Shown: piece after piece, positions 1-60,033 of the stretch
Numbering within the stretch: the stretch's first letter is position 1
How the letters are laid out: each line of letters opens with the position of its first letter
IMG/VR virus record: IMGVR_UViG_3300030104_000540
Coordinates: 1 to 60,033 of that record
DNA from: a virus
Taxonomy: Duplodnaviria; Caudoviricetes
Length of the DNA stretch: 60,033 nucleotides
Strand: one strand, 5' to 3'
Program-made: the position numbers and the translations under genes
Notes under the pieces: model-generated
What the model was told of the DNA's origin: nothing
The model's input: the letters and a program-made list of their open reading frames with translations, nothing else
The model's database searches: none

Positions 1-75
1 GGGGTACGTTACTTATGAGATACGGCATTATCTACGTCTAGCAGCTCCACCTCTAGCATAGCCTTTTTTCTTTTT
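1..75. repeat. 75-bp exact repeat, copy 1 (copy 2 at 56420-56494)
   Basis: Base-by-base identity of 1-75 with 56420-56494; first mismatch at 76 (g) vs 56495 (a). Confidence 0.97.
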
Positions 76-156
76 GCCTATGCCGCCACCCATCATCTTC
101 TTAGGTTTCATTGCTCCTCCACGAGCCATTCCTTTTTTCTTCTTGTGCATTGCCAT
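28..156 (-). CDS. 42-aa Lys/Gly/Met-rich basic peptide (MAMHKKKKGMARGG...YARGGAARRR)
   Basis: Manual translation; TAATG coupling to the next gene; homolog at 56447-56578 with mostly synonymous or conservative changes. Confidence 0.85.
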   Translation of the reverse strand: MAMHKKKKGMARGGAMKPKKMMGGGIGKKKKGYARGGAARRR

Positions 157-160
157 ATTT

Positions 161-565
161 TTATTTCCTTTTATTCATAATTTGTAATCCTTGTTTACCA
201 AACCTGTAACCAAAGGATGCACCAATGCTAATGTATAAACAGTTAGCAAACCAAGAAGGTGTGTTCGCATTTAAGAAATCAAACCCTTCTTTAACATATG
301 GTTGAGTCCAAGGTAGGAAACATCCAACCAATATACCACCAAAAATTATTGTCCAAAATTCATCTTTCCACGAACCTGCCATTTGTGCTGTAAGGCTCTG
401 TTCCATAAGCATAGAAGATGTAGCTTCAGTTTCGTATACTTTAGCTTCAGCTTTAGCACGAGCAACTTTTACTTCTGTCTCTGCTTTTTGTTTTTCCATC
501 TTGCCTTGCAGATAAGTTCCTGCTATATTGGCAATAGGACTTATGAGTGATGATAGTCCTAACAT
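161..565 (-). CDS. Membrane protein, possible holin
   Basis: N-terminal amphipathic segment, coiled coil, two hydrophobic segments after WKDEFWT. Confidence 0.6.
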   Translation of the reverse strand: MLGLSSLISPIANIAGTYLQGKMEKQKAETEVKVARAKAEAKVYETEATSSMLMEQSLTAQMAGSWKDEFWTIIFGGILVGCFLPWTQPYVKEGFDFLNANTPSWFANCLYISIGASFGYRFGKQGLQIMNKRK

Positions 566-819
566 TATGTTTTCCTCGTTGCTTTTCTTTTTCTACCTGA
601 TGCAGTTACAGACCATTTAACTTTCTTAGGTCCTGTTTTCTTTCTTGCTTCTGCTTTACTTATTCTTCCAGCTACAGCTTTAGGTCTACAAGCAGGGTAA
701 GGTCTTTTCTTTTTTTCGCTTCCTGACCTTCCACATTTCTTGCCTGTCTTAACATCTCGCCAATCTTCTTTGAACCATTTAGTTAAGCCACCTGTAGGCT
801 TTCTAGGCATAAGTGCCAC
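565..819 (-). CDS. Basic phage hypothetical protein (GGLTKWFKEDW...YPACRP)
   Basis: ORF in a tightly packed operon; motif typical of marine phage basic proteins. Confidence 0.75.
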   Translation of the reverse strand: MALMPRKPTGGLTKWFKEDWRDVKTGKKCGRSGSEKKKRPYPACRPKAVAGRISKAEARKKTGPKKVKWSVTASGRKRKATRKT

Positions 820-1342
820 CCCTAGCTTTATACGTTTTTACTAGCCATGCATTTGCATATGCTGATGGATATACTTTAAATTTTCTTTTTGCTTCTGCTT
901 TGACTGTAGAGTACAAAGATTTATTTTTAGGAACTGGTCCTGCACCTTTTTTCTTTTTTGTAATAAGTGCTCCGGGTTTAGCTTTAATAACTTTACTTAA
1001 AGTTTTAGCTTGACCTGCGTGAGCTTTACTTGCTTTTGTTAATTTACCTGCAACTTTTTTTATTGTTGACTTTGCTTTTGTTGCAAGTGTTCCTGCTTTA
1101 GCTTTGATGACACCTCTACCTATCAGTATATCTTTTTGTGTAGTCTTGCCGTCTCCACTTAAATCTGGAAAACCACCTCTACTAAAGCCTAAATGTTTCT
1201 GACCTTTTAAGCCTTCTACACCAAACACTTCTATAGCCATCTCTAATACTTTTCTTTTTTGTGTTGCAGTTAAGTTTCCAAATATTCTTGGTTGCTTTGC
1301 CATTCTAGCAGATAATCCTTTTCCTGATCTAGGTTTAGCCAT
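803..1342 (-). CDS. Lys-rich protein with EF-hand-like loop (DLSGDGKTTQKD) and C-terminal YPSAYAN motif
   Basis: ORF with GGAG SD; motifs read from the translation. Confidence 0.75.
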   Translation of the reverse strand: MAKPRSGKGLSARMAKQPRIFGNLTATQKRKVLEMAIEVFGVEGLKGQKHLGFSRGGFPDLSGDGKTTQKDILIGRGVIKAKAGTLATKAKSTIKKVAGKLTKASKAHAGQAKTLSKVIKAKPGALITKKKKGAGPVPKNKSLYSTVKAEAKRKFKVYPSAYANAWLVKTYKARGGTYA

Positions 1343-1353
1343 TTAACATCTCC

Positions 1354-1626
1354 TTACCATTTTACTTTATGTGACCAATACCTTGCACTAAATATATCAG
1401 GCTTGGCATCTTGTGCATTATGACGAGCATAGTAAGATTTCTTACGAGCTTTATCTTTTTTACTTGTAGGATTTTTTCCTGCACCTTTTACTCCTTGTTG
1501 ACCAAAGCGAATAATTTTTTCCTTACCACCCTTACACGCTTTCACTACATGTGATTTTGTAGGATGGTCAGGTGTTCGCTTTGGTTTATTACAAGCCATT
1601 TTAGATTTGTCAAGTTTAGCTGCCAT
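1354..1626 (-). CDS. Basic viral hypothetical protein (IRFGQQG...ARYWS)
   Basis: ORF; recognisable conserved viral motif pattern. Confidence 0.75.
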   Translation of the reverse strand: MAAKLDKSKMACNKPKRTPDHPTKSHVVKACKGGKEKIIRFGQQGVKGAGKNPTSKKDKARKKSYYARHNAQDAKPDIFSARYWSHKVKW

Positions 1627-1628
1627 AA

Positions 1629-1760
1629 CTAACCTTGAATAAATATGTGATAAATAAGTAAAGCTATGATAAGTAATTTACCATAGTCTAAATCAAATTT
1701 AGTACCTTCACCAAATTTCTTTTCCCACATTTCAAATTTAATTTTTTCCCAATCAATCAT
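1629..1760 (-). CDS. 43-aa membrane protein (MIDWEKIK...LLIIALLIYHIFIQG)
   Basis: Manual translation; ATGA overlap with upstream ORF, GGAG SD, fills the gap exactly. Confidence 0.7.
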   Translation of the reverse strand: MIDWEKIKFEMWEKKFGEGTKFDLDYGKLLIIALLIYHIFIQG

Positions 1761-1975
1761 GTTGGTTCTCCCTTAGTTCCTGTAGGGCTACCCATATATA
1801 CACATGTACTGTAACCATTTAAATATTGAGGGTCTTGTATTGTACTTGTTCTTACCTTATCTATATATTGATAGCACGTATCTTGTGATGTAAATGGAAA
1901 ATTTACCATTGGAAAATTTACCCATGTTGCACTATCTCCTAGTGCCCATAATATTGTTATAACCGGAATCCACAT
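1757..1975 (-). CDS. Small exported or membrane protein with two Cys
   Basis: Hydrophobic N-terminus, two Cys, operon context. Confidence 0.65.
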   Translation of the reverse strand: MWIPVITILWALGDSATWVNFPMVNFPFTSQDTCYQYIDKVRTSTIQDPQYLNGYSTCVYMGSPTGTKGEPT

Positions 1976-1978
1976 TTC

Positions 1979-2170
1979 TTAATCACCTTTCTGAGGAATG
2001 CAGTAAACTTTGAGGTAGACTTTATCACCTGCTTGTCTTTGGTGTAAGTCCTGTGCTCGTAGCTTCTGTGCATATCCAAGGCAAGTATCCAAATCATTGA
2101 AGTAGACATTTTCTTGTATCTCTGTTCCTTGTAGTAAGACGACTAACATCCAAACCATAGCTAGTGCCAC
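1979..2170 (-). CDS. Small exported protein with two Cys (C-terminal YCIP)
   Basis: Signal-peptide-like N-terminus; operon context. Confidence 0.65.
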   Translation of the reverse strand: MALAMVWMLVVLLQGTEIQENVYFNDLDTCLGYAQKLRAQDLHQRQAGDKVYLKVYCIPQKGD

Positions 2171-2301
2171 AAATTTGTGAGAGCATAATCATCAGCACAT
2201 CCACATATATCATTTAATAATCCCATTGCTACTGCGTATAATATAATAAATATGAAGAACGCACCTACTAGATATGTTATCCATTTAAATATGAGATACA
2301 T
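2161..2301 (-). CDS. 46-aa membrane peptide (MYLIFKWITYLVGAFF...CGCADD)
   Basis: Manual translation; fills the gap; start overlaps a -10 box so the start is uncertain. Confidence 0.45.
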   Translation of the reverse strand: MYLIFKWITYLVGAFFIFIILYAVAMGLLNDICGCADDYALTNLWH

Positions 2302-2328
2302 TGTACCACTGTATTTTTAAGATGTCAA
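2300..2328 (-). promoter_or_regulatory. Sigma70-type promoter
   Basis: TTGACA-N17-TACAAT on the - strand. Confidence 0.6.
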
Positions 2329-2624
2329 TCACTAAATTGTTTTTTTATACTTCTAACTACACTTTTAATATCAAAAGGTTCTTTATTAGGTCTATATGGA
2401 CATTGATATTGTCTAGGGCAAGGTCCTGCATCATATGGTACATACTCTCTATACTGTGTATTGTTTGCACCTACAAAGACACATACTCTTTGATTGTTCC
2501 CTAGTATCTGACTTGCTAATCTACAAGTCGTCATCTTCACATTGTCTTCTTTTGCTGAAGCAGTTGGAAGTAATAGTAATATTAGTAGGATTAAACTGAC
2601 ATACTTATTAGCCACATCATCCAA
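2325..2624 (-). CDS. Exported protein with four Cys
   Basis: Signal peptide LILLILLLLPTASA; four Cys. Confidence 0.65.
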   Translation of the reverse strand: MDDVANKYVSLILLILLLLPTASAKEDNVKMTTCRLASQILGNNQRVCVFVGANNTQYREYVPYDAGPCPRQYQCPYRPNKEPFDIKSVVRSIKKQFSD

Positions 2625-3070
2625 CCTAAACCACTTACACCTACTAAAGCCGCTAATCCCATAATAGTGTAATCTCTTATCTTACGTTGCTGTTCTTCTT
2701 TTGCGTAGATAGCCTTCTGTCTAGCTTTACGTAATCTACCTTCTTCTCTTAATAAATCATCCCATGCTTGTGTGCCATAGTGAGCTATTAAAAAATTTCT
2801 TAGTTCCTCTCTTTGTTTTTCTAGTTTCTTTTTAGCTGAAAAACTTTCTATTGCTACTTGCTCAATAGACCCATTAAATAATTTATCTAAAGCTGTAGGG
2901 TTATTAGCATTTCTATGTACATTATCTACATCACTAACTGCTGACATCCATTTGCCAAGCTCTGATGATAGGTCTTCAATTTCTTTGCCCACCATTATAG
3001 CTTTTTTTATAGCGTTATATGCTGTAGTCGCACCTGTAACGGCTGCTGACAATGTGATGGGGTCTATCAT
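2591..3070 (-). CDS. Coiled-coil protein with C-terminal TM helix (MIDPITL...)
   Basis: ORF with SD; architecture common in marine phage late regions. Confidence 0.75.
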   Translation of the reverse strand: MIDPITLSAAVTGATTAYNAIKKAIMVGKEIEDLSSELGKWMSAVSDVDNVHRNANNPTALDKLFNGSIEQVAIESFSAKKKLEKQREELRNFLIAHYGTQAWDDLLREEGRLRKARQKAIYAKEEQQRKIRDYTIMGLAALVGVSGLGWMMWLISMSV

Positions 3071-3080
3071 GTAAGCAGTC

Positions 3081-3362
3081 CTACTTAGATTTTTTCAAAT
3101 TATTTGTTACTTTTCCACCTGCAAAATAGTTATGTGGTTTTGCAAAACCTGCACCACCTTTAGCGTACCCTTTTTTCTTTTTAGGCATTCCACCCATAGC
3201 CATTCCTTTTACAGAAATACCAAAGCGTTTAAGTCTTGACAAACCTTCGCTTCTTGTCATGTTACCTGCATTGATTGCATCTCTTACAAAGTTTTTTATA
3301 ATGCCTATTTCTTTTCTTGTAAGTTCGCTAGTAGGCAAATTCATAATATCTCTTTCTGCCAT
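3081..3362 (-). CDS. Basic protein with MAMGG/YAKGG/HNYFAGG motifs
   Basis: C-terminus resembles 57812-58459. Confidence 0.75.
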   Translation of the reverse strand: MAERDIMNLPTSELTRKEIGIIKNFVRDAINAGNMTRSEGLSRLKRFGISVKGMAMGGMPKKKKGYAKGGAGFAKPHNYFAGGKVTNNLKKSK

Positions 3363-3366
3363 GTCC

Positions 3367-4014
3367 TTAACCTCCTCTAAATACTTTTCTAACTTTTAAA
3401 AAGTCACTCACGCTAATGTCTACCTGAGAAAATGCTTTTCTTATTCTTTCTTTGTTCCCAGTATTAATGATAGCCATTAATTTAGTTCTTCTAGCAGGTG
3501 ATATGTCTTGATATTCTCTTTTCATTTTTAATGATAGACCATCTGCACCTTTTTTTGTTGGTAGTTTACTAGGAGCAGTCCTACTCATCTGCGTTTTTTT
3601 AGCAGCGCCCATAGATTGTCCTGTTGTTCCACCTCTTGGTGAGTCTGCACTCTTTGTTTTACCAATAGAACCCTTTGGTCTAGCTGACTGTGAGCCTGAA
3701 CCTGTAATTTTTTTGTCTGCTTTCTTTGGAGCACTTGTCTTCTTTGCTTTTTTTGCTGCAGTTCCCATTGATTTAGCTTTTGTCTTCTTACTAGGTGCTT
3801 TTTCCTGTGTAACTTTTTTACCACCAGCAATAGTTCCCTCACTCTTTGCCATCTTAGTACTTTTTCTAATACGTATAGGCAGATCATAAACCTTTTCACC
3901 TGCTTTTGCCGCAGCTTTTGATTTAGGTTTAACCTGATCGCTGTAACTTTTACCTTTTTTCTTTTTCTTTATCATACTACTGATAAGTTTTTTTACTAAC
4001 TTTGTTGCTGCCAT
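3367..4014 (-). CDS. Lys/Ser/Ala-rich basic protein (histone H1-like composition)
   Basis: GGAG SD; composition; N-terminus resembles 53334-53723. Confidence 0.75.
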   Translation of the reverse strand: MAATKLVKKLISSMIKKKKKGKSYSDQVKPKSKAAAKAGEKVYDLPIRIRKSTKMAKSEGTIAGGKKVTQEKAPSKKTKAKSMGTAAKKAKKTSAPKKADKKITGSGSQSARPKGSIGKTKSADSPRGGTTGQSMGAAKKTQMSRTAPSKLPTKKGADGLSLKMKREYQDISPARRTKLMAIINTGNKERIRKAFSQVDISVSDFLKVRKVFRGG

Positions 4015-4027
4015 TATTTTATACTCC

Positions 4028-4234
4028 CTATTCGTGCCAACCTTCGGCTTTCATGGCATTCTCTACACGAGATAGAGAATAACGCACTCCTGTATCTTTA
4101 TAAATGAGTGCTCTAATGTAATGTACAGAGGAATGAGGTACATGAACTGCACGTAAGTCTCCATATTTACGTAAAGATTTGTACGTGTCTGACAAAATGT
4201 CATCCGTATATGTTAGTTTTACTGATTTTTTCAT
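4028..4234 (-). CDS. First gene of late arm, conserved hypothetical protein (variant A)
   Basis: Homologous to 58459-58668 (MKKSVKL, HxPHS, AMxAEGW). Confidence 0.8.
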   Translation of the reverse strand: MKKSVKLTYTDDILSDTYKSLRKYGDLRAVHVPHSSVHYIRALIYKDTGVRYSLSRVENAMKAEGWHE

Positions 4235-4361
4235 AGATGTCAACTATTATTTTAGTACAGAATGTACATTATACTGTATTACCAAGATTTTTTATACTTA
4301 TAATATGCTACATTTAAGTATTTATTTATTTTTAAAGTGTAACAGTTTAACTGTTATGGTA

Positions 4362-4389
4362 ATTATACTCTTTTTACGCAGCTTGTCAA
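4362..4389 (-). promoter_or_regulatory. Sigma70 promoter driving the late arm (variant A)
   Basis: TTGACA-N16-TATAAT; positional equivalent at 58803-58831. Confidence 0.75.
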
Positions 4390-4484
4390 CCCCAAAACAA
4401 TTAAATAAGTATAATTTTGTAGTATTTAGTGTGGCAATGTTGCAACTGTTGCATACTTGCAACACTATTTAATGGAGTTATCTA

Positions 4485-4553
4485 TGTGGTTACCACTTCA
4501 ATTTCCTAATCTGTGTATTTATACAAGCATACGTACCCCATAGGGTGGCATGG
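4485..4553. other. Conserved non-coding block, candidate genome terminus or packaging site (variant A)
   Basis: TGTGGTT, TTTCCTAATCTGT, ATACGTA and GGGTGGCA(TGG) shared in order with 58876-58954; lies between the divergent arms. Confidence 0.45.
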
Positions 4554-4817
4554 CTGTCGCCCTCCCCCTCAATCGTGGGCAGACGTGTGCATAATGTCCA
4601 GCCACACGCAGGAATTGAGCCGACCAAATGCTCATTCTCTCTGAGAATGAAAGTGCAATCAGACCAAAACCGACCCCTAACACTCAAACGGAGTGTTAAA
4701 GGTGGAGTTGCCGAGCCAAATGACCATCACAAAGTGATGAATTGGCAAAATTGCCGTTCAAACTACGTTTGGGAGTACAAAAAACCATACCCCCTCTTAA
4801 CAGCGAAGCTGTTACAA

Positions 4818-4831
4818 GTCCGATGTCGGAC
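4818..4831. promoter_or_regulatory. Palindrome GTCCGATGTCGGAC, copy 1
   Basis: 6-bp arms, 2-bp centre; six copies in the early region. Confidence 0.85.
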
Positions 4832-4894
4832 AGTCTGCATCATCAGAAACAGATCAATCATAGATAGATTCTCTATCAAAAACTGACGGCAAAA

Positions 4895-5016
4895 TGACTC
4901 CGTTTGAACATTTTTTTATGGTTTCATTTGAAATGTTTTAAGCACCCTGTAACGAAGTGAAGGGTGTTAAAACCTTTCAATTAAATGAAACCAAAAAAAT
5001 GTAACAAACGGAGTCA
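4895..5016 (+). promoter_or_regulatory. 122-nt imperfect hairpin occluding the SD of the first early gene
   Basis: TGACTCCGTTTG (4895-4906) pairs with CAAACGGAGTCA (5005-5016); inner stems TGGTTTCATTT/AAATGAAACCA and CACCCT/AGGGTG. Confidence 0.8.
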
Positions 5017-5019
5017 AAC

Positions 5020-5643
5020 ATGAAAAATTCAACAACAACCACTTCCAAATTAAACAACGGTTTAATTCAAAACTTAGCTAAAGCTAAGTCAAATGCTGAA
5101 AAAGGTTCAATTCTCTCTAGAGAGAATACACGTCTACTGTCTCTTGAAAAGAGACAGTTTGAAGCCCAAACTATGTTTGGAGGTTTTTGGTTTTCACTTG
5201 GAAAGCTCATCTCTGATGAGTTGAATGCAAGTGGAAAGTTGAGACTTTCCACAGCTCAGCTTAAAAAGCTGAATATCACTAAAATTGAACGTCAAAGACG
5301 TTCAGATGCTAAACTTTTCTTTGAAAATTATGATGCTTTACAATCTCTTACAAAGAGATTTAATAACGTATCAGCTTTGCTGAAAGAATTTAATAAACAG
5401 AACTCAAAGAGTTCTGAAACATCTACTAAAGTAGATGAAAAGTCATCTTCTAAAGAAGATGTTAAGTCCGATGTCGGACAAAGTGATAACAACGAAGTTG
5501 TTAAAGTAGGTACTTTTCAAGTACCTAATGTAAAGCAAATGGCTGAAGCCATTGTAATGCAAGCCATTGAAAATGGCTTAGAAGTTAAAGAGCTAAAAGC
5601 TCTTAACGCTGAAATTGCTAACCAAATCAAGGCTTTAGCTTAA
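5020..5643 (+). CDS. First early protein (variant A), putative DNA-binding protein
   Basis: GGAG SD; helical N-domain, S/K/E linker, helical C-domain; remote counterpart of 59273-59917. Confidence 0.75.
   Translation: MKNSTTTTSKLNNGLIQNLAKAKSNAEKGSILSRENTRLLSLEKRQFEAQTMFGGFWFSLGKLISDELNASGKLRLSTAQLKKLNITKIERQRRSDAKLFFENYDALQSLTKRFNNVSALLKEFNKQNSKSSETSTKVDEKSSSKEDVKSDVGQSDNNEVVKVGTFQVPNVKQMAEAIVMQAIENGLEVKELKALNAEIANQIKALA
5466..5479. promoter_or_regulatory. Palindrome GTCCGATGTCGGAC, copy 2 (inside first early gene)
   Basis: Exact copy, read as KSDVGQ. Confidence 0.85.
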
Positions 5644-5649
5644 CCATTA

Positions 5650-5710
5650 CTAACATAGATGTAATACATATTGAATGTATATGAAATATGTATTACATCT
5701 TAAATGTTAG
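5650..5710. other. Long intergenic stem-loop
   Basis: AGATGTAATACATATT/AATATGTATTACATCT 16-bp stem plus CTAACAT/ATGTTAG. Confidence 0.75.
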
Positions 5711-5726
5711 TTAGAAAGGAAAAATT

Positions 5727-6017
5727 ATGAAAATTACATACTGTAAACCTGACCCATTACTTGATCCAAAAAATCGCTCTTACTATGTTATACCTAAGTA
5801 TAACCATAGTAAAGTCCACAAAGACTTTGCTGACTACGTCAGCCAGAAAGTAGACGTAGTCTACGTTAATGGCGAAGCCATTGAGTATGGAACAATGGAT
5901 TACTACGTAAAAGATGTAGTTAGCAATTTCCCTGCTCAGTATGAGCAGTTAGAAGTTAATCAGCAAATGAAAGAATTTGCTCAATATGACACAGGATTTA
6001 GACCTGTTATGAAATAA
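5727..6017 (+). CDS. Early hypothetical protein
   Basis: AGAAAGGA SD; ORF. Confidence 0.7.
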   Translation: MKITYCKPDPLLDPKNRSYYVIPKYNHSKVHKDFADYVSQKVDVVYVNGEAIEYGTMDYYVKDVVSNFPAQYEQLEVNQQMKEFAQYDTGFRPVMK

Positions 6018-6023
6018 CAGTAA

Positions 6024-6037
6024 GTCCGATGTCGGTC
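6024..6037. promoter_or_regulatory. Palindrome copy 3 (GTCCGATGTCGGTC)
   Basis: One mismatch to the consensus. Confidence 0.75.
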
Positions 6038-6045
6038 TTAACAGC

Positions 6046-6078
6046 AAGGCTGTAGCAGTAATGTTACAGCCTTTTTTT
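6046..6078 (+). terminator. Rho-independent terminator
   Basis: AAGGCTGTAGCA-GTAA-TGTTACAGCCTT followed by a T tract. Confidence 0.85.
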
Positions 6079-6101
6079 ATGCCTAAAGAAAGGATACCAT
6101 T

Positions 6102-6305
6102 ATGAGAAATAAATATATACTATCAGTGTATGCAATGTTTGCTTATGCAATGGCTAACATTATCACAGGTTTTTATACATTATCATATGCAAATACCGTT
6201 GTATTTGCTCACATGCAACCATATGATGCGATTGTATGCACGATTAGTGCAATCTTTATTGCATGGGGTACTATGATAATAGGAGTTGTAGTGCTAAAGT
6301 ATTAG
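6102..6305 (+). CDS. Small two-TM membrane protein
   Basis: AAGGA SD; two hydrophobic segments. Confidence 0.65.
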   Translation: MRNKYILSVYAMFAYAMANIITGFYTLSYANTVVFAHMQPYDAIVCTISAIFIAWGTMIIGVVVLKY

Positions 6306-6366
6306 TAATATAACAATAAATAATATATATCTATTTATAGATATATTATTTATTTTATATATTACT
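6304..6366. other. AT-rich long inverted repeat
   Basis: AGTAATATA/TATATTACT outer stem and AATAAATAATATAT/ATATATTATTTATT inner stem. Confidence 0.7.
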
Positions 6367-6372
6367 TATTAA

Positions 6373-6386
6373 GTCCGATGTCGGAC
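6373..6386. promoter_or_regulatory. Palindrome copy 4
   Basis: Exact copy just upstream of the SD of 6406. Confidence 0.85.
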
Positions 6387-6405
6387 ATAAACAGAAAGGG
6401 TTATT

Positions 6406-7047
6406 ATGTTTAATACAGTTAAAGAAGCATGGGCTGAAGTGGGTGGCTTATCCAAGCCATCTAAAATGCCATCATTTGGTTATTCATTAAGTGCATTTAA
6501 ATGCAAGGTAGGTAGTAAGCTGAGGAATATTGCTAACTCTACATGTAGTGATTGCTATGCATTGAAGGGAAGGTATGTCTTCCCCAATGTACAAGAAGCA
6601 TTGGATAGGAGAATGGATAGGCTATTGAACAATCCTAATTGGATTGAAGCTATGTCATTTTTAATCAATCACTATTCCACTAAAGGTGGAGTGTTTAGGT
6701 GGCATGATAGTGGAGATTTACAATCTCTTGATCACCTACAAAAGATTGTAAAAGTTGCTGAGCTTACACCTAGTGTAAGGCATTGGCTACCAACAAGAGA
6801 GGTAGCAATGGTGCGAGATTACCAAAAGCAATACGGAGAGTTTCCTAGCAACTTAGTTGTTAGGATAAGTGCTACTATGATTAATGGTTTACCCCATAAG
6901 TTTCATAGGCATACTAGCACAGTATCAACAGCCAAAGATTTTGATTTGGGTTGGACTTGTCCTGCTAGTAAACAAGGTAACAAGTGTGACACGTGTCGTG
7001 CTTGTTGGGATAGTAATGTTGAAAATATTACTTACCCTTTACATTAA
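6406..7047 (+). CDS. GP88-family protein (Cys-rich, radical-SAM-like)
   Basis: SKMP, C-x11-CSDCYA, FRWHDSGD and C-terminal CxxCxxC motifs. Confidence 0.75.
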   Translation: MFNTVKEAWAEVGGLSKPSKMPSFGYSLSAFKCKVGSKLRNIANSTCSDCYALKGRYVFPNVQEALDRRMDRLLNNPNWIEAMSFLINHYSTKGGVFRWHDSGDLQSLDHLQKIVKVAELTPSVRHWLPTREVAMVRDYQKQYGEFPSNLVVRISATMINGLPHKFHRHTSTVSTAKDFDLGWTCPASKQGNKCDTCRACWDSNVENITYPLH

Positions 7048-7081
7048 GAGTGTTATAGTATATAACATAAACATTAACTAA

Positions 7082-7095
7082 GTCCGATGTCGGAC
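7082..7095. promoter_or_regulatory. Palindrome copy 5
   Basis: Exact copy upstream of an AAGGAG SD. Confidence 0.85.
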
Positions 7096-7117
7096 ATAAT
7101 TGAAAGGAGCATATATT

Positions 7118-7390
7118 ATGTTTTTCTTATATTCGTCTAAATTAACTAACGATAAGATGGGAGTAAGACGTAGTCTTATTCTTGAAATTAATGATGTCAA
7201 AGTTATCAATTTTAAAACTATGACATATTGGAGAAAGAGATTGTTCTCTTACTCTAGAACACTCAACAAGCCTGTGGGCTTTACTCAAGGTGATTGCTTT
7301 AACAGTTATCACTTCTTTAACTTCACATTACATGTGGAGAAAAGAAGAAACAGGCAATCTGTGAGAAAGCTGTGGCACTTCGCAGGTTAA
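7118..7390 (+). CDS. Early hypothetical protein
   Basis: AAGGAG SD before ATG 7118. Confidence 0.7.
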   Translation: MFFLYSSKLTNDKMGVRRSLILEINDVKVINFKTMTYWRKRLFSYSRTLNKPVGFTQGDCFNSYHFFNFTLHVEKRRNRQSVRKLWHFAG

Positions 7391-7394
7391 TGTG

Positions 7395-7550
7395 ATGTCT
7401 AAGATGCGTAACCCTATTGCTAGAATGTTGCACATAGCGACACGCAATAGGGTTATGGGTGTAGACAAAAAGTTTAACAAGAAAAAAGAAAGGCAGAAAA
7501 ATGCAAAGTCAAAACTTAGGAAAGATGCGAGTAAACAAGAAGATGTTTAA
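7395..7550 (+). CDS. 51-aa basic protein (RNPIAR...KKFNKKKER)
   Basis: Manual translation; resembles small basic NPxA phage peptides. Confidence 0.5.
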   Translation: MSKMRNPIARMLHIATRNRVMGVDKKFNKKKERQKNAKSKLRKDASKQEDV

Positions 7551-7641
7551 CAAAGACAAAAGAAAAGAGTACAAGCATAACAGACGTTTACAACGTCAGC
7601 TTAAACAAACAACACAACTAAAAGCATGGAGACAAGCATGA
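7501..7641 (+). CDS. 46-aa basic protein
   Basis: Manual translation; GAAAGG SD; ATGA overlap with the next gene. Confidence 0.5.
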   Translation: MQSQNLGKMRVNKKMFNKDKRKEYKHNRRLQRQLKQTTQLKAWRQA

Positions 7642-7871
7642 GTGATACACCGACAGTAGCACAGACTAACAGAGAAGCATTGTATGAGATAATGCAATTG
7701 CTAGGCGATGAGTATGAGAGTGGTTACATAGGTAACTATGAGAGATGGGGTGATGAAACCACATCTTACATATGGCATGGCAACAAGAAATATGGTGGCT
7801 ATCGTGGAGAAGACAGCCACAGATTATTAATCACAGCAATACTATTGCTAAAGAAAAAGTTAGGAGAGTAA
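7638..7871 (+). CDS. Hypothetical protein
   Basis: GGAG SD before ATG 7638; ORF track. Confidence 0.65.
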   Translation: MSDTPTVAQTNREALYEIMQLLGDEYESGYIGNYERWGDETTSYIWHGNKKYGGYRGEDSHRLLITAILLLKKKLGE

Positions 7872-7873
7872 TT

Positions 7874-8455
7874 ATGAAAATTAAAAAGCTAATCAAACTA
7901 TTAGAATGCATTGAGGGTGACTACAATGGCAAACTACCACAGGACATGTATCATCTAGGCACGTACACAAAAGAGGGTGGCACGTGGGAAGCTATTGCTG
8001 AGATGGATTTTGTACATGCTATGAGGGCATTTAAAAGGGTAATCAACTATGATGTAAACCTAGAGGTATCTGTATCACAGACTAATCAGATAATGAAACT
8101 AGAGCAAGAGGTGTCACACTTGAGAGAGAGAGTAAAAAACTTGAATAAACAAGCTCATGCCTTGCAAGAATCAAACATTCAGATGAAAGAACGTAACCAA
8201 GACTTACACAAAAGGCTTGAGGAGAAGTCTTACAGAGAAGTGACAGCACCACGTTATGTATTCAGCGAGATACCTAACGACTGTGATGGTCAAAGGTTTG
8301 TTGATGATGCAAAAAACTATTTCAACAGAAGCAGATACAATATGAGAGTGCGAGGTCAACACATCAAGGAAGAATACAAAGGCACAGGTGCTACGGCATA
8401 TGGGCAAAGCATAGAACAATCAACACACTTACGTGTATACATAGAGGAGAAGTAA
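7874..8455 (+). CDS. Coiled-coil hypothetical protein
   Basis: AGGAG SD before ATG 7874; ORF track. Confidence 0.7.
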   Translation: MKIKKLIKLLECIEGDYNGKLPQDMYHLGTYTKEGGTWEAIAEMDFVHAMRAFKRVINYDVNLEVSVSQTNQIMKLEQEVSHLRERVKNLNKQAHALQESNIQMKERNQDLHKRLEEKSYREVTAPRYVFSEIPNDCDGQRFVDDAKNYFNRSRYNMRVRGQHIKEEYKGTGATAYGQSIEQSTHLRVYIEEK

Positions 8456-8457
8456 AA

Positions 8458-8661
8458 ATGAAGAATGAATATTTAAAAGAAACATTTAGTAATGATAAAG
8501 TAATCGTATCAAAAGTAGATATAGATGCAATGCATAGATACATAAGCAGTAAGGATTCAGAAACTATATCTGCTATTGTCTATGATGCTTTAACGTCTAT
8601 GGATATTAAACATGATGGTTTTGGTTGGGATATAAATGTAACTGTAGAACAGGAGAAGTAG
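8458..8661 (+). CDS. Hypothetical protein
   Basis: SD; packed operon. Confidence 0.65.
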   Translation: MKNEYLKETFSNDKVIVSKVDIDAMHRYISSKDSETISAIVYDALTSMDIKHDGFGWDINVTVEQEK

Positions 8662-8856
8662 ATGAATAAAATTTTCTTAACATACGAGCAATCTCAATGG
8701 CTATATGTCGTTTGGGTAGATGGTGTAGCTAATTACTACCCCACCTATGCAAAAGCAAAAGAATACTATGACGTTTGTACGGATTATGATAACGTAGTGT
8801 TGGATTGTTGGGATACATTTCATAAAAGGCTAAGAACAATAGAGGAGAAAGAATAA
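8662..8856 (+). CDS. Hypothetical protein
   Basis: SD; packed operon. Confidence 0.6.
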   Translation: MNKIFLTYEQSQWLYVVWVDGVANYYPTYAKAKEYYDVCTDYDNVVLDCWDTFHKRLRTIEEKE

Positions 8857-9077
8857 TGGAAGAAGAAATTATTGACATGCTAAACATACAGCATAGAATA
8901 GAAGAGTTAATGCAAGAGGGCAAGGCATCAAAACTCAGAGGGTGGTCAGCGAGAGACATTTCAGATCGCATCACCTCTGAGTGGCGAGACGAGAAAGCAG
9001 GAGAGTATGCTTTCAAGTACATAGCCTACAATTATTCAACAGCTAAGTCCGACATCGGACATAAGAAAGGAGACTAA
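8856..9077 (+). CDS. Hypothetical protein
   Basis: TAATG overlap; SD. Confidence 0.65.
   Translation: MEEEIIDMLNIQHRIEELMQEGKASKLRGWSARDISDRITSEWRDEKAGEYAFKYIAYNYSTAKSDIGHKKGD
9047..9060. promoter_or_regulatory. Palindrome copy 6 with reversed centre (GTCCGACATCGGAC)
   Basis: Reverse complement of the core within the same TAA...ATAA flanks; upstream of the SD of 9079. Confidence 0.85.
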
Positions 9078-9078
9078 C

Positions 9079-9444
9079 ATGAAAGCATATTACATAGACC
9101 CAATACTACAGTTTGTAGCAGAGGTAGACTTTATACCTGAATCAAACCTGCACGGATTTAGAAAGATATATGAGTGGATTGATGCAGGAACATTTGATGT
9201 AGTCAATCTCAATAGTTACGGAGATGGTATGTACGTTGATGATGAGGGATTACTCAAGAGCAGTAACCATTTCTTTAAAGTTCCTGTGTGGAATGGCGAA
9301 GAGTATGTCCAGCAGATGTATGCAGGTAAGGCACTCATACTAGGTGTAGATAGTGATGGAGACAGCGATGATGTAAAAGGTTTATCTTTTAAATTGTTGC
9401 AAGATAGAATAGAATTTTTAGGAGAGAAGGAGATACGACAATGA
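9079..9444 (+). CDS. DUF3846-like phage protein
   Basis: YVDDEGLLK and G-x-ALILG motifs. Confidence 0.65.
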   Translation: MKAYYIDPILQFVAEVDFIPESNLHGFRKIYEWIDAGTFDVVNLNSYGDGMYVDDEGLLKSSNHFFKVPVWNGEEYVQQMYAGKALILGVDSDGDSDDVKGLSFKLLQDRIEFLGEKEIRQ

Positions 9445-10679
9445 ATGTATTAAGTTTATTTGATGGTATGTCTTGTGGACAGATAGCACTTAACAGAGCA
9501 GGTGTGAAGTATGACAAGTATTATGCATCTGAAGTTGACAAGTATGCTATTAAAGTTGCTAATGTTAATTTTCCAAACACGATACAGTTAGGAGATGTAT
9601 CTTATATTAACTCTCATGGTTCAGATGAACTACATGAAGATGAGATAGACCTACTTATGGGTGGTTCACCTTGTCAGGGATTTAGTGTAGCAGGTAAACA
9701 ACTAAACTTTGATGACCCACGTAGCAAACTATTCTTTGAGTTTGTCAGACTAAGAGATAAGCTAAAGCCTAAGTACTTTCTTATGGAGAATGTACCTATG
9801 AAACAAGATTCGCAGGACATTATTACAAAGTATTTAGGTGTTGAGCCTATCACTATAAACTCTAGTTTATTCTCTGCACAGAATAGAAAGAGATTGTATT
9901 GGACTAACATTCCCTTTGATATACCTACAGAAGACAAAGGTATAGTGTTGCAGGATATACTAGAAGATGGTATTGCTAATGATGCTATGACTAACAAAGA
10001 TAGCAAGTCACATTGCATTACTGCACGATACAATGGTGCAGTATGGTGGAACAGTATCCAACGTAAGCAACGTACTATGGTACAAGTGGGCGAAGCTGAT
10101 AACATCAAAGGCTTTGATAGTATCAAACGTATCTACTCACCCAATGGGAAAGCTCCCACACTTACCACTATGCAGGGTGGGCATAGAGAACCAAAGGTAG
10201 CTACAGATATTGTAACATTTAATCCTAACCAAGAAGCTAAGATACAGAAGATGAATGTTACAACGGACAAAGCCAACTGTCTTACAGAAGCCATAGGCAG
10301 AGGTGGTAGTAGCTCTGAGTATCTGACTAGTGTTAAGAAGAAAACACTAGCACTTAAATCCATAGGTAGAATTGTTAATCGTAGGCTAGATGAGGATGGT
10401 GTCCGTAAAGACAACCAACTTGAGCTACCTCTATCCAAACAGTTAGAGATAAGTGATAGTGATAAGTCCAACTGTCTCACAACTGTAAGCAAAGACAATG
10501 TAGTAGTAGAGGGTATGCAATGGAGAAAGCTAACACCAATAGAGTGTGAGCGATTGCAAACTGTACCTGACAACTACACCAATCACGTGTCCAATAGCCA
10601 ACGATACAAGATGTTAGGTAATGGTTGGACAGTTGATGTGATTGCACACATAATGAAAGGAATAAAGAATGTGGACTAA
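9441..10679 (+). CDS. DNA (cytosine-5) methyltransferase
   Basis: SLFDG, GGSPCQGFS, ENV, QNRKRLYW, RKLTPIECERLQ, YKMLGNGW. Confidence 0.95.
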   Translation: MNVLSLFDGMSCGQIALNRAGVKYDKYYASEVDKYAIKVANVNFPNTIQLGDVSYINSHGSDELHEDEIDLLMGGSPCQGFSVAGKQLNFDDPRSKLFFEFVRLRDKLKPKYFLMENVPMKQDSQDIITKYLGVEPITINSSLFSAQNRKRLYWTNIPFDIPTEDKGIVLQDILEDGIANDAMTNKDSKSHCITARYNGAVWWNSIQRKQRTMVQVGEADNIKGFDSIKRIYSPNGKAPTLTTMQGGHREPKVATDIVTFNPNQEAKIQKMNVTTDKANCLTEAIGRGGSSSEYLTSVKKKTLALKSIGRIVNRRLDEDGVRKDNQLELPLSKQLEISDSDKSNCLTTVSKDNVVVEGMQWRKLTPIECERLQTVPDNYTNHVSNSQRYKMLGNGWTVDVIAHIMKGIKNVD

Positions 10680-10947
10680 ACCAAAAGCAAAGCGATGGCA
10701 GGATGCTGAACTATACGAAGTGTATTGGCAAGGCAAACTGCCACGCAGTGGATTCAGAAAGACTTGGGTTCTAACCAAACGTAAATGGGTTTGGATACGT
10801 GAAGCAGGTAATGTATACAAAGACATACACAAAATGTCTGTTGCCAATTTTAATCTGTTACCTCATTGGACTGATGAGAAGTGGCAGAGTATGAGAAAGG
10901 ATTGGCAAGAGGGTAACTTTAAACCAATGAAAAGGAGGAGAAGATGA
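10669..10947 (+). CDS. Trp/Arg-rich hypothetical protein
   Basis: SD; overlap with both neighbours. Confidence 0.65.
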   Translation: MWTKPKAKRWQDAELYEVYWQGKLPRSGFRKTWVLTKRKWVWIREAGNVYKDIHKMSVANFNLLPHWTDEKWQSMRKDWQEGNFKPMKRRRR

Positions 10948-11378
10948 TGATAGCTGAAGCATTATTTTGTTTAGCACTCAACGTGTATCACGAAGCTAAG
11001 AACCAATCTTTAATTGGACAGATAGCAGTGGCACAAGTTGTTATTAACAGAGTACACGATGAACGATACCCTGACACAATATGTGAAGTGGTGGAGCAAG
11101 GACCAACTTACAGTTGGAAGCCTGACTTTCCAATTCGTAACAGATGTCAGTTCAGTTGGTACTGTGATGGTAAAAGTGACACACCTAGAGACCCAGATGC
11201 ATGGGAAGAAGCTATGCTAGTAGCTAGTGGTGTATATCATGGTCAAGTGTATGATCTAGTAGAGGGTGCAACACACTACCACGCATACTATGTAACACCA
11301 TCTTGGGCGAGTAGTAAGACATACATTACACGAATAGATGACCACATATTTTACAGATGGGATATTAATTATGATTGA
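10944..11378 (+). CDS. Cell wall hydrolase, SleB/Hydrolase_2 family
   Basis: CLALNVYHEA, VINRV, CQFSW, GATHYHA, HIFY. Confidence 0.92.
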   Translation: MMIAEALFCLALNVYHEAKNQSLIGQIAVAQVVINRVHDERYPDTICEVVEQGPTYSWKPDFPIRNRCQFSWYCDGKSDTPRDPDAWEEAMLVASGVYHGQVYDLVEGATHYHAYYVTPSWASSKTYITRIDDHIFYRWDINYD

Positions 11379-11535
11379 TGACATAAATAAATTTAAACTA
11401 TCAGACTTTATACAAAGAGTGACTGAAATGTATTTGTATAATTTAGAACACTACCCTGAAGAGAACCCAACAATAGATGGTGCATTTAGGGAAGTCTTAT
11501 TACAAACATCACAGGAGTTGACAGACAATGAATAA
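11371..11535 (+). CDS. Hypothetical protein
   Basis: ORF track; ATG at 11371. Confidence 0.55.
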   Translation: MIDDINKFKLSDFIQRVTEMYLYNLEHYPEENPTIDGAFREVLLQTSQELTDNE

Positions 11536-11815
11536 ATTTTCAGAAAAAAGAACAGGTGATATAACTGAAATAACTGCCTGTAACCTTTTGTTAAAAGAAG
11601 GATATGAGGTCTTTAGAAATTTATGTTGCACAGGTGCAGTTGATATAGTTGCTATAAAAGATAATAAAGTATATCTTATTGATGTAAAAACACCTAATGT
11701 ATATAAGAAAAAATTGTATTATTCTAAGCCTACTGCAATTCAAAAAGAATTGGGGGTTATTTTATTAGGTGTATATGAAAATAAACTCCATTGGAAGGAG
11801 AGTGAGGATGAATAA
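11528..11815 (+). CDS. PD-(D/E)XK nuclease (Hjc-like)
   Basis: G-x2-TE, GYEVF, DIVA, IDVKT. Confidence 0.7.
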   Translation: MNKFSEKRTGDITEITACNLLLKEGYEVFRNLCCTGAVDIVAIKDNKVYLIDVKTPNVYKKKLYYSKPTAIQKELGVILLGVYENKLHWKESEDE

Positions 11816-12119
11816 ATTTATATATGATTGTTGGAATGTCGTTATGAATTATGAACGCAATCCACTAAGTAACATACAAGACCTACACGTTAGGCATATG
11901 GTCATGCAGCTTCTTGCATGGATGTGGTGCATAGCATTCTCTATGTGGGTAGGTAGTATGTGGGTATTTGGTTTGACTGCTGTCATACACATTATACTTA
12001 TCGTTGCTATTGTAATGACAGTAGCAGTATTTGAAACAGCTAAACGTAAATCAACTTACTTTGACCATTGGTATAAGGAACGTGGTCTAGGCAGAGGAAA
12101 TGGGGGTGAACATGAATAG
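11808..12119 (+). CDS. Membrane protein (NPL...H...Q-x-LAWMW)
   Basis: Two TM segments; ATG 11808 with SD. Confidence 0.7.
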   Translation: MNKFIYDCWNVVMNYERNPLSNIQDLHVRHMVMQLLAWMWCIAFSMWVGSMWVFGLTAVIHIILIVAIVMTVAVFETAKRKSTYFDHWYKERGLGRGNGGEHE

Positions 12120-12618
12120 ATTTATTATAGAAGATACACCTTTGGGAATTGCACAATCATTGTGTGACCAACACGTGGTGAAGATGCCACTAGAAGAAGC
12201 ACAGATGTTGTGCACTGCACTGTGGCATCATGCACCTGAGTTTGCAGAGGAGAATAATTTGTACAAACCTGTGCATCAAAAACATCCATGTACATTGTGG
12301 GCTATGGAAACTAGGTCAAATTATTTCTTTGCTCTTTTATTGTATAAGTTTATGTTAAATGAGTATACAAAAAGATACAATAAAATACATGGTGCAAGTA
12401 AACATGAACATGTATTAGCATGTACGTGGGCAATAGAGAGCATACCCTATGGTAAACAAACTAAACACCCACAATGTTTTAGTGGGATGGATGAACTAAA
12501 GACTGATGAGTTCTATCCTGTCAAAGCCTATCGTGCTTTCTACATAGCTGACAAAGCTAGGTTTGCACGATACAGATACACACAACAACCTACTTGGATG
12601 AAAGGAGTAGCATTATGA
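12112..12618 (+). CDS. Pyrimidine-dimer DNA glycosylase family protein
   Basis: CDQHVVKMPLEEAQML, HPCTLW, EYTKRY..H, AYRAFY. Confidence 0.8.
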   Translation: MNRFIIEDTPLGIAQSLCDQHVVKMPLEEAQMLCTALWHHAPEFAEENNLYKPVHQKHPCTLWAMETRSNYFFALLLYKFMLNEYTKRYNKIHGASKHEHVLACTWAIESIPYGKQTKHPQCFSGMDELKTDEFYPVKAYRAFYIADKARFARYRYTQQPTWMKGVAL

Positions 12619-12896
12619 AAGATACAAAGAACCAATTTAATAAAGATATATTAGTAACGGAAGAGCAACGTATGAGATTCCTACAGCTGCATAACAAATT
12701 AAAGGATGCAGTAGAGTATGCTTCAGAGTGTAAGGACTTACGTCTATCTGACTTAGCTGTGATGGAAGAGTTGGTACACCACTTACATACATCGTTAAAC
12801 TTTTCACCAACGAAAAATCCTAATACAGATCAACCAAATATGTATTCAGATTACGTATTATCTTCAGATGAAACGGCTTGGGAACGTGCATACTAA
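12615..12896 (+). CDS. Hypothetical protein
   Basis: AAGGAG SD; ATGA-type overlap. Confidence 0.65.
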   Translation: MKDTKNQFNKDILVTEEQRMRFLQLHNKLKDAVEYASECKDLRLSDLAVMEELVHHLHTSLNFSPTKNPNTDQPNMYSDYVLSSDETAWERAY

Positions 12897-13263
12897 TACA
12901 TGGACAAAGGATGAAGTTGTTGCATTTTTGCAACATGCTTATAGTAAATTTGAATACAGAAATGTTGGTGTTATCTCACAAATTATCTATGAACTACAGC
13001 CACCACGATTAGAATACAAAGATATATTTAAGTGGACATGGAGTGACATAGACGATGAGTGGGATGCAGGTTTGTTGCATACCCTTGAACAGCAGAGGAA
13101 TGACTTTGGTTTTCAAGATTATATCGCACCACAAATCAGACCAATCAAAGGCGAGTATGTACCTTATACTAAATTTAGATTCTCTAAAGTAGCACGAAGA
13201 ATTATTAATGACACACCTACACTGAGAAAAGATTTACGTATGAGGTACTTGCCTTTAAGTTAA
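12868..13263 (+). CDS. Hypothetical protein
   Basis: ORF track; start uncertain. Confidence 0.6.
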   Translation: MKRLGNVHTNTWTKDEVVAFLQHAYSKFEYRNVGVISQIIYELQPPRLEYKDIFKWTWSDIDDEWDAGLLHTLEQQRNDFGFQDYIAPQIRPIKGEYVPYTKFRFSKVARRIINDTPTLRKDLRMRYLPLS

Positions 13264-13301
13264 AAATATGATATTTAATCTGTTAACAGAAAGGATGACA
13301 C

Positions 13302-14105
13302 ATGGACATAAATACTATACTACAAGATAATGATGTACCTATAGGTAGTACAAAGAGAATGGACTGTCAGTTTTGTGGTGGTAAAAATACTTTTACTATT
13401 ACAAACAGTATGGGTTCTATTTTATTTAATTGTTATAAAGCTAGTTGTTCAGTTAGTGGTAGTAGAAGAATAAACCTTACAGTAGAACAGATAAGAAATG
13501 TAAAAAAACCTACTGTAGATGATAAGTTTGTACTGCCTGACTATATTGTACCAATTAGGGAAGATAGATTTAAACAGCCTAAGTATGGAGCTAGTCTTTC
13601 GCTTTCATGGAAAGAGAAGATATGGAAAGACCATTGCCTAAATGATGTTAAAGAAGACAGGGCTGTGTTCTTAATAAAAGATAGTGAGAAGGGTGTAGTT
13701 GTAGATGCAATTGGTGCATCCACAGACAAACGATTACCTAAGTGGAAAAGATATGGTAGTAGCAGACATCCTTTCGTAGCATGGAATGGTAAAGGTGGCG
13801 ATGGTGGTGATAATAGTTGTGTGTTAGTAGAGGATTGTTACAGTGCATGTACAGCTGCAAAGCATGGCATCACAGGTGTAGCATTGCTAGGTACAAATCT
13901 ATTAGAAGAACATAAAAGATTTCTGTGTCATAACTTTGACACAGTTGTAGTTGCACTTGATCCTGATGCACTACAGAAAACTTTACAGATAAGAAAAGAG
14001 TTGCAAAGTTGGGTGCGTACTGCTAAGGTACTGCGACTAACAGACGACTTAAAGTATGAAGAAGAAATTGATATTAATAACTTAAAGGAGATGATATGGA
14101 ACTAG
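13302..14105 (+). CDS. DNA primase (Zn finger plus TOPRIM)
   Basis: CQFC...CYKASC; VLVED; ALLGT; VALDPDA. Confidence 0.9.
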   Translation: MDINTILQDNDVPIGSTKRMDCQFCGGKNTFTITNSMGSILFNCYKASCSVSGSRRINLTVEQIRNVKKPTVDDKFVLPDYIVPIREDRFKQPKYGASLSLSWKEKIWKDHCLNDVKEDRAVFLIKDSEKGVVVDAIGASTDKRLPKWKRYGSSRHPFVAWNGKGGDGGDNSCVLVEDCYSACTAAKHGITGVALLGTNLLEEHKRFLCHNFDTVVVALDPDALQKTLQIRKELQSWVRTAKVLRLTDDLKYEEEIDINNLKEMIWN

Positions 14106-15319
14106 CACTATTAAGAAGTTTAATGAATAAGAAGTTCTACGATGATCATCGTGGAGCAAGGTGTCCTAACAGATTATTTAGTAAGGATGCACAGAAAGTA
14201 AAGTCTGTTATAGATAAGGCTATGCATAGGTATGAGAGAACTGTAACACCTGATGAAGTAGAAGCATTATTTGTGTCAGGTAATCCTAGTATGACTACAG
14301 CACAGAAGAATGCATACATATCTATGTTCAGACAGGTTAAGAAAGAACAACCAATGGGAGATGATGTAGCACAGGAAGTGTTATCCAAACTTTTCCAACA
14401 GGTTATTGGTGAGGACATTGCTAATCTAGGTTTTGATTATGTGAATGGTGCTAAGAGTTCTTTAGAACCACTACGTAATATACTTGAGCAATATAGTGAT
14501 GACTTCACACCTACTATGAATATTGAGTGGGCTGATATAAGTATTGAAAACCTGCTGGACAAGAATGATCTTGAAGCAAGATGGACATTTAATATACCTA
14601 CACTATGCAGAAAGGTAGAGGGTATCAATGCAGGACATTTAATAGAGGTAGGTGCTAGACCTAATACAGGTAAGACATCTTTCCATGCTAGTCTTATAGC
14701 AGGTCCGGGTGGGTTTGCATCACAGGGTGCTAAGTGTATTGTGCTTTGTAATGAAGAAGGCTTTCATAGAGTAGGTGCAAGGTATCTTACAGCAGGTACA
14801 GGCATGAACCTACACCAAGTTAAGAATGACATGCAGAAAGCTAATGAAATATATGCACCATTGCGTAAGAATATATTTATTAAAGACACTACAGGTTACG
14901 ACATGAGTTGGGTAGAGTCTGCTGTCAAGAAAGAAAGACCTGATATTGTAGTGCTTGATATGGGTGATAAGTTTGCTACACACAAAGGATATGCTAGACC
15001 TGATGAAGCATTGAAAGCATGTGCTGTACATGCAAGACAGATAGCAAAACAATATGATTGTGCTGTGTTATATATGTCACAGTTAAGTGCAGAAGCAGAG
15101 GGTAAGGTTATACTTAATCAAAGTATGATGGAAGGTAGCCGTACAGGTAAAGCTGCAGAAGCAGACTTGATGGTACTCATTGCCAAGAACCCACAGGTAG
15201 AAGGGCAAGAAGAAGAGGATGCACAAAGACATTTAAACATTGTCAAGAATAAATTATCAGGATGGCATGGTAGTGTACACTGCGAGTTAGATTATTTAAT
15301 TGCAAGGTATAACGCATGA
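14096..15319 (+). CDS. Replicative DnaB-like (SF4) helicase
   Basis: ARPNTGKT, NEE, VVLD, SQL, EAD, KNK. Confidence 0.92.
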   Translation: MELALLRSLMNKKFYDDHRGARCPNRLFSKDAQKVKSVIDKAMHRYERTVTPDEVEALFVSGNPSMTTAQKNAYISMFRQVKKEQPMGDDVAQEVLSKLFQQVIGEDIANLGFDYVNGAKSSLEPLRNILEQYSDDFTPTMNIEWADISIENLLDKNDLEARWTFNIPTLCRKVEGINAGHLIEVGARPNTGKTSFHASLIAGPGGFASQGAKCIVLCNEEGFHRVGARYLTAGTGMNLHQVKNDMQKANEIYAPLRKNIFIKDTTGYDMSWVESAVKKERPDIVVLDMGDKFATHKGYARPDEALKACAVHARQIAKQYDCAVLYMSQLSAEAEGKVILNQSMMEGSRTGKAAEADLMVLIAKNPQVEGQEEEDAQRHLNIVKNKLSGWHGSVHCELDYLIARYNA

Positions 15320-15768
15320 GAGATTTATTTGGATTTAAATTAAGGCAAAAACCTGTTGTTGAAGATACATTGGTATGCATTAAATGCAATACAACACAAC
15401 CAATAGATCAATTCAACGCAATGAACTATGCTAGTGATAAACCTTCTGAGATAAAGAGGACATGCAGAACTTGCATGAGAAACCAATCTAACTTAGTTAA
15501 ACAACTAAAGAAAGAGAACCCATATCCTAATGAACATTATAAATGTCCTATATGCGACAGGGATATAGAAGAGATAGGCAAGTATAACCAACCACGATTG
15601 CAGAATTGGGTGTTAGATCATTGCCATGAGACAGGCACGTTCAGAGGGTGGCTATGTCATCACTGTAACGTAGGTCTAGGTGGATTCAAAGATAGCTTGA
15701 CAAGATTAAAAAAAGCTGTAGAATACATGACTAAACATAAGGAGACAGTAAATGAAGATAGTAATTGA
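15316..15768 (+). CDS. Endonuclease VII-like HNH nuclease
   Basis: CPIC, LDHCH..G..RGWLCHHCN. Confidence 0.9.
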   Translation: MRDLFGFKLRQKPVVEDTLVCIKCNTTQPIDQFNAMNYASDKPSEIKRTCRTCMRNQSNLVKQLKKENPYPNEHYKCPICDRDIEEIGKYNQPRLQNWVLDHCHETGTFRGWLCHHCNVGLGGFKDSLTRLKKAVEYMTKHKETVNEDSN

Positions 15769-17776
15769 CGTAGAAAATACAGTACAAAAGCGTGAGGGTA
15801 AGCTACACCTTGATCCTTTTGAAGAGAAGAACGAATTAGTTATGGTAGGTGCATTGACTGAGACAGGAGATGAATACCTTATAAGAATGAGTGATAACAA
15901 TGCATCTGTAACAATACAATCTATACTAGATGAGACTACAGTAATGATAGGACATAATATTGTTCACGATTTAATGTGGTTATGGGAGTGTGGGTTTAAG
16001 TATGATGGCAAGGTATTTGATACCATGCTTGGTGAATATATACTACAAGAAGGACAGAAAGAATCCTTGACACTAGAGATGTGTGCAATGAGATATAATC
16101 TTGAGACTAAGAAACAAGATACACTCAAAGAATATTTTAAGAAAGGATATTCAGTTGCTGACATACCACCTGATGAGTTATCTGATTACTTATCTGCTGA
16201 CTTACATGCTACACAGCAATTAGCAAATGAGATATACACAAAGCTATCATCAGATGCATACAGTAACTTGTCTAATACAGTTGATCTTACTAATGATGTG
16301 GCACTATGTCTAGCTAGGATATATCGTGTAGGTTTTAATGTAGATACAAAACAACTAGACTCTGTTCGTGCTGATTTTACAAAAGAAAAACAAAAGATAG
16401 AAGAGGAGTTAATAAAAGAAACAAGATACTTCATGGGTGATACACCTATTAATTTAAATAGCCCTGAACAATTATCATGGCTTATATATTCTAGAAAACC
16501 TAAAGATAAACATGATTGGGTTATGACATTCAACTCTCATATGCCAAAGGAAGAGTTTCGTAGTGCAGTGAATGCTAAAGCAGATATACTAAGAAAGACA
16601 AAAGCAGAGCAGTGTCATGTGTGTCATGGTCATGGTAAGATAAGAAAGACTAGAAAGGATGGCACACCTTATGCAAATGAGAATAGATGTGTAGAGTGTG
16701 ATGGATTAGGATATAAGTTTATTCCTACATCTGAGTTAGCAGGTATGGGTTTCACACCACCAACTGCAAAGTGGATATCTGCAAATGGATTTACTACAAG
16801 TAAGAATAGTTTACAGTACCTAAAGTCTGTTGCTCGTCAAAAGAATATGGATAGAGCAGAGAACTTCTTAGGTAAGGTTATTAGATTATCTGCTTTAGAT
16901 AGTTATCTCTCTTCATTCGTTGAGGGTATATCTAATAATATAAAGTCTGACGGAAAGCTACACGTTAGATTATTACAACATCGCACAGCGACAGGTAGAT
17001 TTAGTGGAGCAGACCCTAACATGCAGAACATGCCAAGAGGTGGTACGTTTCCTGTTAAGCGTGTGTTCGTGTCACGATGGGATGGTGGTAAGATATTAGA
17101 AGCAGACTTCGCACAGTTAGAGTTTAGAACTGCTGCATATTTATCACAAGACGAAGTAGCAATGATGGAGATAAACAATGGGTTTGACGTACATAACTAT
17201 ACTGCCAAGATTATTTCTGAAGGTGGTCAAAAGATTAGTAGGCAGGAAGCAAAAGCACACACCTTCGCACCACTCTACGGAGCTACAGGGTTTGGGAGGT
17301 CACCTGCTGAAGCAACGTATTATAAACAGTTCACGGAAAAGTACAAAGGCATCGCACTTTGGCATTCCAGATTGGCTAAAGAAGCTCTAAACGATGGCAG
17401 AATAAAGACACCATCAGGAAGGTCATTTGCTTTTCCTGATGTGCAGAGAAGGTTTAATGGTTCACCCACACACTTTACGCAGATAAAGAACTTTCCTGTA
17501 CAGAGTTTTGCAACAGCAGATATTGTTCCTGTTACGTTGTTAGAGATTGAAAAAGAATTACAAGGTATGCAATCATGTATAGTAAATACAGTGCATGACA
17601 GTATAGTAATAGATGTACACCCTGATGAGGTTGATAGCGTACTTGATGTAATAAAAAATACTAATGATAAATTGAAAATAATTGTTGACAAACAATTCAA
17701 AATAGATTTAAATGTACCATTAGTATTAGAAGCAAAGATAGGTAATAATTGGCTTGACACGAAAGACGTTACCTGA
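15752..17776 (+). CDS. polA: Family A DNA polymerase with inserted DnaJ-type zinc finger
   Basis: DVE exonuclease site, TGRFS, DFAQLEFR, RQEAKAHTFAPLYG (F762 type), VHDS; CHVCHGHG and CVECDGLG. Confidence 0.97.
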   Translation: MKIVIDVENTVQKREGKLHLDPFEEKNELVMVGALTETGDEYLIRMSDNNASVTIQSILDETTVMIGHNIVHDLMWLWECGFKYDGKVFDTMLGEYILQEGQKESLTLEMCAMRYNLETKKQDTLKEYFKKGYSVADIPPDELSDYLSADLHATQQLANEIYTKLSSDAYSNLSNTVDLTNDVALCLARIYRVGFNVDTKQLDSVRADFTKEKQKIEEELIKETRYFMGDTPINLNSPEQLSWLIYSRKPKDKHDWVMTFNSHMPKEEFRSAVNAKADILRKTKAEQCHVCHGHGKIRKTRKDGTPYANENRCVECDGLGYKFIPTSELAGMGFTPPTAKWISANGFTTSKNSLQYLKSVARQKNMDRAENFLGKVIRLSALDSYLSSFVEGISNNIKSDGKLHVRLLQHRTATGRFSGADPNMQNMPRGGTFPVKRVFVSRWDGGKILEADFAQLEFRTAAYLSQDEVAMMEINNGFDVHNYTAKIISEGGQKISRQEAKAHTFAPLYGATGFGRSPAEATYYKQFTEKYKGIALWHSRLAKEALNDGRIKTPSGRSFAFPDVQRRFNGSPTHFTQIKNFPVQSFATADIVPVTLLEIEKELQGMQSCIVNTVHDSIVIDVHPDEVDSVLDVIKNTNDKLKIIVDKQFKIDLNVPLVLEAKIGNNWLDTKDVT

Positions 17777-17783
17777 TATAACT
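17754..17783 (+). promoter_or_regulatory. Sigma70-type promoter upstream of the SSB-like gene
   Basis: TTGACA-N17-TATAAC(T). Confidence 0.65.
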
Positions 17784-17807
17784 AGAACACTTTAGAAAGG
17801 AGTTTAT

Positions 17808-18698
17808 ATGAATATAGATACTAGCTTAAATAAGTTTGCCGATATGGCACAGAAAATGGGTATGGGAGTAGACATAACCCAAAAGAAACAGACAGCACAA
17901 CTTGCTCGTCTTAAAATACAACACTCACCTATCATGGGTGAGGTTGAAGTCAAGGGTAAAAAGACTCAAGCTGCTATAGTCAATGGTGGTTCTTATAGAA
18001 TTGATGACTTAGCAAGTGAGAGTGTATTCTACTCTGACGATGTAACAATCAGACCCTATGTACAAAGATTTATGTACAAGAAGTTTGTCAAGCCTGAGTC
18101 AGGCAAGGGTTTCTACGTTAAGACTATCATGGCAGACAACTTAAATGTTGATCTGAAGGACAACATGGGTGGGTTTAACTGTGGAAAACCAGCAGGTTTT
18201 GTAAAAGATTATCAAGCATTACCTGTAAAGACAAAGGAACTCTTGAAGAGTATTAAAAGAGTGAGGGTACTGATTGGAACACTATCAGCAGGGTCAGTTC
18301 TGAATGCTGATGGTAATGATGTCATGGAGATTGGAGACTTGCCATTTATTTGGGAAGTGGACAACCGAGATGCATTCAAGATTATGGGAGAACCCATATC
18401 TAAAATAGGTGGCAGGAGACATCTTCCTGTGCAGTACAAAATTAAGTTAGGTTCTGAACAACGAAAGTTGCCTAACGGAAATGCGTACTACCTACCTACT
18501 GCAACTTTACAAGACGAAGTGTTGGAAGTAGAAGATAGCACACAAGATCATTTCTCTGACTTTATGCAATGGATTGAGAATTATAACTCTTATATCTTCA
18601 ATGCATGGAATGATAAAGCAAAGCCTGAAGAGCTATCTAAGTCTGATAAAGATGTGGTATCAGAACTTGTTGATGTTGATGATGAAGTACCATTCTAA
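17808..18698 (+). CDS. Putative single-stranded DNA-binding protein
   Basis: Position after polA; acidic tail ending DDEVPF. Confidence 0.7.
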   Translation: MNIDTSLNKFADMAQKMGMGVDITQKKQTAQLARLKIQHSPIMGEVEVKGKKTQAAIVNGGSYRIDDLASESVFYSDDVTIRPYVQRFMYKKFVKPESGKGFYVKTIMADNLNVDLKDNMGGFNCGKPAGFVKDYQALPVKTKELLKSIKRVRVLIGTLSAGSVLNADGNDVMEIGDLPFIWEVDNRDAFKIMGEPISKIGGRRHLPVQYKIKLGSEQRKLPNGNAYYLPTATLQDEVLEVEDSTQDHFSDFMQWIENYNSYIFNAWNDKAKPEELSKSDKDVVSELVDVDDEVPF

Positions 18699-19552
18699 TG
18701 AACTCAGCAGAAGAACTAAAGGTACACAGATACTTAGATAAGGCAGTTAAAGGTACTGCAACAATGAGTGATGACACAATTGAGCAGGTTGTGTCACACA
18801 TACGAGACAGCTTGAAGAAACAATTCTCTCCTCAACAGAAGGACTTTCGTATCAGGATGTCCAACATTGGCAGACCTTACTGTCAACTTTGGTTCTTAAA
18901 AAACAAACCTGATTCACGTATACACCCACCTGCTAAGATGATAATGAATTTTATGATGGGCGATATTGTTGAAGCAGTATTCAAAGGGATACTACGTGAG
19001 TCAGGTGTTAAATACGAAGACGATAATAGTGAAGTGTCTCTAGAAATAGAGGGCAACAGTATTAAAGGAACGTATGATTTATCTATCAATGATTCAGTTG
19101 ATGACATTAAATCTGCATCTATGTGGTCTTACACAAACAAGTTTATATCATTTGATACTATCAAAAACAGTGATCCGTTTGGTTATGTAGGACAACTAGC
19201 AGGTTATGCTAAAGCTGCCAAGAAGAAAGTTGGTGGTTGGTGGGTTATTAATAAGAACAATGCAGAGTTTAAATATATACCTGCTACTACAATGAACCTT
19301 GATGAAGAGATAGGCAAAATTAAAAAGACATTCAAACGTCTTGAAGAAAATAAATTTGAAAGGTGTTATGAAGCAGAAGATGAAACATTCAGAGGTAAAC
19401 ATACAGGTAATAAAGTCCTCAGTAAGAATTGTAACTTTTGTGAGTTTCGTTTTTCATGTTGGACTTCTCTTGTAGAGAAACCACAGATGGCATCAAAGGC
19501 AAAAGAACCTAGGATGATGTCCTATGTTTATGAAAAAAATGTCAGCATATAG
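18698..19552 (+). CDS. PD-(D/E)XK (Cas4/RecB-like) exonuclease
   Basis: RMSNIGRPYCQLW, GTYD, DIKS, QLAGY, CNFCEFRFSC. Confidence 0.88.
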   Translation: MNSAEELKVHRYLDKAVKGTATMSDDTIEQVVSHIRDSLKKQFSPQQKDFRIRMSNIGRPYCQLWFLKNKPDSRIHPPAKMIMNFMMGDIVEAVFKGILRESGVKYEDDNSEVSLEIEGNSIKGTYDLSINDSVDDIKSASMWSYTNKFISFDTIKNSDPFGYVGQLAGYAKAAKKKVGGWWVINKNNAEFKYIPATTMNLDEEIGKIKKTFKRLEENKFERCYEAEDETFRGKHTGNKVLSKNCNFCEFRFSCWTSLVEKPQMASKAKEPRMMSYVYEKNVSI

Positions 19553-19994
19553 TGCTAGACAGATAGCACGAAAGAATGGGTATAGGAGTGGTTTAGAAGA
19601 TACTCTTGCTACTTACCTAAAAGAATTAAAGGTAGCTTTCACATATGAAAAGCTAAAGATAGAATGGGAAGACCTTGCTTATCGCACCTATACCCCTGAT
19701 TTTGTATTAGACAATGGTATAATAATAGAAACCAAGGGAATATTTAATGCTTTGGATAGACGTAAACATAAGGCTATCAAAAAGCAACACCCCAAATTAG
19801 ATATTCGTTTTGTGTTTACAAATAGTAGAAGAAAATTACGTAAAGGTGCAAAGTCCTCTTACGCAGAGTGGTGTATCCGATATGGGTTTCGTTATTGTGA
19901 TAGGGTTGTTCCTGAAGATTGGCTAAAAGAAAAAGGAAAAAGATTAACATTAACATTTATACCTTTTAAAGGTAGAAAAGTAAAAAGGAGTTAA
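19524..19994 (+). CDS. T7 gp3-like endonuclease I (Holliday junction resolvase)
   Basis: YRSGLE, YTPDF, IETKG, DIRFVF. Confidence 0.95.
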   Translation: MFMKKMSAYSARQIARKNGYRSGLEDTLATYLKELKVAFTYEKLKIEWEDLAYRTYTPDFVLDNGIIIETKGIFNALDRRKHKAIKKQHPKLDIRFVFTNSRRKLRKGAKSSYAEWCIRYGFRYCDRVVPEDWLKEKGKRLTLTFIPFKGRKVKRS

Positions 19995-19997
19995 CAT

Positions 19998-20348
19998 ATG
20001 AAAAAAATAGATACTAAATTCTTAAAGCCTGAAGATTTTATAATTAATGTGAGACCTCAATTAGACAGTAAAAGAGCATGGACAGGTCAAGTTGAAATTA
20101 ATATTATGTCTTCAAAAGAAAATGGCTTAACCCATTTTGACAACGAAGCACTGTTTCATTTATGTACATGCATGTCTGCTATTGTTCCTATGATGGAGCT
20201 AGACAAAGATTTACTATATGAAATAGAAGACTTTATAAAAGAGATGAAGAAAAAAGACACAAGAGCTAATGATAAGTTGACAGTGCAAAGTAAAGATGGT
20301 AATGTGATCACATTAGATTTTAAATCAGATACTGAAGGGAGTGCTTAA
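19998..20348 (+). CDS. Hypothetical protein
   Basis: AGGAG SD; C-terminal NVITLDF. Confidence 0.7.
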   Translation: MKKIDTKFLKPEDFIINVRPQLDSKRAWTGQVEINIMSSKENGLTHFDNEALFHLCTCMSAIVPMMELDKDLLYEIEDFIKEMKKKDTRANDKLTVQSKDGNVITLDFKSDTEGSA

Positions 20349-20638
20349 TGGATGCTACAATAAAAGAAAGAATAGAATTTGAAAAAGGAATTAATATTGA
20401 TGATTTTACAGCAGAAGAGTCTGATATGGTTAATCATCCACCACACTACAATCAAAAAGGTATTGAGTGTATTGATGCTATTCAAGCTGCAACAGATACA
20501 GGGTTTGAGTATTATCTGCAAGGAAACATAATGAAATATCTTTGGAGATATAGATATAAAGAAGGTTCTCAAGATTTAAAAAAGGCTCTTTGGTATCTTA
20601 ATAAATTAATAGAGATTAAAGATGCGAATACAAGTTAG
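20348..20638 (+). CDS. DUF3310 / T7 gp1.7-like nucleotide kinase
   Basis: VNHPPHY, IECIDAI, GNIMKYLWRY, DLKKALWYL. Confidence 0.88.
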   Translation: MDATIKERIEFEKGINIDDFTAEESDMVNHPPHYNQKGIECIDAIQAATDTGFEYYLQGNIMKYLWRYRYKEGSQDLKKALWYLNKLIEIKDANTS

Positions 20639-20798
20639 AATGTGGTTAAATCTAGATATAGACCCTGAAGATTATTTAATACCTTCAGACGGAGATATTA
20701 TAGCAGAAATAGAAGATGGTGTTCGTGAGTATATCCACGATATAAATGGAGTAGAAATTAAAACAATGAAAGTAACACAGGAGATAAAAGATGAATAA
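20622..20798 (+). CDS. 58-aa acidic hypothetical protein
   Basis: Manual translation (MRIQVRMWLNLDIDPEDY...); fills the gap. Confidence 0.65.
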   Translation: MRIQVRMWLNLDIDPEDYLIPSDGDIIAEIEDGVREYIHDINGVEIKTMKVTQEIKDE

Positions 20799-22761
20799 TG
20801 ATATAAAATTACCAACGGATTATCAAAACTTTATTGCACTATCTAGGTATGCTAGATGGTTAGAACATGAAAGTAGAAGAGAAACATGGGCAGAAACAGT
20901 AGAAAGATATGTAAACTATATTGTTACTCACGTTTCTAAAAAACACAACTTAGATTTATCTCTTGAGTTGCAAGAGAAAATATACAATAATATAATTAAT
21001 TTAAATGTAATGCCAAGCATGAGAGCTTTAATGACAGCAGGTAAAGCACTAGACAAATGTAATGTAGCAGGATATAACTGTTCTTACTTACCTGTAGATA
21101 GCCCTCGTGCATTTGACGAATGTATGTATATTCTTATGTGTGGTACAGGTGTAGGTTTCTCTGTAGAAAGAGAGAACATTGATAAACTTCCTGTAGTTAA
21201 TGAACACTTTGAAGATAGTACAACAGTAATTAAAGTTGCCGATTCAAGATCAGGTTGGGCAAGGGCAGTAAGAGAACTTATCGCTATGTTATATGTAGGT
21301 CAAGTTCCTGAGTTTGATGTTGAAGATGTCAGACCAGCAGGTGCAAGACTTAAAACATTTGGTGGTAGAGCTTCAGGTCCTGAACCACTCGTAGACTTTT
21401 ATCGGTTTTGTGTCGCAGTGTTTAAGGGTGCAGCAGGTAGAAGGTTATATCCTATAGAATGCCACGACATAATGTGTAAGATTGGTGAGGTAGTAGTCGT
21501 AGGTGGGGTTAGACGATCTGCTCTCATCAGTCTTTCCAATTTAGGTGATGACCAAATGAGACATGCTAAGTCAGGTCAATGGTGGGAGAATGAAGGTCAA
21601 CGTGCGTTAGCAAATAATAGTGTAGCATACAGAGGTAAGATAAGTATGGAAACATTTATGCGTGAATGGTTGGCTCTTGTTGAAAGTAAGTCAGGTGAGC
21701 GTGGTATATTTAATAGAGACTCAGCTAAAGCCCAAGCAGGTAAAAGTGGAAGACGTAATATAGACCATGCATTTGGTTGTAACCCTTGCAGTGAGATTAT
21801 ACTTAGACCATACCAATTCTGTAACTTATCTGAGGTAGTAGTCAGAGCAGATGATACTGAAGAAACTCTACTTGAGAAGGTAGAGATAGCTACAATACTA
21901 GGTACGTTACAGTCTACTCTTACAGACTTTAAATATCTACGTAAGATATGGAAAGATAATACAGAAGAGGAGAGATTACTTGGTGTATCACTAACAGGTA
22001 TAATGGACAGTGAACTATTTAATGCTCATAACACAATCTTTTTTGAAGATGGTCAAAGAGTATTTGATGGTTTAAGAGTTGGTGACATATTAGAAAAACT
22101 AAAAAAGAAAGCAGTTGATACAAACAAAAAACTTGCAAAGAAATTAGGCATACCACAGTCAACTGCTATTACCTGCGTCAAACCAAGTGGTACTGTATCT
22201 CAACTAGTAGACAGTGCTAGTGGCATACACACTAGGTATAGTGAATATTATATCCGTACTGTACGTGGTGATAACAAAGACCCACTAACAGAGTTTATGA
22301 AGTCGGCAGGCATACCTAATGAACCTGATGTAATGAAGCCTGACAGCACTACAGTGTTTAGCTTTCCTATGAAAGCACCTAAAGGAGCACAGACAGAGCT
22401 TAGTGCAATAGACCAACTACTCACTTGGCAAACTTTTCAAGAGTATTGGTGTGAACATAAACCATCTGTAACTATATCTGTCAAAGAAGATGATTGGCTA
22501 GAGGTTGGTAATTGGGTATATAAAAATTTTGATGATGTATCAGGAATTAGTTTTCTACCTCATAGTGATCATACTTATGCACAAGCACCTTACCAAGCTA
22601 TTGACAAGGAAAAGTATGACGATCTAGTAAAACAGATGCCTAAAGATATTGATTGGAATAGACTTGTTGAGTTTGAGAAAGGTGTTGACACCACAGCAGG
22701 TAGTAAAGAACTCGCATGTACAGCAGGTGTATGTGAAGTCGTAGACATAGTAGCAACATAG
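20791..22761 (+). CDS. nrdJ: Class II (B12-dependent) ribonucleotide reductase
   Basis: NCSY, GGVRRSA, NPCSEI, CVKPSGT, C-terminal CTAGVC; no beta subunit gene. Confidence 0.92.
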   Translation: MNNDIKLPTDYQNFIALSRYARWLEHESRRETWAETVERYVNYIVTHVSKKHNLDLSLELQEKIYNNIINLNVMPSMRALMTAGKALDKCNVAGYNCSYLPVDSPRAFDECMYILMCGTGVGFSVERENIDKLPVVNEHFEDSTTVIKVADSRSGWARAVRELIAMLYVGQVPEFDVEDVRPAGARLKTFGGRASGPEPLVDFYRFCVAVFKGAAGRRLYPIECHDIMCKIGEVVVVGGVRRSALISLSNLGDDQMRHAKSGQWWENEGQRALANNSVAYRGKISMETFMREWLALVESKSGERGIFNRDSAKAQAGKSGRRNIDHAFGCNPCSEIILRPYQFCNLSEVVVRADDTEETLLEKVEIATILGTLQSTLTDFKYLRKIWKDNTEEERLLGVSLTGIMDSELFNAHNTIFFEDGQRVFDGLRVGDILEKLKKKAVDTNKKLAKKLGIPQSTAITCVKPSGTVSQLVDSASGIHTRYSEYYIRTVRGDNKDPLTEFMKSAGIPNEPDVMKPDSTTVFSFPMKAPKGAQTELSAIDQLLTWQTFQEYWCEHKPSVTISVKEDDWLEVGNWVYKNFDDVSGISFLPHSDHTYAQAPYQAIDKEKYDDLVKQMPKDIDWNRLVEFEKGVDTTAGSKELACTAGVCEVVDIVAT

Positions 22762-22774
22762 AAAGGAGAATATT

Positions 22775-22963
22775 ATGACTGAAGAAGATAAGAAAAAAAT
22801 AGAAGGAGTGTTTGATATAAAACCTAGAACACCATTAGAAGTACAGGAATTAATTATAGGTTCATCTAAAAAAATGACACTATTAAGTATATTTAATGGT
22901 TTAATGCAAGAGAATGCCAACCTTAAAAAACAAATAGAGGAGATGAAGAATGTTAAAACGTAG
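22775..22963 (+). CDS. Hypothetical protein
   Basis: AAGGAG SD. Confidence 0.6.
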   Translation: MTEEDKKKIEGVFDIKPRTPLEVQELIIGSSKKMTLLSIFNGLMQENANLKKQIEEMKNVKT

Positions 22964-23192
22964 ACATGGTTTAAAAAAATATGATGCACCTCTGCGAATA
23001 CAGTTTGATAAAGGTAGAAGTGCTTTCTTTAGAGGTACAGATTACAATGGTAAACTTTTAATGCCACCTTATAATTCTAACTCAATGCAGTATAGAGAGT
23101 GGTTACGTGGATTTAACTCTGCATTTGCACAAAATAATAAGAAGGTTAAGAATTATGAATCTAGAAGAGGAAGCAAAACAGTTCATGCATAA
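22950..23192 (+). CDS. Hypothetical protein (PY...REWLRGFN)
   Basis: ORF; packed operon. Confidence 0.65.
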   Translation: MLKRRHGLKKYDAPLRIQFDKGRSAFFRGTDYNGKLLMPPYNSNSMQYREWLRGFNSAFAQNNKKVKNYESRRGSKTVHA

Positions 23193-23517
23193 TAAGAACA
23201 GATGTTTATTAGTAGCTTCAGACTATCAACTGAAAGCAAAAGAGACAGCCATCTTTCCTAAAGACAAAGCTCTTGAGTATTTGTGTTTGGGTTTAGTGGG
23301 TGAAGCAGGTGAGATAGCTAATAAAGCTAAGAAGGTTATACGTGACAATAAAAAAGATCACGATCTTGGTGGTGAGATTGGTGATGTGTTATGGTACTGT
23401 GCTATGTTAGCTGACCATTTAAAGTTAGACTTAGGTGCTATAATGCAATCTAATCTTGACAAGTTAAGTGATAGAAAGAAACGTGGTGTGTTAGGTGGTA
23501 GTGGAGATAGAAGATAA
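23155..23517 (+). CDS. mazG: MazG-like nucleotide pyrophosphohydrolase
   Basis: LGLVGEAGEIANK, EIGDVLWY, NLDKL..R..RG. Confidence 0.92.
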   Translation: MNLEEEAKQFMHNKNRCLLVASDYQLKAKETAIFPKDKALEYLCLGLVGEAGEIANKAKKVIRDNKKDHDLGGEIGDVLWYCAMLADHLKLDLGAIMQSNLDKLSDRKKRGVLGGSGDRR

Positions 23518-23519
23518 TA

Positions 23520-26500
23520 TTATAATTGTCTTGCTAATAATCTTCCTATCATAGCACCTCTTCTATAATCGCCGGATTGTTCTACAGTTGTTTTAAAATA
23601 CTTTTTATAGTAGTCATTGGCTAACTTACGTGCATTACGTGGTGTTTTTTGCCATTGACTTCTATCAAAAGGTGTGAAAGAAACGATTGTACCTTTCTTA
23701 GAAAGTTTCTGTGCTTCAACTTCCCCTATCATCTTAGCTATTTTTCTTAAATCTCTTAAATATATTTTTACAGCAGCTAGTTTTTCAGGTTCTGTTTTCT
23801 TTTTATATGCATCTGAATCTACTAATGAACCAATATGTTCTTCAATTAAAGGACCTAGTTGTTCCTTTGTTAATCTATCAGCTATTTTATCTCCTGTTGT
23901 AGGTAAAAGTTCAAAACTTTTATATCCTAATCTAGTTAGCTCTGACTCAGCAGAGTTTGCTCTCTCCCTAAATCTTAAACCTAAAAACTGTCCTAGTATA
24001 GGAGACTGTGTACGCACTGTAGCTTCTCTTGATGGCGATTCAAACTCAGGTAATGTCTGTGATGCATAAGGAATACCTTTGTATAGTTTATTTATAAACG
24101 CATGTACTGCTCTGTCTTTAGCTCCAATACCATCAACTGAATTAGAGTCTCTTACTATTGCTTCTTCCTCGTCAAAAGCCGCAACAACATCTTTAACCAC
24201 ACGAGCAGGTGTAACAAATCCTGCTGTTACCTCTCCTACATATCCACCTAATATCTCTCCAAGTTTCTCTGTTCCAATAGATTCTAATCCACCTTCTGCA
24301 CCAATTACTTCATATAATTTATCAACTGTGTAGGAAGCTGCTCCTGCTCTAAACTGAGCACCTGTAAATCCATCTATAAAATCTTTACCTTTTAATTTAT
24401 CTAACTCTCCATTAGTGTACTTAATTATCATGTCAGCTACAATCATATAAGGTGCTGCAGGGAAGAAAGGTCTCATATCAATTGTTCTTCCATCAGGTGT
24501 CTTAACATTATACCATTCTGTATCTTGATTTTTAGAGCGAAAATATATGGCTGTTCCTAATGCAGCTGAACCCACCATACCTTGTGACATTCTTTGTCTT
24601 GATGCTCTTAATGCACCCTCACTTACTTCTTTACCTGCACCTATCATTCCTGTTTGAATTGCACCTTGAAATAAACCATAAGCTCCATTAAGAGGATTGT
24701 ATTTTAATTGAAATGCCATAGCGTTTGCCATAAATCTTGCAAACGGAAATTCACCTGTACCAATAACTGGAACCATAGGAAATGATTCAACAAATCTAAC
24801 AAAGTGATGTGCTGGACCTTGCTTTGGCATAAAAGCAAATGTATTTCTTAGAGCATATTCCATTCCACCTTGTAGTAAATCAACATCTATTCTTTTTCCA
24901 AACTCTCTTTCATCTAAAGGTATATCTGCTCTACGCATATTACGCAATACATAATCAGAAAAGAAAGCTCTTCTAAACATAACATCTTGTGTTAGGTTTA
25001 AATAGTTTGCATACCTAGAAAATGCAGTCAATGTTTCTGTTTCATCTGGACCTACATCACCAAGAGTACGAAAAATAATTTTAGCTATCTTTGGGTTATG
25101 TCTTAATAGCAGATCAGACATCTCTTTACTTTTACCTTGTTGTGCAAAAGCTACAGCTAAACCAAAACTATCTTTTGTCCAATCTCTTAATCCTTGAGCA
25201 AATGCTTCACCTGAAGCATTACCTTTAAAAGCACCTCTCAATGCTCTACCACCATGATATAAACTAGCTTCCATAGTATTTGCTAATGTCTCAAAAGAGA
25301 TAACAGTTAGACCTGTCGCCACGTTTCTTGCTGTTGTTGCAATCTGTGTAACCATTAAAGCTCTACGTTCTCTATCTAATCTTTTCATAAAACCATAGAA
25401 AGAACCTAATGCACTTCCTACCTCTTCACTTGCTCCGTATGAGTCATCTAGTCTTTGTTTTAAATCAGGACTAAGATTAGTTAGTGTCTTTCTTAACTTT
25501 CCTAGTTGCCCTCTAGCTCCTAGCATTTGTGCAGCTTCTCTGATGGACATTCTTTCCATCACAGCAAATTCATCTGTCGTCTGTAAAAAATCTAATAGGT
25601 CTTTTGTTGTTAAACCCTGCCTACTCAACGCACTTTCTAAAACATCTTCATCAATCTTATCAATGTTTCTCACAACATTCATTACAGTATCACTAACTCT
25701 TTTATCTTTTTTAGCTCTCTGTTTTAATATGATTGGAACACCTTTATCCCTTTGTGTTTTTGCTATATCAAGAACTATCTTACCCATTTTTACAGATAGA
25801 TCAACCAATACTTTTGCATCTACAATAGGTGGCTGTCTAAGTATTTCTTGTTTTGTTAATATGTTTTGATCTAGCTTTTCTTTTGCACTAGTAGGGTCTA
25901 GTTTTTTTGTGTTTGGTGGTTCTGTAAATCCTTGTTTCTCTGCCTGTTGTTGTCTTTTAATATCTCTTTGTCTTCTTTTCATTTGCCCTTCTGTTAGAGG
26001 ACCAATAAAATCATCTTCAACCTTTTGTTTTTTCTGCAATCTTTCTTGTTGTTTTTTAATTAATCTTTCTGCTTCATCTAATCTATCTTGCCTAATAACT
26101 CTACCCTCTATCGGATCAATCGTTTCTAAATCTTCTTTCTCTAATATCTTTTTTGCTTCTTCTGCTTGTTTCTTTTGAGTTTTACTTTTACCTAACAATT
26201 TAGCTGTGCCTACTAATGTTCCACCAAGAGCACCACCAATACCTGCAAACATTATAGATTCAAAAGCAGTTGACATTAAATCTATCTCAGCATCAGGTGT
26301 TAAAGGATTACCTTCAGCATCTGTCATATAACTTTTTCTTTTTATGTCTTGATCAGCTAAGTTATACATAGCACCATATCCTGCACCTGATATAGAACCA
26401 CCTATTATAGCTTGAGTAACATTATTTTTTGGCACAAACCTTTTGAGTCCTTCTTTGATAGCCATCTTTCCAACAACTGCTGTTCCAATTTTTGCCGCTC

Positions 26501-26984
26501 CAAATCCTAATATATTTATTGGATCAAGTATAGCCGCACCTAAATAATCTTTAATGGTTCTAGCTGTGCTATCTCCACCTGTCTCGCCCATTCCGGGCAA
26601 TCTATTATATGAATTATATAAGTAGCCAAATTGTTTTCTATCTTCTTCGTTAGCACCTCTAAGATAATCAATCTGACCCATTATTCCTATACTATTAGTT
26701 TCAAATCTACGAGCATGGGTCATAAATCTTTTTACATAATCTTCATCAGTCTCATCTGTTTCTTGCTGTCCATTTTCTCCATGTCTTTTAAACATGTAGT
26801 CACGGAGATTGTCCATTCTATTTTTATCTTTAGACCATTGTTGTATTGTAAGAGGATCGTCTTCATCCTCTTCTCTAAACATAGAGGGTTTAGGCTTGTA
26901 TTTATCTAGTTTATTAGAGCTTCTTCCTAAAGAACTACTCCAATTATTTGTTACAGGTTTAAATTGATCTAAGCTATTTACCAT
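23520..26984 (-). CDS. Large internal virion (ejection) protein
   Basis: 1154 aa; last late gene; Gly-rich hydrophobic segments. Confidence 0.7.
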   Translation of the reverse strand: MVNSLDQFKPVTNNWSSSLGRSSNKLDKYKPKPSMFREEDEDDPLTIQQWSKDKNRMDNLRDYMFKRHGENGQQETDETDEDYVKRFMTHARRFETNSIGIMGQIDYLRGANEEDRKQFGYLYNSYNRLPGMGETGGDSTARTIKDYLGAAILDPINILGFGAAKIGTAVVGKMAIKEGLKRFVPKNNVTQAIIGGSISGAGYGAMYNLADQDIKRKSYMTDAEGNPLTPDAEIDLMSTAFESIMFAGIGGALGGTLVGTAKLLGKSKTQKKQAEEAKKILEKEDLETIDPIEGRVIRQDRLDEAERLIKKQQERLQKKQKVEDDFIGPLTEGQMKRRQRDIKRQQQAEKQGFTEPPNTKKLDPTSAKEKLDQNILTKQEILRQPPIVDAKVLVDLSVKMGKIVLDIAKTQRDKGVPIILKQRAKKDKRVSDTVMNVVRNIDKIDEDVLESALSRQGLTTKDLLDFLQTTDEFAVMERMSIREAAQMLGARGQLGKLRKTLTNLSPDLKQRLDDSYGASEEVGSALGSFYGFMKRLDRERRALMVTQIATTARNVATGLTVISFETLANTMEASLYHGGRALRGAFKGNASGEAFAQGLRDWTKDSFGLAVAFAQQGKSKEMSDLLLRHNPKIAKIIFRTLGDVGPDETETLTAFSRYANYLNLTQDVMFRRAFFSDYVLRNMRRADIPLDEREFGKRIDVDLLQGGMEYALRNTFAFMPKQGPAHHFVRFVESFPMVPVIGTGEFPFARFMANAMAFQLKYNPLNGAYGLFQGAIQTGMIGAGKEVSEGALRASRQRMSQGMVGSAALGTAIYFRSKNQDTEWYNVKTPDGRTIDMRPFFPAAPYMIVADMIIKYTNGELDKLKGKDFIDGFTGAQFRAGAASYTVDKLYEVIGAEGGLESIGTEKLGEILGGYVGEVTAGFVTPARVVKDVVAAFDEEEAIVRDSNSVDGIGAKDRAVHAFINKLYKGIPYASQTLPEFESPSREATVRTQSPILGQFLGLRFRERANSAESELTRLGYKSFELLPTTGDKIADRLTKEQLGPLIEEHIGSLVDSDAYKKKTEPEKLAAVKIYLRDLRKIAKMIGEVEAQKLSKKGTIVSFTPFDRSQWQKTPRNARKLANDYYKKYFKTTVEQSGDYRRGAMIGRLLARQL

Positions 26985-26991
26985 TTATATT

Positions 26992-27015
26992 CACTATCTA
27001 AACAACCCGGCTTTT
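26992..27015. repeat. 24-bp exact repeat, copy 1 (encodes KAGLFR-stop)
   Basis: CACTATCTAAACAACCCGGCTTTT also at 54090-54113. Confidence 0.9.
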
Positions 27016-29357
27016 GTACCCGGAAGTATTATATCCATTACTATATCATCTTTTCCACCAAATTCAAACTTTGTATCTTCAAACACTGGTTTAGGAGAAA
27101 ATAATCTAAAGAGTTGACCATTTTTATCTTTAAATTCTTTGTTACGATTTTCCTCTAACCATTTAATTATGGCAGCATTAGCATTATCTTCTAGCATACC
27201 TGCCTGAACTAATGTTTGAGCAAGTTCATCCTTAGTAATTGTATTTTTATTTTCTACTAATTCTTTAAGTAGATAATTTAGATAAGGTGCAGCTTTTTTA
27301 GTCTCAGCCACAGACTTTAAAGCCTTTTCCTTTTGGTTTTTAAGGTCAGTTTGGAACGCTTCTTCTTCTAGTCTTTTTTCTTTTTCTGTTGGTGTTTCAA
27401 ACTTTACCTCACTAATAGCTTTCTCCGTTGTTTCTGTCTTGTCTGTTACTCCATCCATCTGAGCAACAATAGCATCATACAATTCATTTGCTTCTTCCAA
27501 ACCAAATAACGCACCATTTTCATCTACCATAATCTTTTTTATTTCTGCTTCAGTAGGTACATTAGGGTCTCTTTGTAGAGGATGAACAGAGCTGTAGTTT
27601 CTCATAGCCATAATAGCATTTCTATATTTAATAACTTCTTCAGGAAGAATATCTTTTGCTAATGAATTTTGATAATCTACGAGATTTGTTATTGGACCTA
27701 TTGGGTCTTTTCTTATAGCATCAAGAATCATATCAACAGAAGCATCTCCTTCAAACTTGTTAGTAAATGTGCCATCAGCATTTTCAGTAGCCAACATGTC
27801 TAGCACCATTTTATTTGCCATTTGTGCGGCTCTCTTTTCTCTTTCTTTATATTCAGCAGTGCCCTCATAAAATTTTGTTAACGTATTATCTATTGGATTT
27901 CTAATTAAATAATAATTTTGACCACTCTTATCGTCAGGTGGCTCTTGACCCGGAGCAGTAATAATAGTTGTTGTTGCTCCTGATGCAGGTTCTTTATTTT
28001 TTCCTAAACGAATATAAGTTTGATCCAAGTAAGATGTTCTCACTATGTTAATTTGATTAGTTTTAACTATTATATCGTCTGCTGTGCTGTTAATTACCCT
28101 GCTTATAATTTGATCATTTCTAATTGCTTTAGATACTCTTTGTATATCATTATCAAGTTTAGTTATTAAAGCCTCATCATTATTTGCCATAGCAATTTCT
28201 AGCTGTTCTTTAAGTTTAATCTCTAATATTGTATTATCTAATATTTGTGCATCTAAATCTACTTTTTCAAAATCTTTCTTTGCCGCTTTTGCTTCATACT
28301 CTGCTCTTTGTGTAGCCCATTTTTGCATTGTTTCAGCATTGCGAACATCATAGTAAACTTTATTATATGCTTCTATAAGTTTTGCTTTTGCGATGTCCAT
28401 CTCTTGTAATTTTTTCTCTCCACTAAATAAAGATGCTTTGTGCTCAGCTTCTTGAACATAAAATTTATTTAAATGTTTAGCCCATTTATGTTTTTCTTGA
28501 TCCATTCTCCATGTATCCGTTTGTATTTCTTTATCCAATACATGTGTTTCTATAGTCATCTGATCATCCAAGCTAAGAGCATTGTAGACAGGAGCATTCC
28601 ACCCTGTATTTGTACCAAGTTTTTCGTCAATCTGTTCAGGAGCAACTATACCAGCTTCTACCAAACTATTTCTAATTGTAGATTGTATATAACTACGAGG
28701 TATTGTAACACCTAAGATACCTCTTTGCCTACTCTCTTCAATATTTGCAGTCATAGCTGTTCTACCCTCTATGTCTATATAAGGATTTTTACCTTGAGCA
28801 TAAGCCATAGATGCTTTCTTTTGTCCTAAACCTACAGACTTTAACATCGCTTGGTTTTTAGGATTGGTTGGGTCTTCCATAGCCGCCTGATAGTCAGACG
28901 TTCTTGTAAATGTTCTGTTTATAAAGTCTTTAGTCATCGCGGCTGTATACATTGTAGGACCCCAAGGTATATTTTTTCTTTTAGTTTGCACACCCATAGG
29001 TGTTGTAGTAGTAAAAGAACCCATTTGTGACTCTGCATATTCTTTAGCTCTTCTTTTTTGGTCATCTTCATATGCAGCAATAAATTTATCTGCACCATTT
29101 GGACCACCCAATAATATCATTTCTTTTTGTCCATCGTCTAACTTAACACCATTTAAATTTAAACCAGTTAGTTTATCCCAAGCATCATTATATGTCCTTA
29201 AATCTACATCATAGTTTCTTTTCCATTCATCATGTTCATTCATAAATCTATTAACAGCTCTATCGGCTACCAAGTTAGCTCTATCTTCCATTTCTCTTAA
29301 TCTTGAAGAACCTCTTCTTGCTGCACCTGCTAGTGCCTGTCCAAAATTAAAACGCAT
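26994..29357 (-). CDS. Putative internal virion protein
   Basis: 787 aa, helical; F-x-FG-x-ALAG N-terminus; position in ejection module. Confidence 0.65.
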   Translation of the reverse strand: MRFNFGQALAGAARRGSSRLREMEDRANLVADRAVNRFMNEHDEWKRNYDVDLRTYNDAWDKLTGLNLNGVKLDDGQKEMILLGGPNGADKFIAAYEDDQKRRAKEYAESQMGSFTTTTPMGVQTKRKNIPWGPTMYTAAMTKDFINRTFTRTSDYQAAMEDPTNPKNQAMLKSVGLGQKKASMAYAQGKNPYIDIEGRTAMTANIEESRQRGILGVTIPRSYIQSTIRNSLVEAGIVAPEQIDEKLGTNTGWNAPVYNALSLDDQMTIETHVLDKEIQTDTWRMDQEKHKWAKHLNKFYVQEAEHKASLFSGEKKLQEMDIAKAKLIEAYNKVYYDVRNAETMQKWATQRAEYEAKAAKKDFEKVDLDAQILDNTILEIKLKEQLEIAMANNDEALITKLDNDIQRVSKAIRNDQIISRVINSTADDIIVKTNQINIVRTSYLDQTYIRLGKNKEPASGATTTIITAPGQEPPDDKSGQNYYLIRNPIDNTLTKFYEGTAEYKEREKRAAQMANKMVLDMLATENADGTFTNKFEGDASVDMILDAIRKDPIGPITNLVDYQNSLAKDILPEEVIKYRNAIMAMRNYSSVHPLQRDPNVPTEAEIKKIMVDENGALFGLEEANELYDAIVAQMDGVTDKTETTEKAISEVKFETPTEKEKRLEEEAFQTDLKNQKEKALKSVAETKKAAPYLNYLLKELVENKNTITKDELAQTLVQAGMLEDNANAAIIKWLEENRNKEFKDKNGQLFRLFSPKPVFEDTKFEFGGKDDIVMDIILPGTKAGLFR

Positions 29358-29854
29358 TATTCAGTCTCCTTATTTTTTCTTGCCATTAAACCTTTGCTTT
29401 TTACTTCTTCAGCTGCTGTTTCTAAAACATCCTCACTTTGTTCTACCTTACTTTTTATTACTTCTTTAAGTGCTCTCATATTAACTTGATCTTCTTTAGG
29501 CACAGAACCATCTAGTGTATACTTTATATTTGCTACCTCACACATCCCTTTCATAAACTCTACAAGCAGTGGATTAATTAAAAATGCAATGTCTACAGTA
29601 TGCACACCTTGCATTACACCACCTGTGGTAATTGTTTCTGATAATGTAGTTAGTGGCAAACCTTTTTCTATAACTGCAAACAAAGAACTAGACTGCTGTT
29701 GATTTACTAGTCTATCAAGATAAAACTCTAATGCTTCTTCCACAGTGTTATATTGAGGTGGATTAAACCAAGGTCTGCTTTTTAATTCTGCTGTCATGCC
29801 CTGTCCCGGAACAGGACCTCTAAATCTTTGTTGATTTGCCATAGTTTGTTTCAT
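29357..29854 (-). CDS. Virion-associated hypothetical protein
   Basis: PVPGQGMT...RPW.NPP; C-terminal KGLMAR. Confidence 0.7.
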   Translation of the reverse strand: MKQTMANQQRFRGPVPGQGMTAELKSRPWFNPPQYNTVEEALEFYLDRLVNQQQSSSLFAVIEKGLPLTTLSETITTGGVMQGVHTVDIAFLINPLLVEFMKGMCEVANIKYTLDGSVPKEDQVNMRALKEVIKSKVEQSEDVLETAAEEVKSKGLMARKNKETE

Positions 29855-30096
29855 TAATTTTTTCCTTTAAATCCTTGTTCTATTCTACTTGCAAGTCTTG
29901 CTATCTTCATCAGATCATCTTGTTCTTTTTCTGATTTTAAATTCTGCATATTTTTTTGTATACGTTCAGTTCCTCTTTTCATCAAGCCTGTTTTATAATC
30001 ATCAGCAGGTTGTAAATCTTTTCTGTAAAACTGAGATTTTAATAACATAATTTTTTTATAAGCCATTTCAGCTGCTTTTGTTTTTGCTATTGTCAT
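29854..30096 (-). CDS. Hypothetical protein
   Basis: TAATG coupling; GLMKR motif. Confidence 0.65.
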   Translation of the reverse strand: MTIAKTKAAEMAYKKIMLLKSQFYRKDLQPADDYKTGLMKRGTERIQKNMQNLKSEKEQDDLMKIARLASRIEQGFKGKN

Positions 30097-30097
30097 A

Positions 30098-31783
30098 TTA
30101 ATTTCCTCTAGGTATTGGTGCTATATTTAAATAATCACCTACAATTGAACCACCTATTGGGCTAGTAAATAAGTCTACTATGAAACCACCAATAGATGCA
30201 CTAGCTTCTGCATCTAAATCTAAGTGAGCTAACTCTGTTTGTAACTTTGCATCTATCTCAGCTAATGAAAGTTCATGCAATCTATCTTTACCACTTTCCC
30301 CAGTAGTCCATGCCCATTCCATAAGATCACCCATATGTTGCCACATGTTTGCATATGCTGTATTAGAAATATCTAATAATGCTTTTGCATTAAATTCATT
30401 TGAATAGTTTTGTGCTGCAGTATCTGTTGTAGCTATTTGCTGTTTCCATTTAGCATTAAATTGTTCTATAACTAATTTATTTGAAGCATTAAATTGTTCT
30501 CTTGCATCCTCTAATTGTTGATTAAATTTAGCCATAGCATTTGCTTCACCTGAATTAAACTGTTCCATAGCATTTACTTGAGAAGCATTAAACTGCGATA
30601 TATTACTTGCAAGACTAGCCATAAATTGATCTGCCTGTTGTTTTGACTGAGCATTAAATTGTTTAGCTGCGTTGTCGGCAGCCTGATCTGACAACATAAA
30701 ATTTTGTTGTGCTTGAGTATTAAATATCTCTGTCTGCTGTCTGTTGTTCATGTTTGCTAAGCCTACTTGCAAAAATGTCTTAGCATTTTCAACTACAGCC
30801 TGTTGTCTATTACTTAAATTAGCCATGTTAAGTGATGACAGAGCTGCGGCTTTTGCAAGTGTAGCTTGTTGTGCGTTTGTTGCATTAGCTAAACCATACT
30901 GTGCAAATGTATTTGCATCTTGTTTTGCTATAGGTAATTGTGACTCTAGTATTGCATTAAATACTGCACCACTAGCCATACTACTAGCACCTAATCCACG
31001 AGCTGCCATAGCTGACATTGCTGATCTTACTGCCGCTGTAGCGTAGGATGGTATCTGTCCATCTTCAGCTTGAGCACTTAACTTTTCTAACTGACCCATA
31101 ACAGTTGCTTCTTTAGCTACTTGTGCCTGTCCTGCTATAAGTGCATCAGCATATGCTTTCTTTTCTTCATCAGACATCGTGCCTTGAGCAGCTTTAATTT
31201 TCATTTCTTCAGTCACAGTCATTTGTTCTGCTTCTGCTTTAGGTGCGTCACCTACTTTTGTTGGATCATAAGTTTCTGGCTCTACTTCTCTTGGATCGTC
31301 TGCTGTTTTAGCTTTACCTTCTTTAGTGTCTACAGGTGGTTTATCTTCATCTACTTGACCTTTAGTTGGATCAACTATTTGGTCATCTTTTTCCTCTATC
31401 TTTTTAGGTTGTAATGTAGTACCTTCAGGTGCATCAGGTGTTTTAATGTTTCCTATTGTGTCATCAAAAATATTACCTTGTGTTTGTGGTTGAGAAGGTG
31501 TTGTTCCATCCCCAATAGTTCCACCTTCAATGCCACCTTCTTCTAAATCTTTTTTTAATTGTTCAGGGGTTTTATCTCCTACTAAAGCACCACCCTCTTG
31601 CATCTTTTTAACTACACCACCTTCAGCCATTTGCATAGCCTTTGCATTATAGTTTCGCATCATATTACTCTTCTCAGGGTTAGCCATTAAGAAGTTTTCA
31701 AACTGATTCATGTCACCCATATGACCCATTGAACGTGCAATACGTTGCATCGCTTCGGGTTTAAATGCTTTAAAAGTTGCCAT
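30098..31783 (-). CDS. Internal virion or DNA pilot-like protein with Q/N/A-rich QFNA repeats
   Basis: QFNA repeats; MAEGG and MQEGG near the N-terminus. Confidence 0.7.
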   Translation of the reverse strand: MATFKAFKPEAMQRIARSMGHMGDMNQFENFLMANPEKSNMMRNYNAKAMQMAEGGVVKKMQEGGALVGDKTPEQLKKDLEEGGIEGGTIGDGTTPSQPQTQGNIFDDTIGNIKTPDAPEGTTLQPKKIEEKDDQIVDPTKGQVDEDKPPVDTKEGKAKTADDPREVEPETYDPTKVGDAPKAEAEQMTVTEEMKIKAAQGTMSDEEKKAYADALIAGQAQVAKEATVMGQLEKLSAQAEDGQIPSYATAAVRSAMSAMAARGLGASSMASGAVFNAILESQLPIAKQDANTFAQYGLANATNAQQATLAKAAALSSLNMANLSNRQQAVVENAKTFLQVGLANMNNRQQTEIFNTQAQQNFMLSDQAADNAAKQFNAQSKQQADQFMASLASNISQFNASQVNAMEQFNSGEANAMAKFNQQLEDAREQFNASNKLVIEQFNAKWKQQIATTDTAAQNYSNEFNAKALLDISNTAYANMWQHMGDLMEWAWTTGESGKDRLHELSLAEIDAKLQTELAHLDLDAEASASIGGFIVDLFTSPIGGSIVGDYLNIAPIPRGN

Positions 31784-31785
31784 AA

Positions 31786-32016
31786 TTATTTACCTATTAA
31801 TATCTTATCTAATTTATCTTCTAATCTTTGAAGTGCATCCATTACTACATGCATATCTTCCTTAACGTCATCACGCTTTGCGTATTCTTCTCTTGTTTTA
31901 TTTAACAGTATGTCAAGTCTTTTTATCTCCATAAACATACCACGAAAGACCCATATAGCAGGAGCTATTACTACTGTAAGTATTCCATTCCAAAATAGTA
32001 TAGGGTTTATTTCCAT
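31786..32016 (-). CDS. Small TM plus coiled-coil protein
   Basis: N-terminal TM; RLEDKLD. Confidence 0.65.
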   Translation of the reverse strand: MEINPILFWNGILTVVIAPAIWVFRGMFMEIKRLDILLNKTREEYAKRDDVKEDMHVVMDALQRLEDKLDKILIGK

Positions 32017-32024
32017 AGTTTATC

Positions 32025-32774
32025 CTACATTAAAGAATAATTGTTTCCTGCATTACCACCAATATTGCTTGCATCAGCGTTACAGTTTGTTCTAAAATAA
32101 ATAGATATATTATCACCAGCACCACCAGAAGTGCCTGAAGTCATAGATACAGTAACAGTTGTACTTGCTGTTAATACTGGAGTCAACACCTGAGTTGTTC
32201 CACTTCCCATAGATTGATTTGTTACTCCACCAGAAGAAACACCACTTCCAGTAAAATTTAAAGTAGCACCTGCTCCACCCGGACCACTAACTACTGCATG
32301 TAAATAATATTCACCTGCTACATTAACAGTAAAAGGAATTGAAAAAGAACAAGTCTGTCCTGCAAGACTCCATCTGTTAACAAAAAGTAACTGAGCTTGA
32401 TTAGCTACCCCTGCAATACCGGCATAGTTAACATTATATCCAGACCTATACCAATAGTCGCTATTCGTTTTTACACCTACCCACTGTCTATCACCGGTGT
32501 CTCCACTTTCAGTAATACCACTAGCATCTACGGTTACTGCCGCATTTGTCACTAATTTTCTACCACCACGAAAATCTGTTAAACTAATTGATCCACTTGT
32601 GGGAACATTAGAGTTTGCATTAGCGGCATTAGTCGTTTGTGTTCCACTATTGTATGACGTAGGATTTGGAACAAAAGAACCACCCTTATATAACGCTGTC
32701 AAATTATTACTGCTTGATCCGTAATAATCTCTTACAGTAGTTAAATTTACAGAACCACTACTTGCTAGGGGCAT
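32025..32774 (-). CDS. Tail fibre tip adhesin-like protein
   Basis: MPLASSGSV...PTSGSISLTDF N-terminus; follows the S74-bearing fibre. Confidence 0.6.
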   Translation of the reverse strand: MPLASSGSVNLTTVRDYYGSSSNNLTALYKGGSFVPNPTSYNSGTQTTNAANANSNVPTSGSISLTDFRGGRKLVTNAAVTVDASGITESGDTGDRQWVGVKTNSDYWYRSGYNVNYAGIAGVANQAQLLFVNRWSLAGQTCSFSIPFTVNVAGEYYLHAVVSGPGGAGATLNFTGSGVSSGGVTNQSMGSGTTQVLTPVLTASTTVTVSMTSGTSGGAGDNISIYFRTNCNADASNIGGNAGNNYSLM

Positions 32775-34734
32775 GACACTTACATCCTTGTTTATGTGTA
32801 TCTATCTCTGTTTTTAATTCTTTTATTGCTTCTATAAGAACGCCAACCATGTTACCATATGCTACAGATTTGTATTCATTATCTACAACAACCTCTGGTA
32901 AAACCTTTTCTACCTCTTGTGCAATTACACCTGTGCCTTTTTCAGCTTGCATTGTATAAGTTACACCACGCATATTCATAACTTTGTCTAAAGCATTATC
33001 TATTGTTTGTATGTCAGACTTTAGTCTTTCATCTGATGTGGCTGTAACCTCTGCACCTTGTATTGTACCTGAAGCTGTAATGTCTGTAACAGAAGTAATA
33101 GTACCACCAATTGAAAGAGTAGTACCATTGTAGGTTAAATTAGCTTCACCTTCTAATTCATTAGCAGTACCACTTCCTGTTATAATTCGGTTGTCAGCGT
33201 TGTTATTGATGGTTGTTTGTGTTGCTGATGCAAAACCTAAATTACCAGATGCATCCGTCTTTAAAAATTGTCCTGCACTTCCGTCACTAGCAGGTAAAGT
33301 AAACTCTGTATCACTTGCTGTCTTTTTTAACTTACCTATTAATGTTGTACCTGTAACTGTTGTAGCACCTGATACATTACCTGTTAAGTCGCCTGTTACG
33401 TTACCTTCAACATTAGCTACAATTGTACCTGCCGTACCTGAAAATACTTCTGAAGTATTAGTTGCGTCAGGTATAAAAGTAAACTTACCTGCACTATCAT
33501 CAAATCCAAAAAAACCAATCTTTGCTGTAGAACCTGTGTGGTATCTAAATTCTATACCTCTGTCTTTATTGTCATCACTTCCGGGTGCAGTATCTCCACC
33601 TAATGTAAATATAGGATCATCTATTGTAACAGTTGTACTGTTAACAGTAGTTGTTGTACCATTTACAATTAAGTCAGCACCTACAGTAAGATTGCCTGAC
33701 GTTTCAATACCTGCAGCAGTCGTAGTTATTCTTGCAGTATTGTCGTGGTAAATAATAGAAGCACCATCTGCTGTAAAAGATGCCATAGGTTCATCGCCTG
33801 AGTATTTCTTTAGGGTAATGGCACTACCTCTAATTATTAATCCACCTGCATCGGCATCATCAATATATGAGTTACTACCATCGTGGTATATTTGTAGATC
33901 GCTACCTGCACCAAACATTAACTTATCACTATCTTCAAAACGTAGTCCTGTGTCAGCTACATGTGTTACTGTTACATCGTTGTCTGTACCAAAACCTAAC
34001 ACAGCACCATCGCTGTCTAATTTAAGATCATTACTAACTGTAACTGCTGTTGACGCATTAAGATCAATAGTAGCTTCACCATCAATCGTTAACACACCAT
34101 CTGATGATTGATGCACAAAACTTGTAGCGTCACCAAATGTTAATTTGTTTGTACTGTTAAGAGTCAAACCTGTTCCATCTGTATGTGTTAAAGTTGTATC
34201 TGTATCAGCACCAAAACCTAATATTGCTGAGTCAGAAGCTAATGTTAAATCATCTCCAACTACTAAGTCAGTTGAAATATCTACTTTGGTACTTGCATCA
34301 ATGTCAACTGTTGGTGCAGTTATTTGTATTGTAGTATCAGCGTCAATATCTAGTTGTCCATCTGTTGATGAGTTTATAAATATTGCATCGTCTCTAAACT
34401 GTATTTTTTTATCCGTAGCTACAAGTATGTCTCTACCTAGCCCATCAATATAAGCTATACCATCTATGTAAATATCTTTAAACTCTAAAGAATCCGTACC
34501 TATATCTAATGTGCCAGTTGTTTTTGGTGTAACAAGAGAAGCTGAAACTACAAGGTCTTGAGCAGGACCTATTTTAGTTATAGCTCCACCATTCTCTGAT
34601 GTACCATCGTGTGTATGTCCTGACGTTCCAAAAGCCGTGGCTATTGCATCAAACTCTCCATCAAAATCTGAAGCGTTGATAATATTACCATCAGCTATAT
34701 TGTTTGTCGTATCTGTTCTTGAGTAACCTGCCAT
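32758..34734 (-). CDS. Tail fibre with C-terminal peptidase S74 chaperone
   Basis: SDERLK..I, GVIAQEVE, LIEAIKEL. Confidence 0.88.
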   Translation of the reverse strand: MAGYSRTDTTNNIADGNIINASDFDGEFDAIATAFGTSGHTHDGTSENGGAITKIGPAQDLVVSASLVTPKTTGTLDIGTDSLEFKDIYIDGIAYIDGLGRDILVATDKKIQFRDDAIFINSSTDGQLDIDADTTIQITAPTVDIDASTKVDISTDLVVGDDLTLASDSAILGFGADTDTTLTHTDGTGLTLNSTNKLTFGDATSFVHQSSDGVLTIDGEATIDLNASTAVTVSNDLKLDSDGAVLGFGTDNDVTVTHVADTGLRFEDSDKLMFGAGSDLQIYHDGSNSYIDDADAGGLIIRGSAITLKKYSGDEPMASFTADGASIIYHDNTARITTTAAGIETSGNLTVGADLIVNGTTTTVNSTTVTIDDPIFTLGGDTAPGSDDNKDRGIEFRYHTGSTAKIGFFGFDDSAGKFTFIPDATNTSEVFSGTAGTIVANVEGNVTGDLTGNVSGATTVTGTTLIGKLKKTASDTEFTLPASDGSAGQFLKTDASGNLGFASATQTTINNNADNRIITGSGTANELEGEANLTYNGTTLSIGGTITSVTDITASGTIQGAEVTATSDERLKSDIQTIDNALDKVMNMRGVTYTMQAEKGTGVIAQEVEKVLPEVVVDNEYKSVAYGNMVGVLIEAIKELKTEIDTHKQGCKCHAPSK

Positions 34735-34742
34735 AATAAATC

Positions 34743-36998
34743 CTATGAATGTGTATGTTCTGCATATTCTAATGTTACAGCATCTAATGAGTATGGAGCA
34801 TCTGTAGACTCTGACTCAAACTGTAGTGATGCTGTAAATCCTGATCCTGTAGTTTGTTCTTCAAATATACTTTTTAAACTTTCTCCACCATATGTTGAAG
34901 CTCCTACAGAGTTCACAGTTTTAAATGATACTTTTGTGTTGTCATCTAAACTAGAAGGTGTTGCAGGACTAAAAGTTAAATTACCTGCATTGCTTGTTAT
35001 AGAGGGTGTAGATGATAGTGTAAATACTGTGTGTACAAAACTAGCACCTGACCCTGTTCCTTGACCTGCAATTATAAATGTATCACCTGCAATTAAATCT
35101 GATGTAGATAAATTATCTACTGCAATAGTAGTAACACCTGAACTATAATCACTGCCATTATTTACTAACCCACCATGAGCAAACTGTACATTACCATATA
35201 GAGCCTGTACACTTGCAACTGATGTATTAGATAATGTTTTAGTTGCAGGTTGTATTATAGATGAATCAGAAAAATCATACTTTAAAGAAAAGTTAGAATT
35301 AAAACTACCCTGTGGGTCTGTAAATAAAAACATCTTATAAAAAGATTTTCTAACCCTAGGGTCAGTAATAGGAAAAAAAGGTGTAGCAAATGTAGATATT
35401 ATATTAGCACCATCAAAACTATTACCGTCTTCCATTCTATATACGTATCCATCTGTATGTGCAAACACAATTAATTCAGATGTACCATTGTAATTACTGT
35501 CTGCTACAAACGCTCTTATACCTCTAAGTTCACCCCAAGCTAAACCTTCTTGTAATTGTGTAGCCAACAAACCTTGTGAAGAAGTTGCAGTAATACTACG
35601 ATTAAAACCCAATATTCTGTATTGACTTTTTTCTCTAATAACTACACTTGCAAATGATGTATTTCTATTTACAAAGTTTGTTACTTCATCCTGTATTTGT
35701 TTAGAAGTAACAGCTAAACCAAAGTCACCTATCTTATCTGTAGCACTTAATGATCTTATACCATCAGGTCCTAAGAATAAAATGTCACCACCTATTTCTT
35801 GTATTGTGTCAGTTGCTACACACCCAATATCCATTGTAATAGGTTGTAATTGAAAGTCAGCTTCTGATGAACCTACAAGTCTTTGTATTCTTCTTTCACT
35901 AAATATAATTAGCTGTTCTCTAAATACAACAATGCCTGTAATTACATCGCCAACATTTATTGTACCTGCACCTGATGCTGCTGTAAAATCATCTGCTGTA
36001 AATAATGCAGTATACACTATATTAGAACCTTTTGCAAACATTATATGATTTTTAAAGTTTGCTACGTGGGTTGCTCCAATAACGTCTGAAGGTGCATTGT
36101 CTATTGATGTAAAGGTTGCTCCATCAAAAGTAAAAGGTTTGTTTATTTCATCTACACCAACTAAAGTTTCCGTGCCATTAAAATTAAAACTAGCAAATCT
36201 ATGCTTTGACATTAACGATCTATCAGATGATAGAAACGTAACTGCTGCATCGTCACTAGGAGAACTAGCAAGAGCAGGGTTTATATTTATTGTTGACCCA
36301 CCTGACGATACAGTTGCGTCTGCTGTTACTGTATAAACCTTTGCTATACCTGCTACTGTAAACGTGTCACCTGCTTGAGGTGCGGCAGTTAATCCATCTA
36401 TGGCTAATGTACTTCCTGTTTGTGACCCACCATTTACTAATACTGTTCCGTACACAGGTACATTTATTCTAGTCCAATTAGATGCAGAACCTGCTGACCT
36501 AAATAAGTTACCACCTCTTGCTACAACTGCTGTATCTTCAAAAGATGCTACACCTTCTATGTCTCCTGAACCTGTTACAAAAGTAACAGCAACTTGATCT
36601 GTTGCATTTGCTGCTAGATTAGGACTAAAACCTACTGTAACTCTTTTGTTTGCTGTTAAGTCTGTTGCATCTACAGAAGACACAGTATAAACTGTTGCAT
36701 TACCTGCCACTGTAAATGTGTCACCCACACTAGGAGACGAAAACATATTTGCTAAAACTATACTACTACCACCTGATGATACTGTTGTAGATACTTTAGG
36801 TTCACCATAAGGTGGCACTTGATTATCATCAAATTTTTGAAAACCTTCTATCCTTCTAAACCCACCTTGCACAGATGGTTCAAAGTTATTCAACACCCTA
36901 GCTGTGTTAGGTTGTCGTATACCATGCTGTAGTGGAGATAGATTAGATATTAATCCACCTTTAAATTCTAGAGGATATGTTTTCCATGTAGTAGGCAT
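34743..36998 (-). CDS. Tail nozzle / tubular protein B-like with three inserted beta domains
   Basis: GGL, NFEP, RRIEG N-terminus; DILFLGPDGIRSL; follows the adaptor gene. Confidence 0.75.
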   Translation of the reverse strand: MPTTWKTYPLEFKGGLISNLSPLQHGIRQPNTARVLNNFEPSVQGGFRRIEGFQKFDDNQVPPYGEPKVSTTVSSGGSSIVLANMFSSPSVGDTFTVAGNATVYTVSSVDATDLTANKRVTVGFSPNLAANATDQVAVTFVTGSGDIEGVASFEDTAVVARGGNLFRSAGSASNWTRINVPVYGTVLVNGGSQTGSTLAIDGLTAAPQAGDTFTVAGIAKVYTVTADATVSSGGSTININPALASSPSDDAAVTFLSSDRSLMSKHRFASFNFNGTETLVGVDEINKPFTFDGATFTSIDNAPSDVIGATHVANFKNHIMFAKGSNIVYTALFTADDFTAASGAGTINVGDVITGIVVFREQLIIFSERRIQRLVGSSEADFQLQPITMDIGCVATDTIQEIGGDILFLGPDGIRSLSATDKIGDFGLAVTSKQIQDEVTNFVNRNTSFASVVIREKSQYRILGFNRSITATSSQGLLATQLQEGLAWGELRGIRAFVADSNYNGTSELIVFAHTDGYVYRMEDGNSFDGANIISTFATPFFPITDPRVRKSFYKMFLFTDPQGSFNSNFSLKYDFSDSSIIQPATKTLSNTSVASVQALYGNVQFAHGGLVNNGSDYSSGVTTIAVDNLSTSDLIAGDTFIIAGQGTGSGASFVHTVFTLSSTPSITSNAGNLTFSPATPSSLDDNTKVSFKTVNSVGASTYGGESLKSIFEEQTTGSGFTASLQFESESTDAPYSLDAVTLEYAEHTHS

Positions 36999-37751
36999 TT
37001 ATAGTGAATCCAGTGATGAACCTGCGTTTGTTAAAGATGTTCCAACTCTACCTCTACCACCTGCAACAGGTGTCATGTAAGACCTAACATAAATATAGTT
37101 ATTATTTATTAGAAGTGAACGCATGTGTTTAATACCTTCATCAAACTTTTCTTTTGCTACAACAGCATCTTGTGTATTACCTCTAAATAAATATGCATAG
37201 TGCATTGCACCATCAACTATGATATGTTTAAATCTTTCAGGTACATTTGGTACATCATTGTGGTTCTCTAATTCTACAGCTATTCTGTAGTATTCATAAA
37301 CTAATTCATATGCCTTGTCAGGCAAGGGTTGTAGTATATATTCTAAAGACGGAGCGTATATAATAAATCTCGGAACTCCTTTTACAGGATCAGATTTATA
37401 TTCTTGATCAACATACTTTTCTAGGTATTCATTATATGCTAACTCTTTTAGTTTCATAGTTTGATTACCTAGTGTAGTGTTTTCTTTTATTCTAAAACTT
37501 CTAAAGTTAATTGTCTTTGCATCATCAGGAAATGGATATCTTGCTGTACTTGCTGTCAATGTATCTTCTTGAAGCACATGGTTATAGGGCCATTCATATT
37601 CTGATTGATTCATATATCTTATTGAAGCATTGACTGCATCTTTAGCTAAGTTATAAAAACCTGATGCAGTAGAAAAGTTAGTAGATGTTAACTCTACTTC
37701 ATTTAATCTTCTGTTTACATCATTTACAATTGATAAAAAATTATATGCCAT
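36999..37751 (-). CDS. Head-tail adaptor (tubular protein A-like)
   Basis: FLSIVNDV.RRLNE, EWP, PNVPERF. Confidence 0.78.
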   Translation of the reverse strand: MAYNFLSIVNDVNRRLNEVELTSTNFSTASGFYNLAKDAVNASIRYMNQSEYEWPYNHVLQEDTLTASTARYPFPDDAKTINFRSFRIKENTTLGNQTMKLKELAYNEYLEKYVDQEYKSDPVKGVPRFIIYAPSLEYILQPLPDKAYELVYEYYRIAVELENHNDVPNVPERFKHIIVDGAMHYAYLFRGNTQDAVVAKEKFDEGIKHMRSLLINNNYIYVRSYMTPVAGGRGRVGTSLTNAGSSLDSL

Positions 37752-38098
37752 TACTTATCTCTCACAGCTAGTTTAACACTTCTCTTTGCTGTACTTCCTG
37801 TACTATCAGTCATTGAACAAAAAAATGTGTACTCTCTATTTGCAGTACCACCTGCAATATTTATTGTTGCAACAGTTGTTGTGTTTGTTTGGGATATATT
37901 TTGTATGGTATCAGAAGTCGCACTACTAGATGCAGTGGCAAGAGTTTGTCCACTAGCTAGTGTAGTTTCAGTTCCATACTCAGTTGATTTTACAGACCAT
38001 GCAACACTACTTATAGTTGCTGTTCCTAAAAACCTAGACCAATCTACACTATAATCTAACTGTTCATCAGGGTCTTTAATGGGCCATCTGAATGACAT
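37751..38098 (-). CDS. Virion structural protein (KDPDEQLDYSVDW)
   Basis: Motif and tail context. Confidence 0.7.
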   Translation of the reverse strand: MSFRWPIKDPDEQLDYSVDWSRFLGTATISSVAWSVKSTEYGTETTLASGQTLATASSSATSDTIQNISQTNTTTVATINIAGGTANREYTFFCSMTDSTGSTAKRSVKLAVRDK

Positions 38099-38112
38099 TT
38101 AATCTAACTCCT

Positions 38113-38598
38113 CTATGCTGCTATTTTTATTGTTCTATCATCTGTTGATGATTGTCTTGCTACAAATGTTAATCTTATTTCCTCTTTTACATTTACTGTT
38201 CTTTCATCTGCTGTACTTTGTGCTTTAACATATACAACTCTTGATATAGCAAATTGATCTTTAACTGCACCAAAATCAAACTGAACACCTGTAGCAGTAA
38301 TTGTTCCTGCTGTAAACGTACCAACAGCACTAGCTAATGTTATGTCAGCATTTGCTGTTAGTGTAGGTGTTCCTATAGAACCTGTAGTTACTACACCTGT
38401 AGGTACTACAGCAACAACAGTTGTTACTGTTCCAATAGAAAGTGTTGCACCTACACCTGTTATGTTCTGAGCAGCTGATGATGCTACTACTGTAACTGTG
38501 CCTACTGCCGTTGTTCCTTGTACACCTACAGCAAAAGCTGTTGCACCTCCTGCTGCTCCAAAGGGTGCTTGAGAAAAAGATACAGATGAAAATGACAT
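38113..38598 (-). CDS. Thr/Gly/Val-rich virion protein
   Basis: FSQAPF N-terminus; beta-rich repeats. Confidence 0.65.
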   Translation of the reverse strand: MSFSSVSFSQAPFGAAGGATAFAVGVQGTTAVGTVTVVASSAAQNITGVGATLSIGTVTTVVAVVPTGVVTTGSIGTPTLTANADITLASAVGTFTAGTITATGVQFDFGAVKDQFAISRVVYVKAQSTADERTVNVKEEIRLTFVARQSSTDDRTIKIAA

Positions 38599-38600
38599 AG

Positions 38601-38897
38601 TTAACCTTTAGGGTATTTATCTTTTACTGCCTTAATAGTTGTTTTCCAACCATCAATTCCATTGTGGTATAAATCATCTAACTGATCTTTGATAGACGGA
38701 TAAGCCACTTCTCTATCTCTTTGATATTTGTTATTATCATAAATAGTTTGAAGCTCTGCTTGTTTGTCTGTAATTTGTTTTGTTGTTATATTAGTTGGAT
38801 TATCATCATGCCAAGTAATTTTATTTATGTCTTCATCATTTACACTGACTTGTGCATCTGATTTTATTGCTAAAATTGAATTTAAAATATCTGTCAT
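38601..38897 (-). CDS. Tail fibre assembly/chaperone-like protein
   Basis: YQRDR..YPSI.DQLD...IKAVKDKYPK. Confidence 0.7.
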   Translation of the reverse strand: MTDILNSILAIKSDAQVSVNDEDINKITWHDDNPTNITTKQITDKQAELQTIYDNNKYQRDREVAYPSIKDQLDDLYHNGIDGWKTTIKAVKDKYPKG

Positions 38898-39412
38898 CCT
38901 GCTATCTCCATTACTGTAATTGATGATGTATGTCTTGACGCATTGTCATTGTCTGTATCATAAAGAGTTAGTCCTACATACAGTGTCGTTGCTCTAATTT
39001 TTGCTTGAAGTTTATATGTTTGTTCAGAAGTAGAACTTGGTGAATCTAAAAATATAGATGTTCCTATGCCACCACTATATACACCATTATTGCTACCACT
39101 GCCATACAATCCTGTTGCAGTAAATCTTTGTCTACTACCAGCAGCATCACCTCTAAATATTTCAGTTGAACCTCTTAGCAAAGTAAAACCACCACCAGCA
39201 TCTCCCATTGTAATTGGACAATGAACTAATACTAAAACTTTGTTTGAAGTTGATGAAGGAGTAATATTTACAGTCATTCCTGTAATGTCAACAAAAGATG
39301 TGCTTGTAGTTGAGAACGTATCTTTTTTAACAGTTTGCACGGCTTGAATAACAGAACCAGTAGGTCTGGCTTTAGTTCCTAAAAGATTTGCTAAATTTCT
39401 TGCGTTACCCAT
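38894..39412 (-). CDS. Short tail fibre / receptor-binding domain protein
   Basis: GSVIQAV, ITPSSTSNKVLV, SSITVMEIAG. Confidence 0.7.
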   Translation of the reverse strand: MGNARNLANLLGTKARPTGSVIQAVQTVKKDTFSTTSTSFVDITGMTVNITPSSTSNKVLVLVHCPITMGDAGGGFTLLRGSTEIFRGDAAGSRQRFTATGLYGSGSNNGVYSGGIGTSIFLDSPSSTSEQTYKLQAKIRATTLYVGLTLYDTDNDNASRHTSSITVMEIAG

Positions 39413-39422
39413 ATTTTATTCC

Positions 39423-39704
39423 TTAACTCGGTTTCGTTGGAAAGGTTACGTTATCCAAATCCGATGCTTTAGTAATGTCTCTAAGCTCTTGTCTGTATTT
39501 TCGCCATGCAGTTGCATCACCACCACTATCTGTAAGTATATTTATTTTATAGTCTGCTTCTTCTAATAATGGTTTTCTAGTATCTCTTAAATTATCTTTT
39601 TTACGCTCGGTAGCACCATCAGCCCAAGTCTTTTCTTCAGCTTCTCTTGCTTTAACTTCGTCTGAAGTCATTTCTACTATTAAGTTATTAACCATTTTTT
39701 TCAT
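39423..39704 (-). CDS. Tail fibre assembly chaperone
   Basis: LRDTR..LL.EAD, WRKYRQELRDIT, FPTKPS. Confidence 0.8.
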   Translation of the reverse strand: MKKMVNNLIVEMTSDEVKAREAEEKTWADGATERKKDNLRDTRKPLLEEADYKINILTDSGGDATAWRKYRQELRDITKASDLDNVTFPTKPS

Positions 39705-40546
39705 TAGTCTTTAAACCCATAAAGTTTAACTGATCCAGAAGCAATGTCTCCACTGCTACAATAAAATCTAAATCCATTAACAACATTAGCAGCATTGGCT
39801 ACTATTAAACTACTACCAAAAACATTAGCAGCATGAACACCATTTGTATAAAAAGAATTTGACATACCAGTAATACAACATGATCTTGCTGTGTTATTTA
39901 CATTTTGTAAAGTTGCATTAATAGTAATTCCTTCTCCTGTAGCATTACCAAGTACGTAATAAGCAGGAATACCAAAATTGCTGGAAGTGTTATTATTTAA
40001 ATAAGAACTTGAACTTAAAACTGCTGCTTCTCTTCCATGTATTGAGCCAGTTTGAACTGTTCCACCTACAAATACTCGGAATTGTAAAGAAACACCATCA
40101 GTTGCTGGAAGAAACTCTGCTTGTATTAAATAATTATTATAGGTTGAATTGATGTATGTAGAATCTATATCATAAGCAGAAACAGCACTACTTATGGTTG
40201 CTGAAAGAAGATGATCTATACCAGCACCAGTTACATTTCCTGTAAACGCACCACCTGTTTTTGGCATAGCATCAGATAAAGCAAAAACATCATAGACTAC
40301 AATCATCACTTCATCAGATGCAGTAGCACCACTAGATAATGTAACTGTATTGGCTGTACTCGTATTATAATCTGCCGTGTCCAAAAGAACACCATTAAGA
40401 TATACGTCTACAAGTGAACCACTATCTATTTGAAGTGTTTTACTATCAAGATCACTACCAGTAAATGCAGTTTGACTACCACTAGCAGAGTAGCGATATC
40501 TTTCTCTTATACCAAATCCATCTGAACTTTTACCAATGTAACCCAT
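39704..40546 (-). CDS. Tail fibre-like protein
   Basis: YIG N-terminus, VYLNGVLL, C-terminal SGSVKLYG. Confidence 0.7.
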   Translation of the reverse strand: MGYIGKSSDGFGIRERYRYSASGSQTAFTGSDLDSKTLQIDSGSLVDVYLNGVLLDTADYNTSTANTVTLSSGATASDEVMIVVYDVFALSDAMPKTGGAFTGNVTGAGIDHLLSATISSAVSAYDIDSTYINSTYNNYLIQAEFLPATDGVSLQFRVFVGGTVQTGSIHGREAAVLSSSSYLNNNTSSNFGIPAYYVLGNATGEGITINATLQNVNNTARSCCITGMSNSFYTNGVHAANVFGSSLIVANAANVVNGFRFYCSSGDIASGSVKLYGFKD

Positions 40547-41148
40547 TATGCTTTTATTTCCATTACTGTTATGCTGTGTCTACCTCTTCCAGAAGCTGTT
40601 CCATTAGAGGGATAATTTATATATTGAGTAACAGAAGAACTAGAAGCAAATTGTAATTTATATGTTAGTTGATTTGTAGATGGTGCAGTATCTTGTAAAG
40701 AAAATGGTATTCCCAATAAAGTATGATCTAAAGATGCATAATCATCAGTATTCCAAAAGGCATCACTTCTTATATAATCACTATCTCCACTAGCAGTTGC
40801 ACCAACAAAAGCACCATTACCACCACCACTTGTTTCTGAACGATAACATCCAATCCCACCATTAGGATTAGAACCACTCCCTAAAAAAACTTTTCCTATA
40901 ATTAAAATTTTATTACTTGTTGCTATTGGTGTAATGTTAACTGTTAACCCAGTTATATCTGCCCAAGTTGTAGAAGCTGATAATGCTTGTTGTGTATCAG
41001 TTGTAGCTGTTTGCACTTGTAATACAGAACCAGATGGCATTTCATCTCTAACTGCGTTTGTAGCAAGTTTAGCTGTTGTGATTGATCCATCAGCTATGTC
41101 TGCTGTATCAACTACATTTTGTGTTATTACTGCTCCTACATACCCCAT
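40546..41148 (-). CDS. Short tail fibre protein, paralog of 38894-39412
   Basis: DGSITTAKLA, GSVLQV, ITP..TSNKILI, SITVMEI. Confidence 0.7.
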   Translation of the reverse strand: MGYVGAVITQNVVDTADIADGSITTAKLATNAVRDEMPSGSVLQVQTATTDTQQALSASTTWADITGLTVNITPIATSNKILIIGKVFLGSGSNPNGGIGCYRSETSGGGNGAFVGATASGDSDYIRSDAFWNTDDYASLDHTLLGIPFSLQDTAPSTNQLTYKLQFASSSSVTQYINYPSNGTASGRGRHSITVMEIKA

Positions 41149-41156
41149 TCTATCAC

Positions 41157-41492
41157 CTATGTGCTAATCGCATCTACTGCTGACACAACAACATCCATAG
41201 AGTTTGTTGCATCTGATTTTGCTCTTAACTTATCGCCTGATTGCAGAACTATCTTTGCACCACCATCTATAAGTTCTAATGATGAACCTGCAGGGATTGG
41301 TGCATTTTTAATTAAGTAAGCTGTAACATTATTTGAACTATCTGTTATAGCTACGTCAGCCGTTATCGTAGAAGTTGACGTGTTGGCTAATCGTATGCCA
41401 ACTATTGCATCGTCACTATTTGCTTGATCCCTTATATCTACTAACGAAGCATCTATATCTTTAGTTAGTTGCCGTTCAAAATCTTGTGCCAT
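41157..41492 (-). CDS. Virion structural protein, paralog of 44070-44420
   Basis: KIVLQSGDKL motif. Confidence 0.7.
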   Translation of the reverse strand: MAQDFERQLTKDIDASLVDIRDQANSDDAIVGIRLANTSTSTITADVAITDSSNNVTAYLIKNAPIPAGSSLELIDGGAKIVLQSGDKLRAKSDATNSMDVVVSAVDAIST

Positions 41493-41505
41493 TATATTCT
41501 CCTAT

Positions 41506-43629
41506 TCAAAGAGCAATCGCCATAGCTGTGGCGAACCCTTTTGATGCCGCAGCATCTATCTGTGTCTGTATTGCTGATGTTACACCATTTACATAGCCTA
41601 TTTCTGTAGATGTTGTAGTAGCTACTGATACATCACCACTACCATCAGACACCAAAGCTCTTCCAGTTGTAAGATTTTCCATCTTACTAAATGCTATTGC
41701 TGCACCTGATGCTACACTAGCGTTGACTACAGCGTTACTTGCTAACTGATCAGCACCTACGGCATCATCAGCTATCTTTTCCTGTGTAACATTATCATCA
41801 ACTATTGAAGCTGTTACTACGGCATCACTTGCTAATTGATCTGCACCTACGGCATCGTCTGCTATCATGGCTTGTTCTACTGCATCATTCGCTATTGTTA
41901 CTGCTCCTGCATCACTTGCAGTTGCATCACCTGACATTGCAGAATAAATATATTTTTTAACTCTTGTTAATTCAGATTTTACTTCTGTTCCACCTGCACC
42001 ATTATCAACAATAATTAAATCAGCATTTACTAAATCTTCACCAATATCACTTGCACCATCTATTTCTAATGCACTTAAAGCAACTTTACCTGCTGTAGAT
42101 ATTGTACTTAATAAACTATCACCAATACTACCTGCAAGTTTTGATGCAGCAATACTACCTGCTAACTGTGCATTTGTAATTGTTCCTGACAATGAACTTG
42201 TAGGATAATTAGTAGCATCAGCTAAATCAAAAGCAGGAGTAGCATCACTTGCTCCTAAATCTACGGATACTCCCCCAAAACTTACTGAGTCATTTGCTAG
42301 TTTACTATTAGCAATACTACCTGCAAGTTGTGCATTTGTAATTGTTCCTGATAAAGAACTTGTTGGATAGTTTGTAGCATCTGTTAAGTCAAAAGCAGGT
42401 GTAGTATCACTTGCACCCAATGCTAAAGAAATACCACCAAAGTTAATAGAAGAGTTAGCTAGTTTAGCATTTGCAATGCTACCTGCTAATTTATCATTAG
42501 CAATACTACCTGCCAACATTGTATTTGAAACTGATCCAGTATCTCCTGTACCAACTAATGTACCTGTTGTTGTTGGAAAACTAAGTAAGGCTTCAGTATG
42601 ATTAATTTTATTAGAACCAAGAACGATTGCATGATTACCCATGTAAGCATGGCTTGAACACTGATAGTATAATATGTTTGGTGTATCTTCATTTACTGCT
42701 ATTTGTAAATATGTACTAGTTGTTGTAACACCTGTTGTATATGCTGTAGTTTTATCTGCATCTAAATAAAGTCTAAACGGATGACTTGACATATCACTAG
42801 AGCTAAGAGTAAATCTGTAATAATACTCTGAATTAGATGTTACATTATCAACACCATGTAATGTTAAAGCAGGAGACTCAACACCATTTATAAAGTAAGC
42901 ACTACTGCTTCCATCTCCATAGTATGGGTGTGCCGCTGTTTTAGTTCCTACTGTAACTGTAAATTCTACAGGTGCTGAAGAACTGCCATATATACCTGCG
43001 TGTGTATCAGCAGAACTAACTCCTGCACTGATAACATCTTGTCCACCCATGTTTAAATCACTAGTTAATGTTCCAACGCTAGTTAAACTAGATGCTGTTA
43101 CTCCTGAGTTAAGTGTGCTACCTGTTAATGTTCCTGCCGCGGCTGTAACAGTTATATTTCCTGTTCCATCAAAACTTGTGCCGTTTATTGTTCTAGCTGT
43201 TTCTAAAGCAGTGGCTGTTGCAGCGTTGCCTGTTGTTGAGCCTGAACTACCACTTGTATTACCTGTAACATTACCTGTGATATTACCTACAAATGTTCCA
43301 TTAATATTATTACTTGCATCTTTAAACACTGCTTTATCAGCAGGATATGTTATAAATATTTCTCTAGTACCTGATGACCAACTAACTGCATTGTTAGAAT
43401 TAGAACTTGCAAGTATTGTTGTTCTTGCTAGTGTAGTACCTGAAGATGTAAAAGTTCCTATGCCTACTTCAAAGTCTGTACCATCTGTACATACATAGTA
43501 GGTAGTATCAGCATTAATTAAATTAGAAGTAAAGGTTTCAAAACCTGTTACTGCTCCTCCAAGTGTATACGTACCTGTACCTGTAGTGGTAGTGGTTTCT
43601 TTTACTCTATCTTTTACTACTAAAGCCAT
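41506..43629 (-). CDS. Long tail fibre
   Basis: DRVKETTTTTGTG N-terminus; ARTINGTSFDG; LYYQCSSH; C-terminal AMAIAL. Confidence 0.8.
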   Translation of the reverse strand: MALVVKDRVKETTTTTGTGTYTLGGAVTGFETFTSNLINADTTYYVCTDGTDFEVGIGTFTSSGTTLARTTILASSNSNNAVSWSSGTREIFITYPADKAVFKDASNNINGTFVGNITGNVTGNTSGSSGSTTGNAATATALETARTINGTSFDGTGNITVTAAAGTLTGSTLNSGVTASSLTSVGTLTSDLNMGGQDVISAGVSSADTHAGIYGSSSAPVEFTVTVGTKTAAHPYYGDGSSSAYFINGVESPALTLHGVDNVTSNSEYYYRFTLSSSDMSSHPFRLYLDADKTTAYTTGVTTTSTYLQIAVNEDTPNILYYQCSSHAYMGNHAIVLGSNKINHTEALLSFPTTTGTLVGTGDTGSVSNTMLAGSIANDKLAGSIANAKLANSSINFGGISLALGASDTTPAFDLTDATNYPTSSLSGTITNAQLAGSIANSKLANDSVSFGGVSVDLGASDATPAFDLADATNYPTSSLSGTITNAQLAGSIAASKLAGSIGDSLLSTISTAGKVALSALEIDGASDIGEDLVNADLIIVDNGAGGTEVKSELTRVKKYIYSAMSGDATASDAGAVTIANDAVEQAMIADDAVGADQLASDAVVTASIVDDNVTQEKIADDAVGADQLASNAVVNASVASGAAIAFSKMENLTTGRALVSDGSGDVSVATTTSTEIGYVNGVTSAIQTQIDAAASKGFATAMAIAL
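42149..42472. repeat. 162-bp (54-aa) tandem duplication in the tail fibre
   Basis: GCAATACTACCTGC at 42149 and 42311; PAFDL.DATNYPTSSLSGTITNAQLAGSIA occurs twice. Confidence 0.85.
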
Positions 43630-44067
43630 TTATGCTAACCTTATAATTGCGTCACTTGCATTTGCTGTTGGCATAGCCACTGTAAATGTACCTGCCGTAG
43701 ATGCTACTGTTCCACCAAAACTAATTACTGCTATTGCTCTGTTACTTGCACTTGAATTATATATCATTGCACCTGATGCAGATATAGTAGAGCTAGTAAA
43801 TTCAACATCTGCAAAATCTACAAAGGCAGTTGTACCACTTGTATCTATTACAACACTACCCAAAGTTGCACCACCACTAGAGTACCCTGTACCTGATGCT
43901 TCATCTGAATTGCCTGTTATGTCTGAATAGTTTGTGGATGTAGCGTTATATGTTCCTGATTCGCTTGATTTAATTAACGCTAATTTAAGAGTGTGTCCAT
44001 CAAGGTCATGTAAGCCTTGAAGTAACTCTTTTTTGAAAGTTGTTGTCATTGCAGTTGTGACTGTCAT
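43630..44067 (-). CDS. Virion structural protein
   Basis: FKKELL.G.H, GYSSGG, AIIRLA. Confidence 0.75.
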   Translation of the reverse strand: MTVTTAMTTTFKKELLQGLHDLDGHTLKLALIKSSESGTYNATSTNYSDITGNSDEASGTGYSSGGATLGSVVIDTSGTTAFVDFADVEFTSSTISASGAMIYNSSASNRAIAVISFGGTVASTAGTFTVAMPTANASDAIIRLA

Positions 44068-44069
44068 AT

Positions 44070-44420
44070 TTACCTCATTGGGTCAGGATATTCCTCAATA
44101 AAAGCTGAAACTTCTAAATCGTCTACAGCACTTGCCTGTGCCTTTATTATATCTCCTGACTCCAATATAATGTCTGCACTATCTAATCTTAAAAAATCAT
44201 CATTAGCAACTGTCTTAGTCTTAATAAGATTAAAAGTAGTAGATGCTGATGTGTCAGTAATTGCTATTGTTATATCTGTGCTATTTGTTGTATCAACATT
44301 ACAAATAAATATCTCTTTGATTACTGCTGTTTTGTTTGTAGGACATGTATAAAGTGTAGTAAGATCAGTTGAACTTAAATCTACAAAAGCGTTTAGTCTT
44401 CTTTTTACTTCAAATGTCAT
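44070..44420 (-). CDS. Virion structural protein
   Basis: LYTCP, ICNVD, ILESGD. Confidence 0.7.
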   Translation of the reverse strand: MTFEVKRRLNAFVDLSSTDLTTLYTCPTNKTAVIKEIFICNVDTTNSTDITIAITDTSASTTFNLIKTKTVANDDFLRLDSADIILESGDIIKAQASAVDDLEVSAFIEEYPDPMR

Positions 44421-44438
44421 ACTAAATTCCTAGTTATA

Positions 44439-44462
44439 AGAGGGCAAGTTTCCCTGCCCTCT
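44439..44462 (-). terminator. Stem-loop after the capsid genes, probable terminator or attenuator
   Basis: AGAGGGCAGG-GAAA-CTTGCCCTCT on the - strand; weak U tract. Confidence 0.6.
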
Positions 44463-44474
44463 ATTATATGTGAG

Positions 44475-44972
44475 TTACGCTAATGTATCTCTGTCTACTT
44501 CGTCAGCAGTCATTGTGCCAACGTCATCAATATCCAACAATGTAGCAAACATTCTGATTTTACCACCAGTTGTTGTGCCTGTCATTGCTTGAATTTCAAT
44601 GTCAAGTGTATCGGATGTTCCACCTACAATTACAGGACTGTATGCAGCAGGAGTAGGAGCATAAGTACCTACAGCTTTTGCATCAAAGACAAAGCCATCA
44701 ACAAAGTTGTCAAGGTCTCCACCTGTAATACCCAAGTCTAACGCTACATCAGTTGAAGTACCTGCATGTACTTCAGTAACTTCAAGACCTGCGTGTAAAA
44801 TAAGTGTGTTAGCAGGAATAGTTAATCCCGGAATAACATCATCAGCTGCAAGAGCAGTACCTTTATCTGTTACTGCTTGAGCAAAGTCTAGTGTATGCTG
44901 AACAAAGTAAGGTTGTCTACCTCTTGCACCCATACCTCTAGCAACGGAAGTTGTATTGTCGCCTAATGCCAT
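44475..44972 (-). CDS. Capsid decoration / minor capsid protein
   Basis: Directly after the capsid gene; beta-sandwich-like sequence. Confidence 0.65.
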   Translation of the reverse strand: MALGDNTTSVARGMGARGRQPYFVQHTLDFAQAVTDKGTALAADDVIPGLTIPANTLILHAGLEVTEVHAGTSTDVALDLGITGGDLDNFVDGFVFDAKAVGTYAPTPAAYSPVIVGGTSDTLDIEIQAMTGTTTGGKIRMFATLLDIDDVGTMTADEVDRDTLA

Positions 44973-44985
44973 AATCTAATCTCCC

Positions 44986-46089
44986 TTACGCTAAGCAATA
45001 TGCAGCAGTTACGATAGCTTCAGGGCGAAGTATCTTTCTGCCATACAAATGCATACCACGAACAATATCAGCGAAACTATCAGGGTCTCTGTAAGTTTCT
45101 GTCTTATTGATTTGTTCAGCAGTAGCTATAGCTGACTGGTGTCCTGCTACAATAATTCCAAAATTTGAAGCATTCTGACCACCTGTTGTCGCAGGGCCTG
45201 TGCCTAGTGACGGAAGGTTGTTAGATGAATAAATTTTAAAACCATGTAAGTTATTTATTACCATGCCATTCTGAAGACCACCTGTGTTTCCACCAAAGTC
45301 TGCGTTAAACAGTCTTGAGTCTTCGTCTTTTAACATTTCAATAAATACAGGATCAAGAACTAGCCATCTATTGGCTGAGTCAACATTTTGTTGATCCATT
45401 AGTCGTGACATACGTGCTATGATTTGTAGTGGGAACGCATTACCTGTTGTTCCACTTTTAGCAGCAGTTGCTCCACCTGCTCTTGGCTCAAGTCCGATAG
45501 CTTGGTTTGCAGTACCTGCAGTACCATCGGTTTGTGTAAAGTCGGAAGAATCAAGTGACATTGAAGCCAATAATTCTGCACCAACTAAGTTAGAACCACT
45601 AGAAGATGTTGTCACAGCTTTAGAGCCGTTTACTGATGTATTAACAGTGTCAGCATTGCTATGCAATGATGATTGCTTAAAACCAGCTAAGTAACCCAAT
45701 ACTTCTTGATCGTATTGGTCTTTCAATCTGTACGCTGCACGATCAGATGCAAGTGATTGAAAGTTAATATGCGAATGAGCTTCTTCAATGTCATCAACTT
45801 TAAATGCAAAATAGTTTGCTTTGTCAATAACTAGAGAGAACTCTTCATCGTCAATGTCTTGTGGTGAAATAGTTGTGCCACGAGCATATGACTTGACTGT
45901 AATTTCAGGTTCTTTGATTACTTTAACTGTATCTCCAAAGTTTGCAATTTCACCAAAGTAGTCTGAATTTGTTATCGCTTCTACAACAGAACCCTTACGA
46001 AAAGCAAGTTGTACCTGTTTAGAATAGATAATTGGCGAGAAATTTCCGTTAGGTAAATTTCCGTATCCTGCCGCAGTAGTAAAAGCCAT
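44986..46089 (-). CDS. Major capsid protein
   Basis: NFSPIIYS, GEIANFGDTVK, FADIVRGMHLYG..ILRPE. Confidence 0.93.
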   Translation of the reverse strand: MAFTTAAGYGNLPNGNFSPIIYSKQVQLAFRKGSVVEAITNSDYFGEIANFGDTVKVIKEPEITVKSYARGTTISPQDIDDEEFSLVIDKANYFAFKVDDIEEAHSHINFQSLASDRAAYRLKDQYDQEVLGYLAGFKQSSLHSNADTVNTSVNGSKAVTTSSSGSNLVGAELLASMSLDSSDFTQTDGTAGTANQAIGLEPRAGGATAAKSGTTGNAFPLQIIARMSRLMDQQNVDSANRWLVLDPVFIEMLKDEDSRLFNADFGGNTGGLQNGMVINNLHGFKIYSSNNLPSLGTGPATTGGQNASNFGIIVAGHQSAIATAEQINKTETYRDPDSFADIVRGMHLYGRKILRPEAIVTAAYCLA

Positions 46090-46297
46090 TTTAATTCTCC
46101 TATCTTTTACTTAAACAGATGCAAAGTACCATACCATTAGAGGTCTACTGTTAAAGGTGCAAACTTAAAATACGTTGCAATCGTATTCAAAGATTGGGCT
46201 TAAACATAATAGAGTGTTCTTCTCGTATTACTGGAATTTGCTAATTGAATATAAACTTGGTTGCATATTGCTATGGGCAAATTTATACTTTGCTTGT

Positions 46298-46326
46298 AGT
46301 TATACCTACAAATTGTTATTTGTCAA
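46298..46326 (-). promoter_or_regulatory. Sigma70-type promoter for the capsid gene
   Basis: TTGACA-N16-TATAAC(T), followed by a ~200-nt leader. Confidence 0.65.
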
Positions 46327-46990
46327 CAGTTTTTTGTTTTGGAACTTCAATAAAACTAAAGTTGACACTAAAGGAACGTCTTTCTCCCTTAGTCTTAAAT
46401 GGATAAACACAATGAAATAATTCAGCAGGAAATACATAGAAGTCTCCTACTCTTGGTTTAACCATAAAATTTGTTTGACTATATCCTGATGGTGTACCAT
46501 GAGCAAACTGTATATGTCCGTTTGCAGGATGGTGATCTTTATAGTCTTCTTCCCATTCTTTATCTATACCTTTAGGTAATTTTAAATATCCAACACAAGA
46601 CATTCTAGAACCTGTATGTATATGTAATGGGTTGTATTCGTTTTCAAATTGTCTAACAAACCAACCTGATGCTATTTGCACACCATAGTCAAATTTATTA
46701 CTATCTAATGCCTTTGTACCAAATGAATGTCGGTACTCTACATAATTATGTAATCTGCCTATGAAATGTCCAAACTCTTCGTTCCAAAGTTTTTCTATCT
46801 CTTCATTAAACTTTAGTTCTTGTTTTACTTTACCAACAAGTTTGTCTGACCAATCTGCTAAATCAGGACTCATAGCTTCATTCATCTTTCGCACAAAAGC
46901 TGGTGTCATTTTTTTGTATCCCATTACAGGACCAAAAGGTGCTATATATTCTTCATCCTTTTTAGGAGTATAAATTTTTCCGTGTGACAT
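46316..46990 (-). CDS. 2OG-Fe(II) oxygenase (HxH type)
   Basis: NPLHIH, FP..L.HCVYP, RRSFSVN. Confidence 0.85.
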   Translation of the reverse strand: MSHGKIYTPKKDEEYIAPFGPVMGYKKMTPAFVRKMNEAMSPDLADWSDKLVGKVKQELKFNEEIEKLWNEEFGHFIGRLHNYVEYRHSFGTKALDSNKFDYGVQIASGWFVRQFENEYNPLHIHTGSRMSCVGYLKLPKGIDKEWEEDYKDHHPANGHIQFAHGTPSGYSQTNFMVKPRVGDFYVFPAELFHCVYPFKTKGERRSFSVNFSFIEVPKQKTVDK

Positions 46991-46998
46991 ATCTACTC

Positions 46999-47883
46999 CT
47001 ATCTTGCTGAGCCAGATATATCATATACGAACTTACCACTACGTATAGCTTCCATTATTTCGTCAGATCGTTTCTCATATTCTTGAGGACTCATCTTCTG
47101 AACTTGTGACTCTTTGATGTATGAAGCTGTTTCATCCGTAGTTGGTTTACTTCTTTCTGATCTAGTGTCTACAGCTTTAGCTGCATCTTTTTCACTTGAT
47201 TTCTTTTTAGGCTTTATATCTTTGTCTGCCTTATATAAATCAATTGCTCTTGATGCAGATTTAGCATCAGCACTATTTTCATACAGTGCATCTTGTACCC
47301 ACTTAGGTTGTTGATCAGCCCAATCATGGAACTCGTCACTATCTCTAATCTCTGCAAAGTCAGGATGTAATCTTAATAACTCTGCTTCTGCTTTTTCTTT
47401 TGATGCTTCAACTCTTAAGTCTTCGTATTCTTTCATACGATTCTCTAACATTTCATTTTGTTCTTTTGCTTTTTTAATTGCTATAGTTTCAACTATTGCA
47501 GCAACGTCAGGATATTCTTTAACCCAAGTATCTAATTCTTCTTCTGTCTTTGGTAATTTAATTTCACCTTTTGTTGAAGACTCTAGTTGTTTTTTAAGTT
47601 GTTCAACTTCTTTCTTTAGTTCTTCGGCTTGTTTTTGCGAGTGTCTGCGTAAATCGCCATAGCGTTTCTTAAAACTTCTCTCTTCAGCATTTTTAGGAAC
47701 ACTCTCATCTTCAGCTTCCTTTTCAGGTTCTTTAGATTTAGTATCACCTTTTTGCTCCTCTACTAGTTTGTTTAATTCTTCTTCATCTTTTTTTATTTTT
47801 TCTTCTCTGCTATATGGTCTAGCCATAAATGCTTTCTTTTCTGCTTTAACTTCTTTTACCATAGCTTGTGCTTGTTCTGCCAT
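46999..47883 (-). CDS. Scaffolding protein
   Basis: AGGAG SD before ATG 47883; FKKRYGDLRRH, HPDF, C-terminal IMEAIRSGK. Confidence 0.82.
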   Translation of the reverse strand: MAEQAQAMVKEVKAEKKAFMARPYSREEKIKKDEEELNKLVEEQKGDTKSKEPEKEAEDESVPKNAEERSFKKRYGDLRRHSQKQAEELKKEVEQLKKQLESSTKGEIKLPKTEEELDTWVKEYPDVAAIVETIAIKKAKEQNEMLENRMKEYEDLRVEASKEKAEAELLRLHPDFAEIRDSDEFHDWADQQPKWVQDALYENSADAKSASRAIDLYKADKDIKPKKKSSEKDAAKAVDTRSERSKPTTDETASYIKESQVQKMSPQEYEKRSDEIMEAIRSGKFVYDISGSAR

Positions 47884-47902
47884 GTTCTTCTCCTTTGTTG
47901 TT

Positions 47903-47938
47903 GGGGTCATAGTAGCCACTAAGGGGTGTGAGTAGCCA
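47903..47938 (-). promoter_or_regulatory. Tandem direct repeat TGGCTACT-N3-ACCCC in the scaffold leader
   Basis: Two copies, 20-nt period, about 10 nt upstream of the SD. Confidence 0.6.
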
Positions 47939-47944
47939 ACAATG

Positions 47945-49252
47945 TTAGAAAGTTCTTTCATCTCTCTTAACATTAAATTCTTTATCTTTAAATTTTTCTT
48001 TCGCTTCTTCTTTAAATTTTTCTGCTTGTTTATCTGCTTTTGCTTGAGCTCTTCTTTGTTCTCTAAATTTATCATCGTCATCACTAGTTGATGTTTGTGT
48101 TTTTGTTTGATTTGCAGATGCCACAGATTTAGTTTTATTTATACCTAAATTTTTTAATTCTGTTTCTGTTCTTGGTCTTGGTTTTGTTGTTCCCGGACCT
48201 TTACCTGCCGCTGTTGTTACTGTTACTTTTTTCTTTTCACCTGCAGCCTTTACACCATCTATGTAACTTTGATGTATACCTGAAGTCATATCTGTAAATG
48301 GCTTTCCTTTTTCTTTTACATTTGCGAAAGGATTTAAAGCACCACTTGTAACACCTTTAAACATAGCTTTTATTTGATCAGGATATTTTGACTGTAATCC
48401 TCTTCTACCCGGAGTTCCGTATGCACTGCCATCTAAGTCAGGTGAATACACATCCCAATCACTTCCATTCCACATAGCTTTCACGTTATAACCTTCAGCT
48501 TTTAAGGTATTATACTCTCTTTGATTTTGTGTATTCCATCCTGCTGGGGCTTTACTTTGATCTACTGCTCTATCAAATATAGATTCGCCCTGCAAGTTAG
48601 CCCAATCATCAGCGTCAGTTATAGTTATATCTCCACCAATTCTAACCATCTTTCCTTGATGTACTGTATATTTATTACCTGCGTCAGGGTCTTCTTCAAC
48701 CACAGGTTGTATTGAATTTGTTATTTTAGATTCTTTAATTGCATCAGGAGTTTTTGTGCCTTTAGGAACATAGCCCGGTGGTATAGCAGGAACAGGTGTG
48801 CCACTTACAATATAGACAAGTATCTCATCTCCTGTTTCAGGATTAACATAAACAGCTTGTTTAATACCTGCTCCACCCATGTATTGATTGTATGTTGATG
48901 AAGGAGTTAATCCTCCTTGTTGCATTTCTACTGCATTGCCATCATCATCCTCTGCTATAATATCTGTTTCATCAAAAGGTAAATCATCAGGAACTGTTGC
49001 TTCATCTGCATTGCCCATCTGACCCATAGCTTCCATCTTTTTAAGACCTTGCTTTGCTTCTTGTCTCATTTCCATAAGTCTATTCAAACCTATAAAACGA
49101 ACTACATCAGCAGGAAATACAAACTCTCCTTCACTTAATTGTGCAGGTATATCATCTCTTACTTCTTCTTTAGTAGAACCTATTGGAACATCGTTGCCTG
49201 ATACAGGATCAGTTGCACCACCTTCGTCTTTTAGCCCACCATCATTTTCCAT
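47945..49252 (-). CDS. Head-associated protein with DDIPAQLSEGEFV domain
   Basis: Motif resembles the DxIPAxLSxGEFV segment of tape-measure proteins; lies between portal and scaffold. Confidence 0.7.
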   Translation of the reverse strand: MENDGGLKDEGGATDPVSGNDVPIGSTKEEVRDDIPAQLSEGEFVFPADVVRFIGLNRLMEMRQEAKQGLKKMEAMGQMGNADEATVPDDLPFDETDIIAEDDDGNAVEMQQGGLTPSSTYNQYMGGAGIKQAVYVNPETGDEILVYIVSGTPVPAIPPGYVPKGTKTPDAIKESKITNSIQPVVEEDPDAGNKYTVHQGKMVRIGGDITITDADDWANLQGESIFDRAVDQSKAPAGWNTQNQREYNTLKAEGYNVKAMWNGSDWDVYSPDLDGSAYGTPGRRGLQSKYPDQIKAMFKGVTSGALNPFANVKEKGKPFTDMTSGIHQSYIDGVKAAGEKKKVTVTTAAGKGPGTTKPRPRTETELKNLGINKTKSVASANQTKTQTSTSDDDDKFREQRRAQAKADKQAEKFKEEAKEKFKDKEFNVKRDERTF

Positions 49253-49475
49253 TCTTTACTCCTATTACTTCTTCTCTTAGAAGTTTTAGTCTTCTTAATG
49301 TAGCCACAGCACCTTGTGATCTATACATCAAAGTCGTATTGTCGCTATGTTCCATAGCTTTATGTTGTTGTTCAATTAGTAAATCTAAATACTGATTAAA
49401 GCTATCTAACAGGAGCTTGTCCTGCACCAACCCTTTGAGCTTGAGGAGCACCTGTTTGCGTTCCTTGTCCAACAT
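49242..49475 (-). CDS. Small conserved protein downstream of the portal
   Basis: YRSQGAVATLRRL; overlaps the portal 3' end. Confidence 0.7.
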   Translation of the reverse strand: MLDKERKQVLLKLKGLVQDKLLLDSFNQYLDLLIEQQHKAMEHSDNTTLMYRSQGAVATLRRLKLLREEVIGVKNGK

Positions 49476-51492
49476 TACCTGTAAATCCTTGTTCATTTGG
49501 TACAGGTGCTTGACCTGTTCCTATTGTACCACCACCTGTACCAGCAGTATCTTTGGGGTCAGCACCTGCTACAGGTTTTTGTGGTTGCATATTCTGCATC
49601 ATCTTAGCTTGAAGTGCAGCTTCTTCCATATTATTTGTAACTTTGTCAGGGTCTAAATCCATTGACTTAGCTATCTCTCTTATTATATATTGAAACTTAG
49701 CAAATGGAGCAAGTGCAGGATTACTAGCAGTTCCCATAAACTGCATTAATCTTTGACTTCTTACTTCATTAGCCATGAGACTTTCTGTTCCTCTAGCTTT
49801 AACTTCTAAGTCTCCACGTATATCAGGATTAAAATCAAACTGCATATTAAAGCTAAACAAACTTTCTCCTAGAGGTCTTAATAAATAATCATCTACATTT
49901 TTAATTACAGACTTGATACTTATACTTGCTGCATTCATCAACATACTAATACCTGATGCAGTTCTTCCTGTACCTGCAACACCTGTCTGTCCATGTGCAA
50001 ATGATGGTAAGCCTGTACTTTCATCTGCTAGTTGTCTTGCTTTATCAAACAATTGCATATTCTCATTTGATACGTTTGGAAATTTAGTGCCAAAGATTGC
50101 TTGACCCGGAGCACCACCTTGTCTTCTAAAAACTTTTCCCGGATATACTGACAAGTCTTGTCCCGGAACTAAATTAGTTTCATCAACTTCTATTAATAAG
50201 TTTCCTGACAATACAGCATTGTCTACTGCCATTCGCATAAAACCATTCATTAATGTTTGTGTATCATCCATATTCTCTGCTACACCTACTCCAAAGAATG
50301 AATATGGATTAAGTTCATAAGGTGCAGACACGTATGGTATTTTTGCAGGAGTAAAAGGATTTAATACTACTCTTATTAAATTGTCTTGACATACCCATAT
50401 ATTTACTTGTAATTCATCAAAGTCGTTTAAATCTTTGGGTATGTCAATCTCATTTTCTTCTAGGGTTTCTCTATCTACTGTACCCCAATATTCAATAACT
50501 TCAAATCTATCTATTCTATATTCATCATTATAGTCAGCTAGATCATGCTCCCAATCTTTTTGAACATAGGCTTCACCCATTTGAATTACATTATCTATAA
50601 CTGTATCTCTAAAGAATGGTCTCTTCTTTAAATTACGTAACTGTGTTCTAGATAGTTTGTGTCTTTCTATAATGTACTGTGCTTCATCCATATTAGTAGC
50701 ATCAGGATCAGGAAAGAAATCCCACACTGATACATGACTTACCTGTGGTACTGTCTTTACAATAGGATCATATTCACCTTCTTCATTCCAATTAGGATAA
50801 TCTTTATCTACAGCAAAAGGACCTTTCATTATGCCTGTACCAAACAAAGCCATTTCAAATGCTGTACTACGTAAATGTTTAGATGCGTTAGATTCCTCTA
50901 ACTGATCCATTATTTTCTTTTCCATCTTCTTTGCTGCAACCATAGCAGGGTTATATGTTACAGACTTTGGATTAGTTCCCGGACCTTCTTTTACTTCTTG
51001 GTCAGCCAGTTTTTCTTCTAGTGGTCCTAGCTCCATACCTGCTCTATATCCAGCAGGAAGGTCTTCACCTGTAAACTCAGGTGGTAATGGTTTTTGTTCT
51101 TCTAATGGATTTGGTTCTAAATCAATGTGAACACTTTCAGATACACCTTCAGGTAGTTCTGTTGGTTCTACACTTAATGGAAACTTATTACCTGCAAATA
51201 ACACATCTGTTATCTGACCATAAGCTGCAAGTGTTTTTGTTTTAGTTATCTTAACAAACACTCTTGACTTTTCTGCTTCAGAAAACTGTACATCAGGACC
51301 ATACAATCCACGATAATTTCTATACGCTCTTAACCATCTGTCTTCATCATTCTGTCTAGAGTCTTCTGCTTTTTGGTATCTATCCATAACATGACGAATA
51401 AGATTATTTGCAGAGCCATCTTCTTGTTCTGTGTTTTTTACATCTTCTAATGAAGCTGCACTTTCTTCTATGTCTAATATATTTTCTGCCAT
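49402..51492 (-). CDS. Portal protein
   Basis: FVKITKTK, FGTGIMK, DFFPDP, RTASGISML; follows TerL. Confidence 0.92.
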   Translation of the reverse strand: MAENILDIEESAASLEDVKNTEQEDGSANNLIRHVMDRYQKAEDSRQNDEDRWLRAYRNYRGLYGPDVQFSEAEKSRVFVKITKTKTLAAYGQITDVLFAGNKFPLSVEPTELPEGVSESVHIDLEPNPLEEQKPLPPEFTGEDLPAGYRAGMELGPLEEKLADQEVKEGPGTNPKSVTYNPAMVAAKKMEKKIMDQLEESNASKHLRSTAFEMALFGTGIMKGPFAVDKDYPNWNEEGEYDPIVKTVPQVSHVSVWDFFPDPDATNMDEAQYIIERHKLSRTQLRNLKKRPFFRDTVIDNVIQMGEAYVQKDWEHDLADYNDEYRIDRFEVIEYWGTVDRETLEENEIDIPKDLNDFDELQVNIWVCQDNLIRVVLNPFTPAKIPYVSAPYELNPYSFFGVGVAENMDDTQTLMNGFMRMAVDNAVLSGNLLIEVDETNLVPGQDLSVYPGKVFRRQGGAPGQAIFGTKFPNVSNENMQLFDKARQLADESTGLPSFAHGQTGVAGTGRTASGISMLMNAASISIKSVIKNVDDYLLRPLGESLFSFNMQFDFNPDIRGDLEVKARGTESLMANEVRSQRLMQFMGTASNPALAPFAKFQYIIREIAKSMDLDPDKVTNNMEEAALQAKMMQNMQPQKPVAGADPKDTAGTGGGTIGTGQAPVPNEQGFTGNVGQGTQTGAPQAQRVGAGQAPVR

Positions 51493-51500
51493 ATTATTCC

Positions 51501-53057
51501 TTAATATCCAAAGGTACTATCAGATGGTTGGTATGTAGGTTTTGGTACATTAGGATCATAATCAAATATACTAAACCTTGGTCTTGACATTATACCATAT
51601 CTTAATGCGTCATACAAGTGATCTTCTGCATTTGTGTCTACATCTTCTGGATTTCTTTTGTCTAATGGTATTGCAGGTAACTGTGAGATCGTCTCAGTGC
51701 ATGTACTAAAAAATACAAGTCTAGGTTGTTCCGTAAACTCATCTACCTGTAATCTTCTATGTATTTCATTCTTACCTGAAACACGACTTCCTTTACTTCT
51801 ATCGGATGGTCTCCAACGACATCCTCGTGTGATCATTTGTTCAGCCAAAGAAGGACCAGTATCGCCACGATTATGCCAAAGGCTAGAGTCCAAAACACCA
51901 TATCTAATATTGCCATCTCCTGATTCTACCTCCAATATCATATCTGCCAAATCTGTGGCAAGGACCTTAGATACGTAAAGTTCCCTGTAAACAACCAACT
52001 GTTCATCCGGCGATACAGCGAACCAAAGCACACCTGAATAAGACCCATAACCATAGTCACAAGCACGAAATTTAACCCAATTATTAGGAATCGGAAAGGG
52101 TTTAACAACGTGTATCTTGCGATCAAACTCAGTAAACGCTGCACCTTCTTTGATATCCCAATCACCTTCAAGTAACTGTTTTCTTTGATGCTCTGGAAGC
52201 GAGAGAAGCATGGCTTCATAGTCTCCACTTTCTGAGAGGTATGGATTGTCAGATAATCTTGCAGGAATAAATCTCCGTTTGAATAGAGCTTTTCCAGCTT
52301 TAGCGTGTCCTGCTGGGTATTTGAGGACTTCTCCTGTTTCAATATCTGTTGCGTCAAATGCTTCTCCGAAAGGTGCAGGGTCAATAAACATTTTCTTAAC
52401 CCATTGATGTCCAATACCACCCGGATTGGTGGTTGCTCTCATAAAAATTGGTAAGTCTGATGCTATGGAACGTAAACGTGAACGCATATAGTTCCAAGCA
52501 AATGGACTTGACCATTGTGTTAACTCATCAAAACCGATCCAACTAAATGCCAAACCTTGATAACGCATAACGTCATTGTCTCTATCAAGATATGACATCC
52601 ATAGTCTAGCACCTGATGGTGCTACCCATTGCATTTTTCTTTCTGACCACTTGATCCCTTTCCAGACTTTCGGATAGAGTTCTTGCGATTTAAATATAAG
52701 TTCCCTGAGTTCTTCCGTTGTGTGTCTAAGGAGCAACCCACTAAAGGCTGGATGACCCATGTATCTGAGTGGGTCTGCCAACATTGCAAAGGATTTACCC
52801 CCACCTGCTGAACCACCATATAGAACTTCTCTTTCTCCTGCTGCAAGAAACTCAGTCTGAGGTCCTGCATTTGGTTTAAATACTACATTCTGTTCTTCTT
52901 CAGGAACAGTTTCTATTTCTTCTAACTCTCTTATGACAGGTTTAGGCTCTGCTACTTGTTCTTTCTTCTTCAAGTTTTTTCGCGGCTTGGATCGCCTTTT
53001 CTGCATACTCTGACCAGACACGGAGAGTTCTAGCTTTGTTCTTACGTTTTTGCTCAC
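51501..53057 (-). CDS. terL: Terminase large subunit (true start probably downstream of 53057)
   Basis: YGGSAGGGKS, FDELT, TNPGG, DYG, EDHLYDALRY. Confidence 0.96.
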   Translation of the reverse strand: MSKNVRTKLELSVSGQSMQKRRSKPRKNLKKKEQVAEPKPVIRELEEIETVPEEEQNVVFKPNAGPQTEFLAAGEREVLYGGSAGGGKSFAMLADPLRYMGHPAFSGLLLRHTTEELRELIFKSQELYPKVWKGIKWSERKMQWVAPSGARLWMSYLDRDNDVMRYQGLAFSWIGFDELTQWSSPFAWNYMRSRLRSIASDLPIFMRATTNPGGIGHQWVKKMFIDPAPFGEAFDATDIETGEVLKYPAGHAKAGKALFKRRFIPARLSDNPYLSESGDYEAMLLSLPEHQRKQLLEGDWDIKEGAAFTEFDRKIHVVKPFPIPNNWVKFRACDYGYGSYSGVLWFAVSPDEQLVVYRELYVSKVLATDLADMILEVESGDGNIRYGVLDSSLWHNRGDTGPSLAEQMITRGCRWRPSDRSKGSRVSGKNEIHRRLQVDEFTEQPRLVFFSTCTETISQLPAIPLDKRNPEDVDTNAEDHLYDALRYGIMSRPRFSIFDYDPNVPKPTYQPSDSTFGY

Positions 53058-53337
53058 GCTTTACTCTTTTCATTAATCCTATATGTGAGATGTATCTATC
53101 AGTAAACTTGCTTAACCAATTAGCTACTTCTCTATATGAATACTGTTTTAAATGTTGCTTTGCTTTTTCAAGTGCATCTAACTCACGAGGTATAGGTCTA
53201 AGAATGTGATCATTCTCAGGATCAGGTTTATATCCAAACGGAGTTGTTTTTGCTACACGTGGTATTGCTACCCATTCACTATTTTCTTTTAAGTCTATTA
53301 ACTCAGGCAGCTTCCACTCACCAGTTGATCTACTCAC
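52942..53337 (-). CDS. Putative HTH DNA-binding protein
   Basis: PFGYK, YSYREVANWL, ISHIGL. Confidence 0.7.
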   Translation of the reverse strand: MSRSTGEWKLPELIDLKENSEWVAIPRVAKTTPFGYKPDPENDHILRPIPRELDALEKAKQHLKQYSYREVANWLSKFTDRYISHIGLMKRVKREQKRKNKARTLRVWSEYAEKAIQAAKKLEEERTSSRA

Positions 53338-53723
53338 TTTTTCTTTCCGTATAACTCATTAAATCTTTTTGCACCAAGTAATTTTCTAAGCCTTTTAAGA
53401 CCATCTATTTGTGTGCCTTTATATTTATCAGGGCTTTTTCCTCTTTGAAATGGACTATCAAATTTTATAGCTTGGTCATCTATTTTTCCAAGTTTAGATA
53501 ATTGTAAAACTTGATTGCTTGTTAGTTTTTTACCTGCCCTTGCTTTTTTTTCTAATTGATATATTCTATTACCAGTTCTAGAAATTACTTTTATTTTCTT
53601 TGCAGTTTGTTTCTTTATTTTTTTTAAATCTTTTTGCACCAAGTCATTTATTGACGGCTTTTTCTTTTTAGTTTTTTTAACAGTGCCTACTAGTAATTTT
53701 TTTATTAATTTAATAGCTACCAT
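53334..53723 (-). CDS. Lys-rich basic protein
   Basis: N-terminus resembles 3367-4014. Confidence 0.7.
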   Translation of the reverse strand: MVAIKLIKKLLVGTVKKTKKKKPSINDLVQKDLKKIKKQTAKKIKVISRTGNRIYQLEKKARAGKKLTSNQVLQLSKLGKIDDQAIKFDSPFQRGKSPDKYKGTQIDGLKRLRKLLGAKRFNELYGKKK

Positions 53724-54092
53724 TTATTCATCCTCTACTTTTTTGGGTGGCATTAACATTACACCCCCTGAAGATTCTACTTGTATCTTCTCAGTTTTAA
53801 TTAAACCTGTACGATCTAACAGTTCTTTTGCTGCACTTAATTTATCTCTTGTGCCTAGTTCTGTTGGATCATCAATGCCACTTACCATAGCAAGTGCAGC
53901 TTTAGGTGCATTACTTGCCATGAACATTTGTGTTGCTTCTAATATCTCTTCTTTCAAAGCATTTATTATTTCTTGATTGTTTGTTGAAGGAGCATATCCT
54001 GCAATTATCTTTGCATCTTTAATATTACCATTTGCTTCTGCAAACAATGCATCAATAAATTTTTGTTGACGTTCTGTTAATTTTCTAGCCAC
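53724..54092 (-). CDS. terS: Terminase small subunit-like protein
   Basis: LTERQQKF, AGY, AAKELLDR. Confidence 0.7.
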   Translation of the reverse strand: MARKLTERQQKFIDALFAEANGNIKDAKIIAGYAPSTNNQEIINALKEEILEATQMFMASNAPKAALAMVSGIDDPTELGTRDKLSAAKELLDRTGLIKTEKIQVESSGGVMLMPPKKVEDE

Positions 54093-54113
54093 TATCTAAA
54101 CAACCCGGCTTTT
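54090..54113. repeat. 24-bp exact repeat, copy 2
   Basis: Identical to 26992-27015. Confidence 0.9.
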
Positions 54114-54301
54114 CTTAAATCTATATTGCCAAAAGATTTTTTAACAGCTTTTTTTATATTCTCTAGAGCTTTTTTGCTATCTATCTCTTTTAACCTTTGT
54201 TGATATGTAACATACTCATCCTTGTAAACACCACTTGGTGTCGTGTATGGTGTAGCTTTTATTTCTACTACTTTACTTTTATTTTTATCTTTATTACTCA
54301 T
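54092..54301 (-). CDS. Basic protein ending DLRKAGLFR
   Basis: GGAG SD; ORF. Confidence 0.65.
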   Translation of the reverse strand: MSNKDKNKSKVVEIKATPYTTPSGVYKDEYVTYQQRLKEIDSKKALENIKKAVKKSFGNIDLRKAGLFR

Positions 54302-54379
54302 ATTTAATAAACTCCCTTTTCCTAGGTTTAAAAAACTCTTTTAAGTTTTCTATATGTTTCTTTCTTATTCTTTGTTTTT

Positions 54380-54835
54380 TTAACTCAAGCCTACTGCTTT
54401 CATGCGAGATATAAGTCTGTCTGCTCTGTTTGTTACCTGTTTGTACCATCGTGAGTCCTGCATCTGATTTCCTGCTTCATTCCAATCTCCGTCTCTAATA
54501 GCTTGTATCATCTTTTTAAATTTAGATAGTCTAGGTCTACCCATGTTAAACATCATGTTAGCTATGATTAGCTGTACCTCTTCAGGTAGTTTATTCCAAT
54601 CATCAAATAGTTTTCTACATTCACCTATTGTAACTTTTATATCTTGTTCAAAGACTTCATTGACTCTTATCTCATCAATAGGTGTTCCTACTCCCATCAT
54701 ATATTCAGGATCATCTGGAGTTATAAGATGTCCTATACCAAATGTAGGTAAGCCAAGATGATCTAAATATACTTCGTATTTACATCCTTCATCTATTTTT
54801 AGTTCCTCTCTTAGTCTATCTATAAAAAATTCCAT
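54380..54835 (-). CDS. Endolysin, GH24 (T4-type) lysozyme
   Basis: DEG..YLDHLG.PTFGIGHL, NMMFNMG, SRWYKQV..RA. Confidence 0.93.
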   Translation of the reverse strand: MEFFIDRLREELKIDEGCKYEVYLDHLGLPTFGIGHLITPDDPEYMMGVGTPIDEIRVNEVFEQDIKVTIGECRKLFDDWNKLPEEVQLIIANMMFNMGRPRLSKFKKMIQAIRDGDWNEAGNQMQDSRWYKQVTNRADRLISRMKAVGLS

Positions 54836-55083
54836 TACTCTTCCTTTTTATTATGTAATATAAATAAAGATTCTATCTTTTTTTCTGTTTCCTTTACAGC
54901 ACTTTCGGTTCTCACAGAACTTACAAAATTAGTTTGTATTTTTTCATTAGCACTTTTACAATCTTCTTCTAACTTATCTACATCTTTTCTTAATGTAGTT
55001 ACTTCAGTATGTAGCTTAACAGCTACAACTAAAGCTCCCAAGAAAAAAATTAATTGTTCCCAATACTGTAATATTCCTTCCAT
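54835..55083 (-). CDS. TM plus coiled-coil protein (lysis accessory candidate)
   Basis: N-terminal TM; coupled to the lysozyme gene. Confidence 0.65.
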   Translation of the reverse strand: MEGILQYWEQLIFFLGALVVAVKLHTEVTTLRKDVDKLEEDCKSANEKIQTNFVSSVRTESAVKETEKKIESLFILHNKKEE

Positions 55084-55090
55084 ACAAACA

Positions 55091-55261
55091 TCAATGTACC
55101 TTGTTTTTTTTATTCTTTCTAATAGCCTTATAATAGGCTTCGGTTAATTGTTTTAAATCTTCCTCTAATAAAAATATTATTTTCTTAGCTTCTAAAAGCT
55201 CTCTGCGTAAAGTTTCTTCAAATGTATCTTCGTGATTGTTCCATCCGTTTGCTTTAATCAT
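55091..55261 (-). CDS. 56-aa hypothetical protein (MIKANGWNNHEDTFEE...)
   Basis: Manual translation; ATGA overlap. Confidence 0.6.
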   Translation of the reverse strand: MIKANGWNNHEDTFEETLRRELLEAKKIIFLLEEDLKQLTEAYYKAIRKNKKNKVH

Positions 55262-55500
55262 TTTCTTCCACTTATTGCACTAAAACCGAAGTATGCTCCA
55301 ACCAGTCCACACATTGAAATATATTGTGTCATAAGAATACTTTCTGCTTCTGCGAGTCTGTCTGGGAATGCCAAAGTCAGGATAGTGGTAATACCCATAA
55401 GAATAATTAAAACCCATGCCATTCTCCTTTTGTTTACTTGATATGCCATCTTATCTGGAATTAAATCGTTACTATTATCAGACATTCTTTTTTCGTGCAT
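55258..55500 (-). CDS. Two-TM protein, holin candidate
   Basis: RRMAW...GLVGAYFG; near the lysozyme gene. Confidence 0.6.
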   Translation of the reverse strand: MHEKRMSDNSNDLIPDKMAYQVNKRRMAWVLIILMGITTILTLAFPDRLAEAESILMTQYISMCGLVGAYFGFSAISGRK

Positions 55501-55795
55501 TCTTTAAAGACAGTTTTGCTTTTTTAAATATAGATACTACTTCTGTCTTACCCATTACCTTTGCTCTTTGTTCTCCAACTGTGAGTATTTGAATTTTTCT
55601 TGCATATGGTTTATTGACTTTTTTAACCTTTGCAACTGTTGCTCTTGCGTCAGATGGAGTTGCGAACTTGATGCCAACAGTGTCTTTAGGATTTTCATCC
55701 GTGTATAAACGTCTTCCACTACCTTTCGGTTTTTTACCTGTACCAACTTTAGGGTCTCTTCTTTTTTTGTTTTTTATCATTATATAAATTGTCAA
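55478..55795 (-). CDS. Basic conserved phage protein (RLYTDENPKDTV)
   Basis: Motif; operon context. Confidence 0.75.
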   Translation of the reverse strand: MTIYIMIKNKKRRDPKVGTGKKPKGSGRRLYTDENPKDTVGIKFATPSDARATVAKVKKVNKPYARKIQILTVGEQRAKVMGKTEVVSIFKKAKLSLKNARKKNV

Positions 55796-56447
55796 AGGTT
55801 ACGCTAGGGTCTAGGTAGCTTTCGTGGCTTTCTGCCGAGTGTGTCCACTGAGATGGTGTAAAGTCTGGAGCACCTTCCCCAGTAGCCCACAACGCAGGGC
55901 TTGTTGCACGGACTCTATTATTAGGTAAAGCAACAAAGTTTCCTGTCCACTTCCCTGCATCTAGCAGATATAATACATGCGACTGTTTATGTTGGGCAGG
56001 ATCATCTGCTATGTCGCTATCTGTGTAGTCCACTGTAAATAAGTATTTACCTTTGTAAAACTCTCCACCGATCTTACAAAGCCAAGGGCTTGAACTTACT
56101 CTATCCATCACGACTACACTGTGATTTCTTGATTCACAATCCCAAGGTTGTGCTAAATGATCTTCCATTGGTTCTGACCATTCATCTAGTGGAATGTCAG
56201 CTACGAGTGCTTGTATTGGCATCCTAGCCCACATTGCTCCACCATGTATATTTGTTTCAGGTCCATCTTCAAAGTCAGCTTCGCAACCTGTGAATACTAG
56301 TTGAAAGCTAAGTGACCTATCAGGTATTGTATTAACTGCAAATACCATCGCATGTAAAAACTCTCCGTGATACTGCTGATGGTTTGACGTAAACTCTTTC
56401 CGTACCCAACAATGAAAATGGGGTACGTTACTTATGAGATACGGCAT
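55749..56447 (-). CDS. Conserved hypothetical protein (GGAMWARMPI, QPWDC, HKQSH, LPNNR)
   Basis: ORF; its first codons recur at 1-28. Confidence 0.85.
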   Translation of the reverse strand: MPYLISNVPHFHCWVRKEFTSNHQQYHGEFLHAMVFAVNTIPDRSLSFQLVFTGCEADFEDGPETNIHGGAMWARMPIQALVADIPLDEWSEPMEDHLAQPWDCESRNHSVVVMDRVSSSPWLCKIGGEFYKGKYLFTVDYTDSDIADDPAQHKQSHVLYLLDAGKWTGNFVALPNNRVRATSPALWATGEGAPDFTPSQWTHSAESHESYLDPSVTFDNLYNDKKQKKKRP

Positions 56448-56494
56448 TATCTACGTCTAGCAGCTCCACCTCTAGCATAGCCTTTTTTCTTTTT
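56420..56494. repeat. 75-bp exact repeat, copy 2
   Basis: Identical to 1-75. Confidence 0.97.
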
Positions 56495-56578
56495 ACCCAT
56501 GCCACCACCCATCATTTTAGGCTTCATAGCACCACCTTTAGCCATACCTTTTTTCTTTTTACCTTTATGCATTGGCAT
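56447..56578 (-). CDS. 43-aa basic peptide (MPMHKGKKKKGMAKGG...YARGGAARRR)
   Basis: Manual translation; AGGAG SD; homolog of 28-156. Confidence 0.85.
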   Translation of the reverse strand: MPMHKGKKKKGMAKGGAMKPKMMGGGMGKKKKGYARGGAARRR

Positions 56579-56592
56579 ATTACATTCTCCTA

Positions 56593-56850
56593 TTATGCTC
56601 TTGATCGAACCTTACCTGCAGTTTTTGTTCTTGCAAAAGATCGGTTTCTTCTTACAGATGAGATACCTAGATTATTCCATCTATTATCTCTTGGATTACC
56701 GTTTCTATGTGTAACATCTTTACCTGTAAGATTTACTCCACGTTTTTTCATAGCGTTACGTGCAGCATTCCGACTATCTCTACGTTTTACTTGTTCAGGT
56801 CTACTGTGATAATTATCATATTCTTTACGGTAATTTCTTTTATAAGCCAT
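56593..56850 (-). CDS. Small HNH-like basic protein
   Basis: RNYRKEY...KDVTHRNGNPRDN...NL...NR. Confidence 0.7.
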   Translation of the reverse strand: MAYKRNYRKEYDNYHSRPEQVKRRDSRNAARNAMKKRGVNLTGKDVTHRNGNPRDNRWNNLGISSVRRNRSFARTKTAGKVRSRA

Positions 56851-57812
56851 TAATTTTTCTTTAGATAGGCTATTAATTCTTTTTTACTTGGTCTTCTACC
56901 TAACTGTTTTTCTAATTTATTTTCAGCATCTATTTCTGCTAGTCTAACTTTTGCTGGACCTTTTCCACCTACTATAAGATTAAACATCCTACCACTACTA
57001 CCCCCATTAGTTTTCTTTTTACCATTAAATAATTTTGGTTTAGGTTTTGGTAGTACTATAGTTACTGAAGATTTAGATTTAGGTTTTGTTTTAGGTTGAG
57101 AGACTTTAGATTTTTTTGTTTTAATTAACTCTTTATCAGACTTTCTTTCTTTTTGACCACCTTTAGTGCTTCTAACTACTATTCCTTCAGTTATTGTGCT
57201 TTTTTCTATTTTAGAAGGTTTTAACGATGCTAATATTGCTCCAATAGCTATACCTATTCCACCTGCTCCTGCAACAGCAGTTAAAGGATGTTTTCTTATC
57301 ATACCTCTTATAGTATCTGTTATCTTTGACATACTTACATTAGGTGCTTTAGCTTTAACTTTTTTAGCTAGGTTGTTTATTTTTTGTTGAACACTTAATG
57401 TTTTAGTTTTAGTTACAGTTTTGGGTTTACCACCTGTAGCACTACCTACTTTAACATTTGGCTTAACACCTATTTTAGTTGTAGTTTTGGATTTACTACC
57501 TGTAGCACTACCTATTTTAGATTTACTACCTGTAGCACTACCTACTTTAACTTTTGTTTTAGTTGTAGTTTTATTTATTTTCATTCCGGGATTATTAGGA
57601 CCTCCGGGTGTTTTACCTAGTCCTGCAACAGATGATTTTTTTACGTTAAGAAGAGAAGTTAGTTTAACTTTGGATAACATATTTTTAGGCACAGCATTTT
57701 GAATTTTAAAATTTTTAATACCTAACCTTCTCATTTCTCCGGTAATCTCAGCTTTTGTTGCTCTTATATATAATGTGCTTCGACCCGGAATAGATACTGG
57801 ATATACTGCCAT
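56850..57812 (-). CDS. Lys/Thr/Ser-rich basic protein with GSATG repeats and one hydrophobic segment
   Basis: TAATG coupling; composition. Confidence 0.7.
   Translation of the reverse strand: MAVYPVSIPGRSTLYIRATKAEITGEMRRLGIKNFKIQNAVPKNMLSKVKLTSLLNVKKSSVAGLGKTPGGPNNPGMKINKTTTKTKVKVGSATGSKSKIGSATGSKSKTTTKIGVKPNVKVGSATGGKPKTVTKTKTLSVQQKINNLAKKVKAKAPNVSMSKITDTIRGMIRKHPLTAVAGAGGIGIAIGAILASLKPSKIEKSTITEGIVVRSTKGGQKERKSDKELIKTKKSKVSQPKTKPKSKSSVTIVLPKPKPKLFNGKKKTNGGSSGRMFNLIVGGKGPAKVRLAEIDAENKLEKQLGRRPSKKELIAYLKKN
57490..57544. repeat. 30-nt-period tandem repeat (K[VI]GSATGSKS)
   Basis: GATTTACTACCTGTAGCACTACCTA at 57490 and 57520; third degenerate copy near 57426. Confidence 0.85.
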
Positions 57813-58459
57813 TATTTACTCCTTGTTATGTTTTTATACGCTTTCATTCCTTTAGGACCACTCTCACGTAATGCTTTTAGTCCGGGATTGTCTGTAACAT
57901 TACCACCTGCTACATACATATGTTTCTTTCCACTTGACATACCACCATATGCCATTTTTTCTACATTCTTTTTAAGAATAGCACCACCTTTATTATTTCC
58001 AAATAGCTCTCCTTGGAACTTATTTTTAACAAATCTAGCACCGATTAAGGCAGCTTCACTTAAAGTTGGTATTTTTCTATCTGATGATCCATATTCACCT
58101 GATCTTAAAAGTTCATCTTTTATATCCTTTAAAGACCTTGCTGCTTCCCTTTTGTATTTATTAGGCTTACTAGGTGGTGCATCGACAGTTTTCTTAGGTG
58201 GATCACCTCTATCTTTTCTATTTAAACTTAGTGCTTGTTGTTTAATAACATCAAGTATTCTTTGTCTTCCACCACCTAGTTTTGTATCACCTACAATTTT
58301 ATCAAGAACTTGATTTAATTTCTTTTTTAAAACATTCTTTCTGCTTTTATTTGCATCATTACTAGGTTCTTCCTCTAATCTATAAAGTTCTGCTTGGGCA
58401 CTAACACCCATTTTCTCTAATTTTTTATCACTTGGTGTAGCTACTTGTTTCTGTGTCAT
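57812..58459 (-). CDS. Basic protein with MAYGG/HMYVAGG motifs
   Basis: C-terminus resembles 3081-3362. Confidence 0.75.
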   Translation of the reverse strand: MTQKQVATPSDKKLEKMGVSAQAELYRLEEEPSNDANKSRKNVLKKKLNQVLDKIVGDTKLGGGRQRILDVIKQQALSLNRKDRGDPPKKTVDAPPSKPNKYKREAARSLKDIKDELLRSGEYGSSDRKIPTLSEAALIGARFVKNKFQGELFGNNKGGAILKKNVEKMAYGGMSSGKKHMYVAGGNVTDNPGLKALRESGPKGMKAYKNITRSK

Positions 58460-58668
58460 TATTCATCCCTTTCTTTCCAACCTTCAGCCCTCATTGCTTC
58501 CTCTACATGCTTTAAAGTAAATTTTCTACCGTAATGGGCTTCAACAGCCTGTCGCACGTAGAAGACATCACTATGAGGAATATGCAATCGGTCTAAGGAA
58601 TTAGTACGTATAGCATTATAAAATGCATCTAACACATTATCTGTATATAGTTTTACTGATTTTTTCAT
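58459..58668 (-). CDS. First gene of late arm (variant B)
   Basis: Homolog of 4028-4234. Confidence 0.8.
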   Translation of the reverse strand: MKKSVKLYTDNVLDAFYNAIRTNSLDRLHIPHSDVFYVRQAVEAHYGRKFTLKHVEEAMRAEGWKERDE

Positions 58669-58802
58669 AAATGTCAAGTAATTATAGTACGTAGGGTTAA
58701 TATTTATTAAAAACCACTTAATATGTACATTTATAGTGTTTTTTATAACTTAATATATTAAACACTTATAGTGTTACACTGTTTGTGTTCTAGTTATACA
58801 TA

Positions 58803-58831
58803 ATTATAGCCGATTTTTAGTCATCTGTCAA
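58803..58831 (-). promoter_or_regulatory. Sigma70 promoter, late arm (variant B)
   Basis: TTGACA-N17-TATAAT. Confidence 0.8.
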
Positions 58832-58875
58832 GAAAAAAATTAAAATACTTTACTTTTAGTGTTATCACTTGCCTT

Positions 58876-58954
58876 TGTGGTTTACAATGCATTTTCCTAA
58901 TCTGTTGCAGTGTACATATACGTAACGTGTACGTGGGGGGTGGCAGTGGCATGG
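58876..58954. other. Conserved non-coding block, candidate terminus (variant B)
   Basis: Same ordered motifs as 4485-4553. Confidence 0.45.
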
Positions 58955-59097
58955 GGTGTGTATGAGCCGATAGTTAGGTAGGTAGCTGTAAAAATAGCAT
59001 TTTTTAGACATATTTAGTGCTAAATAGACGTATTATTAGGATTATAGGTTAACTGTTAGTGTATCAATTGCTTTTTATACACTGTTTTTAATGAATG

Positions 59098-59114
59098 GGT
59101 TAGAAATTCTAACC
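59098..59114. promoter_or_regulatory. Palindrome GGTTAGAAATTCTAACC, copy 1
   Basis: 8-bp arms, 1-bp centre; upstream of the first early gene. Confidence 0.85.
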
Positions 59115-59193
59115 GAATTATGCAATGTAGGTGTATAACATATCGTCTGTAAGCTATATATACACCCATATTTAAAAAAATATTATTATTAAG

Positions 59194-59223
59194 TTGACTT
59201 TGTTTTATTTTTCTGTGCATAAT
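59194..59223 (+). promoter_or_regulatory. Probable early sigma70 promoter (variant B)
   Basis: TTGACT-N18-CATAAT. Confidence 0.45.
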
Positions 59224-59272
59224 ACAGTTATTGATAGGCAATCATGCCATCATGTATAACAAAGGAATTGTT

Positions 59273-59917
59273 ATGTTAAATATTATTAAAGGTTTTGTAG
59301 CACCTAAAGCTACTCAAGAGCGTGAATCATTTACTATTGTTTCTAATTACTTTAATTCATTGGATACAATTAGAGGGAATGAGGAACATTTTATTTATGA
59401 AGGCAATCTTATTAATTCTATTAAGAATGTTAAAGGTAAGAAAAAAGAAAAGAGAATGAATGATTTAAACCTTTATAAATATACTAAATATGAAAGGCAT
59501 TACTTAGGTAAGATTGCCAACAATAAAAAAGCATTTTTGGCTTATATTGCTAGTTATCCAACGGATACAAGGCTACCTAGTTTTGAGACTATTTATAATA
59601 ATAGTGTTAAAGAATATGACGAAAATGGTAAGAAGAAACCTTCTAACCCAATTATGACAGGTGAGAAGAATACACCTAAAAATCAGGTTAGAAATTCTAA
59701 CCCAAAAGTTGACAAGTCAGAAGATAAGACAACAGTAGATTATAAAGATAATCATGAGACTTTAGAGGAAGCTGTTGAGACTTGTGTTAGTATGCTTTTA
59801 GATTTTGGTGCAACTGAAGCTGAGATTGCTAACCTAGTTATTAAGTCATTACAGAAAAGAAATAAAAAGTTAATGACTACATCAAATAAAAAGACAATAG
59901 CTTTTAAAGTAGCTTAA
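59273..59917 (+). CDS. First early protein (variant B), putative DNA-binding protein
   Basis: AAAGGA SD before ATG 59273; same position, size and architecture as 5020-5643. Confidence 0.75.
   Translation: MLNIIKGFVAPKATQERESFTIVSNYFNSLDTIRGNEEHFIYEGNLINSIKNVKGKKKEKRMNDLNLYKYTKYERHYLGKIANNKKAFLAYIASYPTDTRLPSFETIYNNSVKEYDENGKKKPSNPIMTGEKNTPKNQVRNSNPKVDKSEDKTTVDYKDNHETLEEAVETCVSMLLDFGATEAEIANLVIKSLQKRNKKLMTTSNKKTIAFKVA
59686..59702. promoter_or_regulatory. Palindrome GGTTAGAAATTCTAACC, copy 2 (inside first early gene)
   Basis: Exact copy, read as QVRNSNP; half site at 59641-59648. Confidence 0.85.
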
Positions 59918-59927
59918 CTAATATATC

Positions 59928-59962
59928 AAAAGTGAGAGCAGAAATGTTCTCACTTTTTTTTT
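59928..59962 (+). terminator. Rho-independent terminator
   Basis: AAAAGTGAGAGCA-GAAA-TGTTCTCACTTTT plus T tract. Confidence 0.88.
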
Positions 59963-60033
59963 GTCTTTTTTTTTATTTTTTTTTTGTGCAACTACTATCA
60001 TGGGGGGGGTGAGATATGCTTTGCAACTACTAT

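Follow-up and report, generated by a model that had tools for sequence, protein, structure and literature searches.

Results

Gene content and features of the locus

The window, a stretch of 60,033 nt (IMG/VR record IMGVR_UViG_3300030104_000540), is the whole genome of an HMO-2011-type marine podophage, a group whose hosts are given as SAR116, Roseobacter and SAR11 in the host fields of database records. Its rightward early/replication module encodes a primase, a DnaB-like helicase, Pol A, a Cas4-type exonuclease and two junction endonucleases, and is headed by an array of short hairpins that extends from the leader through the second gene and leaves the proteins intact. The left border of the array is marked by a conserved noncoding block (4485–4545, + strand) with the universal motif CCTAATCTGT at 4505–4514. 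The noncoding leader (4632–4877) contains six mini-hairpins (at 4632, 4678, 4725, 4759, 4798 and 4863) and the palindrome GTCCGA-TG-TCGGAC at 4818, and is followed by a long inverted repeat of ~51 pairs (4895–5016, – strand). The 207-aa early gene (5020–5643, + strand) carries 21 stems, one being the palindrome at 5466 in the linker-coding part; seven more (5787–5962) were located in the second gene of 96 aa (5727–6017, + strand). A palindrome variant (6021) and a terminator-like hairpin with a T run (6046–6073) follow at 6021–6073 on the + strand, and the array tails off over 6100–7600 with 2 to 6 hairpins per 500 nt and palindromes at 6373 and 7082. An alternative version of the early module, the B module (58876–59917, + strand), is almost free of mini-hairpins and provides an internal contrast.

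The 14-nt palindrome GTCCGA-NN-TCGGAC was the only repeated sequence, with five exact copies (4818, 5466, 6373, 7082 and 9047). A mobile palindromic repeat family of the REP or RPE type was considered and rejected, as the stems share no sequence and only this separate palindrome recurs.

The assembly is of circular type and contains both versions of the early module, visible as duplicated segments at 1–159 and 56420–56581 (85% identity) and at 4202–4258 and 58639–58690 (84%). A 56.6-kb relative (G001) whose ends overlap by 247 nt is likewise a circular-type assembly and uninformative about physical ends; no physical genome end could be read from the window assembly, the metagenome contigs or this relative. 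The metagenome data compared with the window came from four runs, all as contigs that show no starts or ends of molecules and bear on neither expression nor termini; those of run X20 leave 4840 to 6983 uncovered. The GC skew of the window tracks gene direction and provides no evidence of its own for an origin. Compared with 50,697 phage records, the DNA of 4400–6300 produced no match.

Judged by sequence comparison, the 207-aa gene is real: its protein family comprises 22 database homologues and 86 loci, with identity down to 27%, and includes HMO-2011 gp74 and CRP-1 gp01 at the same genomic position. AlphaFold predicted a helical N-domain (pLDDT 80–94), a disordered linker at residues 131–168 and a small C-terminal helical pair. 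The protein was assigned to no Pfam or PHROG family, and a Foldseek search of the model against the PDB returned nothing at E ≤0.001. The domain DUF3102, annotated on 29% of one Atlas cluster (157 shared features), was unsupported by Pfam scans of 24 members, and the best VIA-align hit reached Z 6.0, while the KorB DNA-binding domain (Z 5.7, rmsd 3.1, 86 aligned residues) was at the noise level for helical models. The second gene appeared as a full-length ORF with 87–100% amino acid identity in nine close loci, with two further partial matches, and its 96-aa protein similarly has no Pfam or PHROG family.

Hairpin density

We counted hairpins with a perfect stem of at least 6 bp and a loop of 2–5 nt, removing duplicates. 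By this rule, 35 perfect hairpins lie within 4600–6080 and cover 39% of the bases, with a median start-to-start spacing of 26.5 nt; in 33 equally long control zones between 8000 and 56000, the mean was 2.4 hairpins (maximum 6) and the cover 2.6%. The original prediction, made from the letters alone, had listed 34 stems, and each of them (34/34) proved to be perfect Watson–Crick, of 5–10 bp with a loop of 2–6 nt, and displaced by 4 nt at most. The sequence GCGAAGC does occur at 4803 and 5872, as was claimed, and a third copy was found at 10090. The array consists of about 35–45 short perfect inverted repeats with stems of 6–10 bp and loops of mostly 3 nt.

The comparison with codon-preserving shuffles that had been proposed as a check of the density gave a clear result. 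The gene at 5020–5643 contains 20 hairpins by our rule, far above its synonymous-codon shuffles (mean 2.09, SD 1.37, maximum 7; n = 1,000), while permutations of codon order (n = 1,000) averaged 0.77. The minimum free energy (MFE) of this gene was similarly extreme against synonymous shuffles, with z of –9.5 under RNA parameters and –11.7 under DNA parameters, and both strands were equal in folding. The hairpins are individually weak: their DNA energies at 37 °C lie between –8.4 and –1.3 kcal/mol, with a mean of –4.3, and are the same on both strands. The stems were described as unrelated to each other in sequence, and the position profile of 342 hairpins agrees: information content outside stem and loop was ≤0.09 bit, and no conserved base was found beside the hairpins. 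This speaks against a site that a primase or polymerase would recognize by its sequence.

Conservation and covariation across the phage group

Tiling was present in 86/86 related loci, with 839 hairpins in 38,709 nt of the gene (21.7 per kb) compared with 206 in 126,244 nt of their far flanks (1.6 per kb), and the density was 10–34 per kb in every locus. It is also found in the cultured phages HMO-2011 and CRP-1, and each genome has a single tiled place (this window, HMO-2011, CRP-1 and the mycobacteriophage Patience). Stems of 6, 7, 8, 9, 10 and 12 bp numbered 395, 251, 82, 18, 7 and 2 across the related loci. Hairpin positions turn over while the density stays: the two deep clades shared 9/22 positions, not significantly more than the ~6.9 expected by chance.

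Covariation in orthologs, another of the proposed checks, revealed two-sided compensatory changes and no G–U-rich stems with tetraloops. Both sides had changed at 25/135 pairs, compared with 12.7 ± 2.1 in shuffles (0/500 reached 25) and 1–6 with slid partners. Some of the paired changes alter amino acids, as where LSLEKRQ has become LSSERRQ. Such two-sided changes can also be produced in one step, by a template switch inside the hairpin, and they are therefore no proof of selection.

The universal motif and the borders of the array

The motif CCTAATCTGT was found in 60/60 loci whose upstream sequence reaches 700 nt or more, in constant orientation and 377–659 nt upstream of the gene match. The window has two copies, at 4502 and 58893, one per alternative module, and many metagenome contigs share only the motif block (a depth peak with loose ends at 4485–4542). 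The onset of the array, ~100 nt downstream of the motif, is sharp and one-sided, and the array fades over about 2.5 kb. In the motif-anchored profile, density was 19–31 per kb between +100 and +1300 except for a drop to ~9 per kb at +400 to +600; it was then 5–9 per kb as far as +2300 and about 2–6 per kb beyond. The bin before the motif contained eight TNC and no GNA loops, which would hint at a TNC-to-GNA switch across the motif, but the numbers are too small to rely on.

Although it shares the universal motif, the B module differs in its first gene and in its palindrome, and only three hairpins lie in that gene (59231–59917). This position can thus do without the array, which accompanies the A-type gene. 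The stretch from the motif to the terminator-like hairpin (6046–6073) looks like one transcription unit; a sigma-70-like rightward promoter was not found in 4000–6300.

DNA-type and RNA-type structure

The near absence of G–T pairs from the stems, noted in the original prediction, is confirmed. At stem ends, G:T and A:C were equally common (75 vs. 68, P = 0.62), and among 62 hairpins with one mismatch, 14 G:T, 6 A:C and 42 others are near the expectation from composition. Local MFE helices contained G:U pairs in 193/3,065 cases on the + strand and 182/3,014 on the – strand. That this test can detect one-strand folding is demonstrated by the long inverted repeat: in the long helices of 23 non-independent loci, stacked G:U pairs numbered 2/734 on the + strand vs. 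23/768 on the – strand. The repeat thus differs in kind from the mini-hairpins, tolerating wobble only when folded as the – strand. In the window (4895–5016) it folds at –56.3 kcal/mol (z –9.65) with no G:U among 51 pairs, and the GGAG that precedes the ATG at 5020 lies within its 3′ arm on the + strand. Rfam returned for the array region only miRNA-precursor models far below gathering scores, all on this repeat (4892–5019), and no promoter boxes were found in it.

The loops likewise bear out the original observation of frequent GAA, AAA and GTA. Triloops make up 343/755 loops, compared with a flat distribution in the far flanks, and the closing pair across related loci is C–G in 197 and G–C in 13 cases. 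The + strand triloops include 64 GAA, 19 GGA, 15 GTA and 12 GCA, GNA amounting to 110/343. In the noncoding leaders of related loci, triloops also dominate, with C–G closure in 39 vs. G–C in 4 cases and 22 GNA plus 22 TNC among 80; the preference being the same there, it is not a codon effect. Within coding sequence, triloops occupy each of the three codon phases (83, 41 and 72), and GNA loops are found more on the sense than on the antisense strand (45 vs. 9 in the gene and 36 vs. 12 downstream), against a coding-strand background of 82 vs. 35. The sense-strand bias could reflect one functional strand.

The folding and loop statistics suggested for separating single-stranded DNA from RNA structure accordingly show Watson–Crick-only pairing, C–G-closed GNA triloops and strand symmetry. 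The features of a structured mRNA, tolerance of G–U on the transcribed sense strand and stable RNA tetraloops, were not seen, and triloops outnumber tetraloops. The pairing rules of the array are of the DNA type, on both strands, and C–G-closed GNA triloops are the signature of stable DNA mini-hairpins. According to a review (PMC13037366), only GNA triloops (A > G > C > T) form mini-hairpins, and the DNA form melts at 76.5 °C vs. 39 °C for RNA. The same review describes poor SSB binding and nuclease resistance, and places mini-hairpins at the origins of G4, St-1 and alpha3, at RSF1010 ssiA and at the N4 early promoters (PMC13037366).

Discussion

A proposed structure-forming zone at the head of the early module

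Our preferred reading, held tentatively, is that of a DNA-level array of mini-hairpins or mini-cruciforms heading the early/replication module. The repeats would work, or arise, as DNA, with mini-hairpins on both strands and thus as mini-cruciforms, and may form when the duplex at the module head is opened or under-wound. For its role we would guess, as most likely, a zone of structure-forming DNA from which replication or early events start, and in which the hairpins might hold the duplex open, exclude SSB and single-strand nucleases, or admit the phage primase and DnaB-like helicase. A supercoil sink or a site for the phage junction nucleases is about equally compatible with the data.

Unlikely in our judgment, if deserving serious weight, is a function at the RNA level, in which hairpins armor or dose the first early mRNA through protection from RNases or Rho, ribosome throttling or blocked RNA polymerase backtracking, with the DNA symmetry as a by-product. 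The array lies within an apparent single transcription unit from the motif to the terminator-like hairpin at 6046–6073, the GNA loops of the coding parts are mostly on the sense strand, and the protein of Patience gp47 is produced early only (PMC4324244). With RNA folding so far below the shuffles (z –9.5), an effect on the mRNA must exist too. Against an RNA-level function, G:U is not above A:C at stem ends (75 vs. 68) or inside stems, triloops dominate rather than GNRA or UNCG tetraloops, and TNC equals GNA in the noncoding leaders (22 vs. 22). The RNA mini-hairpin is, moreover, far less stable than the DNA form (PMC13037366), no Rfam family was found and the array continues, at lower density, beyond the terminator-like site.

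The array could also have no function of its own: if the region is often single-stranded, template switching would perfect and repair chance quasi-palindromes within the tolerance of the protein. We consider this quite unlikely as the explanation, although it agrees with the perfect Watson–Crick-only pairing, the two-sided changes with few one-sided intermediates, the preference for the most stable DNA loop types and the turnover of positions at constant density. The B module manages without hairpins, and coding palindromes are known elsewhere (PMC6649704). A mutational drive alone, however, does not account for one array place per genome, and it has to be set against a density of 10–34 per kb in all 86 loci with identity down to 27%, the sharp border at a conserved motif, the acceptance of paired changes even where conserved residues are altered, and the recurrence of tiling on the unrelated gene gp47 of the unrelated phage Patience.

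The original prediction interpreted the array as selection on DNA structure at the presumed first-injected end, where it might form a transiently single-stranded or cruciform segment, or shield against or decoy host nucleases and sensors. Selection, or at least maintenance, of DNA-type structure stands, whereas the first-injected end is unsupported and we regard it as improbable. The one-sided gradient does run from a universal motif, a candidate terminus or packaging site, and mini-hairpins are nuclease resistant (PMC13037366). Hairpin-forming palindromes in single-stranded DNA are also known to trigger the Lamassu/DdmABC defense (PMC11707656), which would amount to a cost rather than a shield. 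No physical end could be read from the assemblies or contigs, the tiled gene of Patience lies mid-genome and the B module does without an array.

Promoters or priming sites of the N4 type, read by a hairpin-recognizing phage polymerase or primase, are very improbable: the missing sigma-70-like rightward promoter in 4000–6300 and three large virion-module proteins without known family (1154, 787 and 561 aa, with no family in a PHROG search) would fit, but the array has at least 35 copies inside ORFs vs. three in N4 and no conserved base beside or in the stems, the 1154-aa protein matches neither PHROGs nor, by sequence, solved structures, and the sense-strand GNA loops of the coding parts, used as template, would yield antisense RNA.

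The original prediction knew of no description of such an array, and our literature searches likewise gave no published account; the comparative papers, as far as searchable, do not mention it. HMO-2011-type phages have been called dominant in marine viromes (PMC9038755), so the array is very abundant in nature. More doubtful than the reading preferred above, but possible, is that hairpin tiling of the first early gene represents an undescribed general class of phage cis-element that arose independently in HMO-2011-type podophages and Patience, a supercoil-gated mini-cruciform array marking or opening the start of early events and strong enough to dictate amino acids. Such events may be the start of replication, the entry of a helicase or primase, or an early-to-late topological switch. 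One DNA stretch appears to be under two codes at once, the structural one being strong enough to change conserved protein residues. Should the hairpins act as DNA, they would point to an undescribed step of podophage infection, in which the start of the early module is opened or under-wound. In practical terms, tiled genes violate the usual assumption of free synonymous sites, the tiling inflates local GC, and such genes are likely breakpoints in metagenome assemblies.

Comparison with known systems

The leading regions of conjugative plasmids (Frpo type and ssi sites) have hairpins that are active in single-stranded DNA, enter first and lie ahead of early genes. Frpo-type elements are single long imperfect hairpins with promoter boxes, and are resembled more by the long inverted repeat at 4895–5016, which folds best as the template – strand, than by the mini-hairpins. 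Unlike in them, no promoter boxes were found in the long repeat, and single-stranded entry is not known for this phage.

Phage N4 has three hairpin promoters, which are extruded from the negatively supercoiled duplex; to our knowledge, extrusion of 6–8 bp stems in cells is known only for N4. In physical form, the array is like the N4 early promoters, which have a stem of 5–7 bp and a C–G-closed 3-nt GGA or GAA loop, act at the DNA level and lie at the start of the early region (PMC13037366). The stems of 6–10 bp seen here agree with that form, a short stem with a purine-rich 3-nt loop. The N4 promoters, in contrast, have conserved bases and lie in few copies upstream of genes, whereas the array has 35–45 hairpins of unrelated sequence, mostly inside ORFs, and 35 copies in 1.5 kb. 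Nor was a virion polymerase recognized by the PHROG search of the large virion-module proteins or the comparison of the 1154-aa sequence with solved structures.

A second likeness is with the G4, St-1 and alpha3 origins and RSF1010 ssiA, where primases start at DNA mini-hairpins with GNA or GNNA loops (PMC13037366). C–GNA–G triloops are enriched in the array too, also in its noncoding DNA, and the module behind it encodes a primase and a helicase. The known sites comprise one to a few hairpins in noncoding DNA, confined to a single strand of their single-stranded replicons, while the array is long, belongs to a double-stranded phage, is strand-symmetric and overlaps genes. Its symmetric pairing singles out no template strand.

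The mitochondrial coding palindromes of Nematomorpha are perfect inverted repeats within protein genes, with both arms coding and a compromise between protein and structure (PMC6649704), and in this they resemble the array. They reach 284 bp, unlike the 6–10 bp stems with triloops, spaced by ~26 nt, at one phage locus.

The tiling itself has a counterpart in gp47 of mycobacteriophage Patience, an early gene that heads the nonstructural genes and is tiled at 38.7–39.5 kb in a genome of 70.5 kb. There, 27 hairpins lie in 38–40 kb, nearly all with C–GAA–G loops on the sense strand, and the GC skew shows no change at the gene. The gene has been taken as a possible lateral transfer for its 62% GC (PMC4324244). 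As a homologue of the 207-aa protein, gp47 is undetectable (hhalign probability 0.5%). Compared with gp47, the array described here has more varied loops and also fills a 400-nt leader.

A Conserved Array of Mini-Hairpins in Coding Sequence

Perfect mini-hairpins form an array that runs through a noncoding leader, gene 5020-5643 (207 aa), and gene 5727-6017 (96 aa), and our analyses showed the array to be conserved and dual-coded, with a defined start and with pairing rules of the DNA type that hold for both strands. Requiring a stem length of at least 6 and a loop length of 2-5, we found 35 hairpins in 4600-6080, covering 39% of the bases at a median spacing of 26.5 nt; the 33 control zones contained 2.4 on average and 6 at most. 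All 34 stems listed in the original prediction were present. The density was also above that of synonymous shuffles, the check proposed with it: gene 5020-5643 contains 20 hairpins, compared with 2.09 in the shuffles (maximum 7 in 1000). Codon permutations of the same gene left 0.77 hairpins, and as the synonymous shuffles thus retain more, the amino acid sequence itself is shown to be bent toward palindromes.

Gene 5020-5643 is a real gene. The protein has 22 database homologues with 62-100% identity and whole-codon indels, and viral and metagenome contigs supply 86 loci encoding remoter relatives with 24-37% identity; HMO-2011 gp74 and CRP-1 gp01 are homologues in the equivalent position. 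In the predicted structure, a helical N-domain modeled with confidence is followed by a disordered acidic linker (131-168) and a pair of C-terminal helices, and family and structure comparisons gave no assignable family or fold. The second gene, 5727-6017, is conserved within the close clade. Among the clade-2 proteins (alignment A3; e.g., loci L010, L011, L014, and L076), 12 of 19 have a C-terminal acidic run with EV[VI]PF at the very end, a tail absent from the window's own protein. This ending resembles the DDDIPF tail through which bacterial SSB recruits proteins of replication and repair.

The array was found in each of the 86 loci, with 10-34 hairpins per kb of the gene (in total, 839 in 38,709 nt of gene vs. 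206 in 126,244 nt of far flank), and the genomes of HMO-2011 and CRP-1 each have a single hairpin hot spot, at the equivalent place. Covariation, which had been suggested as a check in orthologs, was seen: when nine close relatives were aligned, two-sided changes were present in 25 of 135 stem pairs, compared with 12.7 +/- 2.1 in shuffles (none of 500 reaching 25) and 1-6 for slid partners. Paired changes were tolerated despite altering residues (e.g., LSLEKRQ to LSSERRQ), and entire stems were swapped for unrelated ones at the same site among close relatives. Hairpin density was kept in both of two deep clades; between them, 9 of 22 hairpin positions coincided with ~6.9 expected, so that conservation of position was not demonstrable.

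Pairing Rules and Loop Types

Several results point to DNA, not RNA, in the pairing rules and loop types of the mini-hairpins. The original prediction had named G-U-rich stems as the mark of RNA-level structure, and these were not found: stem ends showed 75 G:T and 68 A:C, and the 62 one-mismatch hairpins contained 14 G:T, 6 A:C, and 42 others, near the composition-based expectation. In local helices of minimum free energy folds of 23 genes, G:U accounted for 193 of 3065 pairs when the + strand was folded and for 182 of 3014 when the - strand was, and the fold energy was the same for both strands.

Triloops were the commonest loop (343 of 755), compared with a flat loop-length distribution in the far flanks, and were closed by C-G in 197 cases and by G-C in 13. 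The GAA, AAA, and GTA loops remarked on from the sequence were among the top triloops (GAA 64, AAA 51, GGA 19, GTA 15, GCA 12). In noncoding leaders, C-G closed 39 and G-C 4, with 22 GNA and 22 TNC among 80 triloops; as the loop and closing-pair biases are present there and triloops occur in all three codon phases, they are not codon effects. According to the available part of a 2026 review, DNA mini-hairpins are formed only by GNA triloops, with stability in the order A > G > C > T, and the equivalent RNA hairpin has much lower stability (39 °C vs. 76.5 °C; PMC13037366).

A long inverted repeat at 4895-5016, before the ATG at 5020, covers the ribosome-binding site and is present in 23 of 23 loci tested. 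Folded as the + strand, it has 2 stacked G:U in 734 pairs; folded as the - strand, 23 in 768, although the loci are related and the independent events fewer. The pattern speaks against an mRNA lock and in favor of folding by the template DNA strand or by an antisense RNA. This one-strand wobble shows that the pairing test can detect single-strand folding, which lends weight to the strict two-strand symmetry of the mini-hairpins. The symmetry fits structures that have to form on each of the two strands, such as a cruciform, and is explained just as well by copying from arm to arm.

Genome Layout and the Start of the Array

The window is the entire record (60,033 bases, 36% G+C). It encodes a DNA polymerase that shares 62-63% identity with the enzymes of Puniceispirillum phage HMO-2011 and Roseobacter phages CRP-1 and CRP-345, and this identifies the window as an HMO-2011-type marine podophage. 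Genes run leftward from ~4243 and rightward from 5020, and the GC skew changes sign there. The rightward arm holds a GP88-family gene and a C5 methylase, primase and DnaB-like helicase, an endonuclease VII-like gene, Pol A, and a Cas4-type exonuclease, and a T7-endonuclease-I-like gene and ribonucleotide reductase. The two junction-cutting nucleases (endonuclease VII-like and T7 endonuclease I-like) and the Cas4-type exonuclease, at 15316-15768, 18698-19552, and 19524-19994, could act on extruded hairpins or ends.

The control region occurs in two alternative versions, module A (1-5760) and module B (56420-60033). Positions 1-159 match 56420-56581 at 85% and 4202-4258 match 58639-58690 at 84%; beyond 1-159, the modules are largely unalignable. 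The window is probably a circular-type, wrap-around assembly running through two strain variants, in which case the true genome would be shorter than 60,033 bases. No physical genome end was readable: contigs of other runs have only the motif block in common, and a 56.6-kb relative with a circular-type end overlap gives none.

The motif CCTAATCTGT, embedded in a conserved block of ~45 nt, occurs once per module in one orientation (4505-4514 in A, 58896-58905 in B). In all 60 loci with enough upstream sequence, HMO-2011 included, it lies 377-659 nt upstream of the gene match in the same orientation; it is also found in CRP-1, and is retained where the adjoining protein is just 24-30% identical. 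For the HMO-2011-type group, it may serve as a (special) promoter, as an origin or packaging site, or as a terminus. Anchored on CCTAATCTGT in 21 dereplicated loci, hairpin density was 0-4 per kb upstream, plus about one conserved hairpin immediately ahead of CCTAATCTGT. The conserved block had 3 per kb, and the stretch between +100 and +1300 had 19-31 per kb except at the site of the long repeat (+400 to +600), where the density fell to ~9 per kb. It was then 5-9 per kb to +2300 and ~2-6 per kb beyond.

No rightward sigma-70-like promoter was found in 4000-6300. A perfect leftward consensus (TTGACA-16 nt-TATAAT) lies at 4362-4389 on the - strand, and a second promoter, with 10 of 12 matches, is at 4408-4437. 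The G+C-rich, poorly conserved stretch 3' of the motif (4520-4640, and its equivalent in relatives) has a TGGC..GCC core common to the window and its relatives and GCATAATGC-type hairpins, with no Rfam match for 4520-4640. Gene borders and the part of the first gene that encodes the linker carry copies of a 14-18-nt palindrome, at 4818, 5466, 6021 (variant), 6373, 7082, and 9047 in the window, at 60, 1260, 53877, and 54807 in HMO-2011, and at 429, 1059, 2227, and 53808 in CRP-1. Its sequence varies by clade (GTCCGA..TCGGAC, GTCCG-ACAG-CGGAC, or GTCCAA..TTGGAC; GGTTAGA-AAT-TCTAACC in module B) and thus varies jointly with the first protein, as would be expected of a binding site and its protein.

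Possible Roles and Comparison with Known Systems

We infer that the array acts as DNA once the duplex is opened or under-wound, and its most likely role would be that of a structure-forming start zone heading the replication module. Mini-hairpins are otherwise known from initiation sites (G4, St-1, and alpha3 origins, RSF1010 ssiA, and N4 early promoters) and exclude SSB, combining poor SSB binding with nuclease resistance (available part of PMC13037366); the array also stands ahead of the genes for primase and helicase and decays with distance. The data are about equally compatible with a supercoil sink or with sites for the two junction nucleases that the phage encodes. A role in the mRNA remains as an alternative weakened by the pairing rules. 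Template switching could also have produced a functionless, self-perpetuating array, an explanation that remains, though hard to reconcile with an array that every relative carries and that has recurred independently. Single-stranded-DNA hairpin palindromes are reported to trigger DdmABC/Lamassu defence (available part of PMC11707656); the array is thus a potential liability, which argues that it pays for itself.

Module B has CCTAATCTGT and the following G+C-rich block, but its palindrome differs and its first gene is different (18% identity in alignment), with just 3 hairpins. The array therefore accompanies the A-type gene, and this position can do without it. Module B is also more A+T-rich (30% vs. 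36%).

Our searches found no literature pairing HMO-2011 with hairpins and nothing relevant on coding palindromes in phages or short inverted repeats in early genes, and the main comparative paper on the HMO-2011-type group contains none of six structure and promoter terms. Term counts in the available part of a paper on mycobacteriophage Patience likewise gave no hairpin, palindrome, stem-loop, or inverted repeat (PMC4324244); there, the gp47 protein is reported early in infection only and its gene as 62% G+C. Patience gp47, unrelated to the 207-aa protein (hhalign probability 0.5%), holds most of 27 hairpins in 38-40 kb, the majority with C-GAA-G loops, compared with 0-6 per kb elsewhere. 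The gene lies mid-genome, after a 400-nt gap, and heads the nonstructural genes. Patience thus weakens the remaining idea, put forward in the original prediction, that the array may shield the leading genome end: the head of an early module is common to both cases, a genome end is not.

Follow-up and report, generated by a model that had tools for sequence, protein, structure and literature searches.

Six copies of a short palindrome, GTCCGAYRTCGGAC, one of them with a mismatch, lie at the early end of the window, which is the whole 60,033-nt stretch of DNA analysed here, and all of them fall between 4818 and 9060. The window phage, which has a GC content of 36%, is an HMO-2011-type marine podovirus. 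We suggest that the palindromes are most likely docking sites, and this phage's version of an early-gene control signal that is found in many HMO-2011 relatives. We lean towards the view that the six palindromes are operators for a dimeric, phage-encoded regulator, most likely the product of the first early gene.

The clustering of the palindrome is far from what chance would give. A search with GTCCGANNTCGGAC at up to one mismatch returns exactly six matches in 60,033 bases (Table 1), where 0.01 are expected, and six matches were reached in none of 100 shuffles searched in the same way. The matches span 4.2 of 60 kb. When up to three mismatches are allowed, only three extra matches appear (306, 15545 and 37910) against 3.65 expected, and therefore there are no hidden degenerate copies. 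Since the window is the entire virus record (CheckV 100%), the absence of the palindrome outside the early end is valid genome-wide. The original prediction of six copies and none elsewhere thus agrees with the genome-wide motif scan.

Table 1. Positions of the palindrome copies and of neighboring features in the window.
Feature	Position	Strand	Context
Copy 1	4818..4831	none	In the divergent control region; the ATG of gene 5020 follows after 188 nt
Copy 2	5466..5479	none	Inside gene 5020, codes S150-D-V-G153 of the disordered linker
Copy 3	6024..6037	none	Right arm GGTC (one mismatch); gene 5727-6017 stops before it and a terminator-like hairpin follows
Copy 4	6373..6386	none	Ends 19 nt before the ATG of the GP88-like gene (6406-7047)
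Copy 5	7082..7095	none	Ends 22 nt before the ATG at 7118
Copy 6	9047..9060	none	Center CA, not TG; ends 18 nt before the ATG of the DUF3846 gene (9079-9444)
First early gene, 207 aa, candidate binder	5020..5643	+	Predicted homodimer
Long near-perfect hairpin	4895..5016	+	Between copy 1 and the first gene; 3' arm contains the SD of gene 5020
Terminator-like hairpin and T-run	6046..6073	+	Directly 3' of copy 3
Leftward consensus promoter, TTGACA-16-TATAAT	4362..4389	-	Divergent control region; conserved in relatives
First leftward gene, 71 aa, conserved	4028..4243	-	Neighbor gene, context

The individual copies sit in distinct surroundings. Copy 1, placed earlier at about 190 nt upstream of gene 5020, is followed by a long hairpin of -56.3 kcal/mol (z -9.65). 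Copy 2 overlaps codons K149-Q154 (KSDVGQ) within a stretch modelled as disordered (residues 131-169), which fits the earlier assignment of one copy to the linker of this gene. Three copies were said to lie just before SD sequences, and an AAGG/GGAG-type SD is indeed found between each of copies 4, 5 and 6 and its ATG. Just upstream of copy 4 there are a promoter-like TTTATA-18-TATATT (6334-6363) and an AT-rich hairpin. Copy 6 also falls within the last codons of ORF 8856-9077 (AKSDIGHKKGD-stop), where it is used in the same reading frame as copy 2 in gene 5020. Copy 3 begins 6 nt past the stop of gene 5727-6017, its end lies 8 nt short of the terminator-like hairpin, and its GGTC variant recurs in two relatives (L005 and L109). 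It was the sole copy that the original prediction left unplaced. The center of the palindrome is TG in five copies and CA in one.

Similar sites are common among relatives. From 80 relative loci retrieved we examined the 38 with at least 2 kb of early-side DNA, leaving out the other 42, and called a locus site-bearing when it had an exact-arm palindrome family with at least three copies. Seventeen of the 38 are site-bearing, as are the cultured phages CRP-345, with the palindrome GTCCAAYRTTGGAC, and HMO-2011, with five copies of AGTCCGACAGCGGACT. In each site-bearing genome a lineage-specific palindrome of 13-17 bp recurs, with 4-7 copies over the first ~4 kb of the early operon, and about 11 different palindrome sequences occur among the 17 loci. 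The confinement is also seen in relatives: a complete 55-kb record has all six of its copies within 3.3 kb, and a 50-kb record has six of seven within 3.3 kb. Copies inside the first gene match the palindrome of their own genome, with the exception of L091, where the arms are kept in a copy that is one base shorter (GTCCGA-AG-TCGGAC) and lies in another frame.

The palindromes change in a concerted way. Changes in the arms are symmetric, and GTCCGA..TCGGAC, GTCCAA..TTGGAC and ATCCGA..TCGGAT are all found. L060 and L059 have orthologous early genes (71% and 58% identical) with different palindromes at the same offsets, and L047 differs from L059 and L074 in every copy though the proteins are mostly 67-93% identical. 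One palindrome is shared between a Roseobacter phage and L026 and L028, which are uncultured relatives of the window phage. Because palindromes differ between closely related phages while one spans this Roseobacter phage and L026/L028, we argue that the binder is not a host factor. In the largest palindrome jumps the whole early module has been exchanged.

The placement of the sites points to gene control. The 17 genomes have 92 copies in all. Of these, 52 precede an SD and start codon (median 24 nt, range 17-34 nt), 16 are upstream of the first gene, 10 within it and 14 elsewhere. A site equivalent to copy 1 is found upstream of the first gene in 16 of the 17, and often the linker-coding part of that gene has a copy as well. 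The original prediction had offered three roles for the binder, namely replication initiator, early-gene regulator and DNA-entry or partition factor. Early-gene regulator fits best, because 52 of 92 copies are just upstream of start codons, and the analogy with a lambda O-type initiator breaks down on the feature that defines it, the cluster of iterons.

The same placement is also what one would expect if the palindromes acted in the transcript, either as 5'-UTR hairpins for processing or stability or as nut-like antiterminator sites, since these 52 copies would be within likely 5' UTRs. Copy 3 just before a terminator-like hairpin and a T-run after the dyad in L080 and L043 are in line with this. 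So is a first site ahead of a variable first gene, an arrangement like that of nutL and N in lambda. On this reading the first gene would be a counterpart of lambda N, placed 3' of its first site. However, the RNA stem in the window has only 5 bp with a 4-nt loop (-7.7 kcal/mol, z about -2), and the complementarity reaches positions that are unable to pair in a hairpin. In five lineages the symmetry extends to a single central base (in 6/7, 6/7, 6/6, 4/4 and 6/6 copies), and asymmetric centers occur in both orientations in five of nine lineages. Loop orientation thus flips within genomes, with no conserved loop of one orientation as a nut-like site would have, and a generic hairpin would not need the copies of a genome to be identical. 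Because the symmetry reaches a single central base and the centers flip, the sequences fit a DNA-binding protein of two-fold symmetry better than an RNA hairpin, and we consider a role in the transcript improbable.

One feature is not needed by a symmetric dimer and stands against it, namely that pre-gene copies have direction-specific flanks (TAA...ACATAA in the window and ...ACTTTAA in others). These flanks, together with the fixed short distance to SD and ATG, would suit promoters for an unrecognised phage or virion RNA polymerase, in the form of N4-like extruded hairpins or a T7-like signal of 20-25 bp. The copies are lineage-specific and limited to the early end as such promoters could be, no polymerase is annotated, and there are large virion ORFs of unknown function (1154 and 787 aa). 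Yet the flanks are missing both from copies upstream of the first gene and from those within it, the centers flip, and the control region has consensus sigma-70 promoters. No polymerase is found by Pfam, PHROGs or PDB sequence search, and the nearest named Atlas clusters to the 1154-aa protein, the largest ORF, are polyvalent virion proteins (LPD38/LPD3). The earlier statement that the phage has no RNA polymerase or recognisable repressor is consistent with the ORFs scanned by Pfam or PHROGs, among which there are none. We regard promoters of this kind as quite improbable. A scan for sigma-70-type promoters upstream of copies gave 29/66 against 110/340 at random places, with no clear enrichment, and an arrangement of operators at promoters is therefore only putative. 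A clear promoter adjoins the dyad for only some copies, one good case being 6306-6363, before copy 4.

Of the candidates for the binder, the product of the first early gene is the most likely, though overall it is somewhat short of probable. A family HMM of this gene matches 11 of the 38 loci, and palindromes are present in 11/11 of these vs 6/27 without a match (Fisher p ~1e-5, a hand calculation with relatedness uncorrected). In a tree of the neighbor gene, carriers and non-carriers interleave, and the neighbor gene of L060 is identical to those of L064 and L065, which have neither the first-gene family nor palindromes. No early family other than that of the first gene is present in as many as 11 of 12 site-bearing genomes; the runner-up reaches 10 of 12 and is absent from the window.

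Alternatively, the sites could be operators for a different early protein of the phage or, with lower probability, for a host protein, which we consider unlikely though not negligible. The window and L047 share an identical 14-mer, but their first genes are only 35% identical over 135 residues, and L080 and L090 share one palindrome with first genes 55% identical. In six palindrome-bearing relatives the first gene has no detectable relation to the family (hhalign probability 0.09%), and therefore the family is not required for such sites. Another binder would also fit with the lack of a recognised DNA-binding fold in protein 5020 and with early modules that move as wholes. Against this, no other early family is common to the site-bearing genomes, and a host binder is at odds with palindromes that differ between closely related phages. 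The neighbor gene 4028-4243 was considered as the setter of the palindrome sequence and rejected, as it stays 90-94% identical while the palindrome changes completely. The expectation that first-gene clade would predict the palindrome is borne out only loosely. First-gene identity tracks palindrome class, though the pair of window and L047 departs from it, and in the largest jumps, where the early module changes as a whole, covariation is unable to single out one gene.

The protein itself has features that suit a dimeric regulator. Protein 5020 is modelled with a helical N-domain, a disordered S/K/E-rich linker and two C-terminal helices. Its homodimer model scores 0.78 vs 0.02 for the best of three controls. 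Among proteins of solved structure, 20 of 30 homodimers and 1 of 23 monomers reach this mark. Three runs share at least 57% of contacts, and the partner pLDDT is at least 72. The dimeric state assumed in the original prediction is thus supported by modelling. In the first-gene family a G/N turn leads into a conserved basic helix, I-x-x-x-R-R-S-E/D-A, which may be part of a helix-turn-helix. No DNA-binding family was matched by Pfam, PHROGs, PDB sequence or Foldseek. The only fold match that spans the N-domain core is to the DNA-binding domain of KorB (1r71_A and 8qa8_A; Z 4.7, rmsd 3.4-3.6, 71-72 residues aligned, model residues 54-133), which is below the tool's noise bar for helical proteins. 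Pfam searches of the window protein, of 15 relatives and of 75 family members give no ParB/KorB match, including the ParB N-terminal CTPase domain, and neither Pfam nor PHROGs matches protein 5020 to Phage_rep_O or replication protein O. In the cultured phages the first-gene proteins are CRP-345 gp01 and HMO-2011 gp74.

We infer that the palindromes are bound by protein and that the outcome is repression rather than activation. A two-fold symmetric (dimeric) phage regulator would occupy them as double-stranded DNA sites and control the rightward early operon over its first ~4 kb, where it would most likely turn the early transcription units down. It would act on its own gene via the copies upstream of and inside it. 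The putative binder would be the fast-evolving first-gene protein, with its unrecognised fold and predicted dimerisation. We tentatively propose that such proteins could form a new, structurally unrecognised family of dimeric regulators, in which specificity would diversify rapidly together with private 13-17-bp operators, and the operator in the linker-coding region would be kept on purpose for looping or blocking of the protein's own gene. This reading is modelled on immunity or on KorB-like global silencing, and covers many HMO-2011-type phages.

The original prediction also compared gene 5020 with lambda O, which carries its own binding sites. In lambda a cluster of four iterons and an AT-rich region are found at one place within gene O. 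The in-gene copy suits this analogy, and the repeats might mainly be a replication, partition or DNA-entry signal, or else PeSL-like recombination joints for early-gene cassettes. For the latter, genes 2 and 3 come in opposite order in the window and in L006, where dyads lie at the joints, and early modules are mosaic among relatives. Recombination alone, however, would not keep two-fold symmetry through symmetric changes. As to replication, gene 5020 has one dyad and no iteron cluster, the copies are spread across 4 kb with no origin-like clustering, and in HMO-2011 and several other lineages a second copy lies after the first gene and outside it, the first gene of HMO-2011 being without a copy. 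The replication genes are T7-like, a type that is not known to need an initiator. We give these possibilities very little weight, and prefer early-gene operators.

The HMO-2011-type phages have been described as a marine viral group that is dominant and distributed worldwide (PMC9038755). The main comparative paper on them never mentions 'promoter' or 'repressor', and a full-text literature search for HMO-2011 with promoters or palindromes gave nothing relevant; we know of no publication on the timing of their genes. Our finding supplies a control signal for these phages that a computer can recognise, and names a candidate regulator in cultured members (gp01 of CRP-345 and gp74 of HMO-2011). 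In addition, the natural series of about a dozen operator variants could reveal how a protein of unknown fold reads its specificity. The finding also accounts for the variability of the first gene and the early region.

Dispersed phage operators are already known as a type of system, and several known systems resemble the one described here in part. As in lambda O, a site-like sequence lies in the linker-coding part of the proposed binder's gene, but here it is a single dyad, one of six copies over 4 kb, in a protein with no Phage_rep_O match. KorB of the IncP plasmid RK2 is a dimeric global repressor of the ParB family with about a dozen identical palindromic OB operators, some at promoters and others far off or inside genes, and is built of a DNA-binding domain, a linker and C-terminal helices. 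The repeated palindromic sites, the predicted dimer and the order of N-domain, linker and C-terminal helices in protein 5020 are similar, though with Z 4.7 the fold match is weak, a ParB N-terminal CTPase domain and any ParB/KorB Pfam match are lacking, and the element is a phage and not a plasmid. N4 hairpin promoters have a 5-7-bp stem and a 3-nt loop whose sequence and orientation are fixed, unlike the window palindrome with its 5-bp stem, 4-nt loop and center of TG in five copies and CA in one. The PeSL (promoter-early stem-loop) cassettes of T4-type phages, described as a sigma-70 promoter with a terminator stem-loop (Arbiol et al. 2010, PMC2839356), are likewise small repeated regulatory modules in a hyperplastic early region where cassettes are gained, lost and reordered. 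The core of the window repeat, however, is a lineage-specific 14-bp palindrome, and PeSL as described there have no separate short dyad. In Cluster A mycobacteriophages (L5 and Bxb1), stoperators or operators are reported in many intergenic copies across transcription units (PMC6550527, PMC9283540). Stoperators are described as asymmetric, oriented with transcription, genome-wide and bound by a monomeric immunity repressor (PMC9283540), whereas the window sites are palindromic, have centers in both orientations and are confined to ~4 kb in a phage without a recognisable repressor or integrase. What the two have in common is one short site present in many copies over several transcription units (six in the window, and 4-7 in 17/38 relatives), with a sequence that diversifies among related phages, in the described mycobacteriophages together with the phage regulator.

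The palindrome set is real and is common to many relatives. In the window, GTCCGANNTCGGAC has six matches at one mismatch or fewer, where 0.01 are expected and none of 100 shuffles has six, and a tolerance of three mismatches yields only three extra matches against 3.65 expected. Since the record is a whole virus with a completeness of 100%, a single 4.2-kb stretch of the genome holds all the copies. The original prediction, a six-copy palindrome at the early end only, is thus confirmed by a genome-wide scan that gives exactly six. The ORFs also agree with its placement of copies upstream of gene 5020 (the first rightward gene, 207 aa), in the linker of that gene and before SD sequences.

Copies of the palindrome in the window
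Copy	Position	Location	Further description
1	4818	188 nt upstream of gene 5020	in divergent control region
2	5466	inside gene 5020, codes KSDVGQ	stretch modelled as disordered, residues 131-169
3	6024	between stop codon and terminator-like hairpin	
4	6373	end 19 nt before start codon	SD between
5	7082	end 22 nt before start codon	SD between
6	9047	end 18 nt before start codon	SD between; also in last codons of ORF 8856-9077 (…AKSDIGHKKGD*)

There is also a recurrent variant with the right arm GGTC (…TCGGTCTTA), found at window 6024 and in two related loci (L005, 5796 and 6441; L109, 784-2655). Its outer symmetry is longer (TAAG/CTTA) at the price of one inner mismatch. The first three copies of L109 are of the GGTC type, and its two pre-gene copies are GGAC.

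The window phage is an HMO-2011-type podovirus: its capsid protein shares 75% identity with the capsid protein of Roseobacter phage CRP-345 and 72% with the one from Puniceispirillum phage HMO-2011. The plus strand carries, in 5020-23517, a C5 DNA methylase, primase, DnaB-like helicase, family A DNA polymerase, endonucleases and ribonucleotide reductase, and the terminase, portal, capsid and tail genes are on the minus strand. Going rightward from a consensus leftward promoter (4389-4362), the palindromes start in the divergent control region, ahead of the first rightward gene. Searches of the window ORFs gave neither an RNA polymerase nor a known repressor family, as had been anticipated. Compared with cultured phages at the nucleotide level, the early region gave one weak 120-nt match only. 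No tRNA was found in the window, and no Rfam family reached the gathering score there, the only matches being meaningless miRNA-like ones on a long hairpin. The C5-cytosine DNA methyltransferase gene (9441-10679, +) starts one gene past the last palindrome, and nothing was found to connect the two. The structural block ends with a 1154-aa ORF (23520-26984, -) for which Pfam, PHROGs and the PDB gave no match; the named Atlas clusters closest to it carry LPD38/LPD3/MuF-C domains of polyvalent virion proteins.

The same arrangement in other letters is found in three relatives fetched via the GP88-like gene, namely GTCCAAYRTTGGAC in L006 and L008 and GTCCCATATNGGAC in L007. In CRP-345, GTCCAAYRTTGGAC occurs six times, with four copies at the early end; one copy is 234 nt before gp01 and one within it. 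HMO-2011 has five copies of AGTCCGACAGCGGACT around its first gene, gp74. Relatives were further collected by the conserved 71-aa neighbouring gene, which lies across the control region from the first gene. This found 292 related stretches and gave 80 loci, of which the 38 with at least 2 kb of early-side DNA were examined for exact-armed palindromes in three or more copies. Such families are present in 17 of the 38, and their sequences, 13-17 bp long, are of about eleven kinds. All six copies in a complete 55-kb relative, and six of seven in a 50-kb relative, are inside 3.3 kb. Across the 17 genomes, 52 of 92 copies stand ahead of an SD plus start codon, at 17-34 nt in most cases and a median of 24 nt, 16 are upstream of the first gene, 10 are inside it and 14 are elsewhere. 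The in-gene copy is the genome's own palindrome in nine of ten genomes, and the peptide varies along with it (SDVG, SNVG, SNIG, SHIG, SDIG). In the tenth, L091, the arms are kept in another frame, one base shorter. Thus, it is the DNA that is kept and not the peptide.

The simplest reading of these comparisons is that a two-fold symmetric protein would bind the palindromes on duplex DNA. Lineages differ by symmetric changes (GA/TC replaced by AA/TT and, in L106/L107, outer G/C by A/T), and an asymmetric centre is found both ways round in five of nine lineages. As RNA, the window element would fold into a stem of 5 bp closed by a 4-nt loop (-7.7 kcal/mol). Complementarity in five lineages continues as far as one central base (in 6/7, 6/7, 6/6, 4/4 and 6/6 copies), and a hairpin could not use the pairs adjoining that base, which argues against it. 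Room is left for the palindromes acting as RNA or as polymerase promoters, because the flanks of the pre-gene copies are direction-specific and a sigma-70 scan shows no clear enrichment (29/66 copies versus 110/340 random places). Ahead of copy 4 are a hairpin rich in A and T and a promoter-like TTTATA-18-TATATT; a transcript from it would have the dyad at around +3 to +16. We favor operators for a dimeric phage regulator as the most likely role predicted for the set. In L080 and L043, a T-run absent from the window follows the dyad (GTCATAGNCTATGAC-GTTTTT and TCCCAAGTTGGGA-TTTTT), and these copies may double as terminators.

As for the regulator, a host factor appears unlikely from the genome comparisons. 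This is because L047 differs in its palindrome at every copy from its close relatives L059/L074 (proteins mostly 67-93% identical), and L060 and L059 likewise have different palindromes at equal offsets ahead of orthologous early genes. The neighbouring 71-aa protein (4028-4243, -) was rejected as binder, since its identity remains 90-94% in genomes whose palindromes are unrelated; its three-helix model (pLDDT 81) has no fold match.

The first-gene product is the leading but unproven candidate. Its family, which includes CRP-345 gp01 and HMO-2011 gp74, has 131 clusters at 50% identity and no known domain. The family HMM matches 11 of the 38 loci, all 11 with palindromes, versus six with palindromes among the 27 without a match. 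The family alone, among those of the early region, occurs in 11 of 12 site-bearing genomes. Carriers and non-carriers are interleaved in the neighbouring-gene tree. The neighbouring gene of L060 is identical to those of L064 and L065, which have neither the first-gene family nor palindromes. Some findings, the fold searches below among them, count against this candidate. In the other six site-bearing relatives the first gene is unrelated, with no relation to the family by hhalign. The largest jumps between relatives are exchanges of the whole early module. The window and L047 share an identical 14-mer despite first-gene proteins only 35% identical.

The first-gene model shows a helical N-domain with high confidence, followed by a disordered linker and a pair of C-terminal helices. 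A homodimer, as originally proposed for protein 5020, is predicted with a score of 0.78 against 0.02 for the best control, a mark attained by 20 of 30 homodimers and 1 of 23 monomers of solved structure. In a by-eye table confounded by relatedness, half-site position 5 is G in 7 of 7 Q-types, with Gln in the basic helix; the possible pairing of Gln/Arg with G/A is only a lead. Foldseek against the PDB gave no match to the model and BFVD gave one unnamed 205-aa protein. In a wide VIA fold search nothing rose above noise (Z 5.0 or less), and the only row over the N-domain core was weak, the KorB DNA-binding domain (Z 4.7). The profile has nothing meaningful among PDB sequences and Pfam, and its Atlas matches are viral clusters without a name and one in which 29% of members carry DUF3102. 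A distant subgroup was not found in viral contigs; a metagenome scan for it gave six loci.

Several other features of the control and early regions were observed. The 71-aa gene is the first of the leftward operon and is highly conserved (272 homologs), with KSVKL, H-PHS and E-AM--EG invariant. A block at 4486-4520, GTGGTTACCAC...CCTAATCTGTGTATTT and then a C-rich stretch, is near letter-perfect in the control regions of every relative compared, including CRP-345 and HMO-2011. A second repeat, (A)CATTTAAGTG in three copies, lies close upstream of the 71-aa gene, in L039, L048, L055, L064 and L065 within the first 150 nt beside that gene, and in the HMO-2011 control region. It is perhaps a distinct signal controlling the leftward operon; the window has a single related stretch, ACATTTAAGTA, in the same place. 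Directly 5' of the first gene is a near-perfect hairpin of about 120 nt (4895-5016, +; -56.3 kcal/mol, z -9.65), whose 3' arm has the SD ACGGAGU paired with ACUCCGU. Relatives have a smaller hairpin there whose apex, AAGCAC...GTGTT, is similar. Between the window (5727-6305) and L006 (7006-7662), the order of the second and third early genes is reversed, with palindromes at the joints, and early modules are mosaic even where neighbouring genes are identical. L064, L065 and L044, all without the first-gene family, have no exact palindromes and carry another motif, AATACTTCCATTTATGGGTA, three times with partial dyad symmetry.

A full-text literature search found no publication on a palindrome system of HMO-2011-type phages, and 'promoter' and 'repressor' do not occur in the main text of the main paper on this group. 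Dispersed operator networks are known elsewhere, for example KorB with its OB sites, which the palindrome set resembles though it lacks some features that define KorB. Other dispersed networks are stoperators (PMC6550527, PMC9283540) and PeSL cassettes (PMC2839356). The palindrome set would work in the manner of both, though it lacks defining features of stoperators and does not clearly show those of PeSL cassettes.

Follow-up and report, generated by a model that had tools for sequence, protein, structure and literature searches.

Palindromes that switch with the first early protein of HMO-2011-type marine phages suggest a candidate type-specific DNA-binding regulator

The window analysed here, a 60,033-nt stretch of viral DNA, is a contig of an HMO-2011-type phage whose assembly ran past its own start, and it therefore holds two versions, A and B, of one module. 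Variant B is built around GGTTAGAAATTCTAACC, a palindrome with arms of 8 nt and one central base. Exact copies stand upstream of the first rightward gene (59098-59114) and within it (59686-59702); there is no third copy in the 60,033 bases, even with up to three mismatches allowed, and none of 100 shuffles reached this copy number. The gene encodes 214 aa on the + strand and most likely runs from the ATG at 59273, with AAGGA ahead of it as ribosome-binding site, to 59917. The upstream palindrome ends 159 nt 5' of this start codon and about 80 nt 5' of the -35 hexamer of a candidate sigma-70-like promoter (59194-59223, + strand; TTGACT, 18 nt, CATAAT), proposed from a consensus match only, at 10 of 12 positions. 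The in-gene copy occupies codons 138-144, with the peptide VRNSN, in a linker that is disordered in the protein model. On one side of it lies the coding part of a candidate specificity or DNA-binding N-terminal domain (59366-59638, + strand; residues ~32-122, from the model), and on the other that of a two-helix C-terminal domain with its tail (59762-59914, + strand; residues 164-214), which the homodimer model makes the predicted dimerisation module. A terminator-like hairpin with a T run follows the gene at 59928-59957 (+ strand). Further upstream, a non-coding block (58851-58970) is near-identical across loci carrying three different palindromes, which identifies these loci as close relatives with a swapped module. 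A 1104-nt unitig matches 58880-59983 with zero differences, and in independent samples assemblies break on either side of the first-gene module; this comparison, like that with an RNA library described below, was one of contigs, and molecule ends and transcription lie beyond its reach.

The earlier note on this DNA had included a half site at 59641. TTCTAACC is indeed present at 59641-59648 and is kept in three of the four checked loci with B's palindrome, with no counterpart in the two checked GCTTAG...CTAAGC loci (WINB, L004 and L008 have it; L006, L005 and L009 do not). Because it is so patchy among relatives we leave it out of the feature and regard it as probably incidental.

Variant A carries six copies of AAGTCCGAYRTCGGACA (family D7) between 4816 and 9061, at 4816, 5464, 6022, 6371, 7080 and 9045, and the palindrome core, GTCCGATGTCGGAC, is confined to this interval. 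The copy at 5464 falls in the linker of the counterpart gene (5020-5643, + strand; 207 aa), modelled with the same three-part architecture, at codon 149 as against codon 138 in B. Exact matching confirms what had been read from the letters, namely the pairing of an upstream and a linker copy in B and the absence of each variant's palindrome from the other, and both models place the in-gene copy in a disordered linker between helical domains, so that the two variants do share a geometry. The weak likeness claimed for the two proteins survives as a collinear profile-profile alignment over 137 columns, itself weak (probability 24%, E 8e-4); BLASTP finds no significant match (E 0.18), and by sequence the relationship stays weak. 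The A protein shares 34% identity with an HMO-2011 protein. B had also been said to lack the dense hairpin tiling of A, which is true in degree: gene A contains 43 perfect 5-bp stems with loops of 3-6 nt (shuffles: mean 3.7, maximum 12) and gene B contains 12, the same number as its shuffle maximum (mean 4.9, maximum 12).

Arrays of such dyads recur in related phages, as a survey of neighbouring genes showed. With perfect 6-nt arms, at most one mismatch and sides of at least 3 kb, a dyad was found in at least four copies on 16 of 41 early sides, and in more than two copies on none of 67 late sides and in none of 41 shuffles. A looser scan, with 4-nt half sites, returned at least four copies in 24 of 41 early versus 3 of 67 late regions. 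The sites are genuine features, confined to early DNA, and chance was dropped as their origin on the strength of the shuffles and the early-versus-late counts. At least 12 site types were distinguished, in keeping with the diversifying specificities that had been proposed. An early block holds 2-10 copies, distributed for the most part over 3-4 kb in front of small, unrelated genes; each array repeats one short dyad, which is enriched between the genes of a single transcription block and is not found outside it. Downstream copies keep close to gene starts, with 47 of 77 ending no more than 40 nt 5' of a ribosome-binding site and start codon (median 23 nt) versus 56 of 360 random positions. Most lie 10-40 nt 5' of start codons, inside operons and not at promoters, for which reason a role as promoter or activator site of the adjacent gene was dropped. 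A DNA methylase target was also considered, a C5 methylase gene (9441-10679) following A's last copy, and was set aside; the sites are 14-17 bp long and type-specific.

An in-gene copy is present in 16 of the 24 array-bearing loci and missing in five, and around the homologue of gene A in phage HMO-2011 no palindrome with perfect 6-nt arms exceeds two copies. The expectation that most relatives would show the upstream-plus-linker arrangement was thus somewhat generous, and the idea of a self-site at the genome end, real as the self copies are, proves too narrow for arrays that front many other early genes. B's own array is cut off by the contig end and is visible in the related contigs L098 and L100. 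We found no contig that joins a B-type first gene to a downstream array: B-type contigs stop just past the gene and L098 and L100 begin there, and neither the B protein nor the conserved non-coding block was found in the 53-kb contig behind L098. A further contig (L001/L012/L101) mixes five GTCAATT-type with two B-type sites.

Among relatives the palindrome co-varies with the N-terminal domain of the first protein, as the earlier note had supposed. In an alignment of the upstream regions, a single position between conserved flanks is occupied by GGTTAGAAATTCTAACC, GCTTAGAAATTCTAAGC or GTCAATTGAATTGAC depending on the locus; the linker copy is of the same type as the upstream copy in every locus of the three types, and a G-to-C change is mirrored in both arms of both copies. 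Variant A and L017 have flanking genes that are 80-87% identical, yet carry GTCCGAYRTCGGAC and GTCCAAYRTTGGAC, respectively, at three matching sites. In the same way, L098 and L100 have B's palindrome at three junctions at which L011 and L078, 73-76% identical, have GTCAATT-type sites. When B is compared with L011, the only part that does not align is ~59314-59754, which encodes the N-terminal domain and the linker; the upstream 640 nt are 82% identical and the C-terminal domain 87%. BLAST clusters of the N-terminal domain coincide with palindrome families in at least ten groups, and C-terminal domain types shuffle independently of N-terminal ones (alignment A1). In these comparisons the sites follow the N-terminal domain. 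A neighbouring gene, whose product begins MKKSVKL and gives a faint winged-helix match (E 0.018), was considered as the source of the reader; it was rejected as specificity determinant because the gene start is near-identical in B and L001 while their sites differ.

Structure prediction gives both first proteins a helical N-terminal domain, a disordered linker encoded by site-bearing DNA and a two-helix C-terminal domain. The B model has five helices within residues 37-114 (block pLDDT 77-94) and a linker at residues 128-161 with pLDDT below 50; the A model has helices at 4-132, a linker at 131-168 (pLDDT below 50) and helices at 171-206. The C-terminal domain is predicted to dimerise: the B homodimer scored 0.69 versus 0.22 for the best of three controls, at least 64% of contacts agreed between runs, partner pLDDT was at least 69, and all interface residues lay within 164-214. 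The mark that this prediction passed was also passed by 20 of 30 proteins with structures solved as same-chain pairs and by 1 of 23 whose solved structures contain a single chain, counts that hold roughly here since the run used a custom alignment. In a fold comparison with 48,161 chains, the DNA-binding domain of KorB on its operator (1r71_A) ranked second for the A model, with a Z of 5.7 and an rmsd of 3.1 over 86 aligned residues out of 114, and reached Z 2.5 for the B model (rmsd 5.3, 77 aligned), values in a range common for helical proteins and below the level meaningful for them; a KorB-like fold is accordingly a weak lead.

We identified 35 homologues of the B protein, and a profile search of 1.84 billion representatives gave only nine matches, all to the same small family; the B protein matched none of 50,697 phage records. 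Neither Pfam (E up to 1) nor PHROGs assigned a family to the A or B protein, and Pfam found no ParB-type N-terminal domain in A, B or 12 A-type relatives. Foldseek searches of the PDB and BFVD with both models returned no row at E 0.001 or better, and profiles A1 and A3 retrieved nothing below E 0.5 from the sequences of solved structures. DUF3102 (PF11300) surfaced in a cluster of language-model neighbours (scores 0.92 and 0.93), 29% of whose members belong to it, and in a BFVD row at E 1.2; its Pfam profile matched neither A, B nor the A-type relatives, and the DUF3102 literature was uninformative.

We favour a reading in which a protein encoded by the phage, and specific to the strain type, docks at the palindromes as two-fold symmetric sites in DNA; the module would then pair a dimeric regulator that binds DNA type-specifically with an array of operator-like sites (probability about 0.5). 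From the covariation we infer that the reader of the dyads is, most likely, the first rightward gene's own product. Each chain would recognise one half site through its helical N-terminal domain and pair with a second chain through its two-helix C-terminal domain, and the flexibility of the linker would give the dimer enough reach to cover the dyad. Given a layout of one copy upstream of the first gene, usually one in the linker DNA, and others ahead of the ribosome-binding sites of small early genes, such a protein would control its own gene along with all of the early block, the most plausible modes being shut-down of that block or a roadblock to transcription. With N-terminal domain and sites changing in step, many mutually exclusive specificities could result.

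The first question raised by this reading is whether the elements act in DNA or in early mRNA, where small hairpins 5' of ribosome-binding sites might set translation, processing or stability and be read either by a host nuclease or by the first protein, which would then bind RNA. The start-proximal placement of the 47 of 77 downstream copies fits an RNA or translational role at least as well as a DNA one. The sites are predicted to fold as small hairpins (-7.3 to -9.8 kcal/mol, z-scores -2.3 to -3.9), the variant A region is rich in mini-hairpins, and a contig from an RNA library, from a relative ~90% identical, spans 59013-59561 and has the same upstream palindrome, though DNA carry-over could account for it. 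Some orientation bias in the central dinucleotide (TG 27 versus CA 12 on the sense strand) also counts against the favoured reading. Against this, in all site types complementarity leaves out only the central 0-2 nt and so includes pairs that would be of no use to a hairpin, and the centre occurs in either orientation among copies. Across 109 copies, arm mismatches off the centre comprise 13 of G-U type, 13 of A-C type and 24 others, with no sense-strand bias towards wobble pairs. Several phages retain only the 4-nt outer half sites, GTCC-N6-GGAC, which lie one helical turn apart. All copies in a genome share one sequence, a needless constraint on a structure-only signal, and Rfam 15 gave no match at gathering threshold in the whole window. 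Near-complete dyads, orientation, mismatches and outer half sites together argue for double-stranded DNA as the target, and we consider the mRNA explanation unlikely.

A second question is whether the sites, if truly docking sites, are read by another phage protein, either a small early protein or one ejected from the virion, the first gene being simply the most regulated target. The first protein shows no recognised DNA-binding fold and belongs to no established DNA-binding family, and other early proteins diverge between site types too: four small ones are 33-59% identical between B-type and GTCAATT-type regions, including an 81-aa protein at only 33-36%, and a 58-aa protein gives a faint helix-turn-helix match (E 0.073). 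Set against these points are the confinement of the B-L011 swap around the first gene to the part encoding N-terminal domain and linker, the tracking of site families by N-terminal clusters in at least ten groups, and the predicted dimer, which suits a dyad; moreover, no other protein family is common to all array-bearing loci. A different reader is, in our estimate, unlikely.

The repeats might alternatively serve mainly as recombination landmarks for the exchange of early-gene cassettes, protein binding being secondary. A and L017 have segments between shared sites that do not align, gene content between matching sites varies among relatives, two site types coexist on the L001/L012/L101 contig, and the break points bounding 58880-59983 would agree with such exchange. 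At 14-17 bp, however, the sites are short for homologous exchange, and type-specific sequences would block rather than promote exchange between types; the linker copy and the covariation with the N-terminal domain are left unexplained, and no recombinase lies nearby among the 10 ORFs scanned. We hold this explanation to be improbable.

In phage lambda, the origin repeats recognised by the O protein lie within the DNA that encodes O's own linker, as four clustered repeats beside an AT-rich segment. The first protein might by this analogy be a replication initiator with an in-gene origin, given the same geometry of N-terminal binding domain, site-encoding linker and C-terminal domain and its position upstream of helicase and polymerase genes, but this is very improbable, since A and B each have a single in-gene copy instead of a repeat cluster, most copies lie over 3-4 kb before unrelated small genes, and 5 of 24 array-bearing loci lack an in-gene copy. 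The likeness to lambda O is confined to a site in the linker-encoding DNA of its presumed binder; the remaining copies stand before other genes.

Other known systems resemble the proposed regulator and array in part. KorB of the IncP-1 plasmid RK2 is a global regulator with 12 OB operators, some near promoters and others distant. Its DNA-binding domain, which is all-helical, is joined by a flexible linker to a separate C-terminal domain for dimerisation, and the protein reads one short palindrome scattered over the replicon. The proposed domain layout and the scattered palindrome recall KorB, whose structure 1r71 was second-ranked for the A model and weak for B. The first protein differs in having neither sequence similarity to it nor a ParB-type N-terminal domain, in belonging to a phage and not a plasmid, and in a site that varies by strain. 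The promoter-early stem-loops (PeSLs) of T4-type phages are likewise short repeated dyads at the boundaries of small early genes and tied to cassette exchange; they include a promoter, are shared across phages and are not type-specific, and we know of no protein that co-varies with them.

Two mycobacteriophage systems come close from other directions. In Cluster A, an immunity repressor binds many stoperators distributed through early operons in short intergenic gaps, and repressor and stoperators co-evolve into distinct immunity specificities (PMC6550527, PMC9283540); stoperators are asymmetric sites read by a monomer (PMC9283540). Many early intergenic sites that co-vary with a protein are likewise found here, whereas these sites are dyads, the protein is predicted to be a dimer, there is no sequence relationship, and no lysogeny genes occur among 10 early and middle ORFs of the window. 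Cluster O phages carry a 17-bp dyad repeat, TGTTCGGNNNCCGAACA, at more than 30 places across the genome, with a single sequence in each cluster. Most copies lie in short gaps between genes, the orientation of a site means little, and copies have been noted to recombine with one another (PMC4351075). The authors suggest dimeric regulators and, in the available part of that paper, name no reader (PMC4351075). Both repeats are phage-private dyads of similar size in short gaps, here those of one operon block. The arrays described here are smaller, at 2-10 copies, and do not extend beyond the early block; close relatives use many different site sequences, and the gene of the candidate reader itself carries the site.

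To our knowledge, almost nothing is known of gene control in HMO-2011-type phages. They have been described as a dominant marine viral group of wide distribution (PMC9038755), and the main text of that study does not mention palindromes, promoters or early genes. A further study reports temporal classes and, in the part available, no promoters (PMC12753301). In the HMO-2011-type literature searched, supplements aside, we found no description of a palindrome/protein pairing, which accords with the suggestion that the system is undescribed.

The three site types found in one conserved context, including the mirrored single-base change, amount to natural swap experiments, and cognate recognition can consequently be tested directly with few proteins and oligonucleotides. 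The comparative data also point to a specific candidate reader for phage-private early-gene palindromes. More tentatively, a large share of HMO-2011-type marine phages might carry an unrecognised family of dimeric, sequence-specific DNA-binding proteins, in which recognition domain and operator array co-diversify into at least 12 mutually exclusive types, a form of heteroimmunity or exclusion in apparently lytic phages. A resident phage's protein would then silence the early genes of a later phage of the same type, competition among co-infecting relatives would drive the swapping, and the sites flanking the segment that encodes the recognition domain, upstream and in the linker, would keep protein and site together in inheritance. 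If the favoured reading of a regulator and its array is right, it would offer a handle on early-gene control in these phages, a marker of strain type for viromes, and perhaps a basis on which co-infecting marine phages exclude one another.

The window holds exactly two copies of the palindrome of variant B, GGTTAGAAATTCTAACC, at 59098 and at 59686; even when three mismatches are allowed there is no other, a count not attained in any of 100 shuffled sequences. The upstream copy ends 159 nt before the ATG (59273) of gene B (59273-59917), the first rightward gene of this variant, and the second copy begins in its codon 138. The six copies of the palindrome of variant A all fall in the span 4816-9061, including one at codon 149 of gene A (5020-5643). 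The geometry described in an earlier note, with one site upstream and one in the linker near codon 138 (B) or 149 (A), is thus confirmed, and in structural models of both proteins the in-gene site falls in the part that codes for a linker. A similar site-in-linker geometry is found in lambda O. Two further details of the note stand only in part: the half site at 59641 is present but not conserved among relatives, and gene B does lack the dense tiling by mini-hairpins seen in gene A (43 against a shuffle mean of 3.7) but keeps an excess that is far smaller (12 against a mean of 4.9, equal to the shuffle maximum). Mini-hairpins also number 11 upstream of gene B (shuffle mean 2.2) and 12 in the leader of gene A (1.9); across the first gene and leader of variant A (4545-5643), perfect mini-hairpins are strongly enriched.

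The window, which makes up an entire virus record of 60,033 bases, is, judged by sequence, an HMO-2011-type podophage, because a DnaJ-type zinc motif is present in its polymerase and the protein encoded at 5020-5643 has 34% identity with one from Puniceispirillum phage HMO-2011. Positions 1-99 and 56420-56518 form a repeat (96% identity over 99 nt) beyond which the two copies diverge; the contig runs once round the genome and then enters the same module again in the version of a second strain, as a chimeric assembly of co-occurring variants. Variant A (1 to ~5643) continues into the early genes, while variant B (56420-60033) stops 116 bases past the end of the first rightward gene. Two assembly break points flank the first-gene module, on the left at a conserved G-rich block, and on the right at 59960-60033, where the direct repeat GCAACTACTAT is found along with a run of T and one of eight G. 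In an independent sample the module forms a 1104-nt unitig (58880-59983) with no differences from the window. These break points could be physical genome ends, terminal-repeat borders or merely strain branch points. Sigma-70 consensus promoters matching at 12/12 positions (TTGACA, 16-17 nt, TATAAT) lie on the minus strand at 58831-58803 and 4389-4362, directed leftward in both variants into the MKKSVKL gene, the conserved leftward neighbour of the first gene, and genes for lysine-rich proteins. For the rightward first gene the B promoter match is just 10/12, and the consensus scan listed no promoter immediately upstream of gene A.

Relatives of the B protein indicate how site and protein vary together. 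Its 35 homologues, almost all from short metagenome contigs, share a common N-terminus followed by one of two unrelated N-domain types, a variable linker containing an invariant Asn-Ser, and one of two C-domain types, each freely combined with either N-domain. When palindromes were compared with linkers in the DNA of 11 loci, those encoding the linker peptide VRNSN carried GGTTAGAAATTCTAACC both upstream and in the linker, those encoding LRNSK carried GCTTAGAAATTCTAAGC at both places, and those encoding TVNSID carried GTCAATT(C/G)AATTGAC at both, with 3-5 more copies downstream. A G-to-C change between site types is mirrored in both arms of both copies. Upstream copies of these three types occupy one aligned position within otherwise conserved flanks, and a 120-nt non-coding block near the gene is almost identical across all three site-type groups. 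Between B and the related locus L011, identity is 82% over the upstream 640 nt and 87% over the C-domain; the coding part for N-domain plus linker alone cannot be aligned.

The sites extend well beyond the first gene. For a survey independent of that gene we used the MKKSVKL neighbour as a handle and fetched 80 loci, counting early sides at the 41 with at least 3 kb there and late sides at 67. A strict scan (perfect 6-nt arms, at most one mismatch) found a palindrome at four or more copies in 16/41 early sides, while no late side and none of 41 shuffles exceeded two copies. Relaxing the scan to 4-nt half sites with two or more G or C and a spacing of 2-9 gave at least four copies in 24/41 early against 3/67 late sides, and at least five in 18/41 against 0/67. 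Four loci negative at first scoring had kept the outer GTCC-N6-GGAC alone, linker copy included. There are at least 12 distinct cores, among them GTCCAAYRTTGGAC, GTCCGAYRTCGGAC, GTCCCAAGTTGGGAC, TGTCCAAASTTTGGACA, GTCATAGNCTATGAC, TTATAAGSCTTATAA, TCCCGATGTCGGGA and GTCACGCGGTGAC. The expectation that relatives carry the palindrome within the first gene held for 16 of the 24 array-bearing loci, which include near-duplicates (L052/L053) and some that share their contigs with L001 and L003; the copy lies at ~60-75% of gene length. In five others, however, it lies 2-372 nt past the stop (the remaining three are ambiguous), and strict search around the gene A homologue of HMO-2011 found no array. 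The early region of HMO-2011 (locus L097, 5377-6255) includes a gene annotated as an integrase; none was found among 10 window ORFs scanned.

All contigs with a B-type gene end within ~150 nt of its stop, and a search for one joining such a gene to its array found none. The palindrome scan did reveal two contigs (L098, L100) that begin where these end, each with three exact B palindromes and a fourth that departs at one position; the copies have AATTCA and CAATT as flanks and lie just ahead of early genes. Aligned identity of L098 and L100 to L011 and L078, whose early regions are of the GTCAATT type, is 73-76%, with a palindrome of the other type at three matching junctions. The two window copies of B are therefore the visible start of an array like that of A. 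In one 23-kb viral contig (L001/L012/L101) the first gene and five sites are of the GTCAATT type and the B palindrome stands at two downstream junctions; this contig may be a real recombinant or, since the window itself is a chimeric assembly, an assembly chimera.

In 18 non-redundant loci, 47 of 77 downstream copies end no more than 40 nt (median 23 nt) before a ribosome-binding site plus start codon, against 56 of 360 random positions. This placement would fit sites acting as small RNA hairpins, into which they are predicted to fold, and in these early regions even-length dyads show a mild orientation bias on the sense strand (centre TG 27, CA 12). The upstream copy is also covered by an RNA-library contig from a relative, although DNA carry-over is possible: this 590-nt metatranscriptome contig (run X19), which may be RNA or carried-over DNA, is ~90% identical to 59013-59561 and includes the unchanged palindrome and two thirds of the gene, with 92 other letters replacing the window's 74 between 59187 and 59262. 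The RNA reading is possible, but we consider duplex DNA, recognised by a protein of two-fold symmetry, the likelier target. Complementarity of the arms extends to 0-2 nt from the centre, closer than a hairpin could use; both centre orientations are found; off-centre mismatches in 109 copies (13 G-U type, 13 A-C type, 24 other) show no sense-strand wobble bias; and in some phages conservation is limited to two half sites of 4 nt, spaced by one helical turn. Site flanks are also symmetric (e.g. AAAC...CTTT), and a small number of copies precede strong promoter-like sites by 20-40 nt (e.g. in L081 and after the GTCAATT-type first gene).

Neither first protein matched a Pfam or PHROG family. The A and B models share an architecture, with helices at 37-114 (block pLDDT 77-94) and 164-196 around a linker at 128-161 (below 50) in B, and at 4-132 and 171-206 around a linker at 131-168 (below 50) in A. 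In sequence the two proteins show hardly any relationship (BLASTP E 0.18; hhalign probability 24% over 137 collinear columns). In a language-model search, A and B both fell beside the same unnamed viral clusters. B (residues 28-214) is predicted to form a homodimer through 164-214, scoring 0.69 against 0.22 for the best control, with at least 64% of contacts common between runs and partner pLDDT of at least 69; this mark was reached by 20/30 known homodimers and 1/23 monomers. The C-terminal tail (K)LMTTSNKKTIAFKVA (59870-59917), partly inside the predicted interface, is nearly invariant across N-domain types in the homologue alignment, and A-type proteins also have K-x-A at the C-terminus; the tail may be a peptide on which a partner docks. 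Foldseek returned no match with E of 0.001 or below for either model. In a wide structural search the operator-bound KorB DNA-binding domain ranked second for A (Z 5.7, rmsd 3.1, 86/114 aligned) and gave Z 2.5 for B; because such values are common for helical proteins, we treat this likeness as a lead and claim no membership.

The evidence for the first protein as candidate reader of the sites is convergent, if circumstantial. N-domain clusters track site families, the swap is limited to N-domain plus linker while the C-domain moves independently, the gene stands at the head of every array, usually with an in-gene copy, and a dimer would suit a dyad. On the other side, strong differences between site types are also seen in other small early proteins, and the L001/L012/L101 contig holds sites of two types.

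In operation the putative system is akin to KorB, whose operators are scattered, and to the networks of repressor and stoperators in Cluster A mycobacteriophages (PMC6550527, PMC9283540). Stoperators are, however, described there as asymmetric and read by monomers (PMC9283540), unlike the dyad sites and predicted dimer here. The nearest described counterpart is a 17-bp dyad in Cluster O mycobacteriophages; dimeric regulators have been suggested for it, with none named (PMC4351075). The main text of the main comparative paper on the HMO-2011-type group (PMC9038755) makes no mention of such elements. The proposal of a diversifying protein/self-site module is partly supported: protein and site do diversify together, but the module serves an early-gene array beyond the protein's own gene. 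To these known patterns the module, in which binding is putative, adds a candidate reader, a multitude of site types even between closely related phages, and a switch of type at matching positions.
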